Source of the DNA: Botryllus schlosseri | Taxonomy: Eukaryota | Reading direction: 5' to 3' | Assembly: GCA_051294905.1 (NCBI GenBank) | Contig: CM119373.1 | Span: 1,552,001 to 1,616,000 of the forward strand | DNA: 64,000 nucleotides | Shown here: in pieces, positions 1-64,000 of the stretch | How positions within the stretch are numbered: the first letter of the stretch is position 1 | How the letters are laid out: the number at the start of each line of letters is the position of its first letter | The notes under the pieces: generated by a model | What the model was told of the DNA's origin: nothing | Database searches by the model: none | The model's input: the letters and a program-made list of their open reading frames with translations, nothing else | Translations under genes and position numbers: made by a program

Positions 1-254
1 AAATCTTCCATTATCTTACTCCTCATGAAACATATCGCTTGATGAAACCGTTAACGGTCGATTCAATCTATAACAATACTCGGGCGATGTAATTCCAATA
101 ATGTGGTTTCAAGTATCTACAAGTATATAAATCATTACATATTTTTGAAAATAATTGCTGCAAGAATTGAGGATATCTTGATTTTCATGTAATCTAAATT
201 CCAATTATTCAAATTGTTTTATTCGGGTTGACAATCCAATTTATAAATTATCTA

Positions 255-643
255 CAGTAAATTTTGTAAAGTAGAAAGAAAACTACTTGTACTTATGTAT
301 TAAAGACTGCCCACTAAATTTTGTAAGGTAGACATAAAATTGCTTGTACTCAACTACAAAAGACTCTACACTACATTTTGTAAAATAGACATAAAAGTGC
401 GTGTACTCCACTACTAAACTTCTAAACTAAATTTCGTAAAGTAGAAAGAAAACTTCTTGTATTAATCTATTCAAACTCCTAACTAAACTATACCAATCAC
501 TCTACACCCGATTCATAAAAGTAGAAAACTACTTGTAATTGAATACTAAACACTTCACACTCAATTTTGTGAAGTAGGAAGAAAACTTCGTTTAGCAATA
601 TACTAAGCACTCTACTCCGGATTTTGTAAAGTAGTGCACTGTG
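255..643. repeat. Degenerate tandem array of ~59-bp units (about 6-7 copies), possibly the subterminal repeats of a CMC/EnSpm-type DNA transposon end
   Basis: The core AATTTTGTAAAGTAGA..AAAAC.(A)CTTGTA recurs at ~59-bp spacing. The array ends in CACTGTG (reverse complement CACAGTG, a CAC-type terminus). The transposon identity is inferred. Confidence 0.7.
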
Positions 644-647
644 CAGG

Positions 648-686
648 GAATGTCTGGGTATTGCTGGAGTAGAAGCAGAGCTATCC
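648..686 (+). pseudogene. Possible 3' remnant of a B-type LRR exon
   Basis: Translates ECLGIAGVEAELS, which resembles the end of exon 41276-41443 (ECLGMGCKESQVS). It is followed by GCAGTA rather than a GT donor, and its 5' part is replaced by the tandem array. The match is short. Confidence 0.35.
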
Positions 687-2542
687 GCAGTATTTGGTTT
701 AGCTGACTGGATACGTAACCTGAAGGTCATGTCCTGAACGTATGAGATATTTACGAAGCCACAGATATTACTCAAGACATACAATATATTTCAGACGTTC
801 ATCCAAGTAGGTTTTGCAATGAATCTCCTCGATTCTCTCGAAACCTGATTTAATACCTGTCGTAATTCAAGACAGGATGTAATCATCGATTGCCGTCTGT
901 GTCGAGATCAATAGGCCTACACATGGTTGAGATATTCATGGTACTGCTGCAATATGCATGTGATAGTTGCGAAATTTTTTGCTAAAACGTATTTTCGCCA
1001 CGCGTCGCATAATATCCGGTACGTAACAAAGATAACCGTATTGACGGTCGCTTGTTGGTGAAAACCTACGATACTGATATGTTCAAATGTCGAAATGATC
1101 GGCTACTACTATACTTCAGTCCTTGCAAGCTGAGTAGACAATAGTATATATGCGATACCAATCCGACGTGGAGAAGAAAACAAAACACACCAATTGAGAT
1201 CGCGTGCATGAGACATGTTCTATGGAGCAGTGTTGTGTGAAACTGCTGTCTACATGTTTTCCATGTCATACATGCCCGTAAAACGCAGCATGCGAATATT
1301 AGTAATGCATTCTTTTTAATGTGTGAGGCTTTGGTCGCGACTTGCCACTCAAACGATCACGCGGTTTGAAAAGTTCAAGAACTAATGTTATATATATGTT
1401 GTACCAACATCTAAGGCAGTAACTCCCAAAATGTGTGATGTTAGTGTGATACTAGTCTTTTAGGGACTTTAGCAGCAACATTGTTTAATATTGAATGCCT
1501 TGCATGCATACGAGGAGATAAAGACGAGAAATCAGGTTAATATCTTCGGCAGGCTGATATATAAGCGGATATGACCATGACCATTTGTATGAAACCAGTC
1601 GCGACAATGATGAATATGTTGAATGAATAGGTATGTCGATGAATAGGTTGATGTCCACATCATCACTAGGTAGCTATATCGGGATGAACCTCTTTAATTT
1701 GATTCATATCAACTGATGTACTGGAAATCATGCCGCAAATCATGAGCACAGCGTTTGCAAGTCCATGCTTACACAATAATTCTCAGGATTTGCTGCAAAC
1801 AGATATAAGTAGGTACTTATTCCATTGAGAAGCCTTTATTGATTTATGAAACGCCTCGACTGTACAAATGCTTTCTTCACGTAAAGCTTTGGGTGTCTCC
1901 TTCCAATTCATATTCCATAATACATGCAATCAAACTTTAACTATCATTTACATCTTATTTGGTAAGTAAACAAGTTGTTTTTGTTGAAATTAAAAGTAAC
2001 GTAGAGACATTACTCGGAAATAGAAGAAATGCGACAAAGTTTGTTAAAAAATTAAACATCGGTTCATTGGTATATACATGTTTGCAAAAACAAGCATGGC
2101 CAACGCGTCAACACGTGAATAGATTTTAAGTCATACTTTCTTGTAAGTGTAAGGCGATAGTCATATAATTTCTCTAACGTACCACAAGCCGAAAAAGTTT
2201 AACCCCCATACTAATAATAATGATGGTGCGCGGTGCTCGTTATGGCGATCTTGATATGAATGTAGATCGGGAATCCATTGATGGCAGATCGCTGGAGATA
2301 TACAGCAGAGAGCGCTGTTATACGCATCATAGGTTACAATGGACGGAACCTGTGATAGTGACACTCAATAAAATATATTAGTAAAGACAAAACAAATAGT
2401 ATAAAGCTAGAGTAGTAAATGTATGAAAAAAATAATAAGTCGAAATCAGCTGAATAGGTGGCACTGCAGCCTCAGATGTTCGGGTTCGCTTGAAAGCGAT
2501 CTTTTATAATACGTTCGCTCGCTTAAACTCGATCTTAGCCTT

Positions 2543-3086
2543 GTTGTTGTTGATTATTATTTGATTGGCGATTATAACGCAAGTGGTTTTGTTCGCCATA
2601 TCCAAAAAGACAATTATCATCTAGGGTGGGTATTGCATCACACAATATAAACTCAAATATATGGCTTTGTTGCGAGAACGAATTCCACAACGTATGGAAA
2701 AATATGCGTCTCAGTCAAAAAGTTTGTTACTGTGGGAGCGATATTCTTCCTCCGACACGTGTCCTCGAGAACTCTTCTCTGGTGTCTATAATTTCGACAC
2801 GTCAATAAATAATGGGCGACACCCTATTCTTGGCGGCAGGTTGAGCAATTGGCTGAATCTGCTATTCCTAATTTGAATAGATGTGCCTTTAGTCCACAAT
2901 GTCCGGTTTGTAGTCGGAACATGATCGCTTGATACCTTTTCGGTAGTCTATTCACGTCTGCTCTGTGGTAGACGGTTGGAAAACATCTCTTAAATTGTTG
3001 TGACTTATCCGATAGTGAATAGCGGTTATTCCAAAGTTCGATGCACGCCTTCCGAGTTCCGACGCGAAGCAGCGATGTCTCGTACG
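2543..3086 (-). mobile_element. 5'-truncated I-group LINE (3' end of ORF2 plus (CAA)n tail)
   Basis: 12-bp TSD GATCTTAGCCTT (2531-2542 / 3087-3098) and a (GTT)n tail on +. The minus strand translates ...RLPKRYQAIMFRLQTGHCGLKAHLFKLGIADSANCSTCRQE*/VAHYLLTCRNY..., the CCHC C-terminus also seen in ORF 12932-13477. It contains a stop/frameshift. Confidence 0.9.
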
Positions 3087-3581
3087 GATCTTAGCCTTAA
3101 GATGTCTCGAACGAACTTTTACACTGACATTAACACACCGATGAGGATCCGAACTGTGCTATCATCAGCAGCTTCCGACTGCAGACAGTATGTTGTTCCC
3201 ATCTTTGACGCCGAATCCACAGCCCTGGCACTAACGCATTCTCAACGATCTTTTTCATAGAGAGGCCTACACACCGACACACGTATTGTTCGCGGTTACA
3301 GATCCGTACATTCTTAGCGAAATAAATGTGTATACACCCCCCCAAAAGTTGGTACACGAAAACAGAACTAATCGCCGTTGCGTGTGTACACGATCAGAAT
3401 TCACCTAATTTTTGAGGTGTACATCGAAAATTTCAGCCCACCTATAAGATGTGGAAGGGGTGTAATTTCCATATTAACTGCAGTCAGTTCCTTTACCTCG
3501 TTTCAAACGCCATACTTTTGCCAGTAAACAACAGATCCGGCTTTGATTGCTTCCATTCTATCTGAATTGCACCGTATTACC

Positions 3582-4393
3582 TAGGGCGATTATGGGGTTA
3601 GGTCAGAAAATGTCAAAATTGTTTATATAGTCTAAAAGTTTTAGCAATCTGCATTTCGTTTGTTTCGTAGATTTTGCACTGTCGGTGACCTTATCATTTG
3701 GCATTTTACAGCTTGTAGCCTACTTTATAGGCCTACCGTTGCAGACGGCCCATTGTCTGCTCATTGTGAATCATAAACATTCAAATTAAGCAAATAGGTT
3801 GACATGGTCGTATGTTCAACGTACAGCAGTACCCTAACTGAAGCAAGACTGCGTGGGCATTGCATGGTTCTTATATCAAGCAGCGCATGATGAAAGATTA
3901 TGATGTAGACACCACTGTGAGAATGAACTAACACGGTTTGTCACCAGCAGTTTACGCACAATTTCAGTGTTTTCAGCCAACAACTGCTGCTGTTAAACGT
4001 TCCTCTTCCATTCTTGGCAAGCTACTTAGTAGGGACTGACACTTTCTACCGGGAATGTATGAAAGTATCTTTCGTTGTACTAAAACAAAGTTTATTTATT
4101 TCTACGATAATACGTGATGTAACTACTGGAATTCTTCATAGGGCCATGTGAACATTTGCCAGTTTTTGAGTCAAAAAAGTTTTTTTCATGCCAAACTGCT
4201 TCGTAAGGACATACAGCTCCAACCAGAAAGGAAGATAAGTAGTAGCCTGCAATTCTAACATTATGTGGAAAAACTCGAATTTGCACATTGCACACGTTTG
4301 GTCAAAATTTAAGTTTTTTAAGGTCAAAAAATGCCAAAATTTTGATTTTCTACGTCAAAATCTTCCCTTTTATAGATAAAAAAGATCGATCTA
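3582..4393 (+). mobile_element. Old non-autonomous hAT-like element (family A)
   Basis: Starts TAGGGCG and is homologous along its length to 47654-48513. It contains a decayed transposase C-terminal motif QPTTAAVKRSSSILGKLLSRD (compare hAT P.TSA.VERSFS). The TSD is not recognisable. Confidence 0.7.
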
Positions 4394-5049
4394 GCAATAT
4401 CATGAATAGGAAGATATTTCGTGAAATAATGAAGAACAGAGAATCCGACAACGAAGAAACATAATTCACTGAAGACACTCCTCGAAGAAGATTGCCGTAT
4501 AATGTCGAGAGATGATCAACTCCAGATTTTCATAAAACACTCTTGAACCGTCGAAGGTTGCGTCACTGTCTTTCAGTAAAAACTTGTGGCAGTGTTCTGA
4601 AATCAAAACAAATATTCACAATCAAATTATTAGGCACAAGAGCTAATACAATTTCAAACTGAAATGTTGATACCTAAACGAAAAACAACGAAGATGGAAA
4701 TCATAATGACGTATATATATTTGCGCAAAGTACTAGCATGAAAAATGATTTTTCACTTGATACGATATTGCTAGCATTTTGCAAAAGGTGACTCCAATGA
4801 CTGAATGCATTTCTAAGACGTCTGAACCTTTTAATTTGTGTGTTTTCGAATACATCAATTCTAGGAGTAAGTGGAATCATACAGGCTTCAATTATAGAGT
4901 GCGACCACAATCTATATTTAATACAGGCCTACTGTAAATTCAAATTAAATCAAATTAATCACCGTAGTTGGCTTCCAACTTGCGATCCTGATTGATGTAT
5001 ATCATCATTCAGAAATGGTCACCGATGTCGAACTTACTTTTTGAGACTA

Positions 5050-5820
5050 ATTTTGCCTATACTTTTACTTTTTATTCAATTAGTAATATAGCTTTCAATA
5101 CAACATCCATTGTAACAAAAAATTTATTGAACTCGAAGACTTTTCGGGTGCCTCTTTTCAAGAGTTATCGGCACACTAAAGGGATTTAAACAGAGTTAAA
5201 AGCAAAACCAAAAAGGCAAAGTATGACGCAACAATCAAATCACTAACCATGAAATTCGCCTTGTACCAATGGCAACAATAGCAAACTATGAAGTATACGG
5301 ACGTATACGGTACTATAGTAGCAGCACAATTTGTAAATAAACAGTTACACGCACGAAACAACACGCACTGATGAGAAATTTGTAGGTTATAGAGGAAATC
5401 TTTTTGTCTACATAAAATAGGTTTGTTCAACTGAATAATAGTAGACTCCAGCACTTTTAAATGAAACAAAGACCTACCACGCGCAATAACAGTCATGTGC
5501 AATCTCCACGAAACAACACGCACTGATGAGAAATTTGTAGGTTATAGAGGAGATCTTTTTGTCTACATAAAATAGGTTTGTTCAACTGAACAATTGTAGA
5601 CTCCAGCACTTTTAAATGAAACAAAGACTTACCACGCGCAATGGCAGTCATGCGCAATGTCATCATAGTGCTGTGCGCAGGCTAGGTTTTCACTCAAATG
5701 CTAACCAATTGACGAAGCATATGCTTGGTAATCGTCATAGCAGTCTATTTTGGCAGCCAATTTGCACTGACGTGCGAGATCCATGCGATCATTTGCGCAT
5801 GTTTTTGATCGAATCAATTT
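5050..5820 (-). mobile_element. Penelope-like element 3' fragment (family 2) with partial tandem pseudo-LTR
   Basis: The minus strand encodes a GIY-YIG C-terminus (SSIG*HLSENLACAQHYDD...IARGRSLFHLKVLESTIIQLNKPILCRQKDFLYNLQI). There is a direct repeat at ~5352-5503 / ~5507-5658. Outer limits are approximate. Confidence 0.8.
5131..5175 (-). ncRNA. Decayed minimal type I hammerhead ribozyme (PLE family 2)
   Basis: The minus strand reads TGTGCCG-ATA-ACTC-TTGAAAA-G-AGGCACC-C-GAAA-AGTCT-TC-GAGT. Stem I is ACTC/GAGT, and GAAA and the UC cleavage site are present. The core differs from CTGANGA by two transitions. The layout matches 43892-43935. Confidence 0.7.
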
Positions 5821-6144
5821 AGGGATAATTATTTTCTTATGCGTGTGAGAGTGTAGAGTTTGTAAGCGTTATGCAAAGGGAGATTGCAAATGTGAACGGA
5901 GGATTCATCGCCGTAATTCTTGAATAGGCAACAAAACGTTGTTGTTTCACCCAACGAAGCTGCAAAATCAATGTAAAGACATACATGCCATACACGCCTA
6001 TACAGTGAATACATGGCTTACGGTCGCCACAGGCAGAAAAATATTTGCATAGGATTTAATTGGATAATTTAATTGGATACTTACTGATCGGGACTCTATA
6101 CTGTAGTTCCACATTATTTAATCGTTATAATTAGTTTGATTTTT

Positions 6145-6735
6145 ATTACCTAAAAAACGAAAGATTTAGACCCAAAGAATCAGCAATTCGACATTTTTTA
6201 CCGCGAAAAACTTAATTTTGACCAAATTTCGACCACACTTATGTAAATTAGGTGTTTTCCCAAATAATGTTACAATTTTACTGCCTATCTTCATTTCTGG
6301 TTGTAACTGTCTGTCCTTTCGATGTGGTTTAGCATGAAAAAAATTTATTTGACTCCAAAACTTACAAGTTTTTGCATGAAACAACTTTATTTTGAAGAAA
6401 TCTGGCCCTATGAAGAATTCCAGTAGTTACATCACGTATTACGGTCGAAATATTTAAAATTTGTTTTATTACAACGGAAGATACTTTCCTACATTATAGG
6501 GTAGAATTAGTCGGTCTTTACTAAGTAGCTTGCAAAGAATGGAGAAAGAATCTTCAACAGCAGTAGTTGTTGACTAACAACACTGAAGTTGTGCGTACAC
6601 TGCTGGTGACACATCGTGTTGCTTCATTCTGACAACGGTGTCTACATCACAATTTTTCATCATGGGCTTCTTGATATAAGAACCATGCAATACCCACGCA
6701 GTTTTGCTTCAGTTATGATATTGCGGTAGGTTGAG
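6145..6735 (-). mobile_element. Partial hAT-like family A copy, reverse orientation
   Basis: Reverse-complement similarity to 3820-4380 and 47930-48500 (e.g. GAAGAATTCCAGTAGTTACATCACGTATT, ACAGCAGTAGTTG). Confidence 0.7.
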
Positions 6736-7929
6736 TATAACGGGGAATTGGAATGAATGATGGTACACATCTGGAGATGGATTCTGTAGATGAGCATATT
6801 ATGTCTTGAAAGGTAAAATAGGAGTTGGTTTTTTAAGGTAAACCGAAATTTCGAATGGGATTTGGTACAATGCCACGGAATTTAATTTTTCGTCAATATT
6901 CACTTAGAAAGTTGTAAAGGAGCGTATATATTGCATGACATTAAAAGGGTGCGATTTTGTCTATTATAACATTAGAGATTCTATATAGTTGCTGAGTGAC
7001 GTAAAGACCGAGTGTCTCATTTCGATTTCCCAAAAGTGTTTAAATAGGCGTACTTGCTGGGTGCCGTTTACACCCTAACATTGTCTTTATCGAGTGGTCA
7101 CTTGTGAAATACTAATCTTAAAAACTACATAAAGGTATGCATTATATCTGTCAAACACAGTAGACCTGCCATCTCCCCGGATTCAAGCGGACGGATTTAC
7201 ATGCCGATATCCTAATGGCGACTACTTTTTGAAAGAGGCAGAGATTGCTATCATTCCAGTTAACAGAATTCTACGTTGAAATCGGCCCCATACATTTGCC
7301 ACTGAGAAGACCGAGTTTCCAAATAATGTCATGAAACTAGTTCATAGGTAATTTTACAAATTTCAATTGTGTTTGAGTGGATTCGATCAAGTGAAATCTA
7401 GAACATTCTAACCGACTCGAGGGCTATTATCAAAACCGTGCTGGTGTAAAGAGAGAAAAGAATTCCAGCTTTGGCATGAGGTTACTGGTCTATTGCGAAT
7501 TAATCACAGAATATGAGGCAATACAAAATTTACGATTTTAGACCGAAAAGTGAGCATTTCCTCCCAGACAGATCTGTTCTGTAAGGTTGCTGTAAAATGG
7601 AAGTTATGACGGATGGAGCTATGTCGAACAATAGTAGAGAAATCTAGCGTACACGAAGTGTGACATAATGCTCATTCTTCACGCGGAATGCGGTCACTAA
7701 ATGTCGCTACAAATAACGACATGTCAATGCACGTGTGAATTCGCGTGATTTTGTGCTATCAAGAAACATCATGTCGATCCCCCAAAAAAAATCCTAAATC
7801 GAACCTAACCTAACCCAAGCCAATCTAATCTCTACGCTAATATAATTTCATCATTTCTGACCTTCAATAATATTCATGACACATGGCACCGTTAATATTT
7901 TGACGATTACATTCCGAAAAGAAAGATAA

Positions 7930-10900
7930 CACTGGTCAACCAAAATGAAGAAAAAAAATAACAGAACATCTAGGAGGTGTTTCTGGGATTTTCAAGGTTG
8001 CCGATTACGAATATCTCATTTGTTTTTCCAGATTGCCTCTAAAAAATAACATGTTTGTACCCCTAAAAAAGCTTCAAATCACTGTATTTACCCTTGAATA
8101 TTTCACTTGGTAGGAAATAAATCTTGGATTTTTTTTACTTTTATGCTGAGCATAAATTTATAATGGACTAGAACACTCATGTCGTTATCAGTTATTCCAT
8201 CAATATTAACATGACCTGATGCGAGAACTTCGTTAAAAAACAGTTTGTCAAGCCAAAAATTTGTTCTTTTGCTCGATGGTAATATATTTTATCCTGTAAC
8301 CATCGGTCATTCTGCCAAGATGAAAGAGGTATATTAAGCTATCAAATTTGTCCCTGGAAAGCTTACCTAGAATATTCATATGCTTCTCATCTCTTTTCAC
8401 TTTTAAATGAATAATTTTCTATGAAGCCAAAAAAGTGAGTATACCAAGTATCAATATCAAGCGAGACGCTCGAATCTGGAATCTTTGATGGATCTCAGAT
8501 TAGAATACGGGCTAAGGATGACAATTTAATATTAAGAAAGGTGCTCCTTGCATGGAATACCTTCCAGGATGTAGCATATAAAACATTTTGTAAGATCACA
8601 AAGCACCCAACTACAAACAGTTGGTTCGAGAATTGGTATCTGCATATGGAAACCCTGGAGAAAACATGAACATTAAATTTCACTTCCTGTTCAGTCATCT
8701 TGATAGTTTCTTTGTTAATATTGTTGATTAGATCAGTGGTTCTCAACCAACGGTCCGCGGACCGGTGCCGTTCCGCAACGACATTACTGCCGGTCCGCCA
8801 GGTATATTACAATGTTATTCCTTAATTTCAAGATGCAATGTTGAAGGCTACAAGGTACAGAACAGATACGAGCTGACTCATAGCTAAGGAGCGCAGTTTG
8901 CGCGATCGTTCGTTTTCGATTCATTCATTTTGAGCAGGACCGTAACTGGGGCACTCCAAACCTCTCAATTGGAATGGGGCCGCGCTTGAAAACGGCCCAC
9001 AATTATTTTGCAGATGAACATCAATCATAGCGTGTTTTTTTCTTCAACATTTTCCAATTTCTTCGCGCGATTTAGTGTCACTGAATGTCTTGCTAGTTAG
9101 GTGCCCTTCTCCGAGAATTACGCATGATTTAAAGCAGGGCGAGCAACTTCTCCAGTCGGAGGGGCGGATGCAGGAGAATTAGGTACTTGGCGGGCCGGAT
9201 AGCTAAATCGATACATTATTCGCCCATTTATCCACATATACAAGAACTGAATCGCAAATCATGAATGTATTGTAACGAAAACAATGTCATTTCAAAGCCA
9301 TTTCTATGCGATAATGACGAAGACAATGTGGATGTGAGAACACCATTGTCATACAGGCGCCGCACTTTCAACTTCTCTCTCATCAATCAACACATGGTGC
9401 AATCCTTAATGAAGACTTCAAGGCGTTCGATAAGCCCGGTACCCCAAATTTACCAAGATATCAATTCATTAAGGTCGAGCACATCGTTAATGCCGATAAT
9501 GCAAGTCTTCCCGCTTCTACGAACTTACGCGTAAGCTCCACTCTCGCACGCATTCTCGGCAATGTCCATTCTCAGTAATGGTTTTCTCGATATTGGTATA
9601 GACCAGGGGTCACCAACACGCGGCCCGCGGGCCGCATGCGGCCCGCGACCCGAATTGAAATTTCGGTAGAATGCTTAGTAAAGCATTTTCAAATGCTGAA
9701 TTTAATTTCAGTTACATATTGTTGTTGTAGTTGTTGTTGAAAGTAAGCTATTCTCCTGTGCCCAATATCGCTATCCCTTACTAGCTTATACGGCTTCGGC
9801 GATGGTAATATTATTCCATGGAGGAAAAATTTGCTGATATGGTTTGGCATAGTGCCTTGACGTGCAATGGCCCACCACTGCTAAGACCGAAACGCTTAGA
9901 AAACGACTCCGGGCTTCCCAAAAGACCAAGCTTGACGATGAGATAGTTTTCCAGCCAGTACCGTGTGTTGTTCACCTTAATATTTATGGTAACATGTGAA
10001 ACTATACTAATATTATTGACGAAATTCGGTCATAAATACGAAAAAATTTGCGCGCTTCGCGCGACTACTTAACGAGCCCCGGTGCCTATTCAGAATATGA
10101 CTAGTCACGATTTCCGTACGCATAGTAAGCCGATATGAGACTCCAGTTAGCTCAATACGGATATGCACTGGAATGCGCCCGTAGGCTACATACGTAATAA
10201 AAAGGCGACCGTGAATAGCAAAAAGGTTGCCCACCCCTGCTTTAGTTGCTGAAGTGTGTTGTCACTATCATGCGTAACCCATAGTTCAAAATAGAATATA
10301 AGTCATGATCTTGATATTTTTTGTTCTATATATTTGTATTTATTCAATAACATATTATTTCTTTTGTGATAACTATGCCCGTCGTCCATGTTAGAAAGCA
10401 CAGGACGTAGAGTGGTTGTTAAACTGCGTTGCCCATATTGTTATCTCGATATTGAAGTCGTGCGGCCCGCGGCTTCAACGAATTTTGAAAAGTGGCCCGC
10501 GACCCCTTTTGAGTTGGCGACCCCTGGTATAGACTGAGCCTCCGTGGCCCTAGTCTGCCGAGTTATTTGCGTGTGTGCGCAGCGTGCGAGAGTGGAGCTT
10601 ACGTGTAAGTTAGTAGAAGCGAGAAGATATGCATTATCGGCCTTTACGGTTTTATATCAGTACCAAGAAAACTATTACCGAGAATGGACAATGACAAGAA
10701 TCTAACTTACTGAGAAGGCGTTGTTGAGAAATTTATATCTGAGAATCGACACCGAATGTGGCAAAGCCGCCATGCACAATTGTACATGCACACGACCTGT
10801 ATATATGCATAACATGCCTGCATTGCATACATTGCATTGTCGGTGGTGTCCATTCTCGGTAATAGCTTTCTCGTTGATACTTTTTCGGTCTTGACCGGAC

Positions 10901-12197
10901 ACCGGGACACATTATCAACCAAGACGGGAATCTGTCCGCGAGACGGATACGGATCGCGGGCCGTATGTTGGCCGCCCCAGATTTATAGAAATAGATATTT
11001 CGTCGTCAGCCATTACCACGCCACGACGTACCAACACATAATAGAGGTTGGGCTGACATGGGACTCCGAAAGATGTGCCAACAATTCGGCAGCGTATAAT
11101 CCGATTAAGTCATGAATGATGGAATATTTTCGCTATTGGCGCGATTACGCTACATAAACTCTCTGCTTACACCGAGTAGAATGAAAGTGCTCACAAGTGC
11201 AGGTGAAAACATCCACCCAAATGTGGGGTCTGGGGGCGAAGCCTCCGGAAGTTTGACTTGTCGCCCACTGGATTCCAAGTCAAACGTTTTTGGAGGTGGG
11301 CTGACGTAGTGTGATTTTTCGGTGGGATTTGCGCATCGCCGGTATAGCTGCTGTAGGATGCTTTCTTGCGGTACGCATTGTATTCGTAGTTGGCAGAGTA
11401 GCCTGCGTCTGGTGGCAGTGGGCAATGAGCAAGGTGGCACGACAATGTGGCTGTAACGCTTCTTCTCTCGATATTGTCAAAGAGAAGAATATTATTCGAG
11501 TTGGCGTGATCGGTTCCAGTGGTTCCCAACGTGGGCGATATCGCCCCCTAGTGGGTGATTTTGAGAAACAAGAGGGATAAAATACGAAAGGAGAGACTGG
11601 GGGGCAAAAATGTTAGAACGTCAAGTGAGATATATTTAATTAACGCGGCCAAAATATGGACGTAAAGAGGACTTATTCAGCATATGACGCGAAAAAAACT
11701 CCACTTAACGGAACGTAGACGCGTAAACCGGTTTTCCGAGCACCTAGTAGGAAAAATGACCCTTTGTTTTAGTCAGTTTTCATCAGTGATCAGAGTTAGG
11801 TGAATAAAGGTAAATAAATTTCCTAATTATATGCCCTCTTTTTCGGATCCTTAAATTTGGAGGGCGAAAATTAGTGTCGAACTTGATAAGAGGGAGATGA
11901 GTCGAAAAAGCTTGGGAACCACTAGGTTAAACCCACGGCCTTCGGCGCGTAAGACTGTTAACGACTCTTGGCAGTAGCACGTTTATCTGGAAATGCAATT
12001 TTACCACGACTTAGCAGACTCACTACCATAATATCACACAGATGCCGTCAGGAAGATAATTAATTACGATCAAATCCCTCTAAATGTCACTCTTTAACAC
12101 CATATAACTGCAAACAGCGGTTGCATAATTTACATTTCGGCTTTATTTCAATTTTTAAAGTTCACCGGTCCACCAGACATTTTTTTGAAATTTCTAC
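7930..12197 (+). mobile_element. Chapaev3-type element with nested insertions, copy X (3' end deleted)
   Basis: TAA|CACTGGTCAAC start, with a transposase remnant at ~8480-8730. Nested hAT starts at 8734. A deletion at ~12197 (TACC microhomology) removes the 3' ends seen in copy Y. Confidence 0.85.
9604..10526. mobile_element. Non-autonomous hAT (Charlie-like) element, copy X only
   Basis: TIRs CAGGGGTCACCAAC / GTTGGCGACCCCTG, 8-bp TSD GTATAGAC (9596-9603, 10527-10534), and an empty site at 25356-25363. Confidence 0.95.
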
Positions 12198-12835
12198 CAG
12201 TATAGCACCCTTCATATACGGGTGTGAATATACACCCATAGCGCACGGATCCTGAACCGATCTCAGAATTATACCGCGGCATAAATTGAGTACAAAATTT
12301 CAAAGCGAATTATACATGCACGAAGGAACGTATAAAGGTACGCACATGCACGCCTGTAGGCCCGTAAGATTTTTGACCGCAATATAATTCCGAGTCAAGT
12401 TTTGTTTTCGTGTACCAGCCATTTCTGCCCTTTTGGTGTGAATAAACACTCTTTTCTAATGAAATATTCAGTTTAGGCACAGAACGCTTAGTATATCATG
12501 CCTGATAAAGGTCAGTGTCTACTCTACCAATTGTAAAGCAAAAGGTATCAAGGGTCATTGCATTTATTGATTCGATATACGTGTAATTGTGATTCAACGA
12601 ACCTGACTAAAATACGAGGTCACTGCAAAGTGGTAGATTGTCGCTTAATTACGCATGACTCGATCGTTGTTATCATTGAAACCTTCTCTCTTTTACGATA
12701 AATCGGTGTTTGTCCGAATAGTAACGACCGTAAGAGCATTCCAGGACTATTACTCGTGACGTTTTTCATTTCATCAGCGCTCTCCACAAATTACTCAATA
12801 ATATGGGATTCGATAATTATTTACTTATGCGTGTG

Positions 12836-14717
12836 GTTGTTGTTGTTGTATAAGTGTAATATTGGTGCTCGACTACTAATGGTCTTTTGCACCAGATCTG
12901 TGATGCGAGTATCATATATCCTTATATGTCTTTATAACTCTCGGCCGGTTAGTAGGGCATATTCAATGAGAGAGCCCATGGTAAGAGGATTGACCAGTAA
13001 TGTTTCCAAGCGGAAAGGAACGGCGTCTCTAATTTGGTCCCGCAGATACTGTCGAGGGCCTTCATACTTGGTGCAGTGAATGACGTAATGCTCAACGGTT
13101 TCAGGAACGCCGCAGTTTTCGCACTGTCCAGTATCGTAAATTCCCAATCTATGCAGATGAGAGTTCAGTTTGCAATGACCGGTTTGCAGACGGATAAGTA
13201 TAGCGTAGGCTCTTCTTGGCAATGATAGCACCGGGGCATGGAAACTCGACGCTCGGAACAAATTAGGGTAAAAGGAATTCTCTGCATTGCTGAAAAACTC
13301 TGATATCCATTTGGACTCGCAATGCTCTTGAATGAGGGACTGGCATTCCCTCGCTGTAATCTCAATGGTGCTGATGGGAGTATGCTCGGATGCCGCTTGT
13401 TTTGCCAGCTTGTCAACAGTCTCGTTACCGCTGATCCCCTTGTGACTTGGGACCCAAATTAACGTGACTTTGGGCACTTTCCTTCAGACCATAATGAATT
13501 AATACATCTTAGGATATATTTTTTGCATTCGCTGGGCAGGTTAGTGAACATAGGGTAACACAGTTTGTCCTGTCCTGGAGAAGAGCTTTTTCTATGTTTG
13601 AGTACCCGTGTTAACTCTGTGAGAGAAAATGGAGAGTTAATCTCCTCGTGAACGCTGGACTCATTAAATGCTGGGACGATTATTTCGGATCTCACTAGTT
13701 CACGTCGGCGCTTAGTTGGTTCATCGATTGTGTCCCCGCTACTGATGGAGGCGAAATGTGCACCCATAGCGTCTGCTTTCATTCTGTTGTCGGTGATACC
13801 GATGCCGTCCGATTGAAGTGTGTGAATATGATTCCACGATATGTTACCGCTCATGGAGCGTATGGCTCCCCAGACCCGTGTTAATTTGGTGTTGCTGTCA
13901 CATGAAGTACAGAAATCTTGCCAATGAGATTTTTTTGCTTGAAGCACAACTTTTCTTGCTTCTGCACGACGTCGCTTGAAAGCTATAACGTCTTCTGTTC
14001 GGAAGCTGCGTTTCATTTTGCAATATGCAGCTCGTTTTAGTCTAATTGCCTTGGAGCATTCCTTGGTCCACCATGGTATGCTCTGTTTTACTACTGGTCT
14101 GGTTAGAGGGATGCTGTCAGATGCTGATGATATTATTGCGTCGGTAATAGCCTCCACTGTACAGTCACCAGACTCCTCAATCATTGCGAAGTATGTGCCA
14201 CTTGCTTTTCTAAATTTTTCCCACTTGGCCCTGTGGAGTGACCACGATGTGCAATGTCCTTCTGTCGAATCGGATCTGCGCACATTTACTGTCGTTGCAA
14301 TAATGTAGTGGCCACTGCCCAGTAGGTGGTCCGAGACCGTTGTTGACATCTTGTGTGCTACATCTTTCGATGCAAGGGTCAAGTCCAGTAATGATGTAGA
14401 TCCAGGATCTGGCATCGCAATATTCAACCTCGTTGGTTTATCTGTGTTCAACACTACCAAATCCATTGAACTAATAGCGAAGTGAAGATGGCGTCCGTTT
14501 CCATTCATACGTTGGCTTCCCCACGTAGGATGATGTGCGTTGAAATCGCCTAGCACTATAGTTTTTGTGTCGCATTTTGTAAACAACCGCTCTACCATTG
14601 AACGCGATATTTGACGGTTTGGCGGGATGTAAACGTTTATAATTGTCAATCCCGTCGTTTGTATTGCTTGTGCCTCAATGGGCCCCATATCGGATAACTC
14701 GACCTCACTGAACGATG
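12836..14717 (-). mobile_element. I-group LINE, 5'-truncated, with internal deletion of the RT domain
   Basis: 12-bp TSD CTTATGCGTGTG (12824-12835, 14718-14729), a (CAA)n tail, and an empty site at 29496-29507. ORF 13459-14688 is an AP endonuclease (LGDFNAHHPTWGS, LDLTL) plus linker and RT start (SPGQD). ORF 12932-13477 is the RNase H C-half (WVPSHKGISGNETVDKLAK) plus CCHC. Confidence 0.95.
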
Positions 14718-15288
14718 CTTATGCGTGTGAGAGTGAAGTGTAGAGCTGTTTAGCACGTGAACGTGAGCAGAAGTTTCATATCCGGTATTTTCGAATGGGC
14801 AACACACCGTTTTCACGAATCTCAACGAACCCCCAAAATCATTGTAAATTCATACATGGCGTACTCGCCAATGCTTGCCTTACGCTCACTACAGGCAGAC
14901 AATCGTTTAAAGTTATTCTTAATATAAATAAGCCGCAGCATATAATTAAATACTTGCAGATCGTTCCACATAAATCCATCGACATAATTCAGCTGCATGA
15001 AGTCTATCTGCACGCAGTGTATCTAACCAATCGCTTCCACAATAGCATATCTTATATTGATGTTAATGTAAACTTCAAGTCAAGAGTATGGATGTTCAAA
15101 CCTGAATTTATCAGCTATAAATTTATAAATCCGAAAATATATAAAGCAGAACTTTATTGATGGAATGAACACTAGCAATTTTGATATCTGAAATCGGTTC
15201 ATCTAACAAACTTTTTGCTCGAATTCATAATCATACGTCGAGAATCAACATCAGTGACTGTTCAGTGTTCAGTGTCTCGTAATGGGAG

Positions 15289-15803
15289 TAGGGCTGGGCA
15301 AAATCGAGTACCTGAGTGATTCGATTCTGAATCACGTATTATGCTTCGAGTCGAGTCGAGTATTCGAGTATCACATATTATGACGTCATAACAGAATGTA
15401 ATATGTCAAAGTTCAAATATGTACCTATTATGCCACAGCAAAGAATATAATGCATGTTATCCATCACATTAAAGATGCTTTGATATTTTTTCGACCATAC
15501 CGATTTCATTGCACTTCGTGACAAGGTTATGGGATGATTATGACTTCGAAAATGTGTTATTTCACGTAAGCTTTGTAGCTTTGTACTATGTTTCGTATGC
15601 TTCAATGCAGCCAATTAGTGTTTTAAGCCTTCCACGTTGGAAACTAGCATCGAAACTATAATTGTCGTTGATAAATTAACTTTCAGTAGCGAGGAGCTTG
15701 TAATTTCAGTACTCGAAAATATCGTATTTTACTACTCGACTCGAATCATTAAAATTAATACTCGATTCAGATTCGAGTACTCGAATCATTGTGCCCAGCC
15801 CTA
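15289..15803. mobile_element. hAT MITE, copy X only
   Basis: TIR TAGGGCTGGGCA, 8-bp TSD AATGGGAG (15281-15288, 15804-15811), TCGAGT subterminal repeats, and an empty site at 30094-30101. Confidence 0.95.
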
Positions 15804-15992
15804 AATGGGAGTGCAATTCTTCAACAAATATCAAAAACCATAACGTATTCTTTATGGCAGTCTAGACATAGAAATAGCCTATATAAATAGATTGATGTGG
15901 AAATTATGCAATTCATTTGATATGTCAAAACAATAATCCAACGTGTCGAGCGATACTGATATCTTGATATCTAATATAATGAAAATCTAAAC

Positions 15993-17118
15993 CAGTGGTT
16001 CTTAACCTTTTCCTCTTCAGCGCCCCCTTTCAAAAGTTGCCTGAGTCTGACGCCCCCCTATTTTAAGGACTGTAGTAAAAACCAATGGGTAAGTGGTCGA
16101 AGTCCGCTTTTGGGTTTGGGCTTCACTATTAGACCACTCGACTAACGGTATAATATTTTATGCCGTTTTCGGGATCAAATCCAGGTTGTTATAACAACCA
16201 TCGGGTAAGGACTACGGGCTCATAGCATTCGGTTCGAGATCTATGGACACATCTCGAATTCTCCTCAAATTCCCCTCCTGCGATTGGCAATACGGTGAAG
16301 AAAATTATATTGCTGGTTTTGTTTTATTGCTTTGTGTGACCAATTAATCAACTGAGACTGTGGTAGAGATTTGCTCACAATAAATTTAGTGCTGCTCTTA
16401 GATTTAACATAAATGCGGGTAACAACACTCAGCAATATCATCCTTTGTTACACGATGAAGAAATATTCTGACGATTTATTTTGTAGCTCTCAAATACAAG
16501 TACATTTAGTTACTCGTTTTGGCTAAAAAGCTTCAAAACACCTTAAGTGTACAAAGGCCATCACTCTCAAAAGCTGTAAAGTAGCCTACAATGCCATTAC
16601 GATTTCGGCACGCAGTGCGCTTCAGGATACAATACCTAGTTCAAACTATTTGAGGAAGACAACTAGAGCTATCAGTATAAGTATCAGTTTATTAATATTT
16701 TTATCATTTCAAAACACCACAAAACTGTGATACAGTGAAAGGATAGGAAGGTGTCAAAACTACTTGGGAGTGTTATAACGGGGAATTAACAATCCAAAAG
16801 TACGCCAAATTCATTTTACATGACTTGAAATAAACCACTGCATTCATGGAAGCATGGGTCGGTGGATATTTCGCGATGAGCGCAACGAAAAACGTTGTGA
16901 TTTGACAGATTTTGTCGAATGTTAGTTTGCAATGCGAAGTCAGGAATAATCATATGTCCTTACTACACCATCTGCTGCGATATCATTTTCTTCAGCCCCC
17001 CCCCCCCCCAACCGTCGCCAGAGCCCAATGCCCCCTATGTCGTCCCCTGAGCGCTTCCGCCCCGTCAAAATCCAAGTCGCACCCTGGGAGGCGCTGGAGA
17101 CAAGGTTAAAAACCACTG
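15993..17118. mobile_element. Non-autonomous hAT element (5' part shared with copy Y from 30283)
   Basis: Termini CAGTGGTTCTTAACC / GGTTAAAAACCACTG and a degenerate TSD (ATCTAAAC / ATATAAAT). It is absent from the homologous position in copy Z (~41230). Confidence 0.8.
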
Positions 17119-17164
17119 ATATAAATCATCACGAACTATATTGGTAAAATTACGTCTCTTCCAG

Positions 17165-17212
17165 CTTCATAATCTGCTCATCTTCGACAGTACAATGCTC
17201 CCAGACGCATAG
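17165..17212 (+). pseudogene. Broken B-type LRR exon in copy X
   Basis: Acceptor TCTCTTCCAG is followed by LHNLLIFDSTMLPDA*, against LQKLTIFDSTMPPDAY in exon 41276. There is an in-frame TAG and similarity is lost afterwards. Confidence 0.75.
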
Positions 17213-20200
17213 AAGAGTAGCGTACGGCCAGTGTTGCTGAATACAAATTCTGTAGGAGGAATTGGGTTCTGAGCTGTCGTAAGAAGTCGTCAGAAACAAC
17301 ATATACAAATGCGCGTGGTTGTGTTCGTGTAGTTTTTGCGCTATCACGAAGCAACTAACGATCCAGATTAAACGTTTAAATTCTAACCTTATCCAAGTCT
17401 CTATCATGGTCTCATGCTCAATCTTCTGGAATGATAGATACTTTTGTACTCAGCGCTTCTTTGGAAATTGTATCAATCATCACACCCATCTCTAATCTGA
17501 ACATATAAAGTGTCATCACCATGTTTTCATCTGCTATCACACTAATCGAATTTTTGAATTGTTCTTATGCTCTAATTTTAATTCTAATCTAATTCTAAAA
17601 TGTTTCTATGCTTCAATTTTAATTCCAATCTAATTTACGAATTGTTCTTATGCTCTAATTCTAATCTAATTTATTGTTTTCCTGAAAATGCCTATTTGAC
17701 CGCGGCATGTTGCAGCGAGTCCCTCTCGCACAGGGATATCCAGAGGCAAGCCTCTATCGCATCACTTACACCGTAAAGAATTAGTAGTTGTTGTGCGACG
17801 AATAATAGCCATACTGGCATATTAGCTTGTATGTTTGTTTTCTGGAACAATTGTGACGCATATCGCCGAATCATGTTATTTGTGCCATGATAATGAATGT
17901 TGCAATGTTCATTGATCTTTGCCTTTGGAACTCTTTTTGGACTACTTCCAGTCACGTATCCATTCATCATCTATATCTATCTCGTTTGCATACGACCACT
18001 TCAGTGTCTTTTGCTGACGATTTTCGAAGCTCGAGTTCAATTATTTAAACTGGGCTTTTCGTACGGCACTGCATACGCAGTGATCAGCTACTAACGATTC
18101 GATATTAGGGCTATCCAGACATGTTGCTAGGTGAAAGACTATCTCATCCTAAATATTGGCTTTGGGGACGCCCTATAGCCCTAGTTTTCCAAGCGTCTCG
18201 GTGTCGAGTGCACTGTACGTCATGGCAATATGCCTATTCATGCCAGCTGACTCTCCATCGATGGAATACTGTTGCCGTCGTTGAAGCTATTTCTGCTATA
18301 GCGAGGAATAGTGTTGTTGCGGACAGACGAATAGGTTTATTTAAAACAACAACAATAATAATTTGAAACTGAAATCAATTTACGCATTTCAAAATGCTTT
18401 ATTCGCGTTCTTCCAAATTCACAGATCAGATCGATGGTCGCAAGATACGACCTCGCGGGCCGCCTGTTGATGACCCCTAGTATAGTGCAAAACGAGCAAA
18501 GCTTGATATACAGACGTTAACCAATCTCTTGGTTATGAGACTTCACTGTGATTGGATATGAACTGAAATTTTTGCTGCATTTATCATTCAGAATTTCATT
18601 CAATTTCAAAGTTTTTCCGATTTCAGTAGCCAAATTCTGATGCTAATTATTATCTAATTTTGAAAAACCTGTGATGGTCTGATTATAATTCTATTCTAAT
18701 TTGGAAAAAAGACGTGTAGCTTTATTTCTAATTCTAATCTAATTTAGAAAAAATTGTACAGCTCTAATTATAATTCTAATATAATTAGGAAAAGCTTAGA
18801 AATTCTAAATTGTCCAAGTCTGCCACGTAAATGGTGTCTCATAAAAGCATGAGTGGGCCGTGAAGCAGGTCAGCAGCTACGGAATTTAAATGAAGCACAT
18901 TGGCCTGATGTAAATGTCCATAGTAGTCGACAAACCCCATGAATACCTCAAATGAAACAAACAAACGATTAAAAAGAGAGCATAGAAATACGCCAACTTA
19001 TATCGTCGTTAGTGCCACTGAGTTAGCGCTCCATAACTTTACTCAACAGGTAAATCATCGCGATTTTGCCAATTCCATTATTCGCAAATAAATTCGTTGC
19101 TAGAATATAAACCCAATGATCCGTGATATGATTTAATGTACTATTATGTATATATAATTGATAATAAAGTATTCAAGTGAAAATACGGACATGTGGCAAA
19201 ATTTTGAAACGAGTTGACAGATGGTCAGGCCCGTGAGAGATTTGAAGATTTTAATCCCACCCGAGTAGCCATTTGAGTTTGACAACCGTGCTCTAAGCTT
19301 AATTGCAATGACGAGATAGCATAATGGTATGATCCACGGCTGCAACACCAATTGGTTGCGGGTTCGAGTCTGACCGAGGTCGCCTCCAGAATTCCCAGCC
19401 AAGTGTTAGAGGTTTATATAGGGCTAGGCTCCTCTTCATTCACCTGATCGGCGCTAGCGATTTCTTAAAAAAGCCTAGAAGTGGATTTTGCTATGAGTGC
19501 TCTCAATATTGCAGGCCCTGAGTATTTTTCTGCACAGCGATCAATGTATATTTTAAAAATTAGATGCCTCGTGGCTTTGCATTCAGGACAGTTTGTTTTA
19601 CATGCAATCGAAATTTAAATCATTGGTAAACCAGAGTATATATTGCATGACATTAGGAGCCGGTGATTATGTCTATTACAACATTTGATATTCTCTATAG
19701 TAGCTGAGTGACGTAAAGACCGAGTGTCTCATTTCGATTTCCTAAAAGTGTTTATGAATACTGGCTGGGCACCGTTTAAACCCCAATACTGTCGTTATCG
19801 CGCTATAACTAGTAGATTAGTAATCATAAAAACTACATTAAGGTATGCTTTAAAGCTGCCAAACACAGTACACCTGCCGTCTCGGTGGATTCAATCGGAC
19901 GGATTTACATGCCAATATCCTAATGGCGACAAATTTTTGAAAGAGGCAGAGATTGCTCTCATTCCAGTCAACAGAATTCTACGTTGAAATAGGCCCCATA
20001 CATTTGTTACTCAGAAGACCGAGTTTCCAAATAATGTCAGGAAACTAGCTCATAGGTAATTTTACAAATTTCTATTGTGTTTGAGTGTATTCGATCAAAT
20101 GAAATCTAGAACATTCTAATCGACTCGAGGATCAATTCTCGATTCGGAATCGTATCATTCGAGCCCTCGATGTTGCCAAGCCACAATTGCAATATTAATT

Positions 20201-20301
20201 TGCTTGAAATGATGGCGAAGCCATCGTAGCATAGTAATGTGATACTAATAGTCTTTTACAGTTTACTGACAGAAAATTCGATTTCATTTTCGAAGCCTAG
20301 T

Positions 20302-20558
20302 TTGTTTGTTTGTTTTATTACATTATTGGCGCTTATCGCACATATGGTTATTTGCGCCCAGCACATGAATTGCATTAACACAATGTCTTTGCGGTCTTGC
20401 TTTATCTTTCTGGTCATTGGCTGCCATCTTTCCAGAGTTCGGCTCTCTCTTCTTCTGGGCTTTTCAAGGCGCTGTATATACAGCGAGATCGGCGATGAGG
20501 AGCCCAGATAAACCTCCGACACATAGAAACATGGCAGAGCCGTGACTCGAACCACCAA
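20302..20558 (-). mobile_element. 5'-truncated tRNA-derived SINE, copy Y only
   Basis: B-box-like GGTTCGAGTC at the minus-strand 5' end, AATAAAA(CAAA)n tail, flanking repeat CCTAGT (20296-20301, 20559-20564). It is absent at ~32580 in copy Z. Confidence 0.8.
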
Positions 20559-20598
20559 CCTAGTAAAAGTAATGTTATACGATATTTTATCATTCTAG

Positions 20599-20766
20599 TT
20601 GCAAAATCTCAGTATCATCGACAAATCAATGAATGAAGATGGATATGAAATGCTCGTTCACATTCTGAAGCTGTCAGATTGCAAGGAATTGATGCTCCAA
20701 GATTGTTGTCTCACCAAGACTAAGTTGCAAGGAGTATTGAACGGATGTCGGGATCAAAATATCCAG
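20599..20766 (+). CDS. LRR (NLR-like) gene, A-type exon, copy Y (168 nt, phase 0/0)
   Basis: Acceptor TTTTATCATTCTAG and donor CAG|GTGCGT. The open frame LQNLSIIDKSMNEDGYEMLVHILKLSDCKELMLQDCCLTKTKLQGVLNGCRDQNIQ gives two ~28-aa ribonuclease-inhibitor-type LRRs. Confidence 0.8.
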
Positions 20767-21283
20767 GTGCGTCATCATGAATAATCCGCAATATCCAAGA
20801 AGACATGTCCCCAACGATTCGAAATTTTTCGTCATCCTACTTCGCCTCAAAAACCATGCAGCATAAAATCGTTCACCGTTTATTCTGGCGTTTACCAATA
20901 CTCGTCGGAGGTAATTCGATTACCGCAGGCGTTTAGTCTTTTGCAACACAGAGAACCTTGTATATTTTTAAAATTGCTAACGTCGTGACAGCGTAGATAT
21001 TAACAATATAGGAATATTCATGACAGAAATCTAGCCGACGAGGCCGAAAGAGTGATAAAAATCGTTTTAGTGTTTGATGATGTTGTTCCATGCACCTGTT
21101 GTCATGGCTTGGAATTTGGGAATTCTAGAAAATTTGTTGCTGATGGAAATGCGGAAAATAATTTGCAGCTTTGGTAAGGCTCCCTGATCTGCTCTACTGG
21201 TGAATGGCTGAGAAAGGATTCATGCTTGATATGAATATGTGAAACTATTAACATCAATGACGAAAGTCATTAGTGAATCTGAA

Positions 21284-21457
21284 CAACTTCTTGGAGGTAC
21301 AGAACTTCAATATACAATTGATTAGTATATTCATATTGAAATGAACCCGAATATATTCGGCTGATACTCGTCAGGGGTAATCGTCAGAAACTAGTAGAGA
21401 ATACAAAAGAACAGCGTATATCATCAATCATAACACAAAATATGACGTCACCAGCAG
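21284..21457 (-). mobile_element. Solo Penelope-like pseudo-LTR (family 1), copy Y
   Basis: Homologous to 43825-43990 and flanked by CATT(A/G)GTGAATCTGAA (21268-21283, 21458-21473). It contains a mutated hammerhead at 21345-21388. Confidence 0.85.
21345..21388 (-). ncRNA. Hammerhead ribozyme, mutated (GAAA to GAAT), likely inactive
   Basis: The minus strand reads TCTGACG-ATT-ACCC-CTGACGA-G-TATCAGC-C-GAAT-ATAT-TC-GGGT. Confidence 0.75.
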
Positions 21458-24400
21458 CATTGGTGAATCTGAAATTTTTCGCAATTCGCGCGATATTGCC
21501 CGTTCCCATAACGTGACCACTCGTGATTTCGGTGCGTGTAGTAAGCGGATATGAAATATTAGATAAGTCCAGAGCTCAGCGGAAATGGACATAGATCTCT
21601 TAACATCAGTAGTTGGCGTCCAGCTAGTTCATCGCGACTAAGCCCTGGAATGCTGCCGTAGGCTATGATTCATCGAAATGCGGCCGTGAATAGTAAAAAG
21701 GTTGGCGACCCCTTGTTTACACCTTGGAAATGAATTCCAGCTAAGCTTTTCATTTAAGAGAGCTCGTTTGTCATGCACTTGAAATTCAAATCATTTAAAC
21801 TATTTTTTTATAATGGTGTCGAATCATATACAATCTGCCAGCGACTTCAATACTAGTTGACAATATGTAACAGTATTTTAATAATCTGTAATATGTATTG
21901 TGCTGCATCCGGAATATTTCGCGATCGGTATTTTTCGTTACATGTCGCTATATCTCCAATCGCAAAACCATGTATTCCATGGAGCCCATTGTAAAATGAC
22001 AACATGTAACAAAGTTTCTGTAAGCACTGCGGCGGGCGGTCATATTGTCAATATATATTATAGGATAATACCTCATGGTATAAATCTTATAGCCGGCTGA
22101 GTGAAGAAAATCGATTTAGTGTTTGATGCTTGACTCATATTTACTCGGGATCCAATTTCCTAGTTTTTGATCACCCCGCGGGCCACAGCGTCAATCTGGG
22201 TATTTAATGTATGTTTAAGTATGTCGTATTTGACGAGGTGAAATTGTCCGATTGAAGGTTAACCGAAATAGCTGACTGAGATTCCGCAAATATCGTGACA
22301 TTGTGATTTACAATTTTTTTAGCAATTTATGCGTGGCACGAATAAAAACCACATTTATAAATATTTTACTAGAACTGTCATTGTACATGGCAGGGAGTAC
22401 GCAACATTTGTCAAAATTATGAGAAATAGGCACCATAGTCGAATCCAGATTTTGGGTGTCATATTAATCAGTATAGTCTATTGATTGCGTCATTGCCCAA
22501 GTCAAAATAAAACAGCGTTGGATTTAAATTCACTGGTGGTACAGCGGTGGAGCGTAGCACTACAGTATTCACCATCTTAAATCAGCGATAAAGGTATGGA
22601 TAAAGGGATCAAAGATGCAACTGACCACACATTAAGGGGGCAACATAATGCTCAATCTTGTTATAACAACTTGCGTCGATAGCGAAATACCATGTCACGA
22701 GCTTATCATCTATTACTACCCCCTTGGACACGCGAATAATAATTTTCGCGTCTGTGGTTATAACCATGTCACGACGTTCCGAGTTACTCGGAGTCAACTC
22801 GAGTCATTTTCATCTTGTCAACTAGTCATTCCGAGTAATTCTGCGAAAGGTCGCCTCAAACTCAAAGTCACAATTTCCAGTCTCGAATCATATAAGGTTC
22901 ATGTTTTATCATCAAGATTAGGCTATTCCATGTGATAGCAGATCTTCCATCGCGTGGTAGCGTTTGAAAGTGATGCCATATACGAAGTTTGATCAGTAGT
23001 TTTATGTTTTTGGGCAAATTTAAAGTGAATGATAACTTTTCAAATCAGACAAAAAGAAATGTTGCACTTAACTGCTGCCAAGTATAGCCTAATTGGATAT
23101 CCAAAATTTTGACGTGGCCAAGCAAAATGTCCTCGTCGGCCGCGTGTTTGCGACCCAGGCTTAGAGCTTGCGGATTACTATTATCAAAACCATGCTGGTG
23201 TAAATAGAGAAAAGAATTTCCAGCTTTGGCATGAGGTTACTGGTCTATTGCGAATTAATCACAGAATATGAGGCAATACACAATTTACGATTTTAGACCG
23301 AAAAGTGAGCATTTCTCCCCAGACAGGTCTGTTCTGTAAGGTTGCTGTAAAATGGAAATTATGACGGATGGAGCTATGTCCAACAATAGTAGAGAAAGCT
23401 AGCGTACATGAAGTGTGACATAATGCTCATTCTTCACGCGGAATGCGGTCACTAAATGTCGCTAAAAAGTAGCTACAAATAACGACATGTCAATGCGCGT
23501 GTGAGTTCGCGTGTTTTGTGCTATCAAGAAACATCATGTCGATCCCCCCCAAAAAATCCTAAATCGAACCTAACCTAACCCAAGCCAAACTAATCTCTAC
23601 GCTAATATACTTTCATCAATTCTGACCTTCAATAATATTCACGACACATCGCACCGTAAATATTTTTACGATTACGTTCCGCAAAGAAAGATAACACTGG
23701 TCAACAAAATGAAGAAAAAAATGACAGAACATCTAGGAGGTGTTTCTGGGATTTTCAAGGTTGCCGATTACGAATATCACATCACATTTGTTTTTCCAGA
23801 TTGCCTCTAAAAAATAACATGTTTGTACCCCTAAAAAAGCTTCAAATCATTGTATTTACCCTTGAATATTTCACTTGGTAGGAAATAAATCTTTTTTTAC
23901 TTTTATGCTGAGCATAAATTTATAATGGACTAGGACACTCATGTCGTTATCAGTTATTCCATCAATATTAACATGACCTGATGCGAGAACTTCGTTAAAA
24001 AACAGTTTGTCAAGCCAAAAAATTGTTCTTTTGCTCGATGGTAATATATTTTATCTTGTAACCATCGGTCACTCTGCCAAGATGAAAGAGGTATATTAAG
24101 CTATCAAATTTGTCCCTGGAAAGCTTACCTTGGATATTCATATGCTTCTCATCTCTTTTCACTTTTAAATGAATAATTTTCCATGAAGCCAAAAAAGTGA
24201 GTATATCAAGTATCAATATCAAGCGAGAAGCTCAACTCTGGAATCTTTGATGGATCTCAGATTAGAATACGGGCCAAGGATGACAATTTAATATTAAGAA
24301 AGGTGCTCCTTGCATGGAATACCTTCCAGGATGTAGCATATAAAACATTTTGGACGATCACAAAGCACCCAACTACAAACAGTTGGTTCGAGAATTGGTA

Positions 24401-25249
24401 TCTGCATATGGAAACCTTGGACCAAACATGAACATTAAATTTCACTTCCTGTTCAGTCATCTTGATATATTCTTTGTTAATATTGTTGATTAGATCAGTG
24501 GTTCTCAACCAACGGTCCGCGGACCGGTGCCGATCCGCAACGACATTACTGCCGGTCCGCCAAGTATATTACAATGTTATTCCTTAATTTCAAGATGCAA
24601 TGTTGAAGGCTACAAGTACAGAACAGATACGAGCTGACTCATAGCTAAGGAGCGCAGTTTGCGCGATCGTTCGTTTTCGATTCATTCATTTTGAGCAGGA
24701 CCGTAACTGGGGCACTCCAAACCTCTCAATTGGAATGGGGCCGCGCTTGAAAACGGCCCACAATTATTTTGCAGATGAACATCAATCATAGCGTGTTTTT
24801 TTTTCAACATTTTCCAATTTCTTCGCGCGATTTAGTGTCACTGAACGTCTTGCTAGTTAGGTGCCCTTCTCCGAGAATTACGCATGATTTAAAGCAGGGC
24901 GAGCAACTTCTCCAGTCGGAGGGGCGGATGCAGGAGAATTAAGTACTTGGCGGGCCGGATAGCTGAATCGATACATTATTCGCCCATTTATCCACATATA
25001 CAAAAACTGAATCGCAAATCATGAATGTATTGTAACGAAAACAATGTCATTTCAAAGCCATTTCTAGGCGATAATGACAAAGACAATGTGGATGTGAGAA
25101 CACCATTGCCATACAGGCGCCGCACTTTCAACTTCTCTCTCATCAATCAACACATGGTGCAATCCTTAATGAAGACTTCAAGGCGTTCGATAAGCCCGGT
25201 ACCCCAAATTTACCAAGATATCAATTCATTAAGGTCGAGCACATCGTAA

Positions 25250-25472
25250 ATGCCGATAATGCAAGTCTTCCCGCTTCTACGAACTTACGCGTAAGCTCCA
25301 CTCTCGCACGCATTCTCGGCAATGTCCATTCTCAGTAATGGTTTTCTCGATATTGGTATAGACTGAGCCTCCGTGGCCCTAGTCTGCCGAGTTATTTGCG
25401 TGTGTGCGCAGCGTGCGAGAATGGAGCTTACGTGTAAGTTAGTAGAAGCGAGAAGATATGCATTATCGGCCT
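25250..25472. mobile_element. Small foldback MITE, Harbinger/Tourist-like (interrupted by a hAT in copy X, ~9490-10643)
   Basis: Imperfect inverted arms of ~60 bp (GCCGATAATGCA...CTCGCACGC / GCGTGCGAG...TGCATTATCGGC) flanked by TAA/TTA. Confidence 0.65.
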
Positions 25473-26350
25473 TTACGGTTTTATATCAGTACCAAGAAAA
25501 CTATTACCGAGAATGGACAATGACAAGATTCTAACTTACTGAGAAGGCGTTGTTGAGAAATTTGTATCTGAGAATCGACACCGAATGTGGCAAAGCCGTC
25601 ATGCACAATTGCACATGCACACGACCTGTATATATGCATAACATGCCTGCATTGCATACATTGCATTCTCGGCGGTGTCCATTCTCGGTAATAGCTTTTT
25701 CGGTAATAGTTTTTCGGTCTTGACCGGACACCGGCCGGCGGGCCACATTATCAACCAAGACGGGAATCTGTCCGCGAGCCGGATACGGAACGCGGGCTGT
25801 ATGTTACCCGCCCATGATTTATAGAAATAGGCATTTCGGCGTCAGCCATTACCACGCCACGACGTACCAACACATAATAAAGGCTGGGCTGACATGGGAC
25901 TCCGAAAGATGTGCCAAAAATTCGGCAGCGTAAAATCCGATTAAGTCATGAATGATGGAATATTTTCGCTATTGGCGCGATTAAGCTACATAAACTCTCT
26001 GCTTACACCGAGTAGAATGAATGTGCTCACAAGTGCAGGTGAAAACATCCACCCAAATGTGGGGTCTGGGGGCGAAGCCTCCGGAAGTTTGGCTTGTCGC
26101 CCACTGGATTCCAAGTCCAATGTTTTTGGAGGTGGGCTGACGTAGTGCTTTTTCGGTCGGATTTGCGCATCGCCGGTATAGCTGCTGTAGGATGCTTTCT
26201 TGCGGTACGCATTGTATTCGTAGTTGGCAGAGTAGCCTGCGTCTGGTGGCAGTGGGCAATGAGCAAGGTAGCACGACAATGTGGCTGTAACGCTTCTTCT
26301 CTCGATATTGTCAAAGAGAAGAATATTATTCGAGTTGGCGTGATCGGTTC

Positions 26351-27723
26351 CAGTGGTTTCCAACGTGGGCGATATCGCCCCCTAGTGGGCGATTTTGAGA
26401 AACAAGAGGGATAAAATACGAAAGGAGAGACTGGGGGGCAAAAATGTTAGAACGTCAAGTGAGATATATTTAATTACCGCGGCCAAAATTTGCACGTAAA
26501 GAGGACTTATTCTGCATATGACGCGAAAAAAGCTCCACTTAACGGAACGTAGACGCGGAAACCGGTTTTCCGAGCACCTAGTCGGAAAAATGACCCTTTG
26601 TTTTAGTCAGTTTCCATCAGTGATCAGAGTTAGGTGAATAAAGGTAGGGGAGATGTGGTACCGATGGATCACTGGGACCGAAAATACTTAGAAAATTCTC
26701 TATGATAATTCCATGATTACACTCTGTGAACTTGTCTACAATAGCATGCTGGCAAAATCTTTCCTCACATACAAAAAAATTCGACGTGTGCGAGCTATGG
26801 GGTCTCTCACAGATGTTTTTTGTTTTGGGGGGTGTAAAGTAAATTTAGATCGACACATACATTTTTCTTTGTAACCTTCAACACGAACAAACAAGCAATC
26901 AATTTTATTGTGAAGTGTAGGGCTTGTATCAGGCTGTATATTGGCACCTATTATTTTTTTCAGTACTTTCCTTGAGATGAATTTTTTTCGATTCATGTAT
27001 AAACTTCGTAGGATGGGGACCGATGATACAATAGCCAAATCGAGCAAAATAATCAAGCATACTAATCATGAAACAAATGAAACATGCCTACGTACAGAAG
27101 ATATTTATGTAATAATTGCATATGATGTTTTGTCGCTATAACGAGGTATTTGGAAGTCACACAGTCGATTTTCGGGCAATATGTATGTACCCTAAAATTC
27201 ATAGGTCCGAGCCTAAATCGAAACGTGATTTTATGACAACATTTGAGTTAATATTTATTCTATGTGTTGACGGTTGCGATCAAACATTCTTCTTTGGCTT
27301 TCTGTAGCTTAGATTATAATACTGAGCAAGAAAAGTTGTCACATCTGAGTTTTTTAGGAAATGTGTGTCATAGGTCCCCGGGTCGTGTGCCATTGGACCC
27401 ACCCGGTGGGGACCGATGACACGTTCGAGCAACGAATTTTGAACGTCCATAAATATTTTTTGAAAAGACGGATATTCATGTGTATGTGCGCGATAGGTAG
27501 AGCTTGTATCGAAGTGCTGCGCCAGCAAAAGATCTGCCGTTTTCGGCTGAACATTTTGAGGTCAGCGATCATTTTCCAATTTTTGATCCATCGGTACCAC
27601 ATCTCCCCTACATAAACTTCGTAATTATATGCCCTCTTATTCGGATCCGTAAATTGTGAAGGGCGAAAATTAGTATCGAACTTGATAAGAGGGAGATGAG
27701 TCGAAAAAGTTTGGGAACCACTG
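26351..27723. mobile_element. hAT-like MITE nested in 24496-28029 (copy X counterpart ~11517-11925)
   Basis: Termini CAGTGGTTTCCAA / TTGGGAACCACTG, with no matching TSD. Confidence 0.7.
26647..27608. mobile_element. TA-flanked MITE (Tc1/mariner-pogo-like), copy Y only
   Basis: Perfect 25-bp TIR GGGGAGATGTGGTACCGATGGATCA, TA on both sides, and an empty TA site at 11811-11812. Confidence 0.93.
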
Positions 27724-30700
27724 AGTTAAACCCACGGCCTTCGGCGCGTAAGACTGTTAACGAATCTTGGCGGTAGCACGTTTATCTGGACAATGCAATT
27801 TTACTAGGACTTAGCAGACTCACTACCATAATATCACATGGATGCCGTCAGGAAGATAATTAATTACGATCAAATCCCTCTAAATGTCACTCTCTAACAC
27901 CATATAACTGCAAACAACGGTTGCATAATTTACATTTCGGGTTTATTTCAATTTTTAAAGTTCACCGGTCCGCCAGACATTTTTTGAAATTTTACCGGTC
28001 CGCAAGGTGAAAAACGTTGAGAACCACTGGATTAGATGGAATAGAAAGGGGAAAGGTTCCAGCAATATGTTACAACAACATTAGAAGGAAATCAGTGCAG
28101 ATGCGACGGGCATATTATGGCAGGCTGCTGCTGGAACCTTTCGAAAAGCTGCACTAAATTGCTTACAACCGAAAATAGTGCAAGAACCAATTTTGATTTA
28201 AGACAGGTTATTAATATTATATTACAACTGATTATTTTGAATTTAAAATAGGTGGTTGGCATGAAACTGATACAACTAATGCAACAAAATTTGAGTATTC
28301 AGATAACTACCTATATATATGATTAGAGTTTATTTTTTGTAGGCTACATGATATCCGTAAAGTCTCCAATTATGATAAATCAACTACCCCGAAATATAAT
28401 TCCGTTGCTGTATTTTAATTTAAAACAGTCTTCAGCGTATCAAAATAACAAGTAAATTGAATTTATAAACTTTATATTGCGACCGAGCCGACTTTTTATC
28501 CCGCCCACACAGCGAAATTATGAGATTTTATTCCAAATAGCCCCATGGGTCGTCTCCATAAATAGGGGTCATTTGAAAAAACCAAGGTCATATTCGGAAT
28601 CAGTGCCCTTCAGAAACCTCAACACCACTTTTACTTTGTCTGCCTAAAAGTATGCGTTGACCAGTGTAATCAAGCCATCCCGATATTTGATAAAGCAGAT
28701 GAATAATATCTAATCCCAATCCTAAACGAACTTGTTTTATGATAACGCATTATTAGATACATTGTACATTACTAACTCACACAGATATATGGAACATTCG
28801 GATGATAGCTGGTAAACTTCCGCGCGCACGTAAAGGCCACACTAATAGCGCAAAGAGTGTGTATTCCTACCAGTATAGCACCCTTCATGTACGGGTGTGA
28901 ATATAAACCCATCGCGCACGGATCCTGAACCGATCTCAGAATGATACCGCGGCATAAATTGATTACACAATTTCAAAGCGAATTATACATGCACGAGGAA
29001 CGTAGAAAGGTATGCACATACACGCCTGTAGGCCGTAAGATTTTTGACCGCGATATAATCCCGAGTCAAGTTTTGTTTTCGTGTACCACCCATTTCTGCT
29101 CTTTTGGTGTGAATAAACTCGCTTTTCTAATAAAATATTCAGTTTAGGCACAGAACGCTTAGTACATCATGCCTGATAAATGTCAGTGTCTACTCTACCA
29201 ATTGTAAAGCAAAAGGTATCAAAGGCCATTGCATTTATTGATTCGATATACGTGTCATTCCATTGTGATTCAACGAACCTGACTAAAATACGAGGTCACT
29301 GCAAAGTGGTCGATTGTCGCTTAATTACGCAAAACTCGTTGTTATCATTAAAACTTTCTCTCTTTGACGATAAATCGGTGTTTGTCCGAATAGTAACGAC
29401 CGTAAGAGCATTCCAGGACTATTACTCGTGACGTTTTTCATTTCATCATCGCTCTCCACAAATTACTCAATAATATGGGATTCAATAATTATTTACTTAT
29501 GCGTGTGAGAGTGAAGTGTAGAGCTGTTTAGCACTATATCAAAATATATTTCACGTGAGCAGAAAATTCATATCCGGTATTTTTGAATGGGCAACACACC
29601 GTTTACACGAATCTCAACGAACCACCAAAATCATTGTAAATTCATACATGGCGTACTCGCCAATGCTTGCCTTACGCTCACTACAGGCAGACAATCGTTT
29701 AAAGTTATTCCTAATATAAATAAGCCACAGCATAGAATTAAATACTTGCAGATCGGAATATTATACTATATTGTTCCACATAAATCCATCGACAATAATT
29801 CAGTTGTATGAATTCTATCCGCGCGCAGTGTATCTAACCAGTCGCTTCCACAATAGCATATCTGAAATTGATGTTTATGTAAACTTCAAGTCAAGAGTAT
29901 GGATGTGCAAAACTGAATTTATCAGCTATGAATTTATAAATCCGAAAATATATAAAGCAGAACTTTATTGATTGAATGAACACTAGCAATTTTGATATCT
30001 GAAATCGGTTCATCGAACAAACTTTTTACTCGAATTCACAATCATACGTCGAGAATCTACATCAGTGACTGTTCAGTGTTCAGTGTCTCGTATAATGGGA
30101 GTGCAATTCTTCAACAAATATCAAAAACCATAACGTATTCTTTATGGCAGTCTAGTCATAGAAATAGCCTATATAAATAGATTGATGTAGAAATTATACA
30201 ATTCATTTGATATGTCAAAACAATAATCCACCGTGTCGAGCGATACTGACATCTTGATATCTAATATAATGAAAATCCAAACCAGTGGTTTTTAACCTTT
30301 TCTTCTTCAGCGCCCCCTTTCAAAAGTTGCCTGAGTCTTGCGCCCCCCTATTTTAAGGAATGTAGTAAAAACCAATGGGTAAGTGGTCGAAGTCCGCTTT
30401 TGGGTTTGGACTTCACTATTAGACCACTCGACTAATTAACGGTATAATTTTTTATGCTGTTTTTGGAATCCAATCCAGGTTGTTATAACAACCATCGGGT
30501 AAGGACTACGGGCCAATAGCATTTGGTTCGAGATCGATGGACACATCTCGAATTCTCCTCTGCGATTAGCAATACGGTGAAGAAAATTATATTGCTGGAT
30601 TTGTTTTATTGCTTTGTGGGACCATTTAATCAACTCAGACTGTGGTAGAGATTTGCTCACAATAAATTTAGTGCTGCTCTCAGATTCAACATGAATGCGG

Positions 30701-30966
30701 GTAACAACACTCAGCAATATCATCCTTCTCAATTTCATTCGATTTCCAAGTTTTTCCGAATTCAGTAGCCAAATTCTAATTGTAAGTATAATCTAATTTG
30801 GAAATAACTGTGTTAATCTAATTCTAATTGTAATCTAATTTGAAAAAATTCTATAGCTCTAATTATAATTATAATCTAATTCGGAAATGCTAAAAACTTT
30901 CTAGTTGTCCTAGTCTGCCGCGTTAGTGGCGTCTTATAAAAGCCTATAAGTGGACCGTGCTGCAGG

Positions 30967-31146
30967 TATTGTTTGTTTGTTTTGGGGTATTCATGGTGTT
31001 TGTCGACTACGAGGGTCATTTACACCAGGCCGACATTCTTTTTATTTTCCGTAACTGCCGACTTATAGCACGGCCCACCTCTAGACTTTTGTAAGACACC
31101 GCTGACGCGGATGAGGTAATCCTCCAACACTTGGGTATCGAAATTC
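30967..31146 (-). mobile_element. Short retroposon inserted antisense into a copy of its own family, copy Y only
   Basis: 12-bp TSD CCGTGCTGCAGG (30955-30966, 31147-31158) and a (CAAA)n tail on minus. Its reverse complement resembles the host repeat, which is uninterrupted at ~18823-18965. Confidence 0.8.
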
Positions 31147-32615
31147 CCGTGCTGCAGGACAGCAGCTACGAAATTTAAATGAAGCACATTGGCCTGGTGT
31201 AAATGACCATAGTAGTCGACAAACCCCACGAATACCTCAAATCAAACAAACAAGCGACTAAAAAGGGAGCATAGAAATACACGAACTTATATCGTCGTTA
31301 GTGCCACTGATTTAGGGCTCCATAACTGTACTCAACAATCAAATCATCACAATTTTGCCAATTCCATTGTTGGAGAATAAATTCGTTGCTAGAATATAAA
31401 CCCTATGATCCGTGATATGATTTAATGCACTATTATGTATATATGATTGATAATAAAGTATTCAAGTGAAAATACGGACATGTGGCAAAATTTTGAAACG
31501 AGTTGACTGATGGTCAGGCCCGTGAGAGATTTGAAGATTTCAATCCTACCCGAGTAGCCATTTGAGTTTGACAACCGTGCTCTAAGCTTAATTGCAATGA
31601 CGAGATAGCATAATGGTATGATCCACGGCTGCAACACCAATTGGTTGCGGGTTCGAGTCTGACCGAGGTCGCCTCCAGAAATTCCAGCCAAGTGTTAGAG
31701 GTTTATATAGGGCTAGGCCCCTCTTCATTCACCTGATCGGCGCTAGCGATTTCTTAAAAAAGCCTAGAAGTGGATTTTGCTCTCAATATTGCAGGCCCAG
31801 AGTATTTTTCTGCACAGCGATCAATGTATATTTTTAAAGTTAGATGCCTCGTGGCTTTGCATTCAGAACAGTTCGTTTTACATGCAATCGAAATTTAAAT
31901 CATTGGTAAAACAGAGTATAAATTACACGACATTAAAAACTGTTGATTTTGTCTATTATGACATTTGAGATTCTATATAGTTGCTGAGTGACGTAAAGAC
32001 CGAGTGTCTCATTTCGACTTCCCAAAAGTGTTTATGAATACTGGCTGGGCACCGTTTAAACCCTAATACTGTCGTTATCGAGTGATCACTAGTAGATTAG
32101 TAATCATAAAAACTACATTAAGGTATGCTTTAAAGCTGCCAAACACAGTGGACCTGCCGTCTCGGTGGATTCAATCGGACGGATTTGCATGCCAATATCC
32201 TAATGGCGACAACTTTTTGAAAGAGGCAGAGATTGCTATCATTCCAGTGAACAGAATTCTACGTTGAAATCGGCCCCATATATTTGTTACTGAGAAGACC
32301 GAGTTTCCAAATAATGTCAGGAAACTAGCTCATAGGTGATTTTACAAATTTCTATTGTGTTTGAGTGTATTCGATCAAATGCAATCTAGAACATTCTAAT
32401 CGACTCGAGGATCAATTCTCGATTCGGAATCGTATCATTCGAGCCCTCGATGTTGCCCAGCCACAATTGCAATATTATTTTACTTGAAATGATGGCGAAG
32501 CAATCGTAGCATAGTAATGTGATACTAATAGTCTTTTACAGTTTACTGACAGAAAATTCGATTTCATTTTCGAAGTCTAATAAAAGTAATGTTTTACGAT
32601 ATTTTATCATTTTAG

Positions 32616-32783
32616 TTGAAAGAGCTCAGTATCATCGACAATTCAATGAATGAAGATGGATATGAAATACTCGTTCACATTCTGAAGCTGTTAGATTGCA
32701 AGAAATTGGTGCTCCAATATTGTTGTCTCACCAAGACTAAGTTGCAAGGAGTATTGAACGGATGTCGGGATCAAAATATCCAG
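32616..32783 (+). CDS. LRR (NLR-like) gene, A-type exon, copy Z (168 nt, phase 0/0)
   Basis: Acceptor TTTTATCATTTTAG and donor CAG|GTGCGT. Translates LKELSIIDNSMNEDGYEILVHILKLLDCKKLVLQYCCLTKTKLQGVLNGCRDQNIQ. Confidence 0.8.
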
Positions 32784-33541
32784 GTGCGTCATCATGAACA
32801 ATCCGTAATATCCAAGAAGACATGTCCCCAACGATTCGAAATTGTTCGTCATCCTGCTTCGTCTCAAAAACCATGCAGCATAAAATCGTTCACCGTTTGT
32901 TCTGGCGTTTACCAATACTCGTCGGAGGTAATTCGAATACCGAAGGCGTTTCGTATTTTGCAGCACAGAGAACCTTCTACATTTTAAAAATTGTTAACGA
33001 AGCGATAGAGTAGATATGATCAATATAGGAATATTCATGACATAAATCTAACTGGTGAGGCCGTTTTAGTGTTAGACGATGCGGTTCCATACACCTGTTG
33101 TCGTGGCATGGAATTTGGGAATTCTAGATAAACTGTTGCTGTTTCAAACGCGGAAAATAATTTGCAGCTCTGGTATGGCGTCCCTGATCTATAGCGAGGT
33201 AATTGGCTGAAAAGAGCCAATGTTAAATTTAGGATTTTAGGCCGAAAATTGGACACAATTTCATACTTTTAAGTTGTTTATCAATTTGGGTGGAGAGAGC
33301 TATGTCAATCACTGATTGTCCAATTGGGAGGTCAAGAATTAACAGCATGCAATAAAGTGACTAATAACAATTGGCTCACAGCATGATGCATCATTGTATA
33401 TAACTTGCCCTCAGTTTTCGAAGATACCCCTTGATCAACTCTACTAGTGAATGGGATCACATGGGCTGAGAAAGGATTCATTCTTGATAGGAATATGTGA
33501 AACTATTACCATTAAAGACGAAATTCATTAGTGAATCTGAA

Positions 33542-33715
33542 CAGCTTCTTGGAGGTACATAACTTCAATATACAATTGAATAGTATATTTATATTGCAAT
33601 GAACCCGAATATTTTCGGCTGACACTCGTCAGGGGTAATCGTCAGCAACTAGTAGAGAATTCAAAATAACATCTTATATCAACAATCGTAACACAAAATA
33701 TGACGTCACCAGCAG
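33542..33715 (-). mobile_element. Solo Penelope-like pseudo-LTR (family 1), copy Z
   Basis: Paralog of 21284-21457 at the same position, with the hammerhead intact. Confidence 0.85.
33603..33646 (-). ncRNA. Minimal type I hammerhead ribozyme, intact core
   Basis: The minus strand reads GCTGACG-ATT-ACCC-CTGACGA-G-TGTCAGC-C-GAAA-ATAT-TC-GGGT. Confidence 0.85.
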
Positions 33716-33760
33716 CATTACTGAATCGCACTTCGCTCGATCTTAACCGTTCCCATAACG

Positions 33761-34213
33761 TAGGCTTACCATATTTTGGAAATCAAAAAAGAGGACACTT
33801 TTTCAGAAATATCCAACTTGCAAAACCGGCGTCAAATTTTCAAAATTGGGCTAATTATTCCCACTTTGTGATCGGTTGACTAAAAAAAAAAAAAAAAGGT
33901 CATCTGTTCCGCTCAGATCTCAAAATAACGTTTTGTACTCCACTTCGCCAGGTGGATGACTAAAAAAAAAAAAAAAAAAAAAAAAGGTCTTCTTTTCGCT
34001 CAGAGCTAAAATTACCGTTTTTCACCCGTCGGAGCTTCACTTCTGGGCTAAAATGTGCCATGTCACTAGCAATTTGCTCTAAATCTGCTCTAAATCCTAA
34101 GAAAAGAGGACAAAATCTCAAAAAAGAGGACAAAAGGGCGTCCTCCGAGGACACTTTCAAAAAAGTCAAAAAAGAGGACAAATCCTCTTAAAAGAGGACG
34201 TATGGTAAGCCTA
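33761..34213. mobile_element. hAT MITE, copy Z only
   Basis: 13-bp TIR TAGGCTTACCATA, 8-bp TSD CCATAACG (33753-33760, 34214-34221), AAAGAGGACA subterminal repeats, and an empty site at 21506-21513. Confidence 0.95.
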
Positions 34214-34785
34214 CCATAACGTGACCACTCGCGATTTCGCTGCGTGTAGTAAGCGGATATGAAATAATAGATAAGTCCGGAGCTCACCGGAAATGGACAT
34301 GGATCTCTTAATATCAGTATTTGGCGTCCAGCTAGCTCATCGCCACTAAGCCCTTGAATGCTGCCGTAGGCTACATGATTAATCGAAATGCGGCCGTGAA
34401 TAGTAAAAAGGCTGGCGACCCCTTGTTTACACCTTGGAGATGAATTCCAGCTAAGCCTTTCATTTAAGAGAGCTCGTTTGCACTTGAAATTCAAATCATT
34501 CAAACTTTTTTTTTAAAATGGGGTCGAAGCATACACAATCTGCCAGCGACTTCAATACTAGTTGACAATATGTAACAGTATTTTAATAATCTGTAATATG
34601 TATTGTGCTGCATCCGGAATATTTCGCGATTGGTATTTTTCGTTACATGTCGCTATATCTCCAATCGCAATACCATGTATTCCATGGAGCCCACTGTAAA
34701 ATGACAACATGTAACAAAGTTTCTGTAAGCACTGCGGCGGGCGGTCATATTGTCAAGGATAATACCTCATGGTATAAATCTTATA

Positions 34786-35044
34786 ACCGCTCATGGAGCG
34801 TATTGCTCGCCAGACCCGAGTTAGTTTGGCGTTGCTGTCACAAGAAGTACAGAAATCTTGCCAATGAGATTTTTTAGCTTGCAGCACAACCTTTCTTGCT
34901 TCTGCCCGACGTCGCTTGAACGCGATAACATCTTCTGTGCGGAAGCTGCGTTTCATTTTGCAATACGCGGCTCGTTTCAGTCTGACTGCCTTCGAGCATT
35001 CCTTGGTCCACCATGGTATGCTCTGTTTCGCTACTGGTCTGGTT
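34786..35044 (-). mobile_element. Internal fragment of the I-group LINE, without TSD or tail
   Basis: Matches 13846-14104 at roughly 85-90% by eye (peptide MKRSFRTEDVIAFKRRRAEARKVVLQAKKSHWQDFCTSCDSN is shared). It replaces the sequence found at ~22092-22517 in copy Y. Confidence 0.9.
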
Positions 35045-36028
35045 CTGGATCTAACTTCACTGGGGTTACAGCGGTGGAGCGTAGCACTACAGTATTCACC
35101 ATCTTAAATCGGCGATAAAGATATGGATAAAGGGATCAAAGATGCAACTGACTACACATTAAGGGGGCAACATATTGCTCAATCTTGTTATAACAACTTG
35201 CGTCGATAGCGAAATACCATGTCACGAGCTTATCATCTATTACTACCCCCTTGGACACGCGAATAATAATTTTCGCGTCCATGGTTATAACCATGTCACG
35301 ACGTTCCGTGTTACTCGGAGTCAACTCGAGTCATTTTCATCTTGTCACCTAGTCATTCCGAGTAATTCTGCGAAAGGCCGCCTCAAACTTAAAGTCATAA
35401 TTTTCAGTCTCGAATCATATAAGGTTCATGTTTTATCATCAAGATTAGGCTATTCCATGTTATAGCAGATCTTCCACCGCGTGGTAGCGTTTGAAAGTGA
35501 TGCCATATACGAAGTTTGATCAGTAGTTTTATGTTTTTGGGCAAATTTAAAATGAATGATAACTTTTCAAATCAGACAAAAAGAAATGTTGCACTTAACT
35601 GCTGCCAAGTATAGCCTAATTGGATATCCAAAATTTTGACGTGGCCAAGCAAAATGTCCTCGTCGGCCGCGTGTTTGCGACCCAGGCTTAGAGCTTGCGG
35701 ATTACTATTATCAAAACCATGCTGGTGTAAATAGAGAAAAGAATTTCCAGCTTTGGCATGACGTTACTGGTCTATTGCGAATTAATCACAGAATATGAGG
35801 CAATACAAAATTTACGATTTTAGACCGAAAAGTGAGCATTTCCCCCCATACAGGTCTGTTCTGTAAGGTTGCTGTAAAATGGAAATGATGACGGATGGAG
35901 CTATGTCGAACAATAGTAGAGAAATCTAGCGTACACGAAGTGTGACATAATGCTCATTCTTCACGCGGAATGCGGTCACTAAATGTCGCTAAAAAGTCGC
36001 TACAAATAACGACATGTCAATGCGCGTG

Positions 36029-36077
36029 TGTCGATGTCGATGTCGATGTCGATGTCGATGTCGATGTCGATGTCGAT
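36029..36077. repeat. (TGTCGA)8 microsatellite
   Basis: Eight perfect hexamers; copies X (~7772) and Y (~23537) have a single unit. Confidence 0.95.
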
Positions 36078-36227
36078 CCCCAAAAAGAATCCTAAATCGA
36101 ACCTAACCTAACCCAAGCCAAACTTATCTCTACGTTAATATACTATTATCATTTCTGACCTTCAATAATATTCACGACACATCGCACCCTAAATATTTTG
36201 ACGATTACGTTCCGCAAAGAAAGATAA

Positions 36228-36640
36228 CACTGGTCAACAAAATGAAGAAAAAATGACAGAACATCTAGGAGGTGTTTCTGAAATTTTCAAGGTTGCCGAT
36301 TACGAATATCACATTTGTTTTTCCAGATTGCCTCTAAAAAAGAACATGTTCGTACACATAAAAAAGCTTCAAATCACTGTATTTACCCTTGAATATTTCA
36401 CTTGGTAGGAAATAAATCTTGGATTTTTTTTACTTTTATGCTGAGCATAAATTTATAATGGACTAGAACATTCATGTCGTTATCAGTTATTCCATCAATA
36501 TTAACATGACCTGATGCGAGAACTTCGTTAAAAACAGTTTGTCAAGCCAAGAATATGTTCTTTTGCTCGATGGTAATATATTTTATCCTGTAACCATCGT
36601 TCATTCTGCCAAGATGAAAGAGGTATATTAAGCTATCAAT
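36228..36640 (+). mobile_element. Chapaev3-type element 5' part, copy Z (truncated)
   Basis: TAA|CACTGGTCAAC start; similarity to 23695-24110 ends abruptly at ~36640. Confidence 0.85.
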
Positions 36641-36841
36641 TTCATGGGTGAACAGAAAATTTTGAATTTTTTTTACTAATTTTTAAAAAATAAATAAAAA
36701 AATTTCTTCTCTTGTAGTAATGCGGCTACTGGTTGGAATTGAACCAAATTTGGTGTGTTGGCTTCAATTCGGAAATCTAACAATTTTATCAAGTAGCAAC
36801 TAGAATTTGAAAGAAAAAGTCATTTTTGAACACCCCTACTG
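36641..36841. mobile_element. Probable single end of a Tc1/mariner-type element at the copy Z breakpoint
   Basis: Ends ...TTTTTGAACACCCCTACTG|TA (reverse complement CAGTAGGGGTGTTCAAAA). No partner end was found. Confidence 0.5.
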
Positions 36842-38041
36842 TACAGTGTACAGACATTTGTTATTCTCATGCGCATACGATGAACTATGATTGAAATTAA
36901 CGGGTGTGAGTATACACTATGACACACAAGACCTGAAGAATGCTGAAGTACCTCATTCTTATACCGCGGTATAAATCGAGTGCAATATTTTAATCCAAAT
37001 TTTGCATGCACGTAGGGTATATGACCTCGATATCATTATGACTCTGGTTGTGTTTTCATGTACCACGCTTTTCGGCCCCTTAGGTGTAAATACACACTAT
37101 TTTCGCTAAAAGTGCACTCGAATAAAATATGCATGTTACGCACAAAACGCGTAGTGTATTTTGCCCATTAGAAATCAGTGTCTACTCTACAAGTTGTAAA
37201 CCCAAATGTACGAACTGGCAGTGCATTCATCGATTCGATATCTCTATAATTCCATTGTGAGAACCTGACTAACCTGACTAAAATACGAGGTCACTGCAAA
37301 TTGGTCGATTGTCGCTTCATTGCGAAACATTCCTTATTTTCAATGAAACATTCTTTCTTTGACGATATAATCAGTGTTTTTCCAAATCGTAACGACCGTA
37401 AAAGCATTTCAGCACTATTATACGCGGCATTTTTCATTTCATCGTCGATCTCCACTAATTGCATATTATATGAAATTCGATAAAATATTCATTTATGCGA
37501 GTGAGAATCTAGAGTTAGTGATCATTATGCTAAGGTGAATTGCAAAATATGGTCGGAAGTTTCATCGCCTTTATTCTTGAATAGGCAATACAACTTTGAG
37601 AAGTCCATGCGTCTGAAGTATAATTATGTGGTCGTTTCCACAACAGAATGTTTTAAATAGATAATAACACGAACATCAAGCCAAGTGTTTAGATGTGCAA
37701 ATCAGAATTTATTAGCTATGAAAATTCTGTAACCGAAAATATATAAAAAGGAACGATATTTATCATGTTTCCAGCTATATTCGGATGAACTCTCGCAACT
37801 TTCGCATCTGATATCTTAAATTGGCTCAATAAACAAACGCTCTGTACGAATTCACATTCATATGACGATAATCAGCATATGGGACTCTTCAGTGCCTACT
37901 AAAAGGAGAGCACTTTTGCAATAAATATCACAAAACATAGCGAATTCTTTATTGTAGTCTGGACAGAGAGGTTGGTGTGAGATTGGTGTAGCAATTATAC
38001 AATTCGTTTAATACGTCCAAACAGTAATACACCGTGTCGTG

Positions 38042-41000
38042 TTTAACGCAGAGCGAATGTTTGTAGTTGTATAATTGTATATCTGACTCCAAGAAGGTTG
38101 CGTTTACAATTCGCTGCGTGTTTCTTCTTTTGACGGACCGGCGTAACCGGGCCGTACGGCCTTGTTGGCTGGCGTACCACGAAGCCTGTCTATTGCACAC
38201 GTATTCGATGGATCACACTGACGAATATATTTTGTTTCCGTCTCCACGACTTGTAACTTTATTGGATCACGTACGGCAATACAACGGACTTCCGAATCAG
38301 CGAAATATCATGAACCGAATGACCGTCTCTCATAGCCACGAGAGATTACATGCACACATTGTTATCTACGTTCACACGACAAAATATACGACTCACAAAG
38401 GTCTTATCGGGTCTCGGTTCAGGGAATTACGTAAGTCCACAACACTCCCTATTGAATATTATTAAAATGGCGTTATACCAATATACTCCGTTAAAAGTTC
38501 CCCCTTCCCACCAAAATAACTTGGTGTAAAAAAAACGAGTATATTGGTCAATATCTCAAACCTAAGGTCAAACAACATATGGACTGGGGCTAATCATAGG
38601 GACTGGAGACAGGAAACGATTTTATATGCAGGGGCAAAAGTAAACTAATGAAACGAAATACCATCCAAGCGTAGCAGCGTGGCAAGCGTGGCGAGCGTGG
38701 CGAGCGTGGCAAGCGTGAAACACTATTTTACATAACCATCTCGGAATGACTCGCAATATCATCGTTCCGTCATACCAACTGAAACTCAGATCAATAAGAG
38801 TTAGCATTCAACACAATCAAGAAATAAAAGACATAATATAACTAGCACCAAAAGCGGTACCATCAGCGACATTAAAGGTCACTTCGCATGTAATAATAAC
38901 ATGATATCATCAATACAATAAAAGAGACATAATAATGAGCCCAAAAGCGATACCATAGAGACAATCACAATCTCATTGCATGCAACAAAATACCATCATT
39001 AAACACAAATGCAGAACTAAAATATTAATAGCACAAAAGCGGGCATACACGAGCCTAACATTCTGATGTCCGCACATATTCCTACAACGCATACTTTAGC
39101 AACGAACGTCGGTGACCCCACCGTACATTCTACGACAGGAGTCACAACATGATGCAGCAATCCTGCATTTACATAACATATCACTGTATAAAGCGCAATT
39201 TAACCGCGTCTATCTTTACTCTACGCGATTCAACAATCGATGAAGCAGCAATCCTGCGTTTACACAACATATCAATGCATAAGGCACAATTTTCATCACG
39301 CATATCTTTATCCTACGCGATTTAATGCAACACGTAATCATTCAAATGTCTTGGTCTAACAATTCGTCTCCCTCTGGACGTATATCTTGGACTTGACTCG
39401 TTGAGAGTTCTGCCTTCATTACATGTTTGGGTCTTAGATTTGGATTCATGCCCATTATTATCGCGATCGACATCAACAGGTAAGCATTCAGATATACGCT
39501 CTCGAGACGCGTCACAAACACAACCCAGACAGTCGCTACCGCTGTCATCACAACTAGACGAAATTACATGTACGTCACCCGGATTTCCCGCGGAGTTTAG
39601 TACCACTCTGTCCGCATCAACGGGCGGAAACTGCCGAACAAAATCATCGAGCACGTCGTTATCTACATCAAATGGCGGAAAGTAACACCAGTCTGTTCAT
39701 GCAGACTACTGAAATACAAATCAACAACATTAGGCGATCAAAAAAACACAAACATCACTTAATACCTCAAAACAACACATACACGATATTATGACAACAT
39801 TAAAGGATACATTACATTGGGCATTCAGAAAACCGATAATATCACTCGCACGCAAACTAATTAGAAAGATACCGTTATGGGTATTTAAAAAAATCGAATA
39901 TTCACCTGCAATCATTTTATTCTAAATTGATATGAAACTTCCTAATTCATATCACGTAGCATTTAACATTGGTATATACCAACTGAACGAGAGTGTGCCC
40001 TATTTATTGTATTACATGCAAAGCAATGTTTGCAAATATCATGCACTACCGCGGTGCATATTTTCTCAATGATATACTCAACATAAGGGTATCGTCGTAT
40101 GGCAGAGGCCTAATATCTCTTCAAAAGGCTTGCAATACATCATCATTCATCACATATACATATCAAGCTATTCAGCTATTGGATGCATCATGGCATCGAA
40201 TAAATAGGGTAGCCTTCTTGCCACGGGTTTACCCGCACATATCTCTTATCAAAACATTATGCTATATAAGCACCTGCGTCCTACAGCTCTAGCAGCGGAG
40301 GATTTGACTCACAGGAAATGCGACCCCTACCTGGGTTTAGAAACCAATGATTGCAAGTTACTTTAAAAAACTATACTTTGCTAATATCCCAATAACAGTA
40401 GCCAACTATAACGTCGTAGTGCAAGAGAATAACATCGATCTACCTTACATTTTCCTAATCCGTGTGATGCATGCTTGGAGCACCACTGTCCGCAAATCTG
40501 CACAACTTCTGCGATTTCAGAGTATTTTCTGACACTGCAGACGTCTTCTTCATTGTTGTCTTCTGTCTGGCGTATTGATCGTCGAAAGCACAACCCCGCT
40601 TCATTTCTTCCTGGCAATAACGTCTCGTCGTTTTCTCTGAATGGTCTTTTGGTCTTTCTCGCCGTTGTACCAGGCGAATCTTTATATTGATTTCTTCGGT
40701 CAGCCGGTCGGTCTTGATTAATTGAACGTCGGAAGGTCAACCATATAACGCAGAGCGAATGTTTGTAGTTGTATAATTGTATATCTGACTTCAAGAAGGT
40801 TGCGTTTACAATTCGCTGCGTGTTTCCTCTTTTGACGGACCGGCGTAACCGGGCCGTACGGCCTTGTTGGCTGGCGTACCACGAAGCCTGTCTATTGCAC
40901 ACGTATTCGATGGATCACACTGACGAATATATTTTGTTTCCGTCTCCACGACTTGTAACTTTATTGGATCACGTACGGCAATACAACGGACTTCCGAATC

Positions 41001-41197
41001 AGCGAAATATCATGAACCGAATGACCGTCTCTCATAGCCACGAGAGATTACATGCACACATTGTTATCTACGTTCACACGACAAAATATACGACTCACAA
41101 AGATCTTATCGGGTCTCGGTTCAGGGAATTACGTAAGTCCACAACACTCCCTATTGAATATTATTAAAATGGCGTTATACCAATATACTCCGTTAAA
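38042..41197 (-). mobile_element. Young non-autonomous LTR retrotransposon with non-canonical TT...AA termini
   Basis: 454-bp LTRs at 38042-38495 and 40744-41197 (4 differences seen, no indels) and a 5-bp TSD TCGTG (38037-38041, 41198-41202). On minus there is a PBS-like TGGTTGACCTTCCGACGT (40743-40726), a PPT GGTGGGAAGGGGGAAC (38512-38497) and AATAAA within the LTR. There is no recognisable gag/RT. ORF 39322-39654 ends RYTSRGRRIVRPRHLNDYV, like Ty3/Gypsy pol C-termini. Confidence 0.92.
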
Positions 41198-41275
41198 TCG
41201 TGCGATACTGAGATCTAATATATTGAAAATGTAAATCACTGTGAATAATTATTGTAGAAATTGTATCTCCTCCAG

Positions 41276-41443
41276 CTGCAGAAACTGACCATCTTCGATA
41301 GTACAATGCCACCGGACGCATATTATGACGTGGCAGCCGTTGTCAAAGCCACCAAATGTACATGGGTGCATTTCGGACAATGCGATCTGTCAAAGCAGAA
41401 ATTGGAATGCTTGGGGATGGGCTGCAAAGAAAGCCAGGTCTCG
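41276..41443 (+). CDS. LRR (NLR-like) gene, B-type exon (168 nt, phase 0/0)
   Basis: Acceptor TCTCCTCCAG and donor TCG|GTAAGT. Translates LQKLTIFDSTMPPDAYYDVAAVVKATKCTWVHFGQCDLSKQKLECLGMGCKESQVS, which aligns without gaps to the A-type exons. Confidence 0.85.
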
Positions 41444-43376
41444 GTAAGTTCGTACCATTTTTACGTCATATACATTTCAATGAGAGGAAATCTAATTCGA
41501 AAACAAACATATTTCGAATTCGAAAACTAACAACGATTTACACAACGAAAGATTAATCCCATCAATATGAATACAAATGTTTGGCTAGTATTTTGATTTG
41601 ATCGATATGTGTTTCAAGCCACGGAATAGTGTGTTCTGTTCAACATTGGGTGGAATGGTATTGCCGTCACGGCAAATATCAGACTCATATTTGAGCTATC
41701 AAACATATGACTGCAATTTCGTAAATACATGGTGCTTGTTGATGTTTTTGTTTATTGAAAGAGGAATTTTGCGCTTATCACCGCTTGGTCTTTTGCACCA
41801 CGGTCAATAATGACGCAAGAAATGAAAAGCAGTCAATGGTGGCCTACGTACTGGATAGGACACATAATATTGAAAATAGCATTTCAGCAAAAAGTAAAAA
41901 TGTCATAGCCAGAAAAAGGAAATTTCGGAGCGATGGGATAATAAAACAATAATTCGCAAATGATGGTTGCAGAATCTGAAACTTGAGGGAAGTGGGCGCA
42001 AGATGATGCAATTGGAAATACAAACAGAACGATAGAATATATAACAGTCCAACAGAGCTTTCACTTAATCCAATTAGTCAAATGAATGCAGATTATATAA
42101 AAACTACCACAAAATGATATGCAATTAATATCTCAGTCATGATGTTGTTTGTATTCCTCACGGATCACATACAATAATGATACGTTATCAATTATTATTT
42201 GTTTTCACCCAAATTGTCAAAGTCGTGGACAAAATTTGGTTTTGTTTATTCCGACACTTGAAAGACAATGCACATTTGAGTCGATGAAAAACTACCTCTT
42301 GCAAGATTTATGAAGCCGCTTTGATTAAACTTCAGGACTCAGACCGTTTACAACAGCATAAAGAATAGATTCCGCATTCGGGAAAGACTTCTATATTCGG
42401 TAATTTTATTGTGGGATTCTGAGAAATAATTTGCCGCCATTACTTTCTTTTGTAAAGGGGAATTGACTTTTGGTACAAATCCTTTACTATTGCCCAAATT
42501 ATTTGTTTCAATTTTGTTCTGTGTAGAGCAGCTACTTGTTTTATAAATTTAACCTGCCATTGGTAAGTTTGTTTTCCAAGCGATGTGTCATATTGCATTC
42601 ATTTAATGTATAATCATGCATATTGTATTATTTGCGACACACGATCAGAATTATTTTGCTGTCCAATACTTATTGATTTTAAAACCTCGATCCTCATGAT
42701 TCAGCTGGTTGAATTGACATCACCAACATATCGAAATAGGATTATAATATTCACCTATATGTAGTGGCCCGGCCAAGGGCAAAAGAACTCGGGTCTCCTT
42801 CAGAATGGTTACTTGTTTCCGGTGACGCCATTTGTGCACACTGTCAAAATATATATTCGTAAGGTCACATCTCTATTTAGTTTCTTACAAAATGAAAATG
42901 AGAATTTTCATCTCGACTTCTCCAATGAATTGATGGTATTCAGATAATATCATAAATCTCGTCGAAAAATAATGCAGATTGTAGATTTTAAGATATATAT
43001 GCTACATCGTCATTTTAGGCCCGAAGCGCTGGGTTAAATCTTGTCTAGTTTGTAAAATTTTATGCCGCGGCTACGATTTATTAAAACAGGGAAATAAAAT
43101 ATATAAAACTTCCTTAATTGTTTTGACAAATGATATGGGCGCACCTACGTCCAGCTTAAACACATATGCCAACGCGATAATAGAACATGGTGCAGAAGTC
43201 ATGGTCAAGTTTCAAAACAAATATAGCCTTTAGCGGGGCTATATCGTTAAACATATGTTATATCTTATATAAAACATACTATGTAATATATTCGATCATC
43301 CTTCCACAAAGGGCTTTTTAACGTATGGGTTGCAACCTAAATGATTCAGTCAAAATACATATTCATATTGAAATGA

Positions 43377-43420
43377 ACCCGAATATTTTCGGCTGACACT
43401 CGTCAGGGGTAATCGTCAGC
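43377..43420 (-). ncRNA. Minimal type I hammerhead ribozyme, intact core
   Basis: Exact reverse complement of 43892-43935. Confidence 0.85.
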
Positions 43421-43891
43421 AACTAGTAGAGAATTGGAAAGAACATTGTATATCAACAATCGTATCACAAAATAAGACGTCACCAGCATGAAATTTCGAA
43501 TGAGAGAGCGTTCAATGTACTATTTTTAGGTGATACACGAACTCCTTTTGTTGACAGAGTTTTGGTTGGTGTATTTTGATAAAAGTTGATTCCAAGGCAC
43601 ACAAATGGAATTGTGAACGGCCTCGCCCTAGGATTCGAAATCGGTCGTCTCGATAATTATTCGCACATATCGGATTATCCAACAGATGTTTGCCGGTGGC
43701 AGAATTAATGGCCTTTGATCGATCAACTTTTATCAAAATATACCAACCAAAACTCTGTCAACAAAAGGAGTTCGTGTATCACCTAAAAATAGTACATTGA
43801 ACGCTCTCTCATTCGAAATTTCATGCTGGTGACGTCATATTTTGTGATACGATTGTTGATATACAATGTTCTTTCCAATTCTCTACTAGTT

Positions 43892-43935
43892 GCTGACGAT
43901 TACCCCTGACGAGTGTCAGCCGAAAATATTCGGGT
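43892..43935 (+). ncRNA. Minimal type I hammerhead ribozyme, intact core; predicted cleavage after C43931
   Basis: Stem I ACCC(43902-05)/GGGT(43932-35), core CTGACGA (43906-12), G-C closing a 7-nt loop TGTCAGC, GAAA (43922-25), palindromic stem III AATATT and a UUC triplet. It lies in a PLE pseudo-LTR, where such ribozymes are known to occur. Confidence 0.87.
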
Positions 43936-44009
43936 TCATTTCAATATGAATATACTATTTAATTGTATATTGAAGTTCTCCAAGAAGCTCTTTAAATGGG
44001 AATTGCGAA

Positions 44010-47000
44010 CAGAGGTGGTCAAAGTAGTGAAGAAAGCTACGTAATTAGAAGTAGTAGTAGCTACAAAAAATCTAATCAAATACGAGTAGAAGTACTTTTC
44101 CATTAGAAACTTAAAACTACTTGAAGTAGAAGTAGAATTGACTGACTTTAAATCTACTCAAGTAAGTAGGTAGTTGTGAAAACGATCGTCATTCGTTCTC
44201 ATGAATTGTCTAAAGCAGTGTTTCTTAACCTTGCTTCGAGCGCCCCCCAAAGGGCGCTGGCGATTTTGAAGGGGCGGAACGCTCAGGGGGCGATATGGGG
44301 GGCGCTGGGATCAGGGAGGCGATATGGAGGCGCTGAAGAAAAATGGCTTCGCAGTAGCCGATATAGTAGTAGGATATATCCTTATCCACCGAAATTATGC
44401 GACGGGGTTCTCGCTCCCAGATGTTTGGTTATTCACTCTATGGGTGCGCATTGCGCAAGACAATTGGTTTTAAGGGACTAACGAAGTGCTGTTATGACCC
44501 GCCCTCATACCCATTGACTTTATTACAGTCCTTACAATCAATGTTCCCTCTAATTTTTCACGAGTCTGCGCAAACACGCCAACTCACTGCGCAGGCCCTC
44601 GGACAACAATGCGCAACCAGGCCCCCATAGGGTGATAAACTAACTGCTGGGGGCTTGGCCCCCAGACCCCCCTACAGCTCTACGCTTTTTGCTGGTAGCC
44701 TACTTATCATACCTACATTGGATGCCCGTTTAGTGGTCGTGTCGCCTGAACGCGCAATGCGCGAAAAATTTATATAACTCATGATTGAATCGGTCAATAT
44801 GATAGGGATTGCATATATATTGCTATCAATTTTTATCCTCTCTCTGATCACATAATCAGATTTACCGGAAGAGCTCATCGAGTGAGGTGTTTTGGAATAG
44901 ATAGGCCCTAAAAATAATAATAAAACATCTTCGGGCGTACCCGTTGGTATAATGACTTCGTTAAATGATGCTATTTCCTAGCCTCGTATCTGCTAAAGTC
45001 AAAAGACATTGAAATCGCCCAAACGTACTAAACTAAAAGACGCACACGGTTTCAAATTAGTATTTCTTTACTGGCAAATAATGTACCCTCGATATGGCAT
45101 TTGTCTTGCTGTAGGACTCGAATCGCCAGGACAGGAACATTCGGCACCAGCCATTTAGGCGTCCCAGGACAATTAAACATATATATATATCGAAGTTTTC
45201 GGTCAGCACAAGGGCAGTCCTTTTCGGCTAAGGTTTTCTCGCTGCTGATCGTTCTAGCGCACCTCTCGGAGTCGAATATATTACATAGCCTATAACTTCA
45301 GCTGTCCTGGTGCGTCGTGGTACGTTAATGGCCGACGCCCAAGTGCCCATTTCTATAAATCATGCGTATTTTTTTGTTGGAAAGGGTACCCAATATTCAA
45401 GATATTCGACAATACTAAATCGCGCGTAGCGCGAAAAAAATATTTAAAAAATTCCAAAAAATGATTTATATTAATTCACGTAATAATTTTGGGCAACCTT
45501 CGTGCTCGGACCCTCCAATTGGGGGGTTTGGGGTGCGGCAGTTACGGTCCTGAGTAAATCTTACGCAATGTTCATGCCACGCGAAGAAGACTAATCGTTA
45601 GTTTCTCGCAGATTAACTTCGAGCTAGCCCACTGTTATTTATAACTTTGTTAAACCATGTTATTTCGCCATTCCTAGAAAATAATGCGCATTGAAATTAT
45701 ATCAGTATCGCTCACGCGTACAAGGCCATACAAAAAAATCTCTTTCGTGAGGCGCACGTGATTGCAAATTCTCATTTCTTCACGGAGCGCAATATTTAAC
45801 TTTGCCGGCTGCACTTGTACCTCGGTTTCAGACTTCAGTTAATAACAACATTTTCCCCTGGCAATGTTCCCTCCAATTTTTCACGAGTTTGCGCGCCTGC
45901 GTGGTCGATTGGACAACAGTGCGCAACGACTAAAACAAATATCACTTCGGATTTTTTTGTGCGCAGCTTAGATTTTCTGTGCGCAGAGACCGTTTCAGCA
46001 CTGCGCATTTGGGCACGTTCGCAGCTTAGAGGGAACATTGCTTACAATATGGGGGAGGGGCGCTCGCTGGAGCACGATATTATTTGAAAGGGGGCGCTGG
46101 AGGAAAGAAGCTTAAGAACCACTGGTCTAAAGCTGCGAATTGAGCTATGCGAAAGTTGCAGAGCTTGAGTCATATTGATGCATAGCAGGAGGTATCCAAT
46201 TTCCGACACCATAACCATTCGTCCGCATCATGGAATGAGAATGAGAGTATTGATATGGAAATGCGATACTAATCCTCTGTTTGCTCGAACAGCCCATTTT
46301 AGAAAATATCATGGTATGGCGTCCTCCCCCATATTATGAGGCCCGTAGTTTAGTCGAAGAGCAATACGGAAAAGTTGTATCGTATTCGATGTAAACATTT
46401 GCGCGGTTAGTAAACGTTAATAAGAAACATGGTGGATCGCAAGGATGCCATATTGTGTAGCTTTATTTCCGAAAATTAAGAGCATCACTACACTTGCTTT
46501 TACACTTCAGCATGTATGTTCACCAGGTAGAAGAACTGAAACTAAATAAAACTTTGAACAATGATACTACGAATTGAACAAGCAATACCAATACTAGTTC
46601 AGAAAAGCGGAAAATGTATTTCATGTCTTTGTCGGTACAATTTTAACGGTTGTCTGCTAAGACTAGAGCCCACTTTTCCAGATTATGACAAGCCATGGGA
46701 TGCTAGAATAAGATATGATGGGTAAATGCAAGATTGCCAAACGGTAGTTTCAAACGTTATGACGGGCCATATTTAATGTGTTGAAATATGTCATATGGGT
46801 GACAATGCGGTGCGAAAGGGGCCATACAACCTGCTACCTAAATAATATTCACTTTCGTGAAAACTTATTTGTAACTCCCATAATAACTTTGTGAAAAGCG
46901 CGACGGAAATTCTTTGTTTGACCTAAATTTTCTTAAAACTGAATGTTAGAACTCTGTGAAAACAGTCCGAGAATTCCCCAGTTTCTCTCTCTAAATGGAT

Positions 47001-47148
47001 GGTTATACTATCTCTACTTGACAAACTGAAAATAGCGAAAAGTAAGTAAGTAGATCACAAAATATGACGAAGTAGAAGTAGAAGTAGAAGAGGAAAACTA
47101 CTTGGGTGCTTCGAAAAAGTAGAAGTACTTCGTTACTGACCACCTCTG
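44010..47148. mobile_element. Old hAT-like element hosting a nested hAT
   Basis: TIR CAGAGGTGGTCA / TGACCACCTCTG, AGTAGAAGTA subterminal repeats at both ends, and a degenerate TSD (ATTGCGAA / GTCGCGAA). Confidence 0.75.
44216..46124. mobile_element. Non-autonomous hAT element
   Basis: Termini CAGTGTTTCTTAA / TTAAGAACCACTG, perfect 8-bp TSD GTCTAAAG (44208-44215, 46125-46132), and GGGGCG subterminal repeats. Confidence 0.92.
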
Positions 47149-47653
47149 GTCGCGAATGATACAAATTTGAGTTGCTACCGCACCAGAGTAATCGGATAAT
47201 ATGTATGTAATATTGGCTGGACTTCCTGCGGCGAAAAATGTTCATCGGACTTGCCGCAATCACAAGTGTGCGAGTCCATTGTGTTCTATAGCCAATACGA
47301 GGTCCGTGCTGAAAAGTTGTCACGACAATCTGCCTTTATCTTGAATATGTACCGACTTTGTAAAACATAACTTGATTAGATGTGATAGTAGGATTTACCT
47401 GGAATTTAGTCAAGTTCTATTTTCGATCAAATTCACAAAAGATTTGATAAAACGTTCAACCGTGACCCGCGATATCTTATAAGTTATCGTGTATAGGCAC
47501 CGGTTAAAATTGAAGAATTGACGGTGATAAGGTATTGTCAAACTCAAGAAAACCTTTGCGCGGGCTACTTTGCGAACCTTGTCATATGTTAGATTTCCTG
47601 TGCTATCCTCGAATTGCTTTATTGCGAACATTCCCAGCAAGTTACCTAATCAC

Positions 47654-48513
47654 TAGGGCGGTTTTTGTTTTGACATGTCAAAATTTGTCAAAATTTTGTC
47701 AAAATTGTAGCGTTAGGTCAAAATTCGTCAAAATTGTTCATTGAGTCAAAATTCTTTTTGACGTCTGCATTTCGTTTGTATGGTTGATTTGGCACTGTCG
47801 GTGAACGTATCATTTGATATTTCACAGCTTTTAGCCTACTTTACAGGCCTATCGTGGTCAACGGCTAATTTCCTGCTCATTGTGAATCATAAACGGTCAA
47901 ATAAAACAAATAGTAGACATGGTATTATGGTCAACGTACCGCTATATCCTAACAAAAGAAAAACTTCTTGGGCATTGCATCGTACTATATTGAGAAGCGC
48001 ATGATAAAAAATTGTGATGTAGACATCATTGTCAGAATGAAGCAACACGGTGTGTCACCAGCAGTATACGCACAACTTGAGTGTTGTCAGTCAAAAACTG
48101 CTGCTGTTGAACGTCCTTGGCAAGTTTCTCAGTAAGGACATGCACTTTCTACCCAAGAATGTAGGAGAGTATCTCTCGTTGTACTACATTTTCCTTCCAC
48201 CATAATACGTATTGTAACCACTGAAATTCTTCATATGGGCAGATTTCGTTAAGATATTGTTTTTTTCATGTAAAAAGTTGACTGTTTCTCAGCCAAAAAC
48301 GTTATTTCAGGCCAAACTACTTCGTTAGGACAGCCAGTTCCAACCAGAAATGAAAATAAGTGGTACAATTTTAACATTATGCGGGAAAACACCTAATTTG
48401 CATACGTTAGGTCAAAATTTGGTCAAAATTCAGTTTGTTTAGGTCAAAAAAAGTCAAAATTTCAATTTTTCAGGTCAAAATATTCTTTTTTTAGGTCAAA
48501 AAAAAACGCCCTA
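47654..48513 (+). mobile_element. Non-autonomous hAT-like element (family A), complete
   Basis: Termini TAGGGCG / CGCCCTA, perfect 8-bp TSD CTAATCAC (47646-47653, 48514-48521), and GTCAAAA subterminal repeats. Confidence 0.92.
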
Positions 48514-48610
48514 CTAATCACATATGCGAATGTTGTTGTATAATACGAATTTGTGAATTATAATCGAAGATGGCCGCATTCTTGATAGTTGGATTGCATG
48601 TTGGTTTCAG

Positions 48611-48781
48611 ATTCCGCTCCTTGCAATTGACTGGTCCCATTCGACTGCAACTGAAGATGATGTATCATCTCTGTGCGATTTGATGACGTTTGCTGTACCG
48701 AAATTGGCTCTATTTAATTGGAACATTGATGCCGATGGGAGGCAGAGACTGCAAGATACACTTCAGCTTGGAAATTCAAAG
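48611..48781 (+). CDS. LRR (NLR-like) gene, penultimate exon (171 nt, phase 0/0)
   Basis: Acceptor TTGGTTTCAG and donor AAG|GTCAGA. Open 57 aa IPLLAIDWSHSTATEDDVSSLCDLMTFAVPKLALFNWNIDADGRQRLQDTLQLGNSK with degenerate LRR spacing. It is not in the ORF track. Confidence 0.7.
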
Positions 48782-50821
48782 GTCAGAGTCAGATTTCGAA
48801 TGTAATATTTTCCATCCTGCTACTACTTATTCCTGATTGCTATAGCTTTGCTTATGGTTTCAATAGATCTGGAATAGACAGATTCCTTCACCCAAGTCAC
48901 ACGCAAGAGTCGCCAGGTATTAATGTTTCACTCCAATACGCATATCTAATACTCAACTCTTTGGAATTTGGCTAATGCGTTCCCTGTACGCGCAAAGTTC
49001 GTTAAAACATCGTTTTTTAAAGCACAGGTTTAGACCAGCGTTCACAAAGTCTGTTTTGGTACTTTGAAAATGATGAATGTATCCTTAGGTGGACGTATCT
49101 CCCTCATTTTTCGACTAGGAATATTCGAAGTCCTCTCTATTCCTAATATCACAGAGAACCTGCGATGTCACAAACTTTTTACTCAAATTGTCGACCTGTG
49201 AATGTGTATTGGACATAGTTTAGGTTTTGGCCTATTTATCTTCGTAGTAGACGCCCCATATCCATAGCCATTACTGGGACTGACTTTACAATCGAACGTT
49301 TGCATACTCCCGTTATGAATCGAAAGCTATACAAATGCCTCCCGTTTAATTGTTTCTGCCTGGGATGATGTCCAACCTTATACGGTCCTGGTTTCAGCGA
49401 TCACGAATTTATTAAATAGGATAGCCGTGAAAACGAACAAATGACGTCACGCGGCTTCATCATGCTAATTCGCACATAAATGCTCACTTGACTTAAAGTT
49501 TACGGGCATGGCTGCATAAGAGATCACTACAGCAAGTTTTTGTTGCACTAAAATCGCGGGAAAGTTGCAATGCATTCGAACAAAATATGCAGTAAAATTT
49601 CCATTTATGCATAAGTTACAAAATACCAACAGTTAATGAACACTGCGCTATAAAAACAAGTGTCCTAGGTGACAGCTAGAACTCAAGCCTCATTCAATCA
49701 GTTTGTGAAGCATTATTGTATGACAATCTGTCTCCACTCTTCACTTCACTACCAACGAAAAACGGTGGTAACAGCTACCACACTATTTTAATACTGCGCC
49801 TATAAAACCTGACTGGTACATTTTCATTAGGCTAAGGTTCAATGATCAAAATTGTATTTGGGGAGAAATGATTATCGAACCGCACAAAATCCCTGTCACA
49901 AACTGTCATCTTACCAGATATCAATGTTGTCGTTTCTTACTTGCAAAATAACGAATGTACTTTCACAAAAACACAGTTCAACTAACTAATCTACTTGACC
50001 TGGAAACACCAGTTACAACCTGTTTGTTTCCGTTTGTGGCCAAAAGCCTAGCCCTACTTCCATTTCTAATTTGATTCGAGCATTGTCGTGCTTGGGGTTG
50101 TTGGATGTATGGCTTGAAAGCAAACTGTGGCGTCATAGATAACATTGAGTTGTGGCTAATCTTTCGCATAGTCTTTGTCATGCAAATATACGAGAGAACC
50201 ATACAAGACATACTTTTATAGCATGTTTTTTTTAAATCACTCCTTTCGATTTTGTGCAATACGTAGTAAAAGTTAAAGTAAAAGTTGCAACAAAGTAAAG
50301 AAAAGCTGCATAAAGTTGCAATATAAAATTCATAGAAACAGCTTTAACCACCACACTACCTCAATAATGTGTGTTTAGGAAGCTTCCAGAAGCTCTAAAA
50401 ACCGTTTCAAAAGTTACAAAGACTTGTATCAGAAATTACCTGAGTTGTAGTCATTAATCACAGTGTGCTTGGTGTCATTCGACAAATTCCCGCTATAGTC
50501 GAGGAATATTAAACGCTTAGTCGCAGTACATAACTTACTCAGGCTTGAGGTATTTACAACCATTAAATTTCTTCATAACCCTGAGATAGAGGATCGTTAA
50601 AAAATATCGTAATCTACCAATTGTGGTTCAGGTCCATTGCTACATAAAAAATGCTGACGTTTTAATAATACATATAATAATTTTTTGATGTTCACACGTG
50701 TCAATCGCATCCTTTGCAAGCTCATTCCTTGTATTCATTACAATTAGAGGTATCGACGATAAATGATGCATTCGATTCTCCCGTGCATACGTGGGTTAAT
50801 TTATTTTTCCTGTTTTTTCAG

Positions 50822-50872
50822 ATAAGGTATATTCAATTACCGGACGGATCACGACTGTACAAACGTGCCTGA
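50822..50872 (+). CDS. LRR (NLR-like) gene, probable terminal coding exon
   Basis: Strong acceptor TTTTTCCTGTTTTTTCAG followed by the phase-0 frame IRYIQLPDGSRLYKRA*. Confidence 0.6.
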   Translation: MRYIQLPDGSRLYKRA

Positions 50873-52098
50873 GCAAGTTTTTTAATATAAAAAAAAAGGA
50901 AGAAAAAGCACGAATGCTTTACCGAATCGAAGAATTTTCCAAAATGAAAATATTCGACAAACTTTTCTATCTCCAGAAACCCAAAACATGTGTGACGAAA
51001 ACTTTTACGAAGTAATTTCGACATATCGAGAACAGGAAATGTATTTTGTAGTATACGTTTATATTCAATATTTCGAAGTATGCCAGCAAACGTTGGTCAT
51101 CAATTCTCATTTCCAACATTTCTCGTCAACCGTGCTCAAACGTCCGTTACATATTTGCTAATGAAGTATTATTCCTAATCAAGATGGGTGCAGCATATGA
51201 GGTGCAGAAAGATGACGATCACTTCCTTGCTGCTATGCTACAGTTGTCTATAACCAATCAATTGTTTAGATGCTTACAATTACTTCCGAGTTTACGCTGT
51301 AGTGTAAAGTCAATCGTTATAAAATGCCAGGTCGAAAATCACTGACTTGTGAAAATAGTGTAGCAAAACCACGAGCTGCATAATTGTGGGAGAACTCGTC
51401 ACCAGCAACAAACATTTCTTTACAATTGTATGCTAGTCAGTTATTTGTAGTATTGTAGTGTTGAATATTGTTATTTTTCGGTGTTAGTTTTGATTCTACT
51501 CATAGATACCACTTGCTTCATAAATAGTAGCCGGCGCATTCCACAAAACATTGAACAGCATTGACCCTTGATGTTCGATATCGCTTCACCATCTCTTCAT
51601 ATTGTAATATCGCAGAACAAATGTTTTACAGGTAGGGCGTGTGGAAATTACTTGGAACTTCTTCCCAATTAACCATTAGCCTTTGTGACGCCACGAACGT
51701 AATCGGAGTATGTCTGATTGTAAGCGTATCAATAGTCACTACCATTTGAAATCTTTATCTCAAAGTATTTAGTTGATATACATGTTTAATAGGCCCGACG
51801 CAATGGCCGTAGTCACATTCATCCACCAATTCATGAGTCATGAGTTCATGTACCAAACCATCAGTTACAACGGGATTATTATTTTTCTGTGTACGTTTGT
51901 TTGATGGATAAGATTTATTTAAGGACGTGTTCTGCTGTGTTTTATTTTTACGTCCCTATTTCGGTGAATCAGTATGGATGATAGACGTATCTATTGTAAG
52001 TTCTTATTCGATATCGATTTCCGCGCGATGCGTTTGATATGACCAATGCAAAGAACAAAAATGTCACAAGGTTGGTTACTTGTGAATTGATATTATGT

Positions 52099-52814
52099 TA
52101 GGGCTGGCCAACCTTTTCAGCCAAAGGGCCACATTCGATTGACGAACTTCAGCGCGGGCCACTGTCCGCGCAAAGCGCGAAAATTTTTTGAAGTTCATAG
52201 GTCAATAATATTGTCACTTGACTATATTGCGGGCCTGCTGTATATCGCTGGGCTAAGTTTGCGAGGACATGGGCTATTCGGCGCATGGACATATCGATAT
52301 CGAAAGCTGCGACCAACATGCGTCAATCATTTCGCGCATAGTCGACGGTCTTACTGCGAGCGCAAACGCAAGGTCGCATATGTTGAACGACACTTTGTCT
52401 CATGATCGCTAATATAGTTCGACTCAATCTGATACATTGGGTGTTCTTCAATTTTCACAAAAGGGCAACAATATTAAGAACAAGAAATCGAGTGACGACA
52501 TATTGCGCTAAGCTTGTAGAAAAATTTTACCTATGATAAATCTATCGCAAAATATTCTGCTTTATTGTACTGTACGAAGATATACCAATATATGAATGGT
52601 TGATGGATCTGTAAATGAGTCGAAACTGATATTTTAGTCATCACATCTCAAGTGTTGCGGCCAGACTAATCAAATATTTGGTTGGCCTTGCAAGTTCACA
52701 GTCTGTGCAATCCGTTTTTGATGATATTAGAAATTTCGGAAATTACCTCGCGGTCCACTCAAAACCTTATCGCGGGCCACATTTGGCCCGCGGGCCACGG
52801 GTTGGCCGGCCCTG
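52099..52814. mobile_element. hAT-like (Charlie-type) MITE
   Basis: Termini AGGGCTGGCCAACC / GGTTGGCCGGCCCTG and GCGGGCC subterminal motifs; the TSD is not clear. Confidence 0.75.
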
Positions 52815-54636
52815 TGTTAAGCCATCGATTTTTTTGTAATAAGTTAATCGATAAGCTTTCATATTCACAATACTAGCGTCCATTATTCATTATCTTTAAA
52901 AAACGTCAGTCCTGTTAAGTCGTGAATTCGACACCTTTTAGCAGGATTCTACGACCTGAATATAACAAGAGCACTTATGATGACATAAACTTTATTAGCC
53001 TTATTTTTCCTAATTATGGGACGATAGAAGAGGAGGACCGGTTTGGTAACTTTTTATAGCGACACGTCGATATCTTTCAAGATGCACATGATAAGTGACA
53101 TTACACGGGACGGGTTGCTCAAAGATTGCCTCATTTCCATCAAATGCATTGCCGCAATATTCACAGTTTTTAATATCGGTACCTTAATGACGATTTGAAA
53201 GTCATTTTTAAACTCGATAAGATTACCATTAGTTACGTCTCAAAGAGATGTCACTTCAGAGCTGATGAAAACTATTTTTCATGTGGAGCAGGAGTGTGCA
53301 TGTGCATCCTGTGGCACGCCATCCAAATGCGATCTATTGAGAAAAATGTGCAAATTTTAGTGTGACGCATGAAATATGTTTCTAATTTAGCTTATTTTGT
53401 GCGTATCCAAAATGGACTAAGCAAAGAAATAAGAACATTCAAATTAATAAAGTATTCATGTGCCCACTTAGGAATCTTTTAGGAATATTTTTGATAAGAG
53501 TCATTCAGTACCGCGATTGCTTTTTGCGGTTCACGCGATATATCGCCAGGTATCGACGATTGATGTCTGTTTTCAGCTATTGATTCGTAATCTTATATGA
53601 CTGGTATTGAAACTACCTGTAAATCAAATGTGCGTTTAGATTTTACCCCACGTCGTTGTTTTACTTTTTGTAGCTGACTTGTGTGGACATCTTTGGCGTA
53701 GAGTAGAGTGTTAAGGTCTGCCATAGACATAGCGTTTACTGAAACTTCATGATATACCATTCCCATATCGTAGTAGTTCCCTCGTCTCGATCTCTATATT
53801 ATTAAATTATACCGAGCCAGCTCCCAATTGAAATTGACTTATAAAAATATAATACCAGAGCAAAATTACATGAATTTTCTGCGGACTTACATCATCCCAA
53901 AACACCTCTTCCGTCATATGCAAAATTCTGAAAAATCACAGTTGGATTTCTGTTTATGTTGTGAGATGTTATTATGAATTTAGAGGTGGTCGTCAAGTTA
54001 TACAGTTTTACTAATTAGTGTGTAGTGAGAAATAAATGGTTAATCATCAATGTGTGGACTTTTTCGTTTTGATCTTATGGCTATTCGTAGACCAATACAA
54101 AGACAAAGCTTTGTTTACCCACTCATCACAGCAGTGCATTGGAGTGCCAATCAGTAGGTAGCCTGTACTGCAGGTATAGCGAATCAGTCAAGCCAGAGTT
54201 ATTTACAAGTTCTCCCCGAAATGTTATAGGGATAGGAAATTATAAACATGAAAAAAATCAAATGACGTTGCATTAATTGAATCAGTTTTGTGTCAACCAA
54301 CTATTTTAAATTCAAAATAATCAGTTGAAATGTCTTAAAGCAAAATTTTCTGTTGTAAGCAGCTTAGTGCAGCTCTTCAAAATGTTCCAGCAATAGCCTT
54401 CCATAATATGTTTATCGAATATGCATCGATATCCCTCTTCTGCTGTTTTGATGTATTGGTGGAACCTTTCTACTTTCTATTCCCTCTAATGGTCAACAGT
54501 ATCAAAAATTCGTTCACGATGGCGGAACAGGGAGTGAGATTTATGCCCATGTTTGCTGCAAGGTTTCCCATTGCAGATACCAACTGTCGGACCATTCGTT
54601 TGTAGTTGGGTGCTTTATCTTTTAAAAAGTTTTATA

Positions 54637-54775
54637 CAGGGCTTCGCAGCAGCCGTAAATTTGCATTGCTCCAGGTCCGGCTCCGGAGCTTTCTTCTATC
54701 ATACATCAGCTCCGGCTCCAGCTCCGGAGCAGCATTATTACCACTGCTCCGGCTCCAGCTCCGGCTCCGGCTCTG
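54637..54775. repeat. GGCTCC-rich repeat, probable hAT-like element end (a second end, CAGGGGTGAGCAAC, starts at ~54802)
   Basis: CAGGGC start followed by multiple (G/A)GCTCC hexamers. Confidence 0.55.
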
Positions 54776-55715
54776 AAAACTATCGAATGAGTCTGTCTAT
54801 ATCAGGGGTGAGCAACCCGCGGCCTGCGGGCCTTATGTAACCCGCGAGAAGGCTTTGAGTAGCCCGCGAGCTAATTTCCCATTATATCATCGAAATTCTG
54901 TTATATTATCGAAATTGAATTGCTCAGATTGTGAACTCGCTAGGCCAACCAAAAATATGATTAGTCTGGCCGCTGCACTTGGGATGTTGATGACTGGACT
55001 AAAATATCAGTTTCGACGCATTGGCGGATCCAGGGTCCAGTCACATTTTTAGTAAATCGTCGTATATTACAATAAACTAAAAAAGCACTTTACTCCGTGC
55101 CACAGCATTAACATTCCGATGCGGCGTTTTACCACTGGCACTGTACTCATTACCATTAGGCCATACAGCTCAATTTAATCTTTGAATGTGTGATTATTAT
55201 TCAACAGTAACTGAAGTAAGGGCAAAATGGACGGATATAACGACACGATCAATAGAAATTCGATTTGTACCAAATGGCCAATGGTTAGACGTTCGATATT
55301 GGTGCACTCGTTACCAGTCCATCCGGTGTCGATCAAGTTTATTGGAATAATATTTTCCCGTTGAAATGAATCGAATAATCGAAATAAACACTCCGCCATG
55401 CCCATAACGAATTAAACTATGCAGTATGCAGTATGCACATTGCACATTTACAAGTTTACGAAACAGATGATTACAAATTGGAAATCGCGTATCAAATCAG
55501 TAGTTTGTCTCCAACATAGAATACCATGGGGTTTTGGCCTACTCTTCTGTCATCCCCTATTTAAGCTCGAAAATCCTTACTGAAGTGAATGACAATGATG
55601 CGCAGTAATGAATTGCAATTAGCATATATATATATATATCGACTTTTCAATTAGATAAAATAAAATGAAAAGGGCAAAAGAAAACAGGAAACAAAAAACA
55701 TCAAGATAGTCAGTT

Positions 55716-58541
55716 TTAGGCTCGTATTAAGCGTCTCCAACGCAGGCGGTCGTGGGCGTCTTCAGGCGACAGCCCGCGTTGCGCTAGGTCAGTCTCCATT
55801 GTCGAACGCCATGTTTTCCGATTCCAGCCACCTCTGCGCCATGGCTCCGTCGGAATGTGATTGATGATGGCGGCGGCTGGTTGCTCGTCTTGATGCCGCA
55901 CTAGATGGCCGATTAGGCGGAAGCGTCGTTCAGCTGCCAGTAGACGGCATGGGACCGTTCCTGTGAGCTCTCGCAATGCATTCGTGGATATATGCTCCGG
56001 ATGGTGAATGCCGAGTGCATAGCGGAGGAGTGCGTCATAGTTAGCGTTGAGCGTCTTAGCCAGCTTCTCTGTCAGCGCGAGTGCCTCTATTCCGTAGAGA
56101 AGAACCTGCTCGACAGTGGCACGGAAGATACGGGTCTTGAGCTGGGTTGAGGCACTTGAATGGAAGAGGCTATGTAGCCGTCTTGCCACGCCCCAGGCCT
56201 TTGCTCGCCTCGCCTTGAGCGCATTTCCAGAGTCGGCGACGTCAATACCGAGGTACACAAAACTCGTTTCGTACTTGAGATCGATTTCTCCCAGTTGAAT
56301 CGGTGTCGCGTTCTTCGGTAGAGCTGGTATGGCCAGAACCTCTTGGCGTTGATCTGGAGTCCAACAAGAGCGGCGGCGGCCTCTAGCTGGTTAATGAGGC
56401 GCTGTGCCGATGCGGTGTTCGGGGCAAGCAAGGCTAGGTCGTCTGCGTAGGCAAGAATACCTACGTGTATTGCCTCGCGAGTCGTACGCGTGCGCGTTCC
56501 TTGCCGTGGCCGCCATTCAAAGAAGTTCGTATTATCCGGGAAGGCCGTTCGTAGGACGAAGTCAAGGATGACCACGAACAGGAATGGTGCCAGGGTGTCA
56601 CCTTGAAGCACACCAGCCGAAGTGTTGAAATCTCCGCTTGGGCCGTCATCTGTTCGGACTCGCGCTCGTGTGTCAGTGTAGAGCGCCATAATGGCGTACG
56701 TTATCACCTCAGGAATTCCGTAGAATCCGAGGATCTCTGCCATGGCTGGGCGCGAGACCGAGTCGAAGGCTTTCGCGAAATCAACGAAGACGGCCACAAC
56801 ATTCTTTTCGCGTGAGCGACAGGTGTCAATGATTGTGCGCAGTGCCAGGATGTGCTCTGTAGTACCGCGAGATGGTCGAAATCCATTCTGAGCATTCAGG
56901 AGCTTGGTAGAGAGTTGCTCACGTATGCGAAGGAGCAATACTCGGTCGAACAACTTGGCAGCGGTCTGCATCAGGGAGATGCCTCTGTAGTTCGCTGGGT
57001 CACTCGCAGCGCCTTTCTTGTAGATAGGGACGATTTCGCTCTCGAGCCACTCAGGGGGCACCGGGCCGCCTTCTAGGACGCCATTCATGACGTCGAGGAG
57101 CATAGGTGCAACGCCCGAGGTGTAAGCAGCTGTTGGGATGCCGTCCGTGCCGGTGGCCTTGAATTGTGGTACTCCACGCATGGCTGTCTTGAGCTCACCT
57201 AGCGTGATCAGGGCTGTATTGATCGCAAGAGGATTTGCTGCTAGTGAAGGCGGTGCAACGAGCACATCGATGTCCGGTGCAGGTGTAGATAACAGGGTCT
57301 CGAAGTGTGCAGCGAGGTCTTCCGTACAGGCCTTCACGCGGGCCCTCTTGAAGCCAACTAGTTCACCGATGGCTTTCCAGGCTGCTCTTGATCGGCCTGC
57401 TTCCAACTCGTTTTCCACGGAAAGGGCAATAGCTTCGACTCGTTCCTTGCGAGCTGCGTCGTAAACGTTTGCAAGGTACAGAGCTGCCTCGTTAGCATCG
57501 CTATGTGCGTCCAGTGTTCCAGAGGTGTACGCAGCACGTCTGAGAGTCTTAAGGTTACGGCGTGCACTGAGCACTGTTGGGTCGGATTCCCAGGCTAATT
57601 TTGGACGTGGCTTGCTACGGGCCTCGCCGAGCGTTTCACGGGCTGCATCCTTGACTGCTGCTACAAGTGGCGCAAAGGCGGTCGGTATAGTATTTTGGAT
57701 CTCGAGGGCGTGGAGTGTGTGCATGGAAAAGACATTCATCTTATTTGCGTCCTTAAGATCGAACCAATTTGGTAGCGGATCCTTCGGTGTGCGCTTCGGG
57801 ATGAACGGGAGGTGTTCACGAAGCGTGGCCAACACCAAGCGATGGTCACTGCTGATCGTTAGCATGCGCACCGTTCGGCAGTTCGTGAAATGGCGCCGTG
57901 CGGGAGCATTGCAGCACATATAATCCAGCCGTGTGTTGCGTTGGCGCATACCGTCAAATGTCGTCCTACGATTCGGCTTCATAGACAAGTTGGCGTTGAG
58001 AGGAATGAGGTCGCAGCGGTCGAGTAGATTAGTAAAATGCTCCGAGTTGCTGTTCTCGTTGCCAACTGGGAAGCGAACTCGCTGCGAGCGCTCGGCCAAC
58101 GTGGCATTCATGTCCCCAAGCAGCATGGTTATGTCGCGCTGCGGGTAAGTTGATAGAATGCCTTCTAGTTGGTCGTAGAAAGCGAGCGTATCAGCTGGGA
58201 AGGCAGTGGTGTTCGGAGATGTTGGTCCATACGCACACACGAGGTGCAGTTTGCGGCGACGGAGTTGAATGCTGGCTGTGATAATGCGGCTGTTTATAAC
58301 GTCAATCTTTGCCTCAGCGTGGAAACGCTGGGATAAGATTAGACCGACGCCTCCAACTCCGCCTTGGTTGGCAGGTGATTGGATCATGATGATGCCTGCG
58401 CCTAGGTCTTTTTCGCGGAATGGTTCAGTGAAGTGTTGGCGATGTTCTTGGATTGCCAACGCATCAAGTTTGAGGTCAGTCACAAGTGCGGCAGCTTCTT
58501 CCTGACGCCATACAGAGTTTAGAGTTCTCGTGTTCAGAGTT
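55716..58541 (-). mobile_element. Near full-length RTE-type LINE (AP endonuclease plus RT), one frameshift
   Basis: The frame is open from 58540 (TLNTRTLNSVWRQEE...AIQEHR). EN motifs are LGDMNA, LDY and SDH; RT motifs are NYRGISL, QNGFR, FVDFAKAFDSV, GVLQGDTLAP and YADD. A frameshift at ~56340 (INAK/EVLAIP...FVYLG) joins ORFs 56087-58483 and 55716-56258. GC content is higher than the flanks. Confidence 0.95.
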
Positions 58542-59963
58542 GGCTAATTCCATTATAATTTAACAGGGGCTGTAATGCATACCCTCAGAATTGTCCAATA
58601 TTTACAAATGTTATTCTTTTTTGAATTCCAAGTTTATTAAAAAAAAAAAAATTGAAAAATGTTCAGCGGTTCAAAAGATATTGCGATTTAAAATCCTCTC
58701 GTCACTAGGTGGCGCTACTTTCAAAAATCTTTGAAATCGATATATTTCGCTTAAATGATGGTAGAGAACCAATTAAAATGTCCAATTAACCAATTCTGGG
58801 GCCAAGGAATTCAATAAAACCAACTGTTTCGCCCTAAACTCAATGAAAAAAAAGTTACGGATGAAAAAAAAAATGGGGGGGACGGGCTTGAAAATGTCTG
58901 TGGGATACGGCCTACACAAAAAAAAATTATTGTGAAATGTGCTTTTAAGGAGTATGGTTGATAAAAAGATTGATTTTAAATTTAATATTTATTCCACCAT
59001 GAAATATGCATTACATAAAAATTTCATGGTCCCAACCCATATTCCTGCTCACCGTAAATACTATTATCACCAGTCAAATATATAAATAAATTTATTTGTA
59101 TTGGTTTTTGAAATTTTTCAAGTAGAATCCGTGCTGAACCACCGCATCAACAATAATAGAAGCAAGTAACAAAAGACATATTTACAATAAATATGTTGAA
59201 AATGCATTTTGTCTCTTAGTATTGTCAAAAGTCAAAAATCCGAACATATTTATTGTTTCGTGTTTGGCATGCATTTTGGATCGTCGACTTGCCACATTTC
59301 AAGATTAATTGTAAATATGTCTTTTGTTACTTGCTTCTATTATTGTTGATGCGGTGGTTCAGCACGGATTCTACTTGAAAAATTTCGAAAACCAATACAA
59401 ATAAATTTATTCATATATTTGACTGGTGATAATAGTATTTACGGTGAGCAGGGATATGGGTTGGGACCATGAAATTTTTATGTAATGCATATTTCATGGT
59501 GGAATAAATATTAAATTTAAAATCAAGCTTTTTATCAACCATACTCCTTAAAAGCACATTTCACAATAATTTTTTTTTGTGTAGGCCGTATCCCACAGAC
59601 ATTTTCAAGCCCGTCCCCCCCATTTTTTTTTTCATCCGTAACTTTTTTTTCATTGAGTTTAGGGCGAAACAGTTGGTTTTATTGAATTCCTTGGCCCCAG
59701 AATTGGTTAATTGGACATTTTAATTGGTTCTCTACCATCATTTAAGCGAAAAATATCGATTTCAAAGATTTTTGAAAGTAGCGCCACCTAGTGACGAGAG
59801 GATTTTAAATCGCAATATCTTTTGAACCCCTGAACATTTTTCAATTTTTTTTTTTTTAATGAACTTGGAATTCAAAAAAGAACAACATATATAAATATTG
59901 GACAATTCTGAGAGTATGCATTACAAATCTCAAAAAATTTGCTAAATTATAATGGAATTAGCC
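58542..59963. mobile_element. 1.42-kb foldback (palindromic) non-autonomous DNA element
   Basis: Termini GGCTAATTCCATTATAATTT / AAATTATAATGGAATTAGCC. Arms ~58542-59188 and ~59308-59963 are near-identical inverted copies around a ~120-bp spacer. No coding sequence and no matching TSD (TT / TA). Confidence 0.93.
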
Positions 59964-62900
59964 TACTGGATTCAAAAACTATTCGAAAGAATCCACAACA
60001 TTGGCAGCTCCCGACTTTTCTAGCCTGGAAACTCCCCTAAACGAGTCTGTCAGCAGCTCGGGAAGTCATTTGAACGAGACCAGCAGTTCAATCTGTGATT
60101 CTACTCTGTCCTGCAGTTCAACCTGTGATGCCACTTGGTATTATTCGTTTGAAGTGCCATGGCATTCTTTTCCCAAAAGTCTGATGAAATGCTGCATGGA
60201 TAAGGAGATTCCTTCTAATGCTGAGCGCAGGCAGATGATTCGAATCCTGGCTGATGCCATAATGAAAGTGACTCGCTATCCCCCAACAAAAGCTTTGGAG
60301 GCCATTGCTAATAAAGTTATATCAAAATATCCGGATTCGTTCTTGGACAAAACGTATGGTGTTGTCATCGGAAGTGGCCATGAATCTCTCTTGCACCAAC
60401 TGCAATATCAAGTCAGCAATGAACGTAAACCGGCCAAGTCTAAGAGCACCTCTGGGAGTATTGACAATTCAAGTGGCATAAAAAGGAAAAACAATGACAT
60501 CTCAGGATATGATTGCCTTAACTGGTCACCTGCTATTGATGCCGATAAAATGGAAATAGACCAGAAATGTCTTATCGAAGAAAGCAGAAAGGCTGTTCCT
60601 GACAGAGAGAGAGTGAAAATGCTAATGGAAAGCACATATCCATTGCAAAGAAAGACAATCAATCAACCTGCTGCGGTATCAACAATCAGTGAAATGTGGC
60701 CCTTTCTCTTTGAAGTTGGAGTTCATGTTCCAACATTATGGTATTCTCACTGGGACAGAAAATTCCAAGCAATTCTTAATTCGCAAGATGGACAACAACT
60801 GGCCTCGCATTCAAAAGTAAGCAAGATTATAATTCCACGATTTTATAATAAATAATTAATGAGTTAGTCACCGTAAATACTATTTTATTCAAATCCCAAT
60901 TTTTCTACTGCAATAACTTCGCTTCTATACACACTATACTAGCATATTTCAAAGACAATTATATCAACGAGATACCTGGTATCTTTGCTCTCATTTTAAA
61001 TAAATGCTAATTGTACTCTTCGCAGGACATTGAAAAATATGACGGTGCAGAAAGTACAGAACACGCTGTCAAGACTTTCAACTATATCCGAGATAACAAA
61101 GTCAGAATCATATGCCTCCTCTCTTGGCGTCCTCGAACTGATCTGTGCGTTCTTTGACGAACCAGCCTCTCAATTGTTCAAAAGAATGGTTAGTATTAAA
61201 TTAGCCTCAAAACCTATTCTGTGAATGTCTCCAATGTAGTTCTGTTCTGTTGTTGGTAATTACTTTGTTTAAAAATCTTGTTGCTGCTTGTCCTCAGTTA
61301 AAGATTGTCACTACTCGAAAATGATATTGGAATTGCTCACACATACATATCTGTTTTCAGGAAATTGCTCAAGATTTAATGACAGATGCGCCGAACCACC
61401 CATTTTTGATTACAATCGGTAAGTATTTATGTACATAAAGTAGGGGTCACGAAGAGTATAAAACTGTGTCGCGTTCAGACTGATGACTAACTGACTGTTA
61501 CTGAGTTTATTGCAAATATAAAGTCATCACGGTTTGCGCGATATCTTATGGATTTGGGCCGGGCGTATTGATTTGAGCCTCAAATTGAATTAAGTATTAA
61601 ATCATTTCATGTTGAAACCAGTTCGTAGTGTAAAAATGATTGCCCACCCCTGGTATTGTCAGTAAGTGACATGCACAGAATAGCGGCATAAGTCTCGATT
61701 ATGAAAAATGTGTCCGGGTTTGTATTGCACAAGTCGGTTTGATATGAATGTAAAAATGGTCTGATTTTTGGTTTCTCTGGAAATTTGTTACCTCCGCGGG
61801 TGTGCTTGGTGAGCGTGGTGTAGAGATAGGGAGTGCGAGCAAGTTGGTACCACTGATAAGACAGTCACAGGTACTCACTATCTTGTCAATAGTTATGAAA
61901 ATGAAAAACTTCCCATAACTACTTTACGAAAACTGAACACTTGAAGGTCAGTAGTTCTGCCCATCACTGTTTCGTACAAGCGGAAGTAGTCAAATGCCAC
62001 AACCACTAGAATATAAGTAGCTCAAGTAGGCAACATTGGAAAACCTACTTGAGTATGCCAAAATAATAGATATAGATATACTTGATTACAGACCAGCGCC
62101 TCAGGTTATCTGCACAGTCTCTATTTCATAACCTAGCCAATGGCGTTAAATGTGCTGCATACTAACAATGCATTTTTGTGTTAGTCATGGATCCTGAGAA
62201 GATAATTAACCTTATATTGATGCCTTGCTCTTCTGAAGTGCCTACTAGCACTACACTCGAGTGGTTGGATTTTTACGCTTCTTCTACTCGTAATTGAGTA
62301 TAAATTTATGACAGTAGCCCTACATCTAGTTGAGTAGCAGCGCTGACTACTTTACAACTTTTGTTTATTTTCAGGCTCATCGAACTACAATGTGAAGGAG
62401 TTCGTGGTAACTGCTGAAAGATCAATGATATTCACCACGGACTCCTACGTTGCTTTGGCGTATCTGTTCGTCACATTCTATGTTTTCAACATGGAATACC
62501 CGAGCGAACTGACAGCCACGTTGGAGTTTATGCAAAGGTAAACTGAGTGAGAGTTAGACTATCAAATGTCAACCCGTAATGGCAATGACTGATTATGTTT
62601 CTTCGCTCGGCTCAGCTGCTTGCGCTCACTGCTGCGCAGTGCAAAGGCACCTTTATTGGTGATCTCACAGCTGGCAACTGGGGCGCAAAATATTAATGAA
62701 TCCGGTCTTAACGAAAAGCTAGTGTAACGGTGATTTCTAAATTAATAATTAAAATGCGGTATGGGCACTAGAAATGCCTTAAAATCACCTTGAAAAATCT
62801 GACATCTGCATTATTTTAAACAATCAGAGCGCTGCAACACATTGACAATAACAATTACCTATTGAGGTGCTCTGCTTGCTTATAACAATCACAATTTAAC

Positions 62901-63164
62901 ACAAAAATGTTAACATATTGGGTACTGGTAGCCCATAGTGAATAGGCTTCAGAACTTTGTTAATACAGCAATATAGTTTTGTCTGAAGCAAATTCGCTCT
63001 TGTTGATGGCCAGCCCCCAGTTATGTTATAAGATGTATTTCATAAATTACAGAGTCTTCGCCGAGATTTCCGACGTAGGCGCGAAGTGTTCAAGAAAGAG
63101 AAAGACACTTAGAGTTCATCCAAAAGTGATGAAACTCACCAACCTCCTGCGGGAAACGGAATAG
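59964..63164 (+). pseudogene. Spliced SAMD3-like transposon accessory gene, 5'-truncated and frameshifted; exons 59964-60816, 61026-61188, 61361-61418, 62375-62537, 63053-63164
   Basis: All four introns are GT-AG with consistent phases. Motifs are FEVPW, ERRQMIRILAD, LMESTYPLQRKTIN, WPFLF/(frameshift ~60714)MFQHYGILTG, FYVFNMEYP..LTATLEFMQR and VHPKVMKL. AATAAA is at 63173. The family call is by motif recall. Confidence 0.8.
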
Positions 63165-63294
63165 AACATGAAAATAAATGCTTTCATGCTGCAACATTTG
63201 ATTCAATTACTTCCATGGAGTTGTGCGTATTACCAGGGCGCAAAGTGTTTAGCATTAAGTCAATCAATACTTTGATTGACACTAGACAGGGCTG

Positions 63295-63522
63295 TAAATT
63301 CAGTGCTAGCTTTACTAGTAATTTACTAGAAGGAGTAAAAATATTACTAATTTTTAGCATCAAGGTTACCAGAGTGAGTAGAAATGCTGCTTATCCTGAG
63401 TCAGAAAATTTACTAAAATTATAGTAAAAAAATTACTAATTTTTAGTATTTAACGTTACCAGGGTAAGTAAAACTGCTGCCTCGCAATTAGGAGTAAATT
63501 TACTAAAATTTTTCTAACAGTG
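63295..63522 (+). mobile_element. 3' terminus of an EnSpm/CACTA-type element
   Basis: Ends TTTTTCTAACAGTG|TA (reverse complement CACTGTTAGAAAAA), preceded by inverted and direct TTTACTA/TAGTAAA subterminal repeats. It lies directly downstream of the SAMD3-like gene. Confidence 0.75.
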
Positions 63523-64000
63523 TAGGACGGAAGTAAGTAACGTAAGTAAGACGAGATTTACAACTAATTTTGCGTTAACGAACAAACGGGGGTTTGCGCA
63601 AACACCGGGCGGCGCGTATTCAAAACGAGACCGTTCATTGCTAGTTTATTTTGAACTTGATGGAACTACGTAGTCCCAATTGCAGCGGAATGTTGATACT
63701 AGTAGGCGTTCCTTGCTATCGACTCCGGCGCGTTTAGGCCAGCCTTCCTCAGCGCTGGAATGTTCTGGCGTTCTAAACCGCAACAAGTCATCGCACATTA
63801 GGTCGCGCCAGTGTTTGAATTCGTTGGTGTTAACGTCGTCCGGGGCATTACTTTCGGCTGTCCTGGCGCGTTATGATTTCTTCGCGGTCCAATGACCGCT
63901 GTATGTAGGGCGACAGCGTGTTCTAGGCAGCATGCCGGGCAACAGACTACAGTACCCGACAGAGAAATCTGTATTATGATCATCTTGTTCAGAACAGGGT

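Follow-up and report, generated by a model that had tools for sequence, protein, structure and literature searches.

Neighbouring, recently duplicated LRR exons of a probable very large NACHT-LRR gene in Botryllus schlosseri and their probable diversification by selection and exchange

Two LRR exons in a 64,000-nt stretch of Botryllus schlosseri DNA (the window, to which positions without a prefix refer) differ only by changes that alter the protein, which raises the question of whether selection or chance separated them. The exons, at 20599-20766 (twin 1) and 32616-32783 (twin 2), are both on the + strand, 168 nt long and open in frame 0 alone. Their borders are the same, a phase 0 AG/GT pair with an ag/TTG acceptor and a CAG/gtgcgt donor, and twin 1 was the top match of the exon family. 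Pairwise comparison found nine mismatches, at nt 4, 7, 9, 27, 54, 77, 88, 94 and 103 of the exon, and none was synonymous. As the earlier note on this DNA had stated, they cause eight residue changes: Q2K, N3E (2 nt), K9N, M18I, S26L, E30K, M32V and D35Y. The note had also claimed that the last 21 codons are identical and that six of the eight changes fall in the two LRR motifs. Both claims held, since codons 36-56 are the same in both twins (P 0.026 for a terminal 65 nt without mismatch) and 6/8 changed residues lie within residues 1-9 and 28-36 (hypergeometric P=0.010). Its estimate of a 7-8% chance for zero synonymous changes was about right (0.075 at kappa 1.8); the probability that 9/9 changes are non-synonymous was 0.11 at kappa 1, 0.053 at kappa 3 and 0.14 when sites were counted by the Nei-Gojobori method (S=32.7, N=135.3). 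Taken alone, the 9:0 ratio of the twin pair (P 0.05-0.14) is only suggestive.

The placement of the changes was then compared with the divergence of the surrounding DNA. The solvent-facing x positions of the motifs were set a priori as codons 2, 3, 5, 7, 8, 29, 30, 32, 34 and 35 (10 codons, 30 nt), and these hold six of the nine nucleotide changes (clustering P=0.0017). Divergence at these codons is 6/30 (20%) vs 5.45% (220/4036 aligned bases) in the non-coding sequence of the two twin units (P=0.005). Only 3/138 of the remaining exon positions are changed, which is below the intron rate (P 0.054). The whole exon diverges at 9/168 (5.4%), about the same as the non-coding sequence (P=0.57), so an overall acceleration is absent.

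The twins are carried by a ~12-kb tandem segmental duplication. By self-BLAST, the unit with twin 1 (18858-24110, +) matches the unit with twin 2 (31147-36642, +) in blocks of 84.6-94.4% identity, and the two units are sisters in an intron-based tree (94% ultrafast bootstrap). A third, older copy of the unit, also found by self-BLAST at 6914-16445 (+), has lost the exon. Its blocks match 6914-7422 to 19626-20130 and 7424-9603 to 23178-25363, and the junction at 7422/7424 corresponds to 20130 -> 23178 in unit 2. Between this copy and twin 1 lies a truncated B-type pseudo-exon (17163-17211, +) with an intact acceptor and an in-frame TAG after 16 codons, the remainder being gone; its profile match covers 17120-17209 (i-E 0.098). 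The unit of twin 1 alone carries a 260-bp insertion at 20300-20559, seen as a self-alignment break at 20299/20560, which ends 39 nt before the acceptor. The last 60 nt of the insertion are shared with an RNA or repeat of high abundance; its reads continue into other sequence (loose ends 20554-20560).

Genome order supports a ~179-kb NACHT-LRR (NLR) gene in which the twins come last among the A-type LRR exons and which spans from a NACHT exon on contig C3 (C3:1,422,156) to a C-terminal cap exon at 48611-48805. The NACHT exon, a 404-aa open exon (L031:4156-5367), is ~150 kb upstream of the twins on the same strand. It contains a PF05729 match above the cut-off (C3:1422381-1422896, 57.3 bits), and its Atlas neighbours were all NACHT/NOD2-WH clusters. 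Downstream of the twins are a B-type LRR exon at 41276-41443 (+; 168 nt, phase 0, AG/GT), found by tblastn and profile (i-E 9e-26) and 29% identical to twin 1, and the cap exon (+; 64 codons and TAA, phase 0 acceptor), found by tblastn with the C-termini of proteins P0009 (E 5e-6) and P0001 (E 0.003). NACHT exons of this subfamily are on C3(+) at 1,422,156, 1,696,722 and 1,929,385 (n=3 among 103/201 candidates scored), and exactly one cap exon follows each of them, at 1,600,611, 1,838,859 and 2,166,510 (36/36 candidates scored). This gives three giant tandem NLR genes with 3, 7 and 15 A-type exon copies (25 in total), although the array may contain an additional, diverged NACHT exon among the candidates outside the 103 scored. 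The introns between the exons found are about 1 to about 43 kb long and consist of transposon-rich duplicated DNA. More distant paralogs, located at C3:6-7.2 Mb, fit these parts into 20-39 kb, and their 168-nt exons are spaced by 450-600 nt. This order supports a model in which the NACHT exon and LRR exons would form one transcription unit, with one NACHT and one cap per array, and all exons would presumably be spliced into one mRNA.

RI-type LRRs carry the motif LxxLxLxx(N/C)xL, recurring every 27-29 residues. The A-type exon has L1-x-x-L4-x-I6-x-x-N9-x-M11 and C28-x-x-L31-x-L33-x-x-C36-x-L38, kept in 24/24 full-length copies, and twin 1 has Lys at residue 9, where Asn is conserved. Single exons gave no LRR match against Pfam at E<=10, and an exon profile searched against the PDB reached ribonuclease inhibitor at E 3.9 only. 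The profile did match P0013, a fish-type NLR with FISNA, NACHT and LRR_6 (E 6e-111), in 18 stretches (E 6.5e-14), as well as NACHT proteins in which the tandem stretches number up to 32. AlphaFold2 (32-row alignment, pLDDT 83) predicted strands at residues 3-7 and 30-34 and helices at 13-25 and 40-47. A Foldseek search with this model returned nothing at E<=0.001, a 56-residue unit being too small to be diagnostic; below threshold, NLRP1-LRR (TMq 0.68) and RI (0.62) appeared amid many Rossmann-like beta-alpha-beta matches. The NACHT exon upstream, the cap downstream, the beta-alpha-beta-alpha model and the profile match to a FISNA-NACHT-LRR_6 protein support the prediction that each exon encodes two RI-type LRRs (27+29 residues). 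In the model, the strands themselves contain only three of the changes (N3E, E30K and M32V), with Q2K and D35Y just beside them. K9N alters the conserved Asn position; M18I falls in a helix and S26L in a loop.

Selection was also examined across the exon family. All 25 close A copies at C3:1.53-2.15 Mb are on the + strand, have frame 0 open and retain the AG/GT borders; in one of them 6 nt are deleted in frame. The sample comprised 24 paralogous exons of full length (22 unique sequences), all on one chromosome arm, and the site models were run with our own codon-likelihood code, which matches the IQ-TREE M0 likelihood (-854.76), with branch lengths fixed up to a scale factor. These models, which the earlier note had proposed, rejected omega<=1 for the 22 unique exons (p<=3e-9), and the selected sites were enriched at motif positions. 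The values of 2dlnL were 39.2 for M1a vs M2a (p 3e-9), 43.0 for M7 vs M8 (p 4.5e-10) and 39.1 for M8a vs M8 (p 4e-10), and the positively selected class had an omega of about 5.9 and ~12% of codons. The sites with posterior >0.5 were 3, 5, 7, 30, 32 and 34, and 6/6 belong to the 10 of 56 codons set a priori as x positions. Along the two modelled beta-strands these sites occupy every other residue, with the conserved L4, I6, L31 and L33 in between.

The result held on an intron-derived tree (2dlnL 76.7) and in half-exons on their own trees (2dlnL 15.3 and 18.0; p 5e-4 and 1.2e-4). Pairwise dN at the a-priori codons was 0.315 vs a dS of 0.107 exon-wide and 0.185 in those codons, and Nei-Gojobori dN/dS was 1.71 at the a-priori codons and 0.30 elsewhere. 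Diversity was 0.242 in concave codons, 0.134 in introns and 0.041 in the framework; resampling placed the concave codons above introns (P 3e-4) and the framework below them (P<1e-5). The exon tree carries ~119 substitutions, for which the neutral chance of zero stop codons is ~0.0015. The view that the LRR motif face is a diversifying surface is thus supported, as the site models of 22 exons and the tree-free checks agree.

Exchange of sequence among the copies is also evident. Of the informative-site pairs, 178/406 are incompatible, and in our own PHI-type test 0/5000 permutations were as low as observed. Some of these incompatibilities could also stem from repeated mutation at hypervariable sites. 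The exon tree and intron tree are in conflict. Some copy pairs have introns 1.5-2% divergent and exons 9-10% divergent, such as L008-L020 (introns 10/659, exons 15/168; P 6e-8), with L006-L020, L009-L020 and L022-L023 alike. Identical or near-identical exons are found in different genes (L012/L013; L016/L017/L018), and the codon 32 alternatives GTG and CAA, which differ at all three bases, are shared by copies scattered over the intron tree. Since exon and intron histories disagree, exchange of exon tracts also contributes. Recombination among copies weakens tree-based selection tests and possibly inflates them.

In the RNA reads examined, no transcript linked either twin to the gene. In bulk RNA-seq run X23 (about 6% of its reads), depth was 0-0.06 over 32507-33173, and the first bin owed its depth to the repeat at 20501-20560, not to the twin 1 exon. 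A contig on 20644-20766 carries V32/E34 and is therefore from a paralogous exon. Another contig is unspliced and runs from exon into intron (32754-32865). In a run guessed to be RNA, one contig has the 3' end of an A exon followed directly by the 5' start of an A exon (32787 -> 32623, depth 2.65), the product expected if successive A exons are spliced together.

Given the observed duplication, the gene frame of NACHT, LRR exons and cap, the site-specific non-synonymous excess and the conservation of the framework, we consider it likely that the twins are neighbouring LRR exons which arose by recent duplication within a single very large NLR gene of the innate-immune type and have been shaped by diversifying selection and exchange. 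Exons would be added or removed, with the frame left unbroken, when the ~12-kb repeat units recombine unequally, and short-tract exchange would move exon variants among copies. Selection would preserve the structural framework, splice sites and open frame, and would favour amino-acid change at alternate outward-facing strand residues (codons 3, 5, 7, 30, 32, 34 and 35). In LRR solenoids, outward-facing strand residues line the concave binding face. By analogy with known LRR structures, the variable face here is probably concave and ligand-binding, and its ligand may be pathogen- or non-self-derived. The twins would then be the youngest visible step of exon duplication and diversification.

Another possible explanation is neutral drift of redundant or decaying copies, one or both unused, with nine differences that are non-synonymous by chance. 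For the pair alone this could be the case, as exon divergence equals the non-coding 5.45% (P 0.57) and 9/9 non-synonymous changes has a P of only 0.05-0.14. In twin 1, Lys-9, the insertion 39 nt before the acceptor and the dead B exon upstream (17163-17211) may be marks of decay, the third unit copy has lost its exon and almost no reads fall on the exons in the bulk RNA run. However, drift does not account for the clustering in concave codons (P 0.0017), for a divergence lower than that of introns in the other 138 nt (3 changes; P 0.054), with no mismatch in the last 65 nt (P 0.026), for a frame and splice sites kept in 25/25 copies despite ~13% intron diversity or for a framework diversity (0.041) far under that of introns (P<1e-5), and we regard it as unlikely. 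A gene-conversion mosaic without positive selection, in which tracts are imported, the exon genealogy is older than that of the introns and the x positions simply lack constraint (omega about 1), would explain the conflicting trees, the L008-L020-type pairs, the incompatible sites with the significant PHI-type test and the scattered GTG/CAA at codon 32. It also fits the presence of twin 2's K2/E3 in copy L021 and of its Y35 in L016-18. But 5/9 twin differences occur in just one of the 22 unique exons (N3 at its third position, K9, M18 and M32 in twin 1; L26 in twin 2) and, thus, were not copied from any sampled paralog. The excess of dN over dS at the a-priori codons, the M8a vs M8 result (p 4e-10) and the tests in half-exons with their own trees also argue against conversion without selection, which seems quite improbable. 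Exchange and selection are compatible, and we think that both act.

The A-type exons could also be alternative cassettes, mutually exclusive or combinatorial, with the twins as two choices for one protein position. The long introns (about 1 to about 43 kb between exons found) would suit such a design, any subset of exons keeps the frame because all are 168 nt and phase 0, and modular LRR exon skipping is documented in human NLRP3 (Hoss et al. 2019, PMC6642158). The single junction seen is head-to-tail from A to A, however, and favours tandem inclusion over cassettes, including a Dscam-type choice of one exon. Related proteins of other species have up to 32 units in series, and the exons of the compact paralogs have the spacing of normal constitutive exons, at ~0.5 kb. 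We give this explanation almost no credence.

Diversifying selection at predicted ligand-contact residues is a pattern already known in other immune receptors, and the proposed NLR gene with selected and exchanging LRR exons can be compared with several systems. In Ectocarpus ROCO genes, LRR exon shuffling and positive selection are described (Zambounis et al. 2012, PMC3341825). As here, those LRR exons are phase 0 and of the same length, intact and inactivated copies lie in introns, shuffling obscures paralogy and M2/M8-type tests put selected sites on solvent-exposed LRR residues. Those genes encode ROCO GTPases of a brown alga with one 24-residue LRR per 72-nt exon, whereas the gene here is an animal NACHT NLR with two RI-type repeats per exon and all copies on the coding strand. 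The Podospora NWD/HET genes are fungal NLRs whose internal repeats are highly conserved (Dyrka et al. 2014, PMC4986451). They likewise have repeats about 85-95% identical within and between paralogs, which exchange, and few hypervariable interaction-surface positions under positive selection, but their repeats are WD, ANK or TPR rather than LRR and are inside single exons; repeat-number polymorphism between individuals was shown there. The zebrafish NLR-B30.2 family (Howe et al. 2016, PMC4852459) is likewise a large group of tandem chordate NLRs that took shape through duplication and domain-limited gene conversion; here no B30.2 was seen and the signal is on the LRR strands. In vertebrate NLRs of the human NLRP3 type, RI-type LRR exons are of fixed length with two repeats each (Hoss et al. 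2019, PMC6642158). The exons here resemble them in having two repeats per exon, a border at the same beta-strand point, frame symmetry that makes them skippable and duplicable, and NACHT upstream. They differ from NLRP3 in being 168 nt (27+29 residues) instead of 171 nt (28+29), in their introns of up to about 43 kb that are themselves duplicated, in up to 15 near-identical copies per gene and in the strong site-specific omega>1 among the repeats.

The twin LRR exons are carried by the two units (18858-24110 and 31147-36642) of a tandem segmental duplication measuring about 12 kb, and between these units the aligned non-coding DNA has 220 differences in 4036 positions (5.45%). Twin 1 (20599-20766) and twin 2 (32616-32783) are each 168 nt long with frame 0 as the sole open frame, with acceptors ...ttctag/TTG and ...ttttag/TTG, respectively, and the donor CAG/gtgcgt in both. 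They differ at nine nucleotides (nt 4, 7, 9, 27, 54, 77, 88, 94, and 103), which cause eight residue changes (Q2K, N3E, K9N, M18I, S26L, E30K, M32V, and D35Y) and no synonymous ones, and codons 36-56 are the same. The earlier note had described these differences exactly. Its claim that six of the eight changed residues fall inside the two LxxLxLxx(N/C) motifs (18 of 56 residues) was also borne out, with P = 0.010. The twin-exon observation is real.

The excess of non-synonymous changes is weak when taken alone. The chance of a 9:0 ratio was 0.075 at a kappa of 1.8, 0.11 at a kappa of 1, and 0.053 at a kappa of 3, while Nei-Gojobori counts (S 32.7, N 135.3) gave 0.14. Unlike the ratio, the placement of the changes is not weak. 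Ten codons at the predicted solvent-facing x positions of the motifs (2, 3, 5, 7, 8, 29, 30, 32, 34, and 35; hereafter the a priori codons) were chosen prior to inspection of the exon family. These 30 nt hold six of the nine changes (clustering P = 0.0017) and, at 20% divergence, exceed the 5.45% of the non-coding DNA (P = 0.005). Three changes lie in the remaining 138 nt (P = 0.054 for a count this low), and the final 65 nt are free of them (P = 0.026). The divergence of the whole exon, 9/168, is about that of the non-coding DNA (P = 0.57). Within the exon family, five of these nine differences are unique to a single copy, which is twin 1 for four of them and twin 2 for the fifth, and they look like new mutations; K2/E3 and Y35 of twin 2 are present in other copies. 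For the twin pair itself, the earlier reading of diversification at the binding face is moderately supported, and the twins provide a defined pair in which the earliest stages following duplication can be read. In twin 1, codon 9 (20623-20625) encodes Lys where the first LRR motif has a conserved Asn, a position that is Asn in 22 of 24 copies and Ser in one. The Lys may make this repeat weaker or be a mark of relaxed constraint on the twin 1 copy.

Several other features were seen around the duplicated units. At 6914-16445 there is a third copy of the unit, from which the exon-bearing segment has been lost. A 260-bp insertion (20300-20559), found only in the unit of twin 1, ends 39 nt before the exon acceptor and matched no tRNA or Rfam family; indeed, tRNA and Rfam scans of the whole window gave zero matches. 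The last 60 nt of this insertion (20501-20560) had about 117x bulk RNA depth with reads that run on into unrelated sequence, and is therefore a piece of some repeat or small RNA of high abundance. Direct repeats of 452 nt (38044-38495 and 40746-41197) are 99.3% identical and 2.7 kb apart, and resemble the LTRs of an element inserted recently. The ORFs between them had no Pfam match, and the second repeat ends 79 nt upstream of an intact exon (41276-41443) of the B-type, a second 168-nt LRR exon type. LINE-type retrotransposon ORFs with endonuclease, reverse transcriptase, and RNase H/zf-RVT domains lie on the minus strand at 12935-14718 and 55719-58543; the latter lies in a GC-rich island (0.555) and includes an 818-aa ORF (56090-58543) open from stop to stop. 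A 297-aa open frame on the plus strand (59962-60852), downstream of the last exon of the NLR gene, had no Pfam match.

Close copies of the twin exons (A-type) were found 25 times in the 495-Mb assembly, all on the plus strand of contig CM119373.1 (C3, on which the window occupies 1,552,001-1,616,000) between 1.53 and 2.15 Mb and with 75-88% protein identity; more distant exon families occur at other places. The open frame and the AG/GT splice sites are kept in 25/25 copies, one of which has a 6-nt in-frame deletion. This copy, L025 (C3:1,782,796), lacks two codons of the second helix (CCLTKLQG vs CCLTKTKLQG). A NACHT scan combined with a search using the nearest NACHT exon (L031:4156-5367, 404 aa) identified three NACHT exons of this subfamily on the same strand and in the same interval, at 1,422,156, 1,696,722, and 1,929,385. 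With the C-termini of distant relatives, a C-terminal cap exon was located at 48611-48805, with a phase-0 acceptor and a TAA stop. A genome search with this cap exon, in which 36/36 candidates were scored, placed one cap exon after each NACHT exon, at 1,600,611, 1,838,859, and 2,166,510. The presence of a single NACHT exon and a single cap exon in each array indicates three giant genes, which span about 179, 142, and 237 kb and have 3, 7, and 15 close A-type copies, respectively. Dispersal of the exon by transposons was rejected since all copies lie on one strand and, in every array, between its single NACHT exon and its single cap exon.

The 3' end of gene 1, the first of the three, reads in the window as dead B-type exon, twin 1, twin 2, intact B-type exon, and cap. 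The dead exon (17163-17211, plus strand) keeps its acceptor and first 16 codons, followed by an in-frame TAG and loss of homology. It shows that exon death does happen in the array, unlike what is seen for the 25 A-type copies, which are intact. Upstream loci hold more A'- and B-type 168-nt exons, in a survey of gene 1 that left out 1,428-1,469, 1,474-1,485, 1,490-1,528.6, and 1,531.8-1,542 kb, where B-type exons would escape it. At C3:6-7.2 Mb, paralogs of greater distance fit these parts into 20-39 kb and space their 168-nt exons at about 0.5 kb, so intron expansion and duplication account for the giant size.

Every copy clearly shows the LRR motif and a period of 27+29 residues. A lone exon has too little length for database recognition: it had no LRR match in Pfam, a PDB profile search reached ribonuclease inhibitor at E = 3.9 only, and Foldseek with the 56-residue model, which is too small, returned nothing from the PDB at E ≤ 0.001. 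Likewise, Pfam scans of single exons and 134 window ORFs gave retrotransposon domains only and no LRR. AlphaFold2 with a 32-row alignment (pLDDT 83) modeled a strand at 3-7, a helix at 13-25, a strand at 30-34, and a helix at 40-47. When an exon profile was run against a library of 1.84 billion proteins, 53 proteins matched, including NACHT proteins in which the tandem units number 32, 22, and 11 (one of these proteins has Death domains) and a FISNA-NACHT-LRR_6 protein (E = 6.5e-14). These relatives are distant, with the NACHT exon 32-36% identical. Mapping the distantly related NACHT proteins P0001 and P0003 onto gene 1 gave the NACHT exon as the sole match at that identity, and no effector-domain or helical-domain exons were located. 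Homologous-protein searches with the exon and the NACHT exon, both at longer lengths, found nothing, which is weak evidence.

Next, selection was considered across the family. Among the 24 full-length copies, the variable codons are mainly 3, 5, 7, 12, 25, 30, 32, 34, and 35, and many others show no variation, even at third positions. Nucleotide diversity was 0.134 in 659 well-aligned intron columns, used as the reference, compared to 0.242 in the a priori codons (P = 3e-4, intron-column resampling) and 0.041 in the rest of the exon (resampling P < 1e-5). Over 276 pairs, dN/dS was 0.70 for the exon, 1.71 for the a priori codons (dN 0.315), and 0.30 elsewhere. Site models were fitted with a purpose-written program for codon likelihoods under GY94 and F3x4, in which branch lengths could change by a common scale factor only; its M0 likelihood of -854.765 agreed with the -854.764 of IQ-TREE. 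For the 22 unique sequences, without the duplicates L013 and L018 and the deletion copy L025, 2dlnL was 39.2 for M1a vs M2a (p = 3e-9), 43.0 for M7 vs M8 (p = 4.5e-10), and 39.1 for M8a vs M8 (p = 4e-10). The selected class had an omega of about 5.9 and about 12% of codons. Sites with a posterior above 0.5 were 3, 5, 7 (0.74), 30, 32, and 34. The refuting outcome named in the earlier note, dN/dS at or below 1 with no enrichment at motif positions, did not appear in the larger sample: the models reject omega ≤ 1, and all six sites belong to the a priori set. At the family level, its diversification reading is supported. Within the modeled strands, the conserved L4, I6, L31, and L33 are interleaved with the selected residues, which therefore point away from the core; by analogy with known LRR structures, their face is probably the concave binding face.

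Exchange of variants between copies is the main caveat on these tree-based tests. The twins are paired on the intron tree (94% support) and unpaired on the exon tree. L008 and L020 differ at 10/659 intron positions vs 15/168 exon positions (P = 6e-8), and L006-L020, L009-L020, and L022-L023 likewise have near-identical introns and divergent exons. In addition, 178/406 pairs of informative sites were incompatible, and a purpose-written PHI-type test found 0/5000 permutations as low as observed. Together, the tree conflict, the mismatch of introns and exons, and the incompatible sites show that short-tract exchange of exon variants acts alongside point mutation. The selection signal was found again with an intron-derived tree (2dlnL 76.7, sites unchanged) and with half-exons each on its own tree (p = 5e-4 and 1.2e-4), which added site 35. 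L020 (C3:2,042,801) is 1.5-2.1% apart from L006, L008, and L009 in introns and 9-10% apart in the exon, framework positions included, which makes it the best candidate for an exon tract replaced through gene conversion. Identical exons also occur in different genes (L012/L013 and L016-L018). In L016, L017, and L018 (C3:2,056,789, 1,812,555, and 2,033,583), the exon plus about 650 nt of intron is identical or three positions apart. This near-identity spans sites in gene 2 vs gene 3, as well as sites 23 kb apart in gene 3, and reflects either very recent large duplications or assembly redundancy.

Another possible explanation for so many variant exons is that they are not all constitutive and form a cassette library, with subsets spliced or somatically exchanged per cell or individual. 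The 25 A-type exons over three giant genes are intact, same-strand, frame-symmetric, and differ mainly at predicted ligand-facing residues. We consider the cassette library very improbable. If true, three NACHT genes alone would supply this invertebrate, chordate-like genome with a repertoire of intracellular receptors that is combinatorial. As to expression, depth on either twin exon was essentially none in about 6% of the reads of one bulk RNA-seq run and in three contig sets guessed to be RNA. One low-depth contig joins the end of an A-type exon head to tail to the start of another, one paralog-derived contig stops exactly at the 3' boundary of the exon, and one continues unspliced from the exon into the intron.

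Whether the LRR domain serves as a diversified recognition surface in animal NLRs is still debated, and a limited literature search found no description of this locus or of LRR diversification in ascidian NLRs. The locus is a well-controlled example, in an animal NLR, of a known evolutionary regime and not a new mechanism or system. The regime combines a near-identical framework, hypervariable strand residues (omega of about 6), gain and loss of exons by exon-plus-intron duplication, and variant exchange. With 25 copies and an intron yardstick beside each, it offers a clean natural series for testing diversification of the LRR surface. The exon design matches the modular two-repeat design of vertebrate NLRs, such as the 171-bp LRR exon of NLRP3 (PMC6642158). 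For the large NLR-B30.2 family of zebrafish, B30.2 and not the LRRs was given as the site of selection (PMC4852459), whereas the signal here lies in the LRR exons. The Ectocarpus ROCO genes (PMC3341825) share three features with this locus: their LRR exons are phase 0 and equal in length, their introns contain dead copies, and their exposed residues are under positive selection. A like regime is known from fungal NLRs, but in WD/ANK/TPR repeats (PMC4986451). This is, then, an animal NLR family with LRR exons that behave like the receptor repeats of plants, algae, and fungi.

Follow-up and report, generated by a model that had tools for sequence, protein, structure and literature searches.

A non-autonomous LTR retrotransposon with TT...AA ends in Botryllus schlosseri

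Introduction

Can an LTR retrotransposon be inserted by an integrase, and amplified, through ends other than TG...CA? Retroviral-type integrases nearly always use TG...CA ends. The question is raised by an element in a 64,000-nucleotide stretch of the Botryllus schlosseri genome (this whole stretch is called the window below), whose LTRs start with TT and whose two ends joined to host DNA form the pair TT...AA. An earlier note on this DNA had proposed that the integrase of the family joins AA-3' ends. Here we examine the boundaries of the element, the state of its ends in public sequencing runs, its coding content and its likeness to known systems, and we weigh the explanations for its termini. 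The reason why LTR elements retain TG...CA has been stated to be poorly understood (10.1101/137141, PMC5659011); these sources, like the other papers cited below, are represented by the passages covered.

Results

An LTR element bounded by TT and AA

The element occupies 3156 nt of the minus strand (41197-38042) in an LTR-PBS-internal-PPT-LTR layout. Its features, and the two sites used as boundary controls, are the following.

41198..41202, no strand: upstream copy of the target site duplication (TSD), 5 bp, TCGTG on the plus strand (boundary-repeat check)
40744..41197, minus: 5' LTR, 454 nt, starts TTTAACG (joined), ends CGTTATA (internal; template of the next round)
40960..40965, minus: putative poly(A) signal AATAAA, one per LTR, at LTR position 233 (38258-38263 in the 3' LTR)
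40727..40743, minus: primer-binding site (PBS) TGGTTGACCTTCCGACG, whose match to tRNA-Trp(CCA) is bulged, from complementarity to the tRNA 3' end
38496..40743, minus: internal region, 2248 nt, mostly closed frames (ORF list, Pfam)
39322..39696, minus: 124-codon open frame with the end SRGRRIVRPRHLNDYVLH (ORF list)
38498..38509, minus: polypurine tract (PPT) GGGAAGGGGGAA, 12 purines, then a 2-nt spacer CT ahead of the 3' LTR
38042..38495, minus: 3' LTR, 454 nt, starts TTTAACG (internal), ends CGTTAAA (joined)
38037..38041, no strand: downstream copy of the TSD, 5 bp, TCGTG on the plus strand (boundary-repeat check)
15942..15958, plus: paralogous empty site 1, boundary control (flank comparison)
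30232..30248, plus: paralogous empty site 2, boundary control (flank comparison)

In minus orientation, both LTRs start with TTTAACGGAG. The 3' LTR terminates in CTGCGTTAAA and the 5' LTR in CTGCGTTATA, which is followed directly by TGG. Re-reading the sequence thus bore out the earlier description that none of the four ends is TG or CA, and no candidate canonical CA lies within 10 nt inside any LTR end. The LTR pair (41197-40744 and 38495-38042) is identical at 450 of 454 positions; the number of differences, put earlier at about four, is exactly four (LTR positions 95, 371, 407 and 453). This divergence of 0.9% indicates a young insertion, whose age would be lower still if part of the LTR differences date from its birth.

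The boundaries are fixed, as had been claimed, by the TSD and the empty sites. CACGA (TCGTG on the plus strand) on either flank is the sole 5-bp direct repeat among boundary placements within ±8 nt, six of which give repeats of at least 4 bp. At both paralogous empty sites a single 5-mer, TCGAG, with one mismatch to the TSD, stands between the same flanks, so TT and AA are part of the element. Together, the outer ends TTTAACG...CGTTAAA make up a perfect terminal inverted repeat of 7 bp, and the U3-side TTTAACG also occurs internally, after the PPT. No further copies of the LTR or the internal region were found in the 64-kb window; five other T.TAACGG-like matches in it proved on inspection not to be LTR ends.

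Non-CA ends across the family

Twenty public runs from eight studies of one and the same organism each contain part of the window. Four of the 24 runs listed were compared over 37800-40743, an interval with one LTR: X1, which may be the source sample, and X6, X9 and X24, which belong to other studies. The comparison rests on the 40 best-supported of 305 differences, on 12 of 29 junctions and, in a third table, on the entries listed ahead of 487 more. In X1, the summed contig depth, which is not a copy number, is 8.88 in the flank bin adjoining the element, 14,000-68,000 in the LTR and 620-9,200 in the internal region, and X1 and X6 both have depth in every internal-region bin. This shows that the family is high-copy and that the internal region is common to other copies.

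All six LTR/PBS junctions among the 12 of 29 listed are non-CA. The form CGTTATA-TGG is found in junction contigs of X1 (depth 133.7), X6 (618.9 and 259) and X9 (26.4), and CGTTAAA-G-TGG in a contig of X9 (126.7), again among the junctions listed. The TA end of the 5' LTR is a common family state and not a private mutation. In X24, at least 11 RNA reads run past the terminal AAA at 38042; they match the element up to that point, and what lies beyond it is sequence that the window does not contain (agreement 0.68). On the U3 side, an X6 contig with a depth of 1600 aligns up to its last letter at 38494, which is LTR position 2, and the entries listed give no sign of G at this position. Among the best-supported 40 of 305 differences, near-fixed ones occur at 38449, 38565 and 38571 and none at 38494 or 38043. 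At least eight near-fixed LTR differences, counted among the same best 40 of 305, set this copy apart from most others, which indicates that it belongs to a minor sublineage.

Non-CA ends are an inherited trait of a multi-copy family, not the product of decay or assembly error. That the ends are both family-wide and joined by an integrase we regard as very probable; AA ends flanked by a TSD are proven for one copy only, and there could be a minority TG...CA subfamily among the entries beyond those listed. TG...CA ends in most copies, the outcome that the earlier note had named as contrary to its reading, were absent among the entries listed from the four runs.

Priming and coding content

The tRNA-Trp 3' 12-mer listed for metazoan Gypsy elements is TCGGGGTCACCA (PMC13524379 supplements). 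Set against this 12-mer, which comes from PMC13524379 and is not the host's own tRNA, the PBS of the element is bulged, and a PBS variant in X9, TGGTGACC, is complementary to tRNA-Trp at 8 of 8 positions. At least three PBS spellings occur within the family, with 1-nt bulge differences relative to tRNA-Trp (40727-40743). The 64-kb window holds no tRNA genes. Self-priming is not supported, the longest complement of the PBS region inside the element being 7 nt.

Pfam recognised no family in any of the three longest minus-strand internal ORFs, and the longest frames are of 120-124 codons. With cis signals present and without a recognisable coding domain, the element is non-autonomous. An LTR retrotransposon inserted by an integrase has two direct LTRs, a TSD of 4-6 bp, a PBS directly after the 5' LTR and a PPT ahead of the 3' LTR; all four are found here, and the TG...CA termini of canonical LTR elements are missing. 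The tail SRGRRIVRPRHLNDYVLH of the 124-codon frame (39696-39322) is one that we take to be typical of Gypsy integrases, and the frame probably represents a Gypsy-type integrase tail, which we treat as a lead only. It falls in an Atlas cluster in which 75% of members carry Integrase_p58_C, at a score of 0.80 that is below the reliable range; all Atlas leads for the tail ORF score at most 0.82, and there was none for the frame after the PBS. When the 124-aa frame was compared with longer proteins by word index, 0 of 94 candidates were retained, and phmmer against 1.84 billion representatives gave a single, spurious match (E 8.4e-4) to a bacterial-type Ig/cadherin repeat protein. The element probably belongs to the Ty3/Gypsy type, an assignment based on the tail motif and the weak Atlas lead in an element without pol.

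The 3' non-coding part of the element (38590-39325) is made up in part of tandem-like units of ~91 nt (39149-39325 and 38823-38946) and a 10-nt repeat, and contigs of other family copies skip 40-95 nt within it.

Search for a helper

No autonomous partner was found in protein searches or in scans of viral contigs and metagenomes. Of the pattern scans of viral contigs, one gave 0 matches and another a single chance match, inside a bacterial-type tRNA-Arg. Of those of metagenomes, one gave 0 and another two chance matches, both within an open frame that has 67% GC and no LTRs. The proposal that the family's own integrase joins AA-3' ends is thus upheld in one part, as both joined strands are AA-3' with an exact 5-bp TSD, but not in the other, as the element encodes no integrase and no partner was found.

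Surroundings of the element

Large segmental duplications with 88-96% identity span 6914-38039 in a tandem gene cluster, examples being 7424-9603 with 23178-25363 and 18858-20299 with 31147-32579; a homologue search with a leucine-rich, exon-like short frame in this cluster (32616-32786) found none. A non-coding segment at 47655-48510, with related copies near 3589-4393 and 6132-6740, has terminal inverted repeats TAGGGCG...CGCCCTA and the 8-bp duplication CTAATCAC on both sides; it resembles a hAT-type MITE and contains internal GTCAAAAT repeats. A non-LTR retrotransposon remnant on the minus strand (12932-14718) has an endonuclease (PF14529) soon followed by a frame that looks RNase H-like by eye, and its RT region seems to be missing. 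Also on the minus strand, a LINE at 55716-58543 encodes endonuclease and RT (PF03372, PF00078) in an 818-codon frame and has about 55% GC against 39% in its surroundings. On the plus strand, a 297-codon open frame at 59962-60855 has 0 Pfam matches.

Comparison with known LTR ends

The rGmr1/Sushi-type metazoan Ty3/Gypsy LTR motifs are TGTNANR...CGTNACA (PMC3601003 Table 3). The element, which is without pol and is likened to this type by its ends, shares with it the terminal 7-mer except for position 2, AATAAA in the LTR, a PBS and a PPT, but differs from it in the penultimate joined position, which is T/A and not G/C at either end. The ZAM-group errantiviruses of insects (AGTTAYRK...TAAYT, PMC3601003) are also animal Gypsy-type elements with ends other than TG...CA; however, their terminal base is changed too (AG...TT/CT), whereas our element keeps the terminal T/A and is changed at position 2 alone.

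In plants, seven non-TGCA motifs have been reported (10.1101/137141), TG...TT and AA...CA ends are documented (PMC5659011), and lotus Copia, in which more than 25% of elements have non-CA ends, shows eight such end types, always with a purine in second place (PMC9804982). The plant Copia elements TARE1 (TA...CA), Tos17 (TG...GA) and AtRE1 (TA...TA) and the TGTT/AACA families resemble the present family in their heritable, amplified non-CA ends, and AtRE1 also in the symmetry of its ends. Plant non-TGCA elements differ in being mostly Copia; in the passages covered, TT...AA is in none of their lists, and the AA of AACA stands at the 5' start. An annelid pipeline gave the motifs TGAA and TTAT (PMC8220671). 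These LTR candidates are likewise from invertebrates and begin with TT or end with AA, but the two halves are in different elements, TTAA is not among them, and they are pipeline output only, with no family-level validation in the passages covered.

The literature searched, including the passages covered of PMC12477816, PMC4139406 and PMC3286476, contained no TT...AA LTR family; Repbase, Dfam and most subscription journals were outside its scope. Non-CA ends as such are already known, and the TT...AA pair is a new variant as far as this literature goes. The earlier note had called exceptions to a terminal CA rare. They are commoner than it implied, as the lotus Copia elements and the ZAM group illustrate.

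Discussion

In reverse transcription, the 3' LTR of the donor provides both U3 starts and its 5' LTR both U5 ends, so the four ends represent two inherited sites, the U3 start and the U5 end, each copied twice. The argument from four ends made earlier is right in that all are non-canonical, but it has to be reduced to these two sites, and host DNA was joined to the outer two ends only, with AA-3' on each joined strand.

The reading that we prefer, and to which as a whole we give a probability of roughly 0.55, is that of a non-autonomous, probably Ty3/Gypsy family with heritable TT...AA attachment sites and a co-adapted helper. The element RNA would be packaged in trans by the helper and primed by tRNA-Trp, which would yield linear DNA with about 2 extra nt past each AA, namely CT after the PPT and, in the AAA-G-TGG form, G plus the first T of the PBS. 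HIV-1 has the same spacing in CA-G-TGG. After trimming the extra nucleotides, the helper integrase would join the AA-3' ends to target DNA at a 5-bp stagger. At the attachment sites TT...AA would have heritably replaced TG...CA, and U5 would also have a TA variant; as the ends equal the rGmr1 motifs except at position 2, the ancestral ends were probably TGTAACG...CGTTACA. In the penultimate position the helper integrase would prefer A (or A/T), and the helper's own element would probably have the same ends. Because the U3 start and the U5 end are inherited separately and yet both changed with a perfect inverted repeat, a helper integrase that prefers the new base is the most likely explanation. 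Mutating CA abolishes HIV-1 3'-processing in vitro (PMC2615046), so that repeated insertion of AA ends would imply a different or relaxed recognition. A more far-reaching form of the argument, that in an animal Gypsy lineage the recognition by integrase shifted from CA-3' to AA-3' at both sites and that autonomous TT...AA elements are missed by motif-based finders, is tentative, and we place it just short of even odds.

Could the unusual ends belong to this copy alone, or result from a wrong reading of the element? It might be suspected that a single copy of a TG...CA family has decayed, undergone gene conversion or been misassembled, as this copy is unlike most others in the LTR differences described above and the reads listed include none over its own two flank junctions. 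This explanation is largely refuted and very unlikely: contigs of X1, X6 and X9, from different studies, have TA or AA at U5, the RNA reads of X24 have AAA, and no fixed difference was seen at 38494 or 38043 among the best 40 of 305. The earlier judgement that independent decay of the four ends is implausible is also sustained, with p about 4e-10 at the divergence of the LTR pair. It is scarcely credible that the boundaries or the class are wrong, with CG...CG ends in a piggyBac-like TTAA duplication, TA...TA ends plus extra bases, or a tyrosine-recombinase retroelement. Shifting both boundaries 5 nt inward does give a 4-bp TTAA direct repeat, and trimming of 2 nt at the TA-TGG junction would leave a TA-3' end. 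However, the TTAA repeat is an automatic consequence of the palindromic inverted repeat, the empty sites are without the TTAA expected of a piggyBac-like insertion and also without TT or AA, TTTAACG is present after the PPT internally, and the PBS, PPT, direct LTRs and 5-bp TSD fit integrase insertion.

The main alternative is a serious one, although we consider it less likely than not. Here an ordinary TG...CA integrase would have amplified a non-autonomous lineage in which two point changes (U3 G to T, U5 C to A/T) had appeared. Such a tolerant integrase would need only the terminal A and subterminal TAACG/CGTTA, and the amplification would resemble that of tomato TARE1, which reached 354 copies after a single terminal mutation, with hitch-hiking as the proposed route (PMC3701649). 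Lotus Copia elements with differing ends group with TGCA elements (PMC9804982), and the CsRN1 3' motif MSYYAMA admits A or C at the penultimate position (PMC3601003). The polymorphism of U5 between TA and AA fits tolerance as well as it fits a new preference. Against this, the preferred base must have been lost in mirror-image fashion from two separately inherited sites, in competition with helpers that have CA ends. Among the junctions listed there is no CA, and lotus ends always have a purine as second base and C, G or T as third (PMC9804982). On balance we favour a co-adapted helper over a merely tolerant one.

The two U5 ends of this copy invite a further question. Standard replication gives identical U5 ends, and here the 5' LTR ends in TA and the 3' LTR in AA, both of which are family states. 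A systematic asymmetry, in which most copies have TA at the 5' LTR/PBS and AA at the joined 3' end and TA is rarely or never integrated, could arise if minus-strand synthesis began on a co-packaged AAA-G-TGG RNA and switched template within U5. We think both the asymmetry and this route unlikely. This copy shows exactly the expected TA(5')/AA(3') arrangement, the final 84 nt hold three of its four LTR differences (post hoc P about 0.02), and, among the entries listed, TA-TGG dominates the DNA junctions while the loose end of the RNA is AAA; but n is 1, P is about 0.21 when the whole putative U5 is counted, and one post-insertion T to A change explains this copy too. Moreover, a family-rare variant at LTR position 324 is present in both LTRs, which excludes simple priming in trans with the whole U5 supplied by a typical member. 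The boldest form of the idea, in which a second RNA supplies the joined U5 AA through a template switch and 5' and 3' ends differ systematically at birth, is a shade less likely again. If template switching at birth were true, ages estimated from LTR divergence in this family would be overestimates.

With its symmetric ends and high copy number, the TT...AA family provides a natural experiment on the strictness of the TG...CA rule. As the earlier note expected, finders that rely on TG..CA may miss the family; the LTR_retriever motif library, in the form given in the passages covered of PMC8220671, does not include TTAA, so TT...AA families may be under-annotated. A comparison of the helper integrase with that of its nearest TG...CA relative would make recognition of the penultimate base directly testable.

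Follow-up and report, generated by a model that had tools for sequence, protein, structure and literature searches.

A candidate type I hammerhead ribozyme with a pseudoknot in the place of helix II in a clade of Penelope-like elements from Botryllus schlosseri

The stretch of 64,000 nucleotides of Botryllus schlosseri DNA that was analysed, referred to as the window, holds at positions 43892..43935 of the forward strand a short segment in which the letters of a hammerhead catalytic core are combined with a stem II of a single base pair, and which raises the question whether a strand located upstream of stem I can take over the role of helix II. On comparison of the sequences of related elements, the segment is probably a type I hammerhead ribozyme of one clade of Penelope-like elements (PLEs) with a C-terminal endonuclease, in which a pseudoknot stands in for helix II; that its RNA cleaves itself we infer from the same comparison.

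Anatomy of the motif and its copies in the window

Read from 5' to 3', the motif consists of an upstream strand of 6 nt (X), a G and three further nucleotides, the 5' strand of stem I (4 nt), the core from C3 to A9, G10.1, a single base (n1), a second strand of 6 nt (X') and C11.1, followed by G12, A13, A14 and A15.1, a loop of 4-5 nt, U16.1, H17 and, beyond the cleavage site, the 3' strand of stem I (4 nt). In the intact family-1 copy at 43892..43935 (+), established by window scan, alignment and pairing count, X (GCUGAC) occupies 43892-43897 and is followed by G43898, the linker 43899-43901, the 5' strand of stem I 43902-43905, the core C3-A9 43906-43912 and G10.1 43913. The bridging base is 43914, X' lies at 43915-43920 and C11.1 at 43921, while G12-A15.1 occupy 43922-43925, the palindromic stem III loop 43926-43929, U16.1 43930 and C17 43931, with the 3' strand of stem I at 43932-43935. 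The cut is predicted 3' of C17, and the motif numbering thus leads to the same position, after C43931, as an earlier reading made from the letters of the window alone (the sequence-only reading). The same reading had described a pairing of seven base pairs between the upstream strand and loop II, with a spacing of 3 nt to stem I; the pairing is present, but its conserved helix comprises 6 bp with a 4-nt linker, the seventh pair being variable.

A second intact family-1 copy, at 43377..43420 (-), is positioned head-to-head with the copy at 43892..43935 and has its predicted cut at C43381/G43380, and a third intact copy is found at 33603..33646 (-) with the predicted cut after C33607. A fourth family-1 copy at about 21344..21389 (-) has decayed (G to U in X, G to A in X', GAAA to GAAU) such that it no longer fits the motif. 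Family 2 is represented at 5131..5175 (-) by a pseudoknot hammerhead with a U3:A8 core (UUGAAAA), in which X lies at 5175-5170, the core at 5161-5155, X' at 5152-5147, the 5-nt stem III loop at 5141-5137 and the predicted cut at C5135/G5134. The four copies that the sequence-only reading had quoted carry exactly the given letters at all four coordinates and strands, and a relaxed scan of both strands of the whole window (NTGANNA, 9 nt, GAAA, 3-6 nt, T[ACT], with 4/4 stem I pairs) retrieved these four copies only.

The copies at 43377-43420 (-) and 43892-43935 (+) are held by the two arms of a 247-nt inverted repeat, which are 96% complementary and each a 5'-truncated PLE copy. The left arm (43344..43590, -) contains, besides the 3' UTR and the hammerhead, the last endonuclease codons and the opening codons of the following unit; the right arm (43722..43997, +) has the opposite orientation, and its likeness to other genomic copies stops at about 43997. 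The stretch between the arms (43601..43725, -) is C-terminal endonuclease coding region in other copies and goes with the minus-strand copy, and a remnant of the start of the PLE ORF (MNILFNCILKFSKKLF...) extends over 43946..44044 (+), its ATG lying 14 nt past the predicted cleavage site.

The window is repetitive in other respects as well. Several kilobases within 7051-36534 recur two to three times at a spacing of about 12.3-15.8 kb and with 86-98% identity, suggestive of a large block duplicated segmentally or in tandem, and the copies at 21344-21389 and 33603-33646 are part of this recurring block. Non-LTR retrotransposon ORFs at 56087-58543 (-) and 12932-14718 (-), with AP-endonuclease and RT and with RNase H and zf-RVT remnants, have no relation to PLEs; a 622-nt inverted repeat (58571-59192 / 59304-59925, 98% complementary, 111 nt between the arms) adjoins the non-LTR ORF.

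Across 19 lineage representatives the invariant columns are U4, G5, A6, A9, G10.1, C11.1, G12, A13, A14, U16.1 and G1.1, and the column of A15.1 is nearly invariant in the alignment; judged from sequence, these invariant columns are the hammerhead core. The core box residues U4, G5, A6 and A9 occur in 19/19 representatives, with CUGACGA as the family-1 box; GAAA is invariant, A15.1-U16.1 is found in 19/19, and H17 is C or U, as the hammerhead cleavage dinucleotide requires. That stem II is reduced to a single G-C pair, as previously read from the window, holds for all 19 representatives, in which G10.1-C11.1 does not vary. The segment from A15.1 through the loop to U16.1 is self-complementary (AAUAUU, AAGCUU, or AAGUCUU with a central U.U) in all lineages, by which dimers are implied, and a short helix I together with a dimer-type helix III in every lineage bears out the assignment to minimal type I hammerheads with a palindromic stem III loop.

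Core positions 3 and 8 deserve separate consideration. Among the 19 representatives the pair reads CG in 12, UG in 4 and UA in 3 and is unpaired in none; the core of the metagenome lineage M2 is UUGAAGA or UUGAAAA, and UUGAAAA or UUGAUAA cores are frequent also in relatives of the hairpin type. The sequence-only reading had regarded a family-2 consensus lacking CTGANGA as evidence against a hammerhead. The box is literally lacking (TTGAAAA, that is UUGAAAA in the RNA, in 35/36 family-2 copies examined and ATGAAAA in one), yet the hammerhead reading is not overturned but rather supported by this lack, because C3 and G8 form a pair that covaries to U3 and A8 in several natural hammerheads which are active, according to the published description (Perreault 2011, PMC3088659).

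The host element and its amplification

Both families reside in Penelope-like elements, as had been proposed for them: an RT domain is followed by a C-terminal GIY-YIG-like motif, and the C-termini of the two families are homologous. In family 1 the motif begins about 109 nt past the stop codon of an ORF with an RVT_1 domain (E=1.7e-8) and with a GIY-YIG-like stretch near its C-terminus, for which the Pfam GIY-YIG match (E=0.023) stays below the cut-off, and it is the C-terminal end of this ORF to which the ends of the family-2 ORFs are homologous. The homologues, which measure about 840 aa and include RT domains, are encoded on contigs of about 2.7-3.5 kb, and in their alignment a DKG motif and GIY-YIG/CCHH-type motifs are visible, which are canonical PLE features (Craig 2021, PMC8557442). 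Sub-family B forms a tandem array with a period of 2722 nt, in which each unit is one open frame of 860 codons and the motif is separated by about 150 nt from the preceding stop and by 10 nt from the ATG that follows; the C group equally possesses an RT-EN ORF, which ends about 170 nt ahead of the motif. The motif thus sits in the terminal repeat of an element coding for a PLE-type RT and a GIY-YIG endonuclease, where it occupies the short gap that separates the stop codon of one unit from the start codon of its successor. Because of the RT domain, the GIY-YIG-like C-terminus, the DKG motif and the tandem unit layout, the carriers are C-terminal-endonuclease PLEs.

The copies in the window are heavily 5'-truncated, head-to-head insertions, an arrangement described for PLEs (PMC8557442), and in four public sequencing runs compared with the stretch most copies were short and ended near 43979. 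The truncated insertions (43344-43997 and loci L001-L008) in all cases overrun the cleavage site by about 45-65 nt and thereby include the opening codons of the following unit, so that the reverse-transcribed template would have been uncut, or religated, at that hammerhead.

Pattern searches on both strands of the 495-Mb genome assembly, with the reversed pattern as a control, demonstrate the extent of amplification. The pattern CTGANGAG-N7-CGAAA-N4-TC had 3521 forward and 3487 reverse matches and, when the first loop base was required not to be T, 401 + 390 matches, while the family-2 pattern with up to 2 mismatches had 586 + 614, with 0+0 matches of the reversed control in each case. In total, the genome contains about 7,000 motifs of family 1 and its relatives and about 1,200 of family 2. 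These match counts reflect repeat amplification and not selection, and the structure must therefore be tested by comparing lineages. Further pseudoknot families were not recovered: 78 genome matches with a 5-nt stem III loop were all variants of the known families, and no new family was among 22 genome matches with a U3:A8 core. A loose pattern for hairpin-type hammerheads matched this genome 3404 times versus 1208 times for the control, with no clear family among the first 100 matches listed.

Two groups of repeats that resemble the motif were rejected. An apparent third family (ATGATAA-G-N7-C-GAAATTTTTC; L071-L078) is not a hammerhead, since the core is wrong and stem I is absent; in this separate repeat of the same genome, ATGATAAG-GGGCGCG-CGAAATTTTTC, a motif-like spacing occurs without hammerhead core or stem I. 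Family-1 copies with TGTCGAC (L068-L070) are without X and stem I owing to a deletion between two CTGACGA boxes, and this deletion variant recurs at several loci of the genome (L068, L069, L070).

The distribution of the pseudoknot form among PLEs was addressed by a FastTree phylogeny of 68 PLE ORFs, of which this genome contributed four and metagenome loci the other 64. The pseudoknot was assigned to 14 rows and a hairpin helix II to 23 (10 by a strict rule and 13 by a relaxed rule with at least 3/4 stem I pairs), while in 31 rows, many of them contigs ending at or near the ORF, the motif was not found. One branch with a support of 99 separates the 14 pseudoknot rows from the 23 hairpin rows, and the split needs one change versus a shuffle mean of 11.4, with row counts inflated by near-copies. 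The pseudoknot form is taken as the derived state, on a tree rooted by midpoint only, because a hairpin helix II is general among PLEs. In a PLE sister to the pseudoknot clade (L089:1900-1960), CUGAUGA-U-CAAUCGC-A-GAAA is seen with GCGUUG upstream, a possible pseudoknot variant containing U10.1-A11.1 and a bulge that is too weak to count.

Covariation of the pseudoknot and competing readings

The pairing of X with X' was followed through the lineages of this genome and through a metagenome sample of the DNA around PLE relatives (77 loci), in which altogether eight distinct pseudoknot helix sequences, all pairing, were encountered. In this genome X:X' reads GCUGAC : GUCAGC in lineages A, F and B, ACUGGC : GCCAGU in C and E, ACUGAC : GUCAGU in D, UCUGGC : GCCAGA in H, ACUGGC : GUCAGU with one G.U in G, and (U)GUGCC : GGCAC(C) in family 2, where a U-C mismatch is located at the pseudoknot pair adjoining C11.1. 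On metagenome contigs it reads UCCGAC : GUCGGA in L079, L080 and L084 and UCUGAC : GUCAGA in L081, L083, L093 (both strands), L117, L119, L137 and L142, and takes a shorter form in L107. Decayed single copies with a mutated X' (L059-L067) show no compensation, as expected for dead copies.

Both the X:X' pairing and the 4-bp stem I covary across families, as the sequence-only reading had suggested from two families. Among 51 distinct copies, a set that includes all distinct copies, also decayed and truncated ones and some picked for a mutated X', 89.7% of the cells pair, against 27-40% with the partners slid by 1-3 columns; 4/6 pseudoknot pairs are changed on both sides, and 0/500 shuffles reach the covariation score. 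For the 19 lineage representatives the respective value is 94.7% of cells versus 29-42% slid, with a covariation score of 0.501 versus at most 0.091 when slid and 0/500 shuffles as high; the counts take sequences and not events, and as there are few independent events (about seven lineages, namely A/F, B, the C group, family 2, M1, M2 and M3, of which one genome accounts for four), significance is overstated by the cell counts and by the shuffle tests. Helix by helix, helix I is 93.4% paired, with 3/4 pairs changed on both sides, helix II consists of the one invariant G-C and the pseudoknot helix, the latter 92.9% paired with 5/6 pairs changed on both sides, and helix III of one pair and the palindromic loop; in these counts, M1 (L079, with a longer linker) and M3 (L107, with a 6-nt segment) were retained although misplaced by MAFFT, which cost some pairs and may have made a few chance pairs, and their own pairings were read by script.

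As covariation is blind to pairing in cis or in trans, the same fold could also arise with X paired to the X' of a partner molecule, whereby the intermolecular helix and the palindromic stem III would zip two copies into an active dimer. The self-complementary stem III, kept in all lineages, implies dimers and is in line with such an arrangement. On the other hand, the constant short spacing, with 6 bp, a G and 3 nt up to stem I and one n1, fits an intramolecular H-type geometry, and the pseudoknot hammerhead that has been crystallised pairs its pseudoknot in cis (PMC11300833), so that pairing in trans appears unlikely.

Quite unlikely is also a reading of the motif as a relic devoid of activity, which would descend from a PLE hammerhead after loss of helix II, be copied passively with a very successful element and owe its conserved pairing to another purpose such as recognition of the 3' UTR by the RT or the endonuclease. 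Naiad PLEs proliferate without canonical hammerheads (Craig 2021, PMC8557442), and the motif goes unrecognised by Rfam models, both of which would accord with a relic. Yet, while the flanks have diverged across lineages, the catalytic core positions are exactly the invariant ones, and C3:G8 changes only pairwise or via wobble, which is hard to explain without selection for the hammerhead fold; furthermore, the same architecture is catalytically proficient in other hammerheads (PMC3088659, PMC11300833).

A duplicated core box invites a further reading, in which X' pairs mainly with the core (CUGAC/GUCAG) in an off-state hairpin and X is nothing but a copy of the box CUGACGA. The box does occur twice in family 1, the minimum-free-energy fold of family-1 RNA pairs the core with X', and three CUG/CAG pairs are possible in most lineages. 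However, the core/X' helix owes its 77.7% pairing solely to invariant bases, none of its pairs being changed on both sides; counted together with a helix IV, 63.5% is paired versus a shuffled mean of 60.8%, with 40/500 shuffles as high. The core/X' hairpin has an energy of 0 to -6.0 kcal/mol versus -7.4 to -10.5 kcal/mol for the X:X' duplex of intact lineages; for lineages C, E, H and M2 the hairpin's value is just -0.3 to -1.3 kcal/mol, in family 2 it is absent, and X does not read as a core box in family 2, M1 or the C group. As the principal structure the core/X' hairpin is thus very improbable; in some families it may be a transient competing fold.

Hardly credible, finally, is that the motif belongs as a typical example to the known pseudoknot (RAGATH-1) hammerheads and presents X in the hairpin loop of helix IV. 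In favour of this are a weak partial match to RF03152 (model positions 25-77) and five pairs by which X could be enclosed in families A and B, but the match is without model positions 1-24 and attains 18.2 bits against a gathering score of 56.3, X is only 4 nt from stem I, stem III is of the dimer type, and the candidate helix IV, 49.5% paired among the 19 representatives and no better than shuffles, is unsupported in the C group and family 2. This match (RAGATH-1-hammerhead) was the best obtained in the comparison with Rfam, for which the sequence-only reading had looked to the hammerhead families and in which no hammerhead model attained its threshold, Hammerhead_1 (RF00163) following with 14.5 versus 34, both matches lying beyond the window copies; within the window, no Rfam model matched at its gathering score, and on its copies no hammerhead appeared at E<=10.

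Predicted cleavage and relation to known hammerheads

In the favoured reading of the motif as an intramolecular pseudoknot hammerhead, the 6-bp pseudoknot helix would stack on G10.1-C11.1 and take helix II's place, with n1 as the single base that bridges the deep groove of the pseudoknot helix. One base across the deep groove is the classical geometry of H-type pseudoknots. The 4-nt linker (G and 3 nt) would join the far ends of the pseudoknot helix and stem I and thereby hold helices I and II parallel to each other in the active fold, while helix III would form between two copies, in a dimer or in tandem units. G12 and the 2'-OH of residue 8 would catalyse cleavage after C17 (C43931), leaving a 2',3'-cyclic phosphate and an RNA with a 5'-OH that starts 3-24 nt ahead of the element's AUG.

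The predicted cut lies in all lineages 3-24 nt upstream of the PLE start codon (M-N/D-[IV]-[LV]-[FL]...), as seen at window positions 43932-43948, in the tandem array (L156, minus strand) and at L013, L016, L033, L035, L093, L117 and L107. The predicted distance from the cut to the AUG is 14 nt in family 1, 9-10 nt in sub-family B, 20-21 nt in the C group, about 24 nt in family 2 and 3 nt in M2, the metagenome lineage in which the AUG overlaps the 3' strand of stem I. The cut RNA, if formed, would amount to an mRNA whose leader is very short and bears a 5'-OH. In sub-families B, C and 2 (L009, L013, L023, L033, L035, L156), an AAUAAA hexamer (polyadenylation signal) is located a few bases past the 3' strand of stem I; family 1 is without it at that place. 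The 24 public sequencing runs listed are all present as contigs, and the three recorded as RNA hold next to none of the stretch.

A more far-reaching scenario can be advanced as a tentative possibility. In a single event, independent of phages, the PLE clade would have acquired a reduced pseudoknot hammerhead that lacks helix IV and continues to depend on dimers; X would mimic the catalytic box (NCUGNC versus CUGANGA) such that X' pairs either with the core (off) or with X (on), and the cut would make the 5' end of the mRNA 3-24 nt before the AUG. If this were true, the ribozyme would be a device for 5' processing that enables translation, with unit-length RNAs able to circularise.

The hammerheads of PLEs have been described with a long helix II, a hairpin of 6-8 bp in which a 5' base is bulged (Cervera 2014, PMC4209133), and they are said to be without tertiary contacts; the minimal forms cleave poorly in vitro, even as dimers (PMC4209133). 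In the pseudoknot hammerhead represented by RF03152 and the crystal structure 8YDC, the pseudoknot 'fulfils the same role' as helix II (Zhan 2024, PMC11300833), and this RNA is faster than the extended form, its pseudoknot being of the kind found in the fastest known hammerheads (PMC11300833). In addition, a type II hammerhead with a one-pair stem II and a 6-bp pseudoknot depends on the pseudoknot for activity (Perreault 2011, PMC3088659), and pseudoknots between stem I and stem II occur in about 40% of other hammerheads (PMC3088659). The proposition that in this lineage stem II is replaced by a pseudoknot is supported by the covarying X:X', but such a replacement is not new in itself (Zhan 2024, PMC11300833).

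Taken singly, the ingredients are all in print, namely the replacement of helix II by a pseudoknot, the combination of a one-pair stem II with a pseudoknot of six pairs, natural U3:A8 cores and PLE hammerheads of the dimer type. The literature searched, to which Lunse 2017 and Weinberg 2015 did not belong, yielded no description of a pseudoknot for PLE hammerheads, and the supplements of Craig 2021 and Cervera 2014, apart from one Cervera file outside the search, hold neither a matching motif nor the word 'pseudoknot'. Set against the literature searched, what would be new is the combination of these ingredients in a PLE clade and without the helix IV hairpin.

One PLE clade would accordingly carry a pseudoknot of the type that makes the fastest known hammerheads, whereas PLE motifs have been described as minimal and of very low activity, and by analogy pseudoknot PLE ribozymes may be genuinely active. 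An animal retroelement and phage or bacterial RNAs would have arrived separately at the solution of a helix II pseudoknot. Equally, standard descriptors and Rfam models overlook about 8,000 copies in this genome alone, and published claims of PLE groups without hammerheads or with a 'core' only (Naiad 'HHR_core', PMC8557442) merit a re-scan that is aware of pseudoknots.

Four known systems delineate the position of the motif. With the PLE minimal hammerheads (PMC4209133), the host element class, the location in the repeat between units (pLTR), the type I topology and the presence in thousands of copies are shared, and so are a helix I of 4-5 bp and a helix III of A15.1-U16.1 plus palindromic loop which implies dimers. 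In contrast to their long hairpin helix II (PMC4209133), one G-C pair and a 6-bp pseudoknot with an upstream strand are present here: only 9 nt separate A9 and G12, and the hairpin form is seen in 23 more distant PLE loci.

With the pseudoknot hammerhead (8YDC, PMC11300833) the motif has in common the 6-bp pseudoknot in place of helix II, by which the strand joining A9 and G12 pairs with a segment upstream of helix I, and a short A/U-rich linker into helix I (PMC11300833). In the former, however, a 5-bp hairpin (helix IV) provides the upstream strand as its loop and engages with the linker in a minor-groove triplex (PMC11300833). The present motif, by contrast, has no conserved helix IV, retains G10.1-C11.1 together with the bridging base, forms a dimer-type stem III and is carried by a retroelement of an animal. 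The type II hammerhead of Perreault 2011 (PMC3088659) resembles the motif in a single-pair stem II compensated by a 6-bp pseudoknot and differs in being type II and bacterial or metagenomic, with a loop I/3' tail pairing and a stable stem III (PMC3088659). A similar connection of the helices is found in the non-circularly permuted type-SGC hammerheads (Eckert 2023, PMC10085705), in which a linker of about 3 nt likewise ties the stem II strand to the stem I strand, the core helices form pseudoknots and the linker has been suggested to hold both helices together (PMC10085705); unlike in type-SGC, the classical type I block order (C-G-S) is maintained here, and only the 5' strand of helix II has moved upstream.
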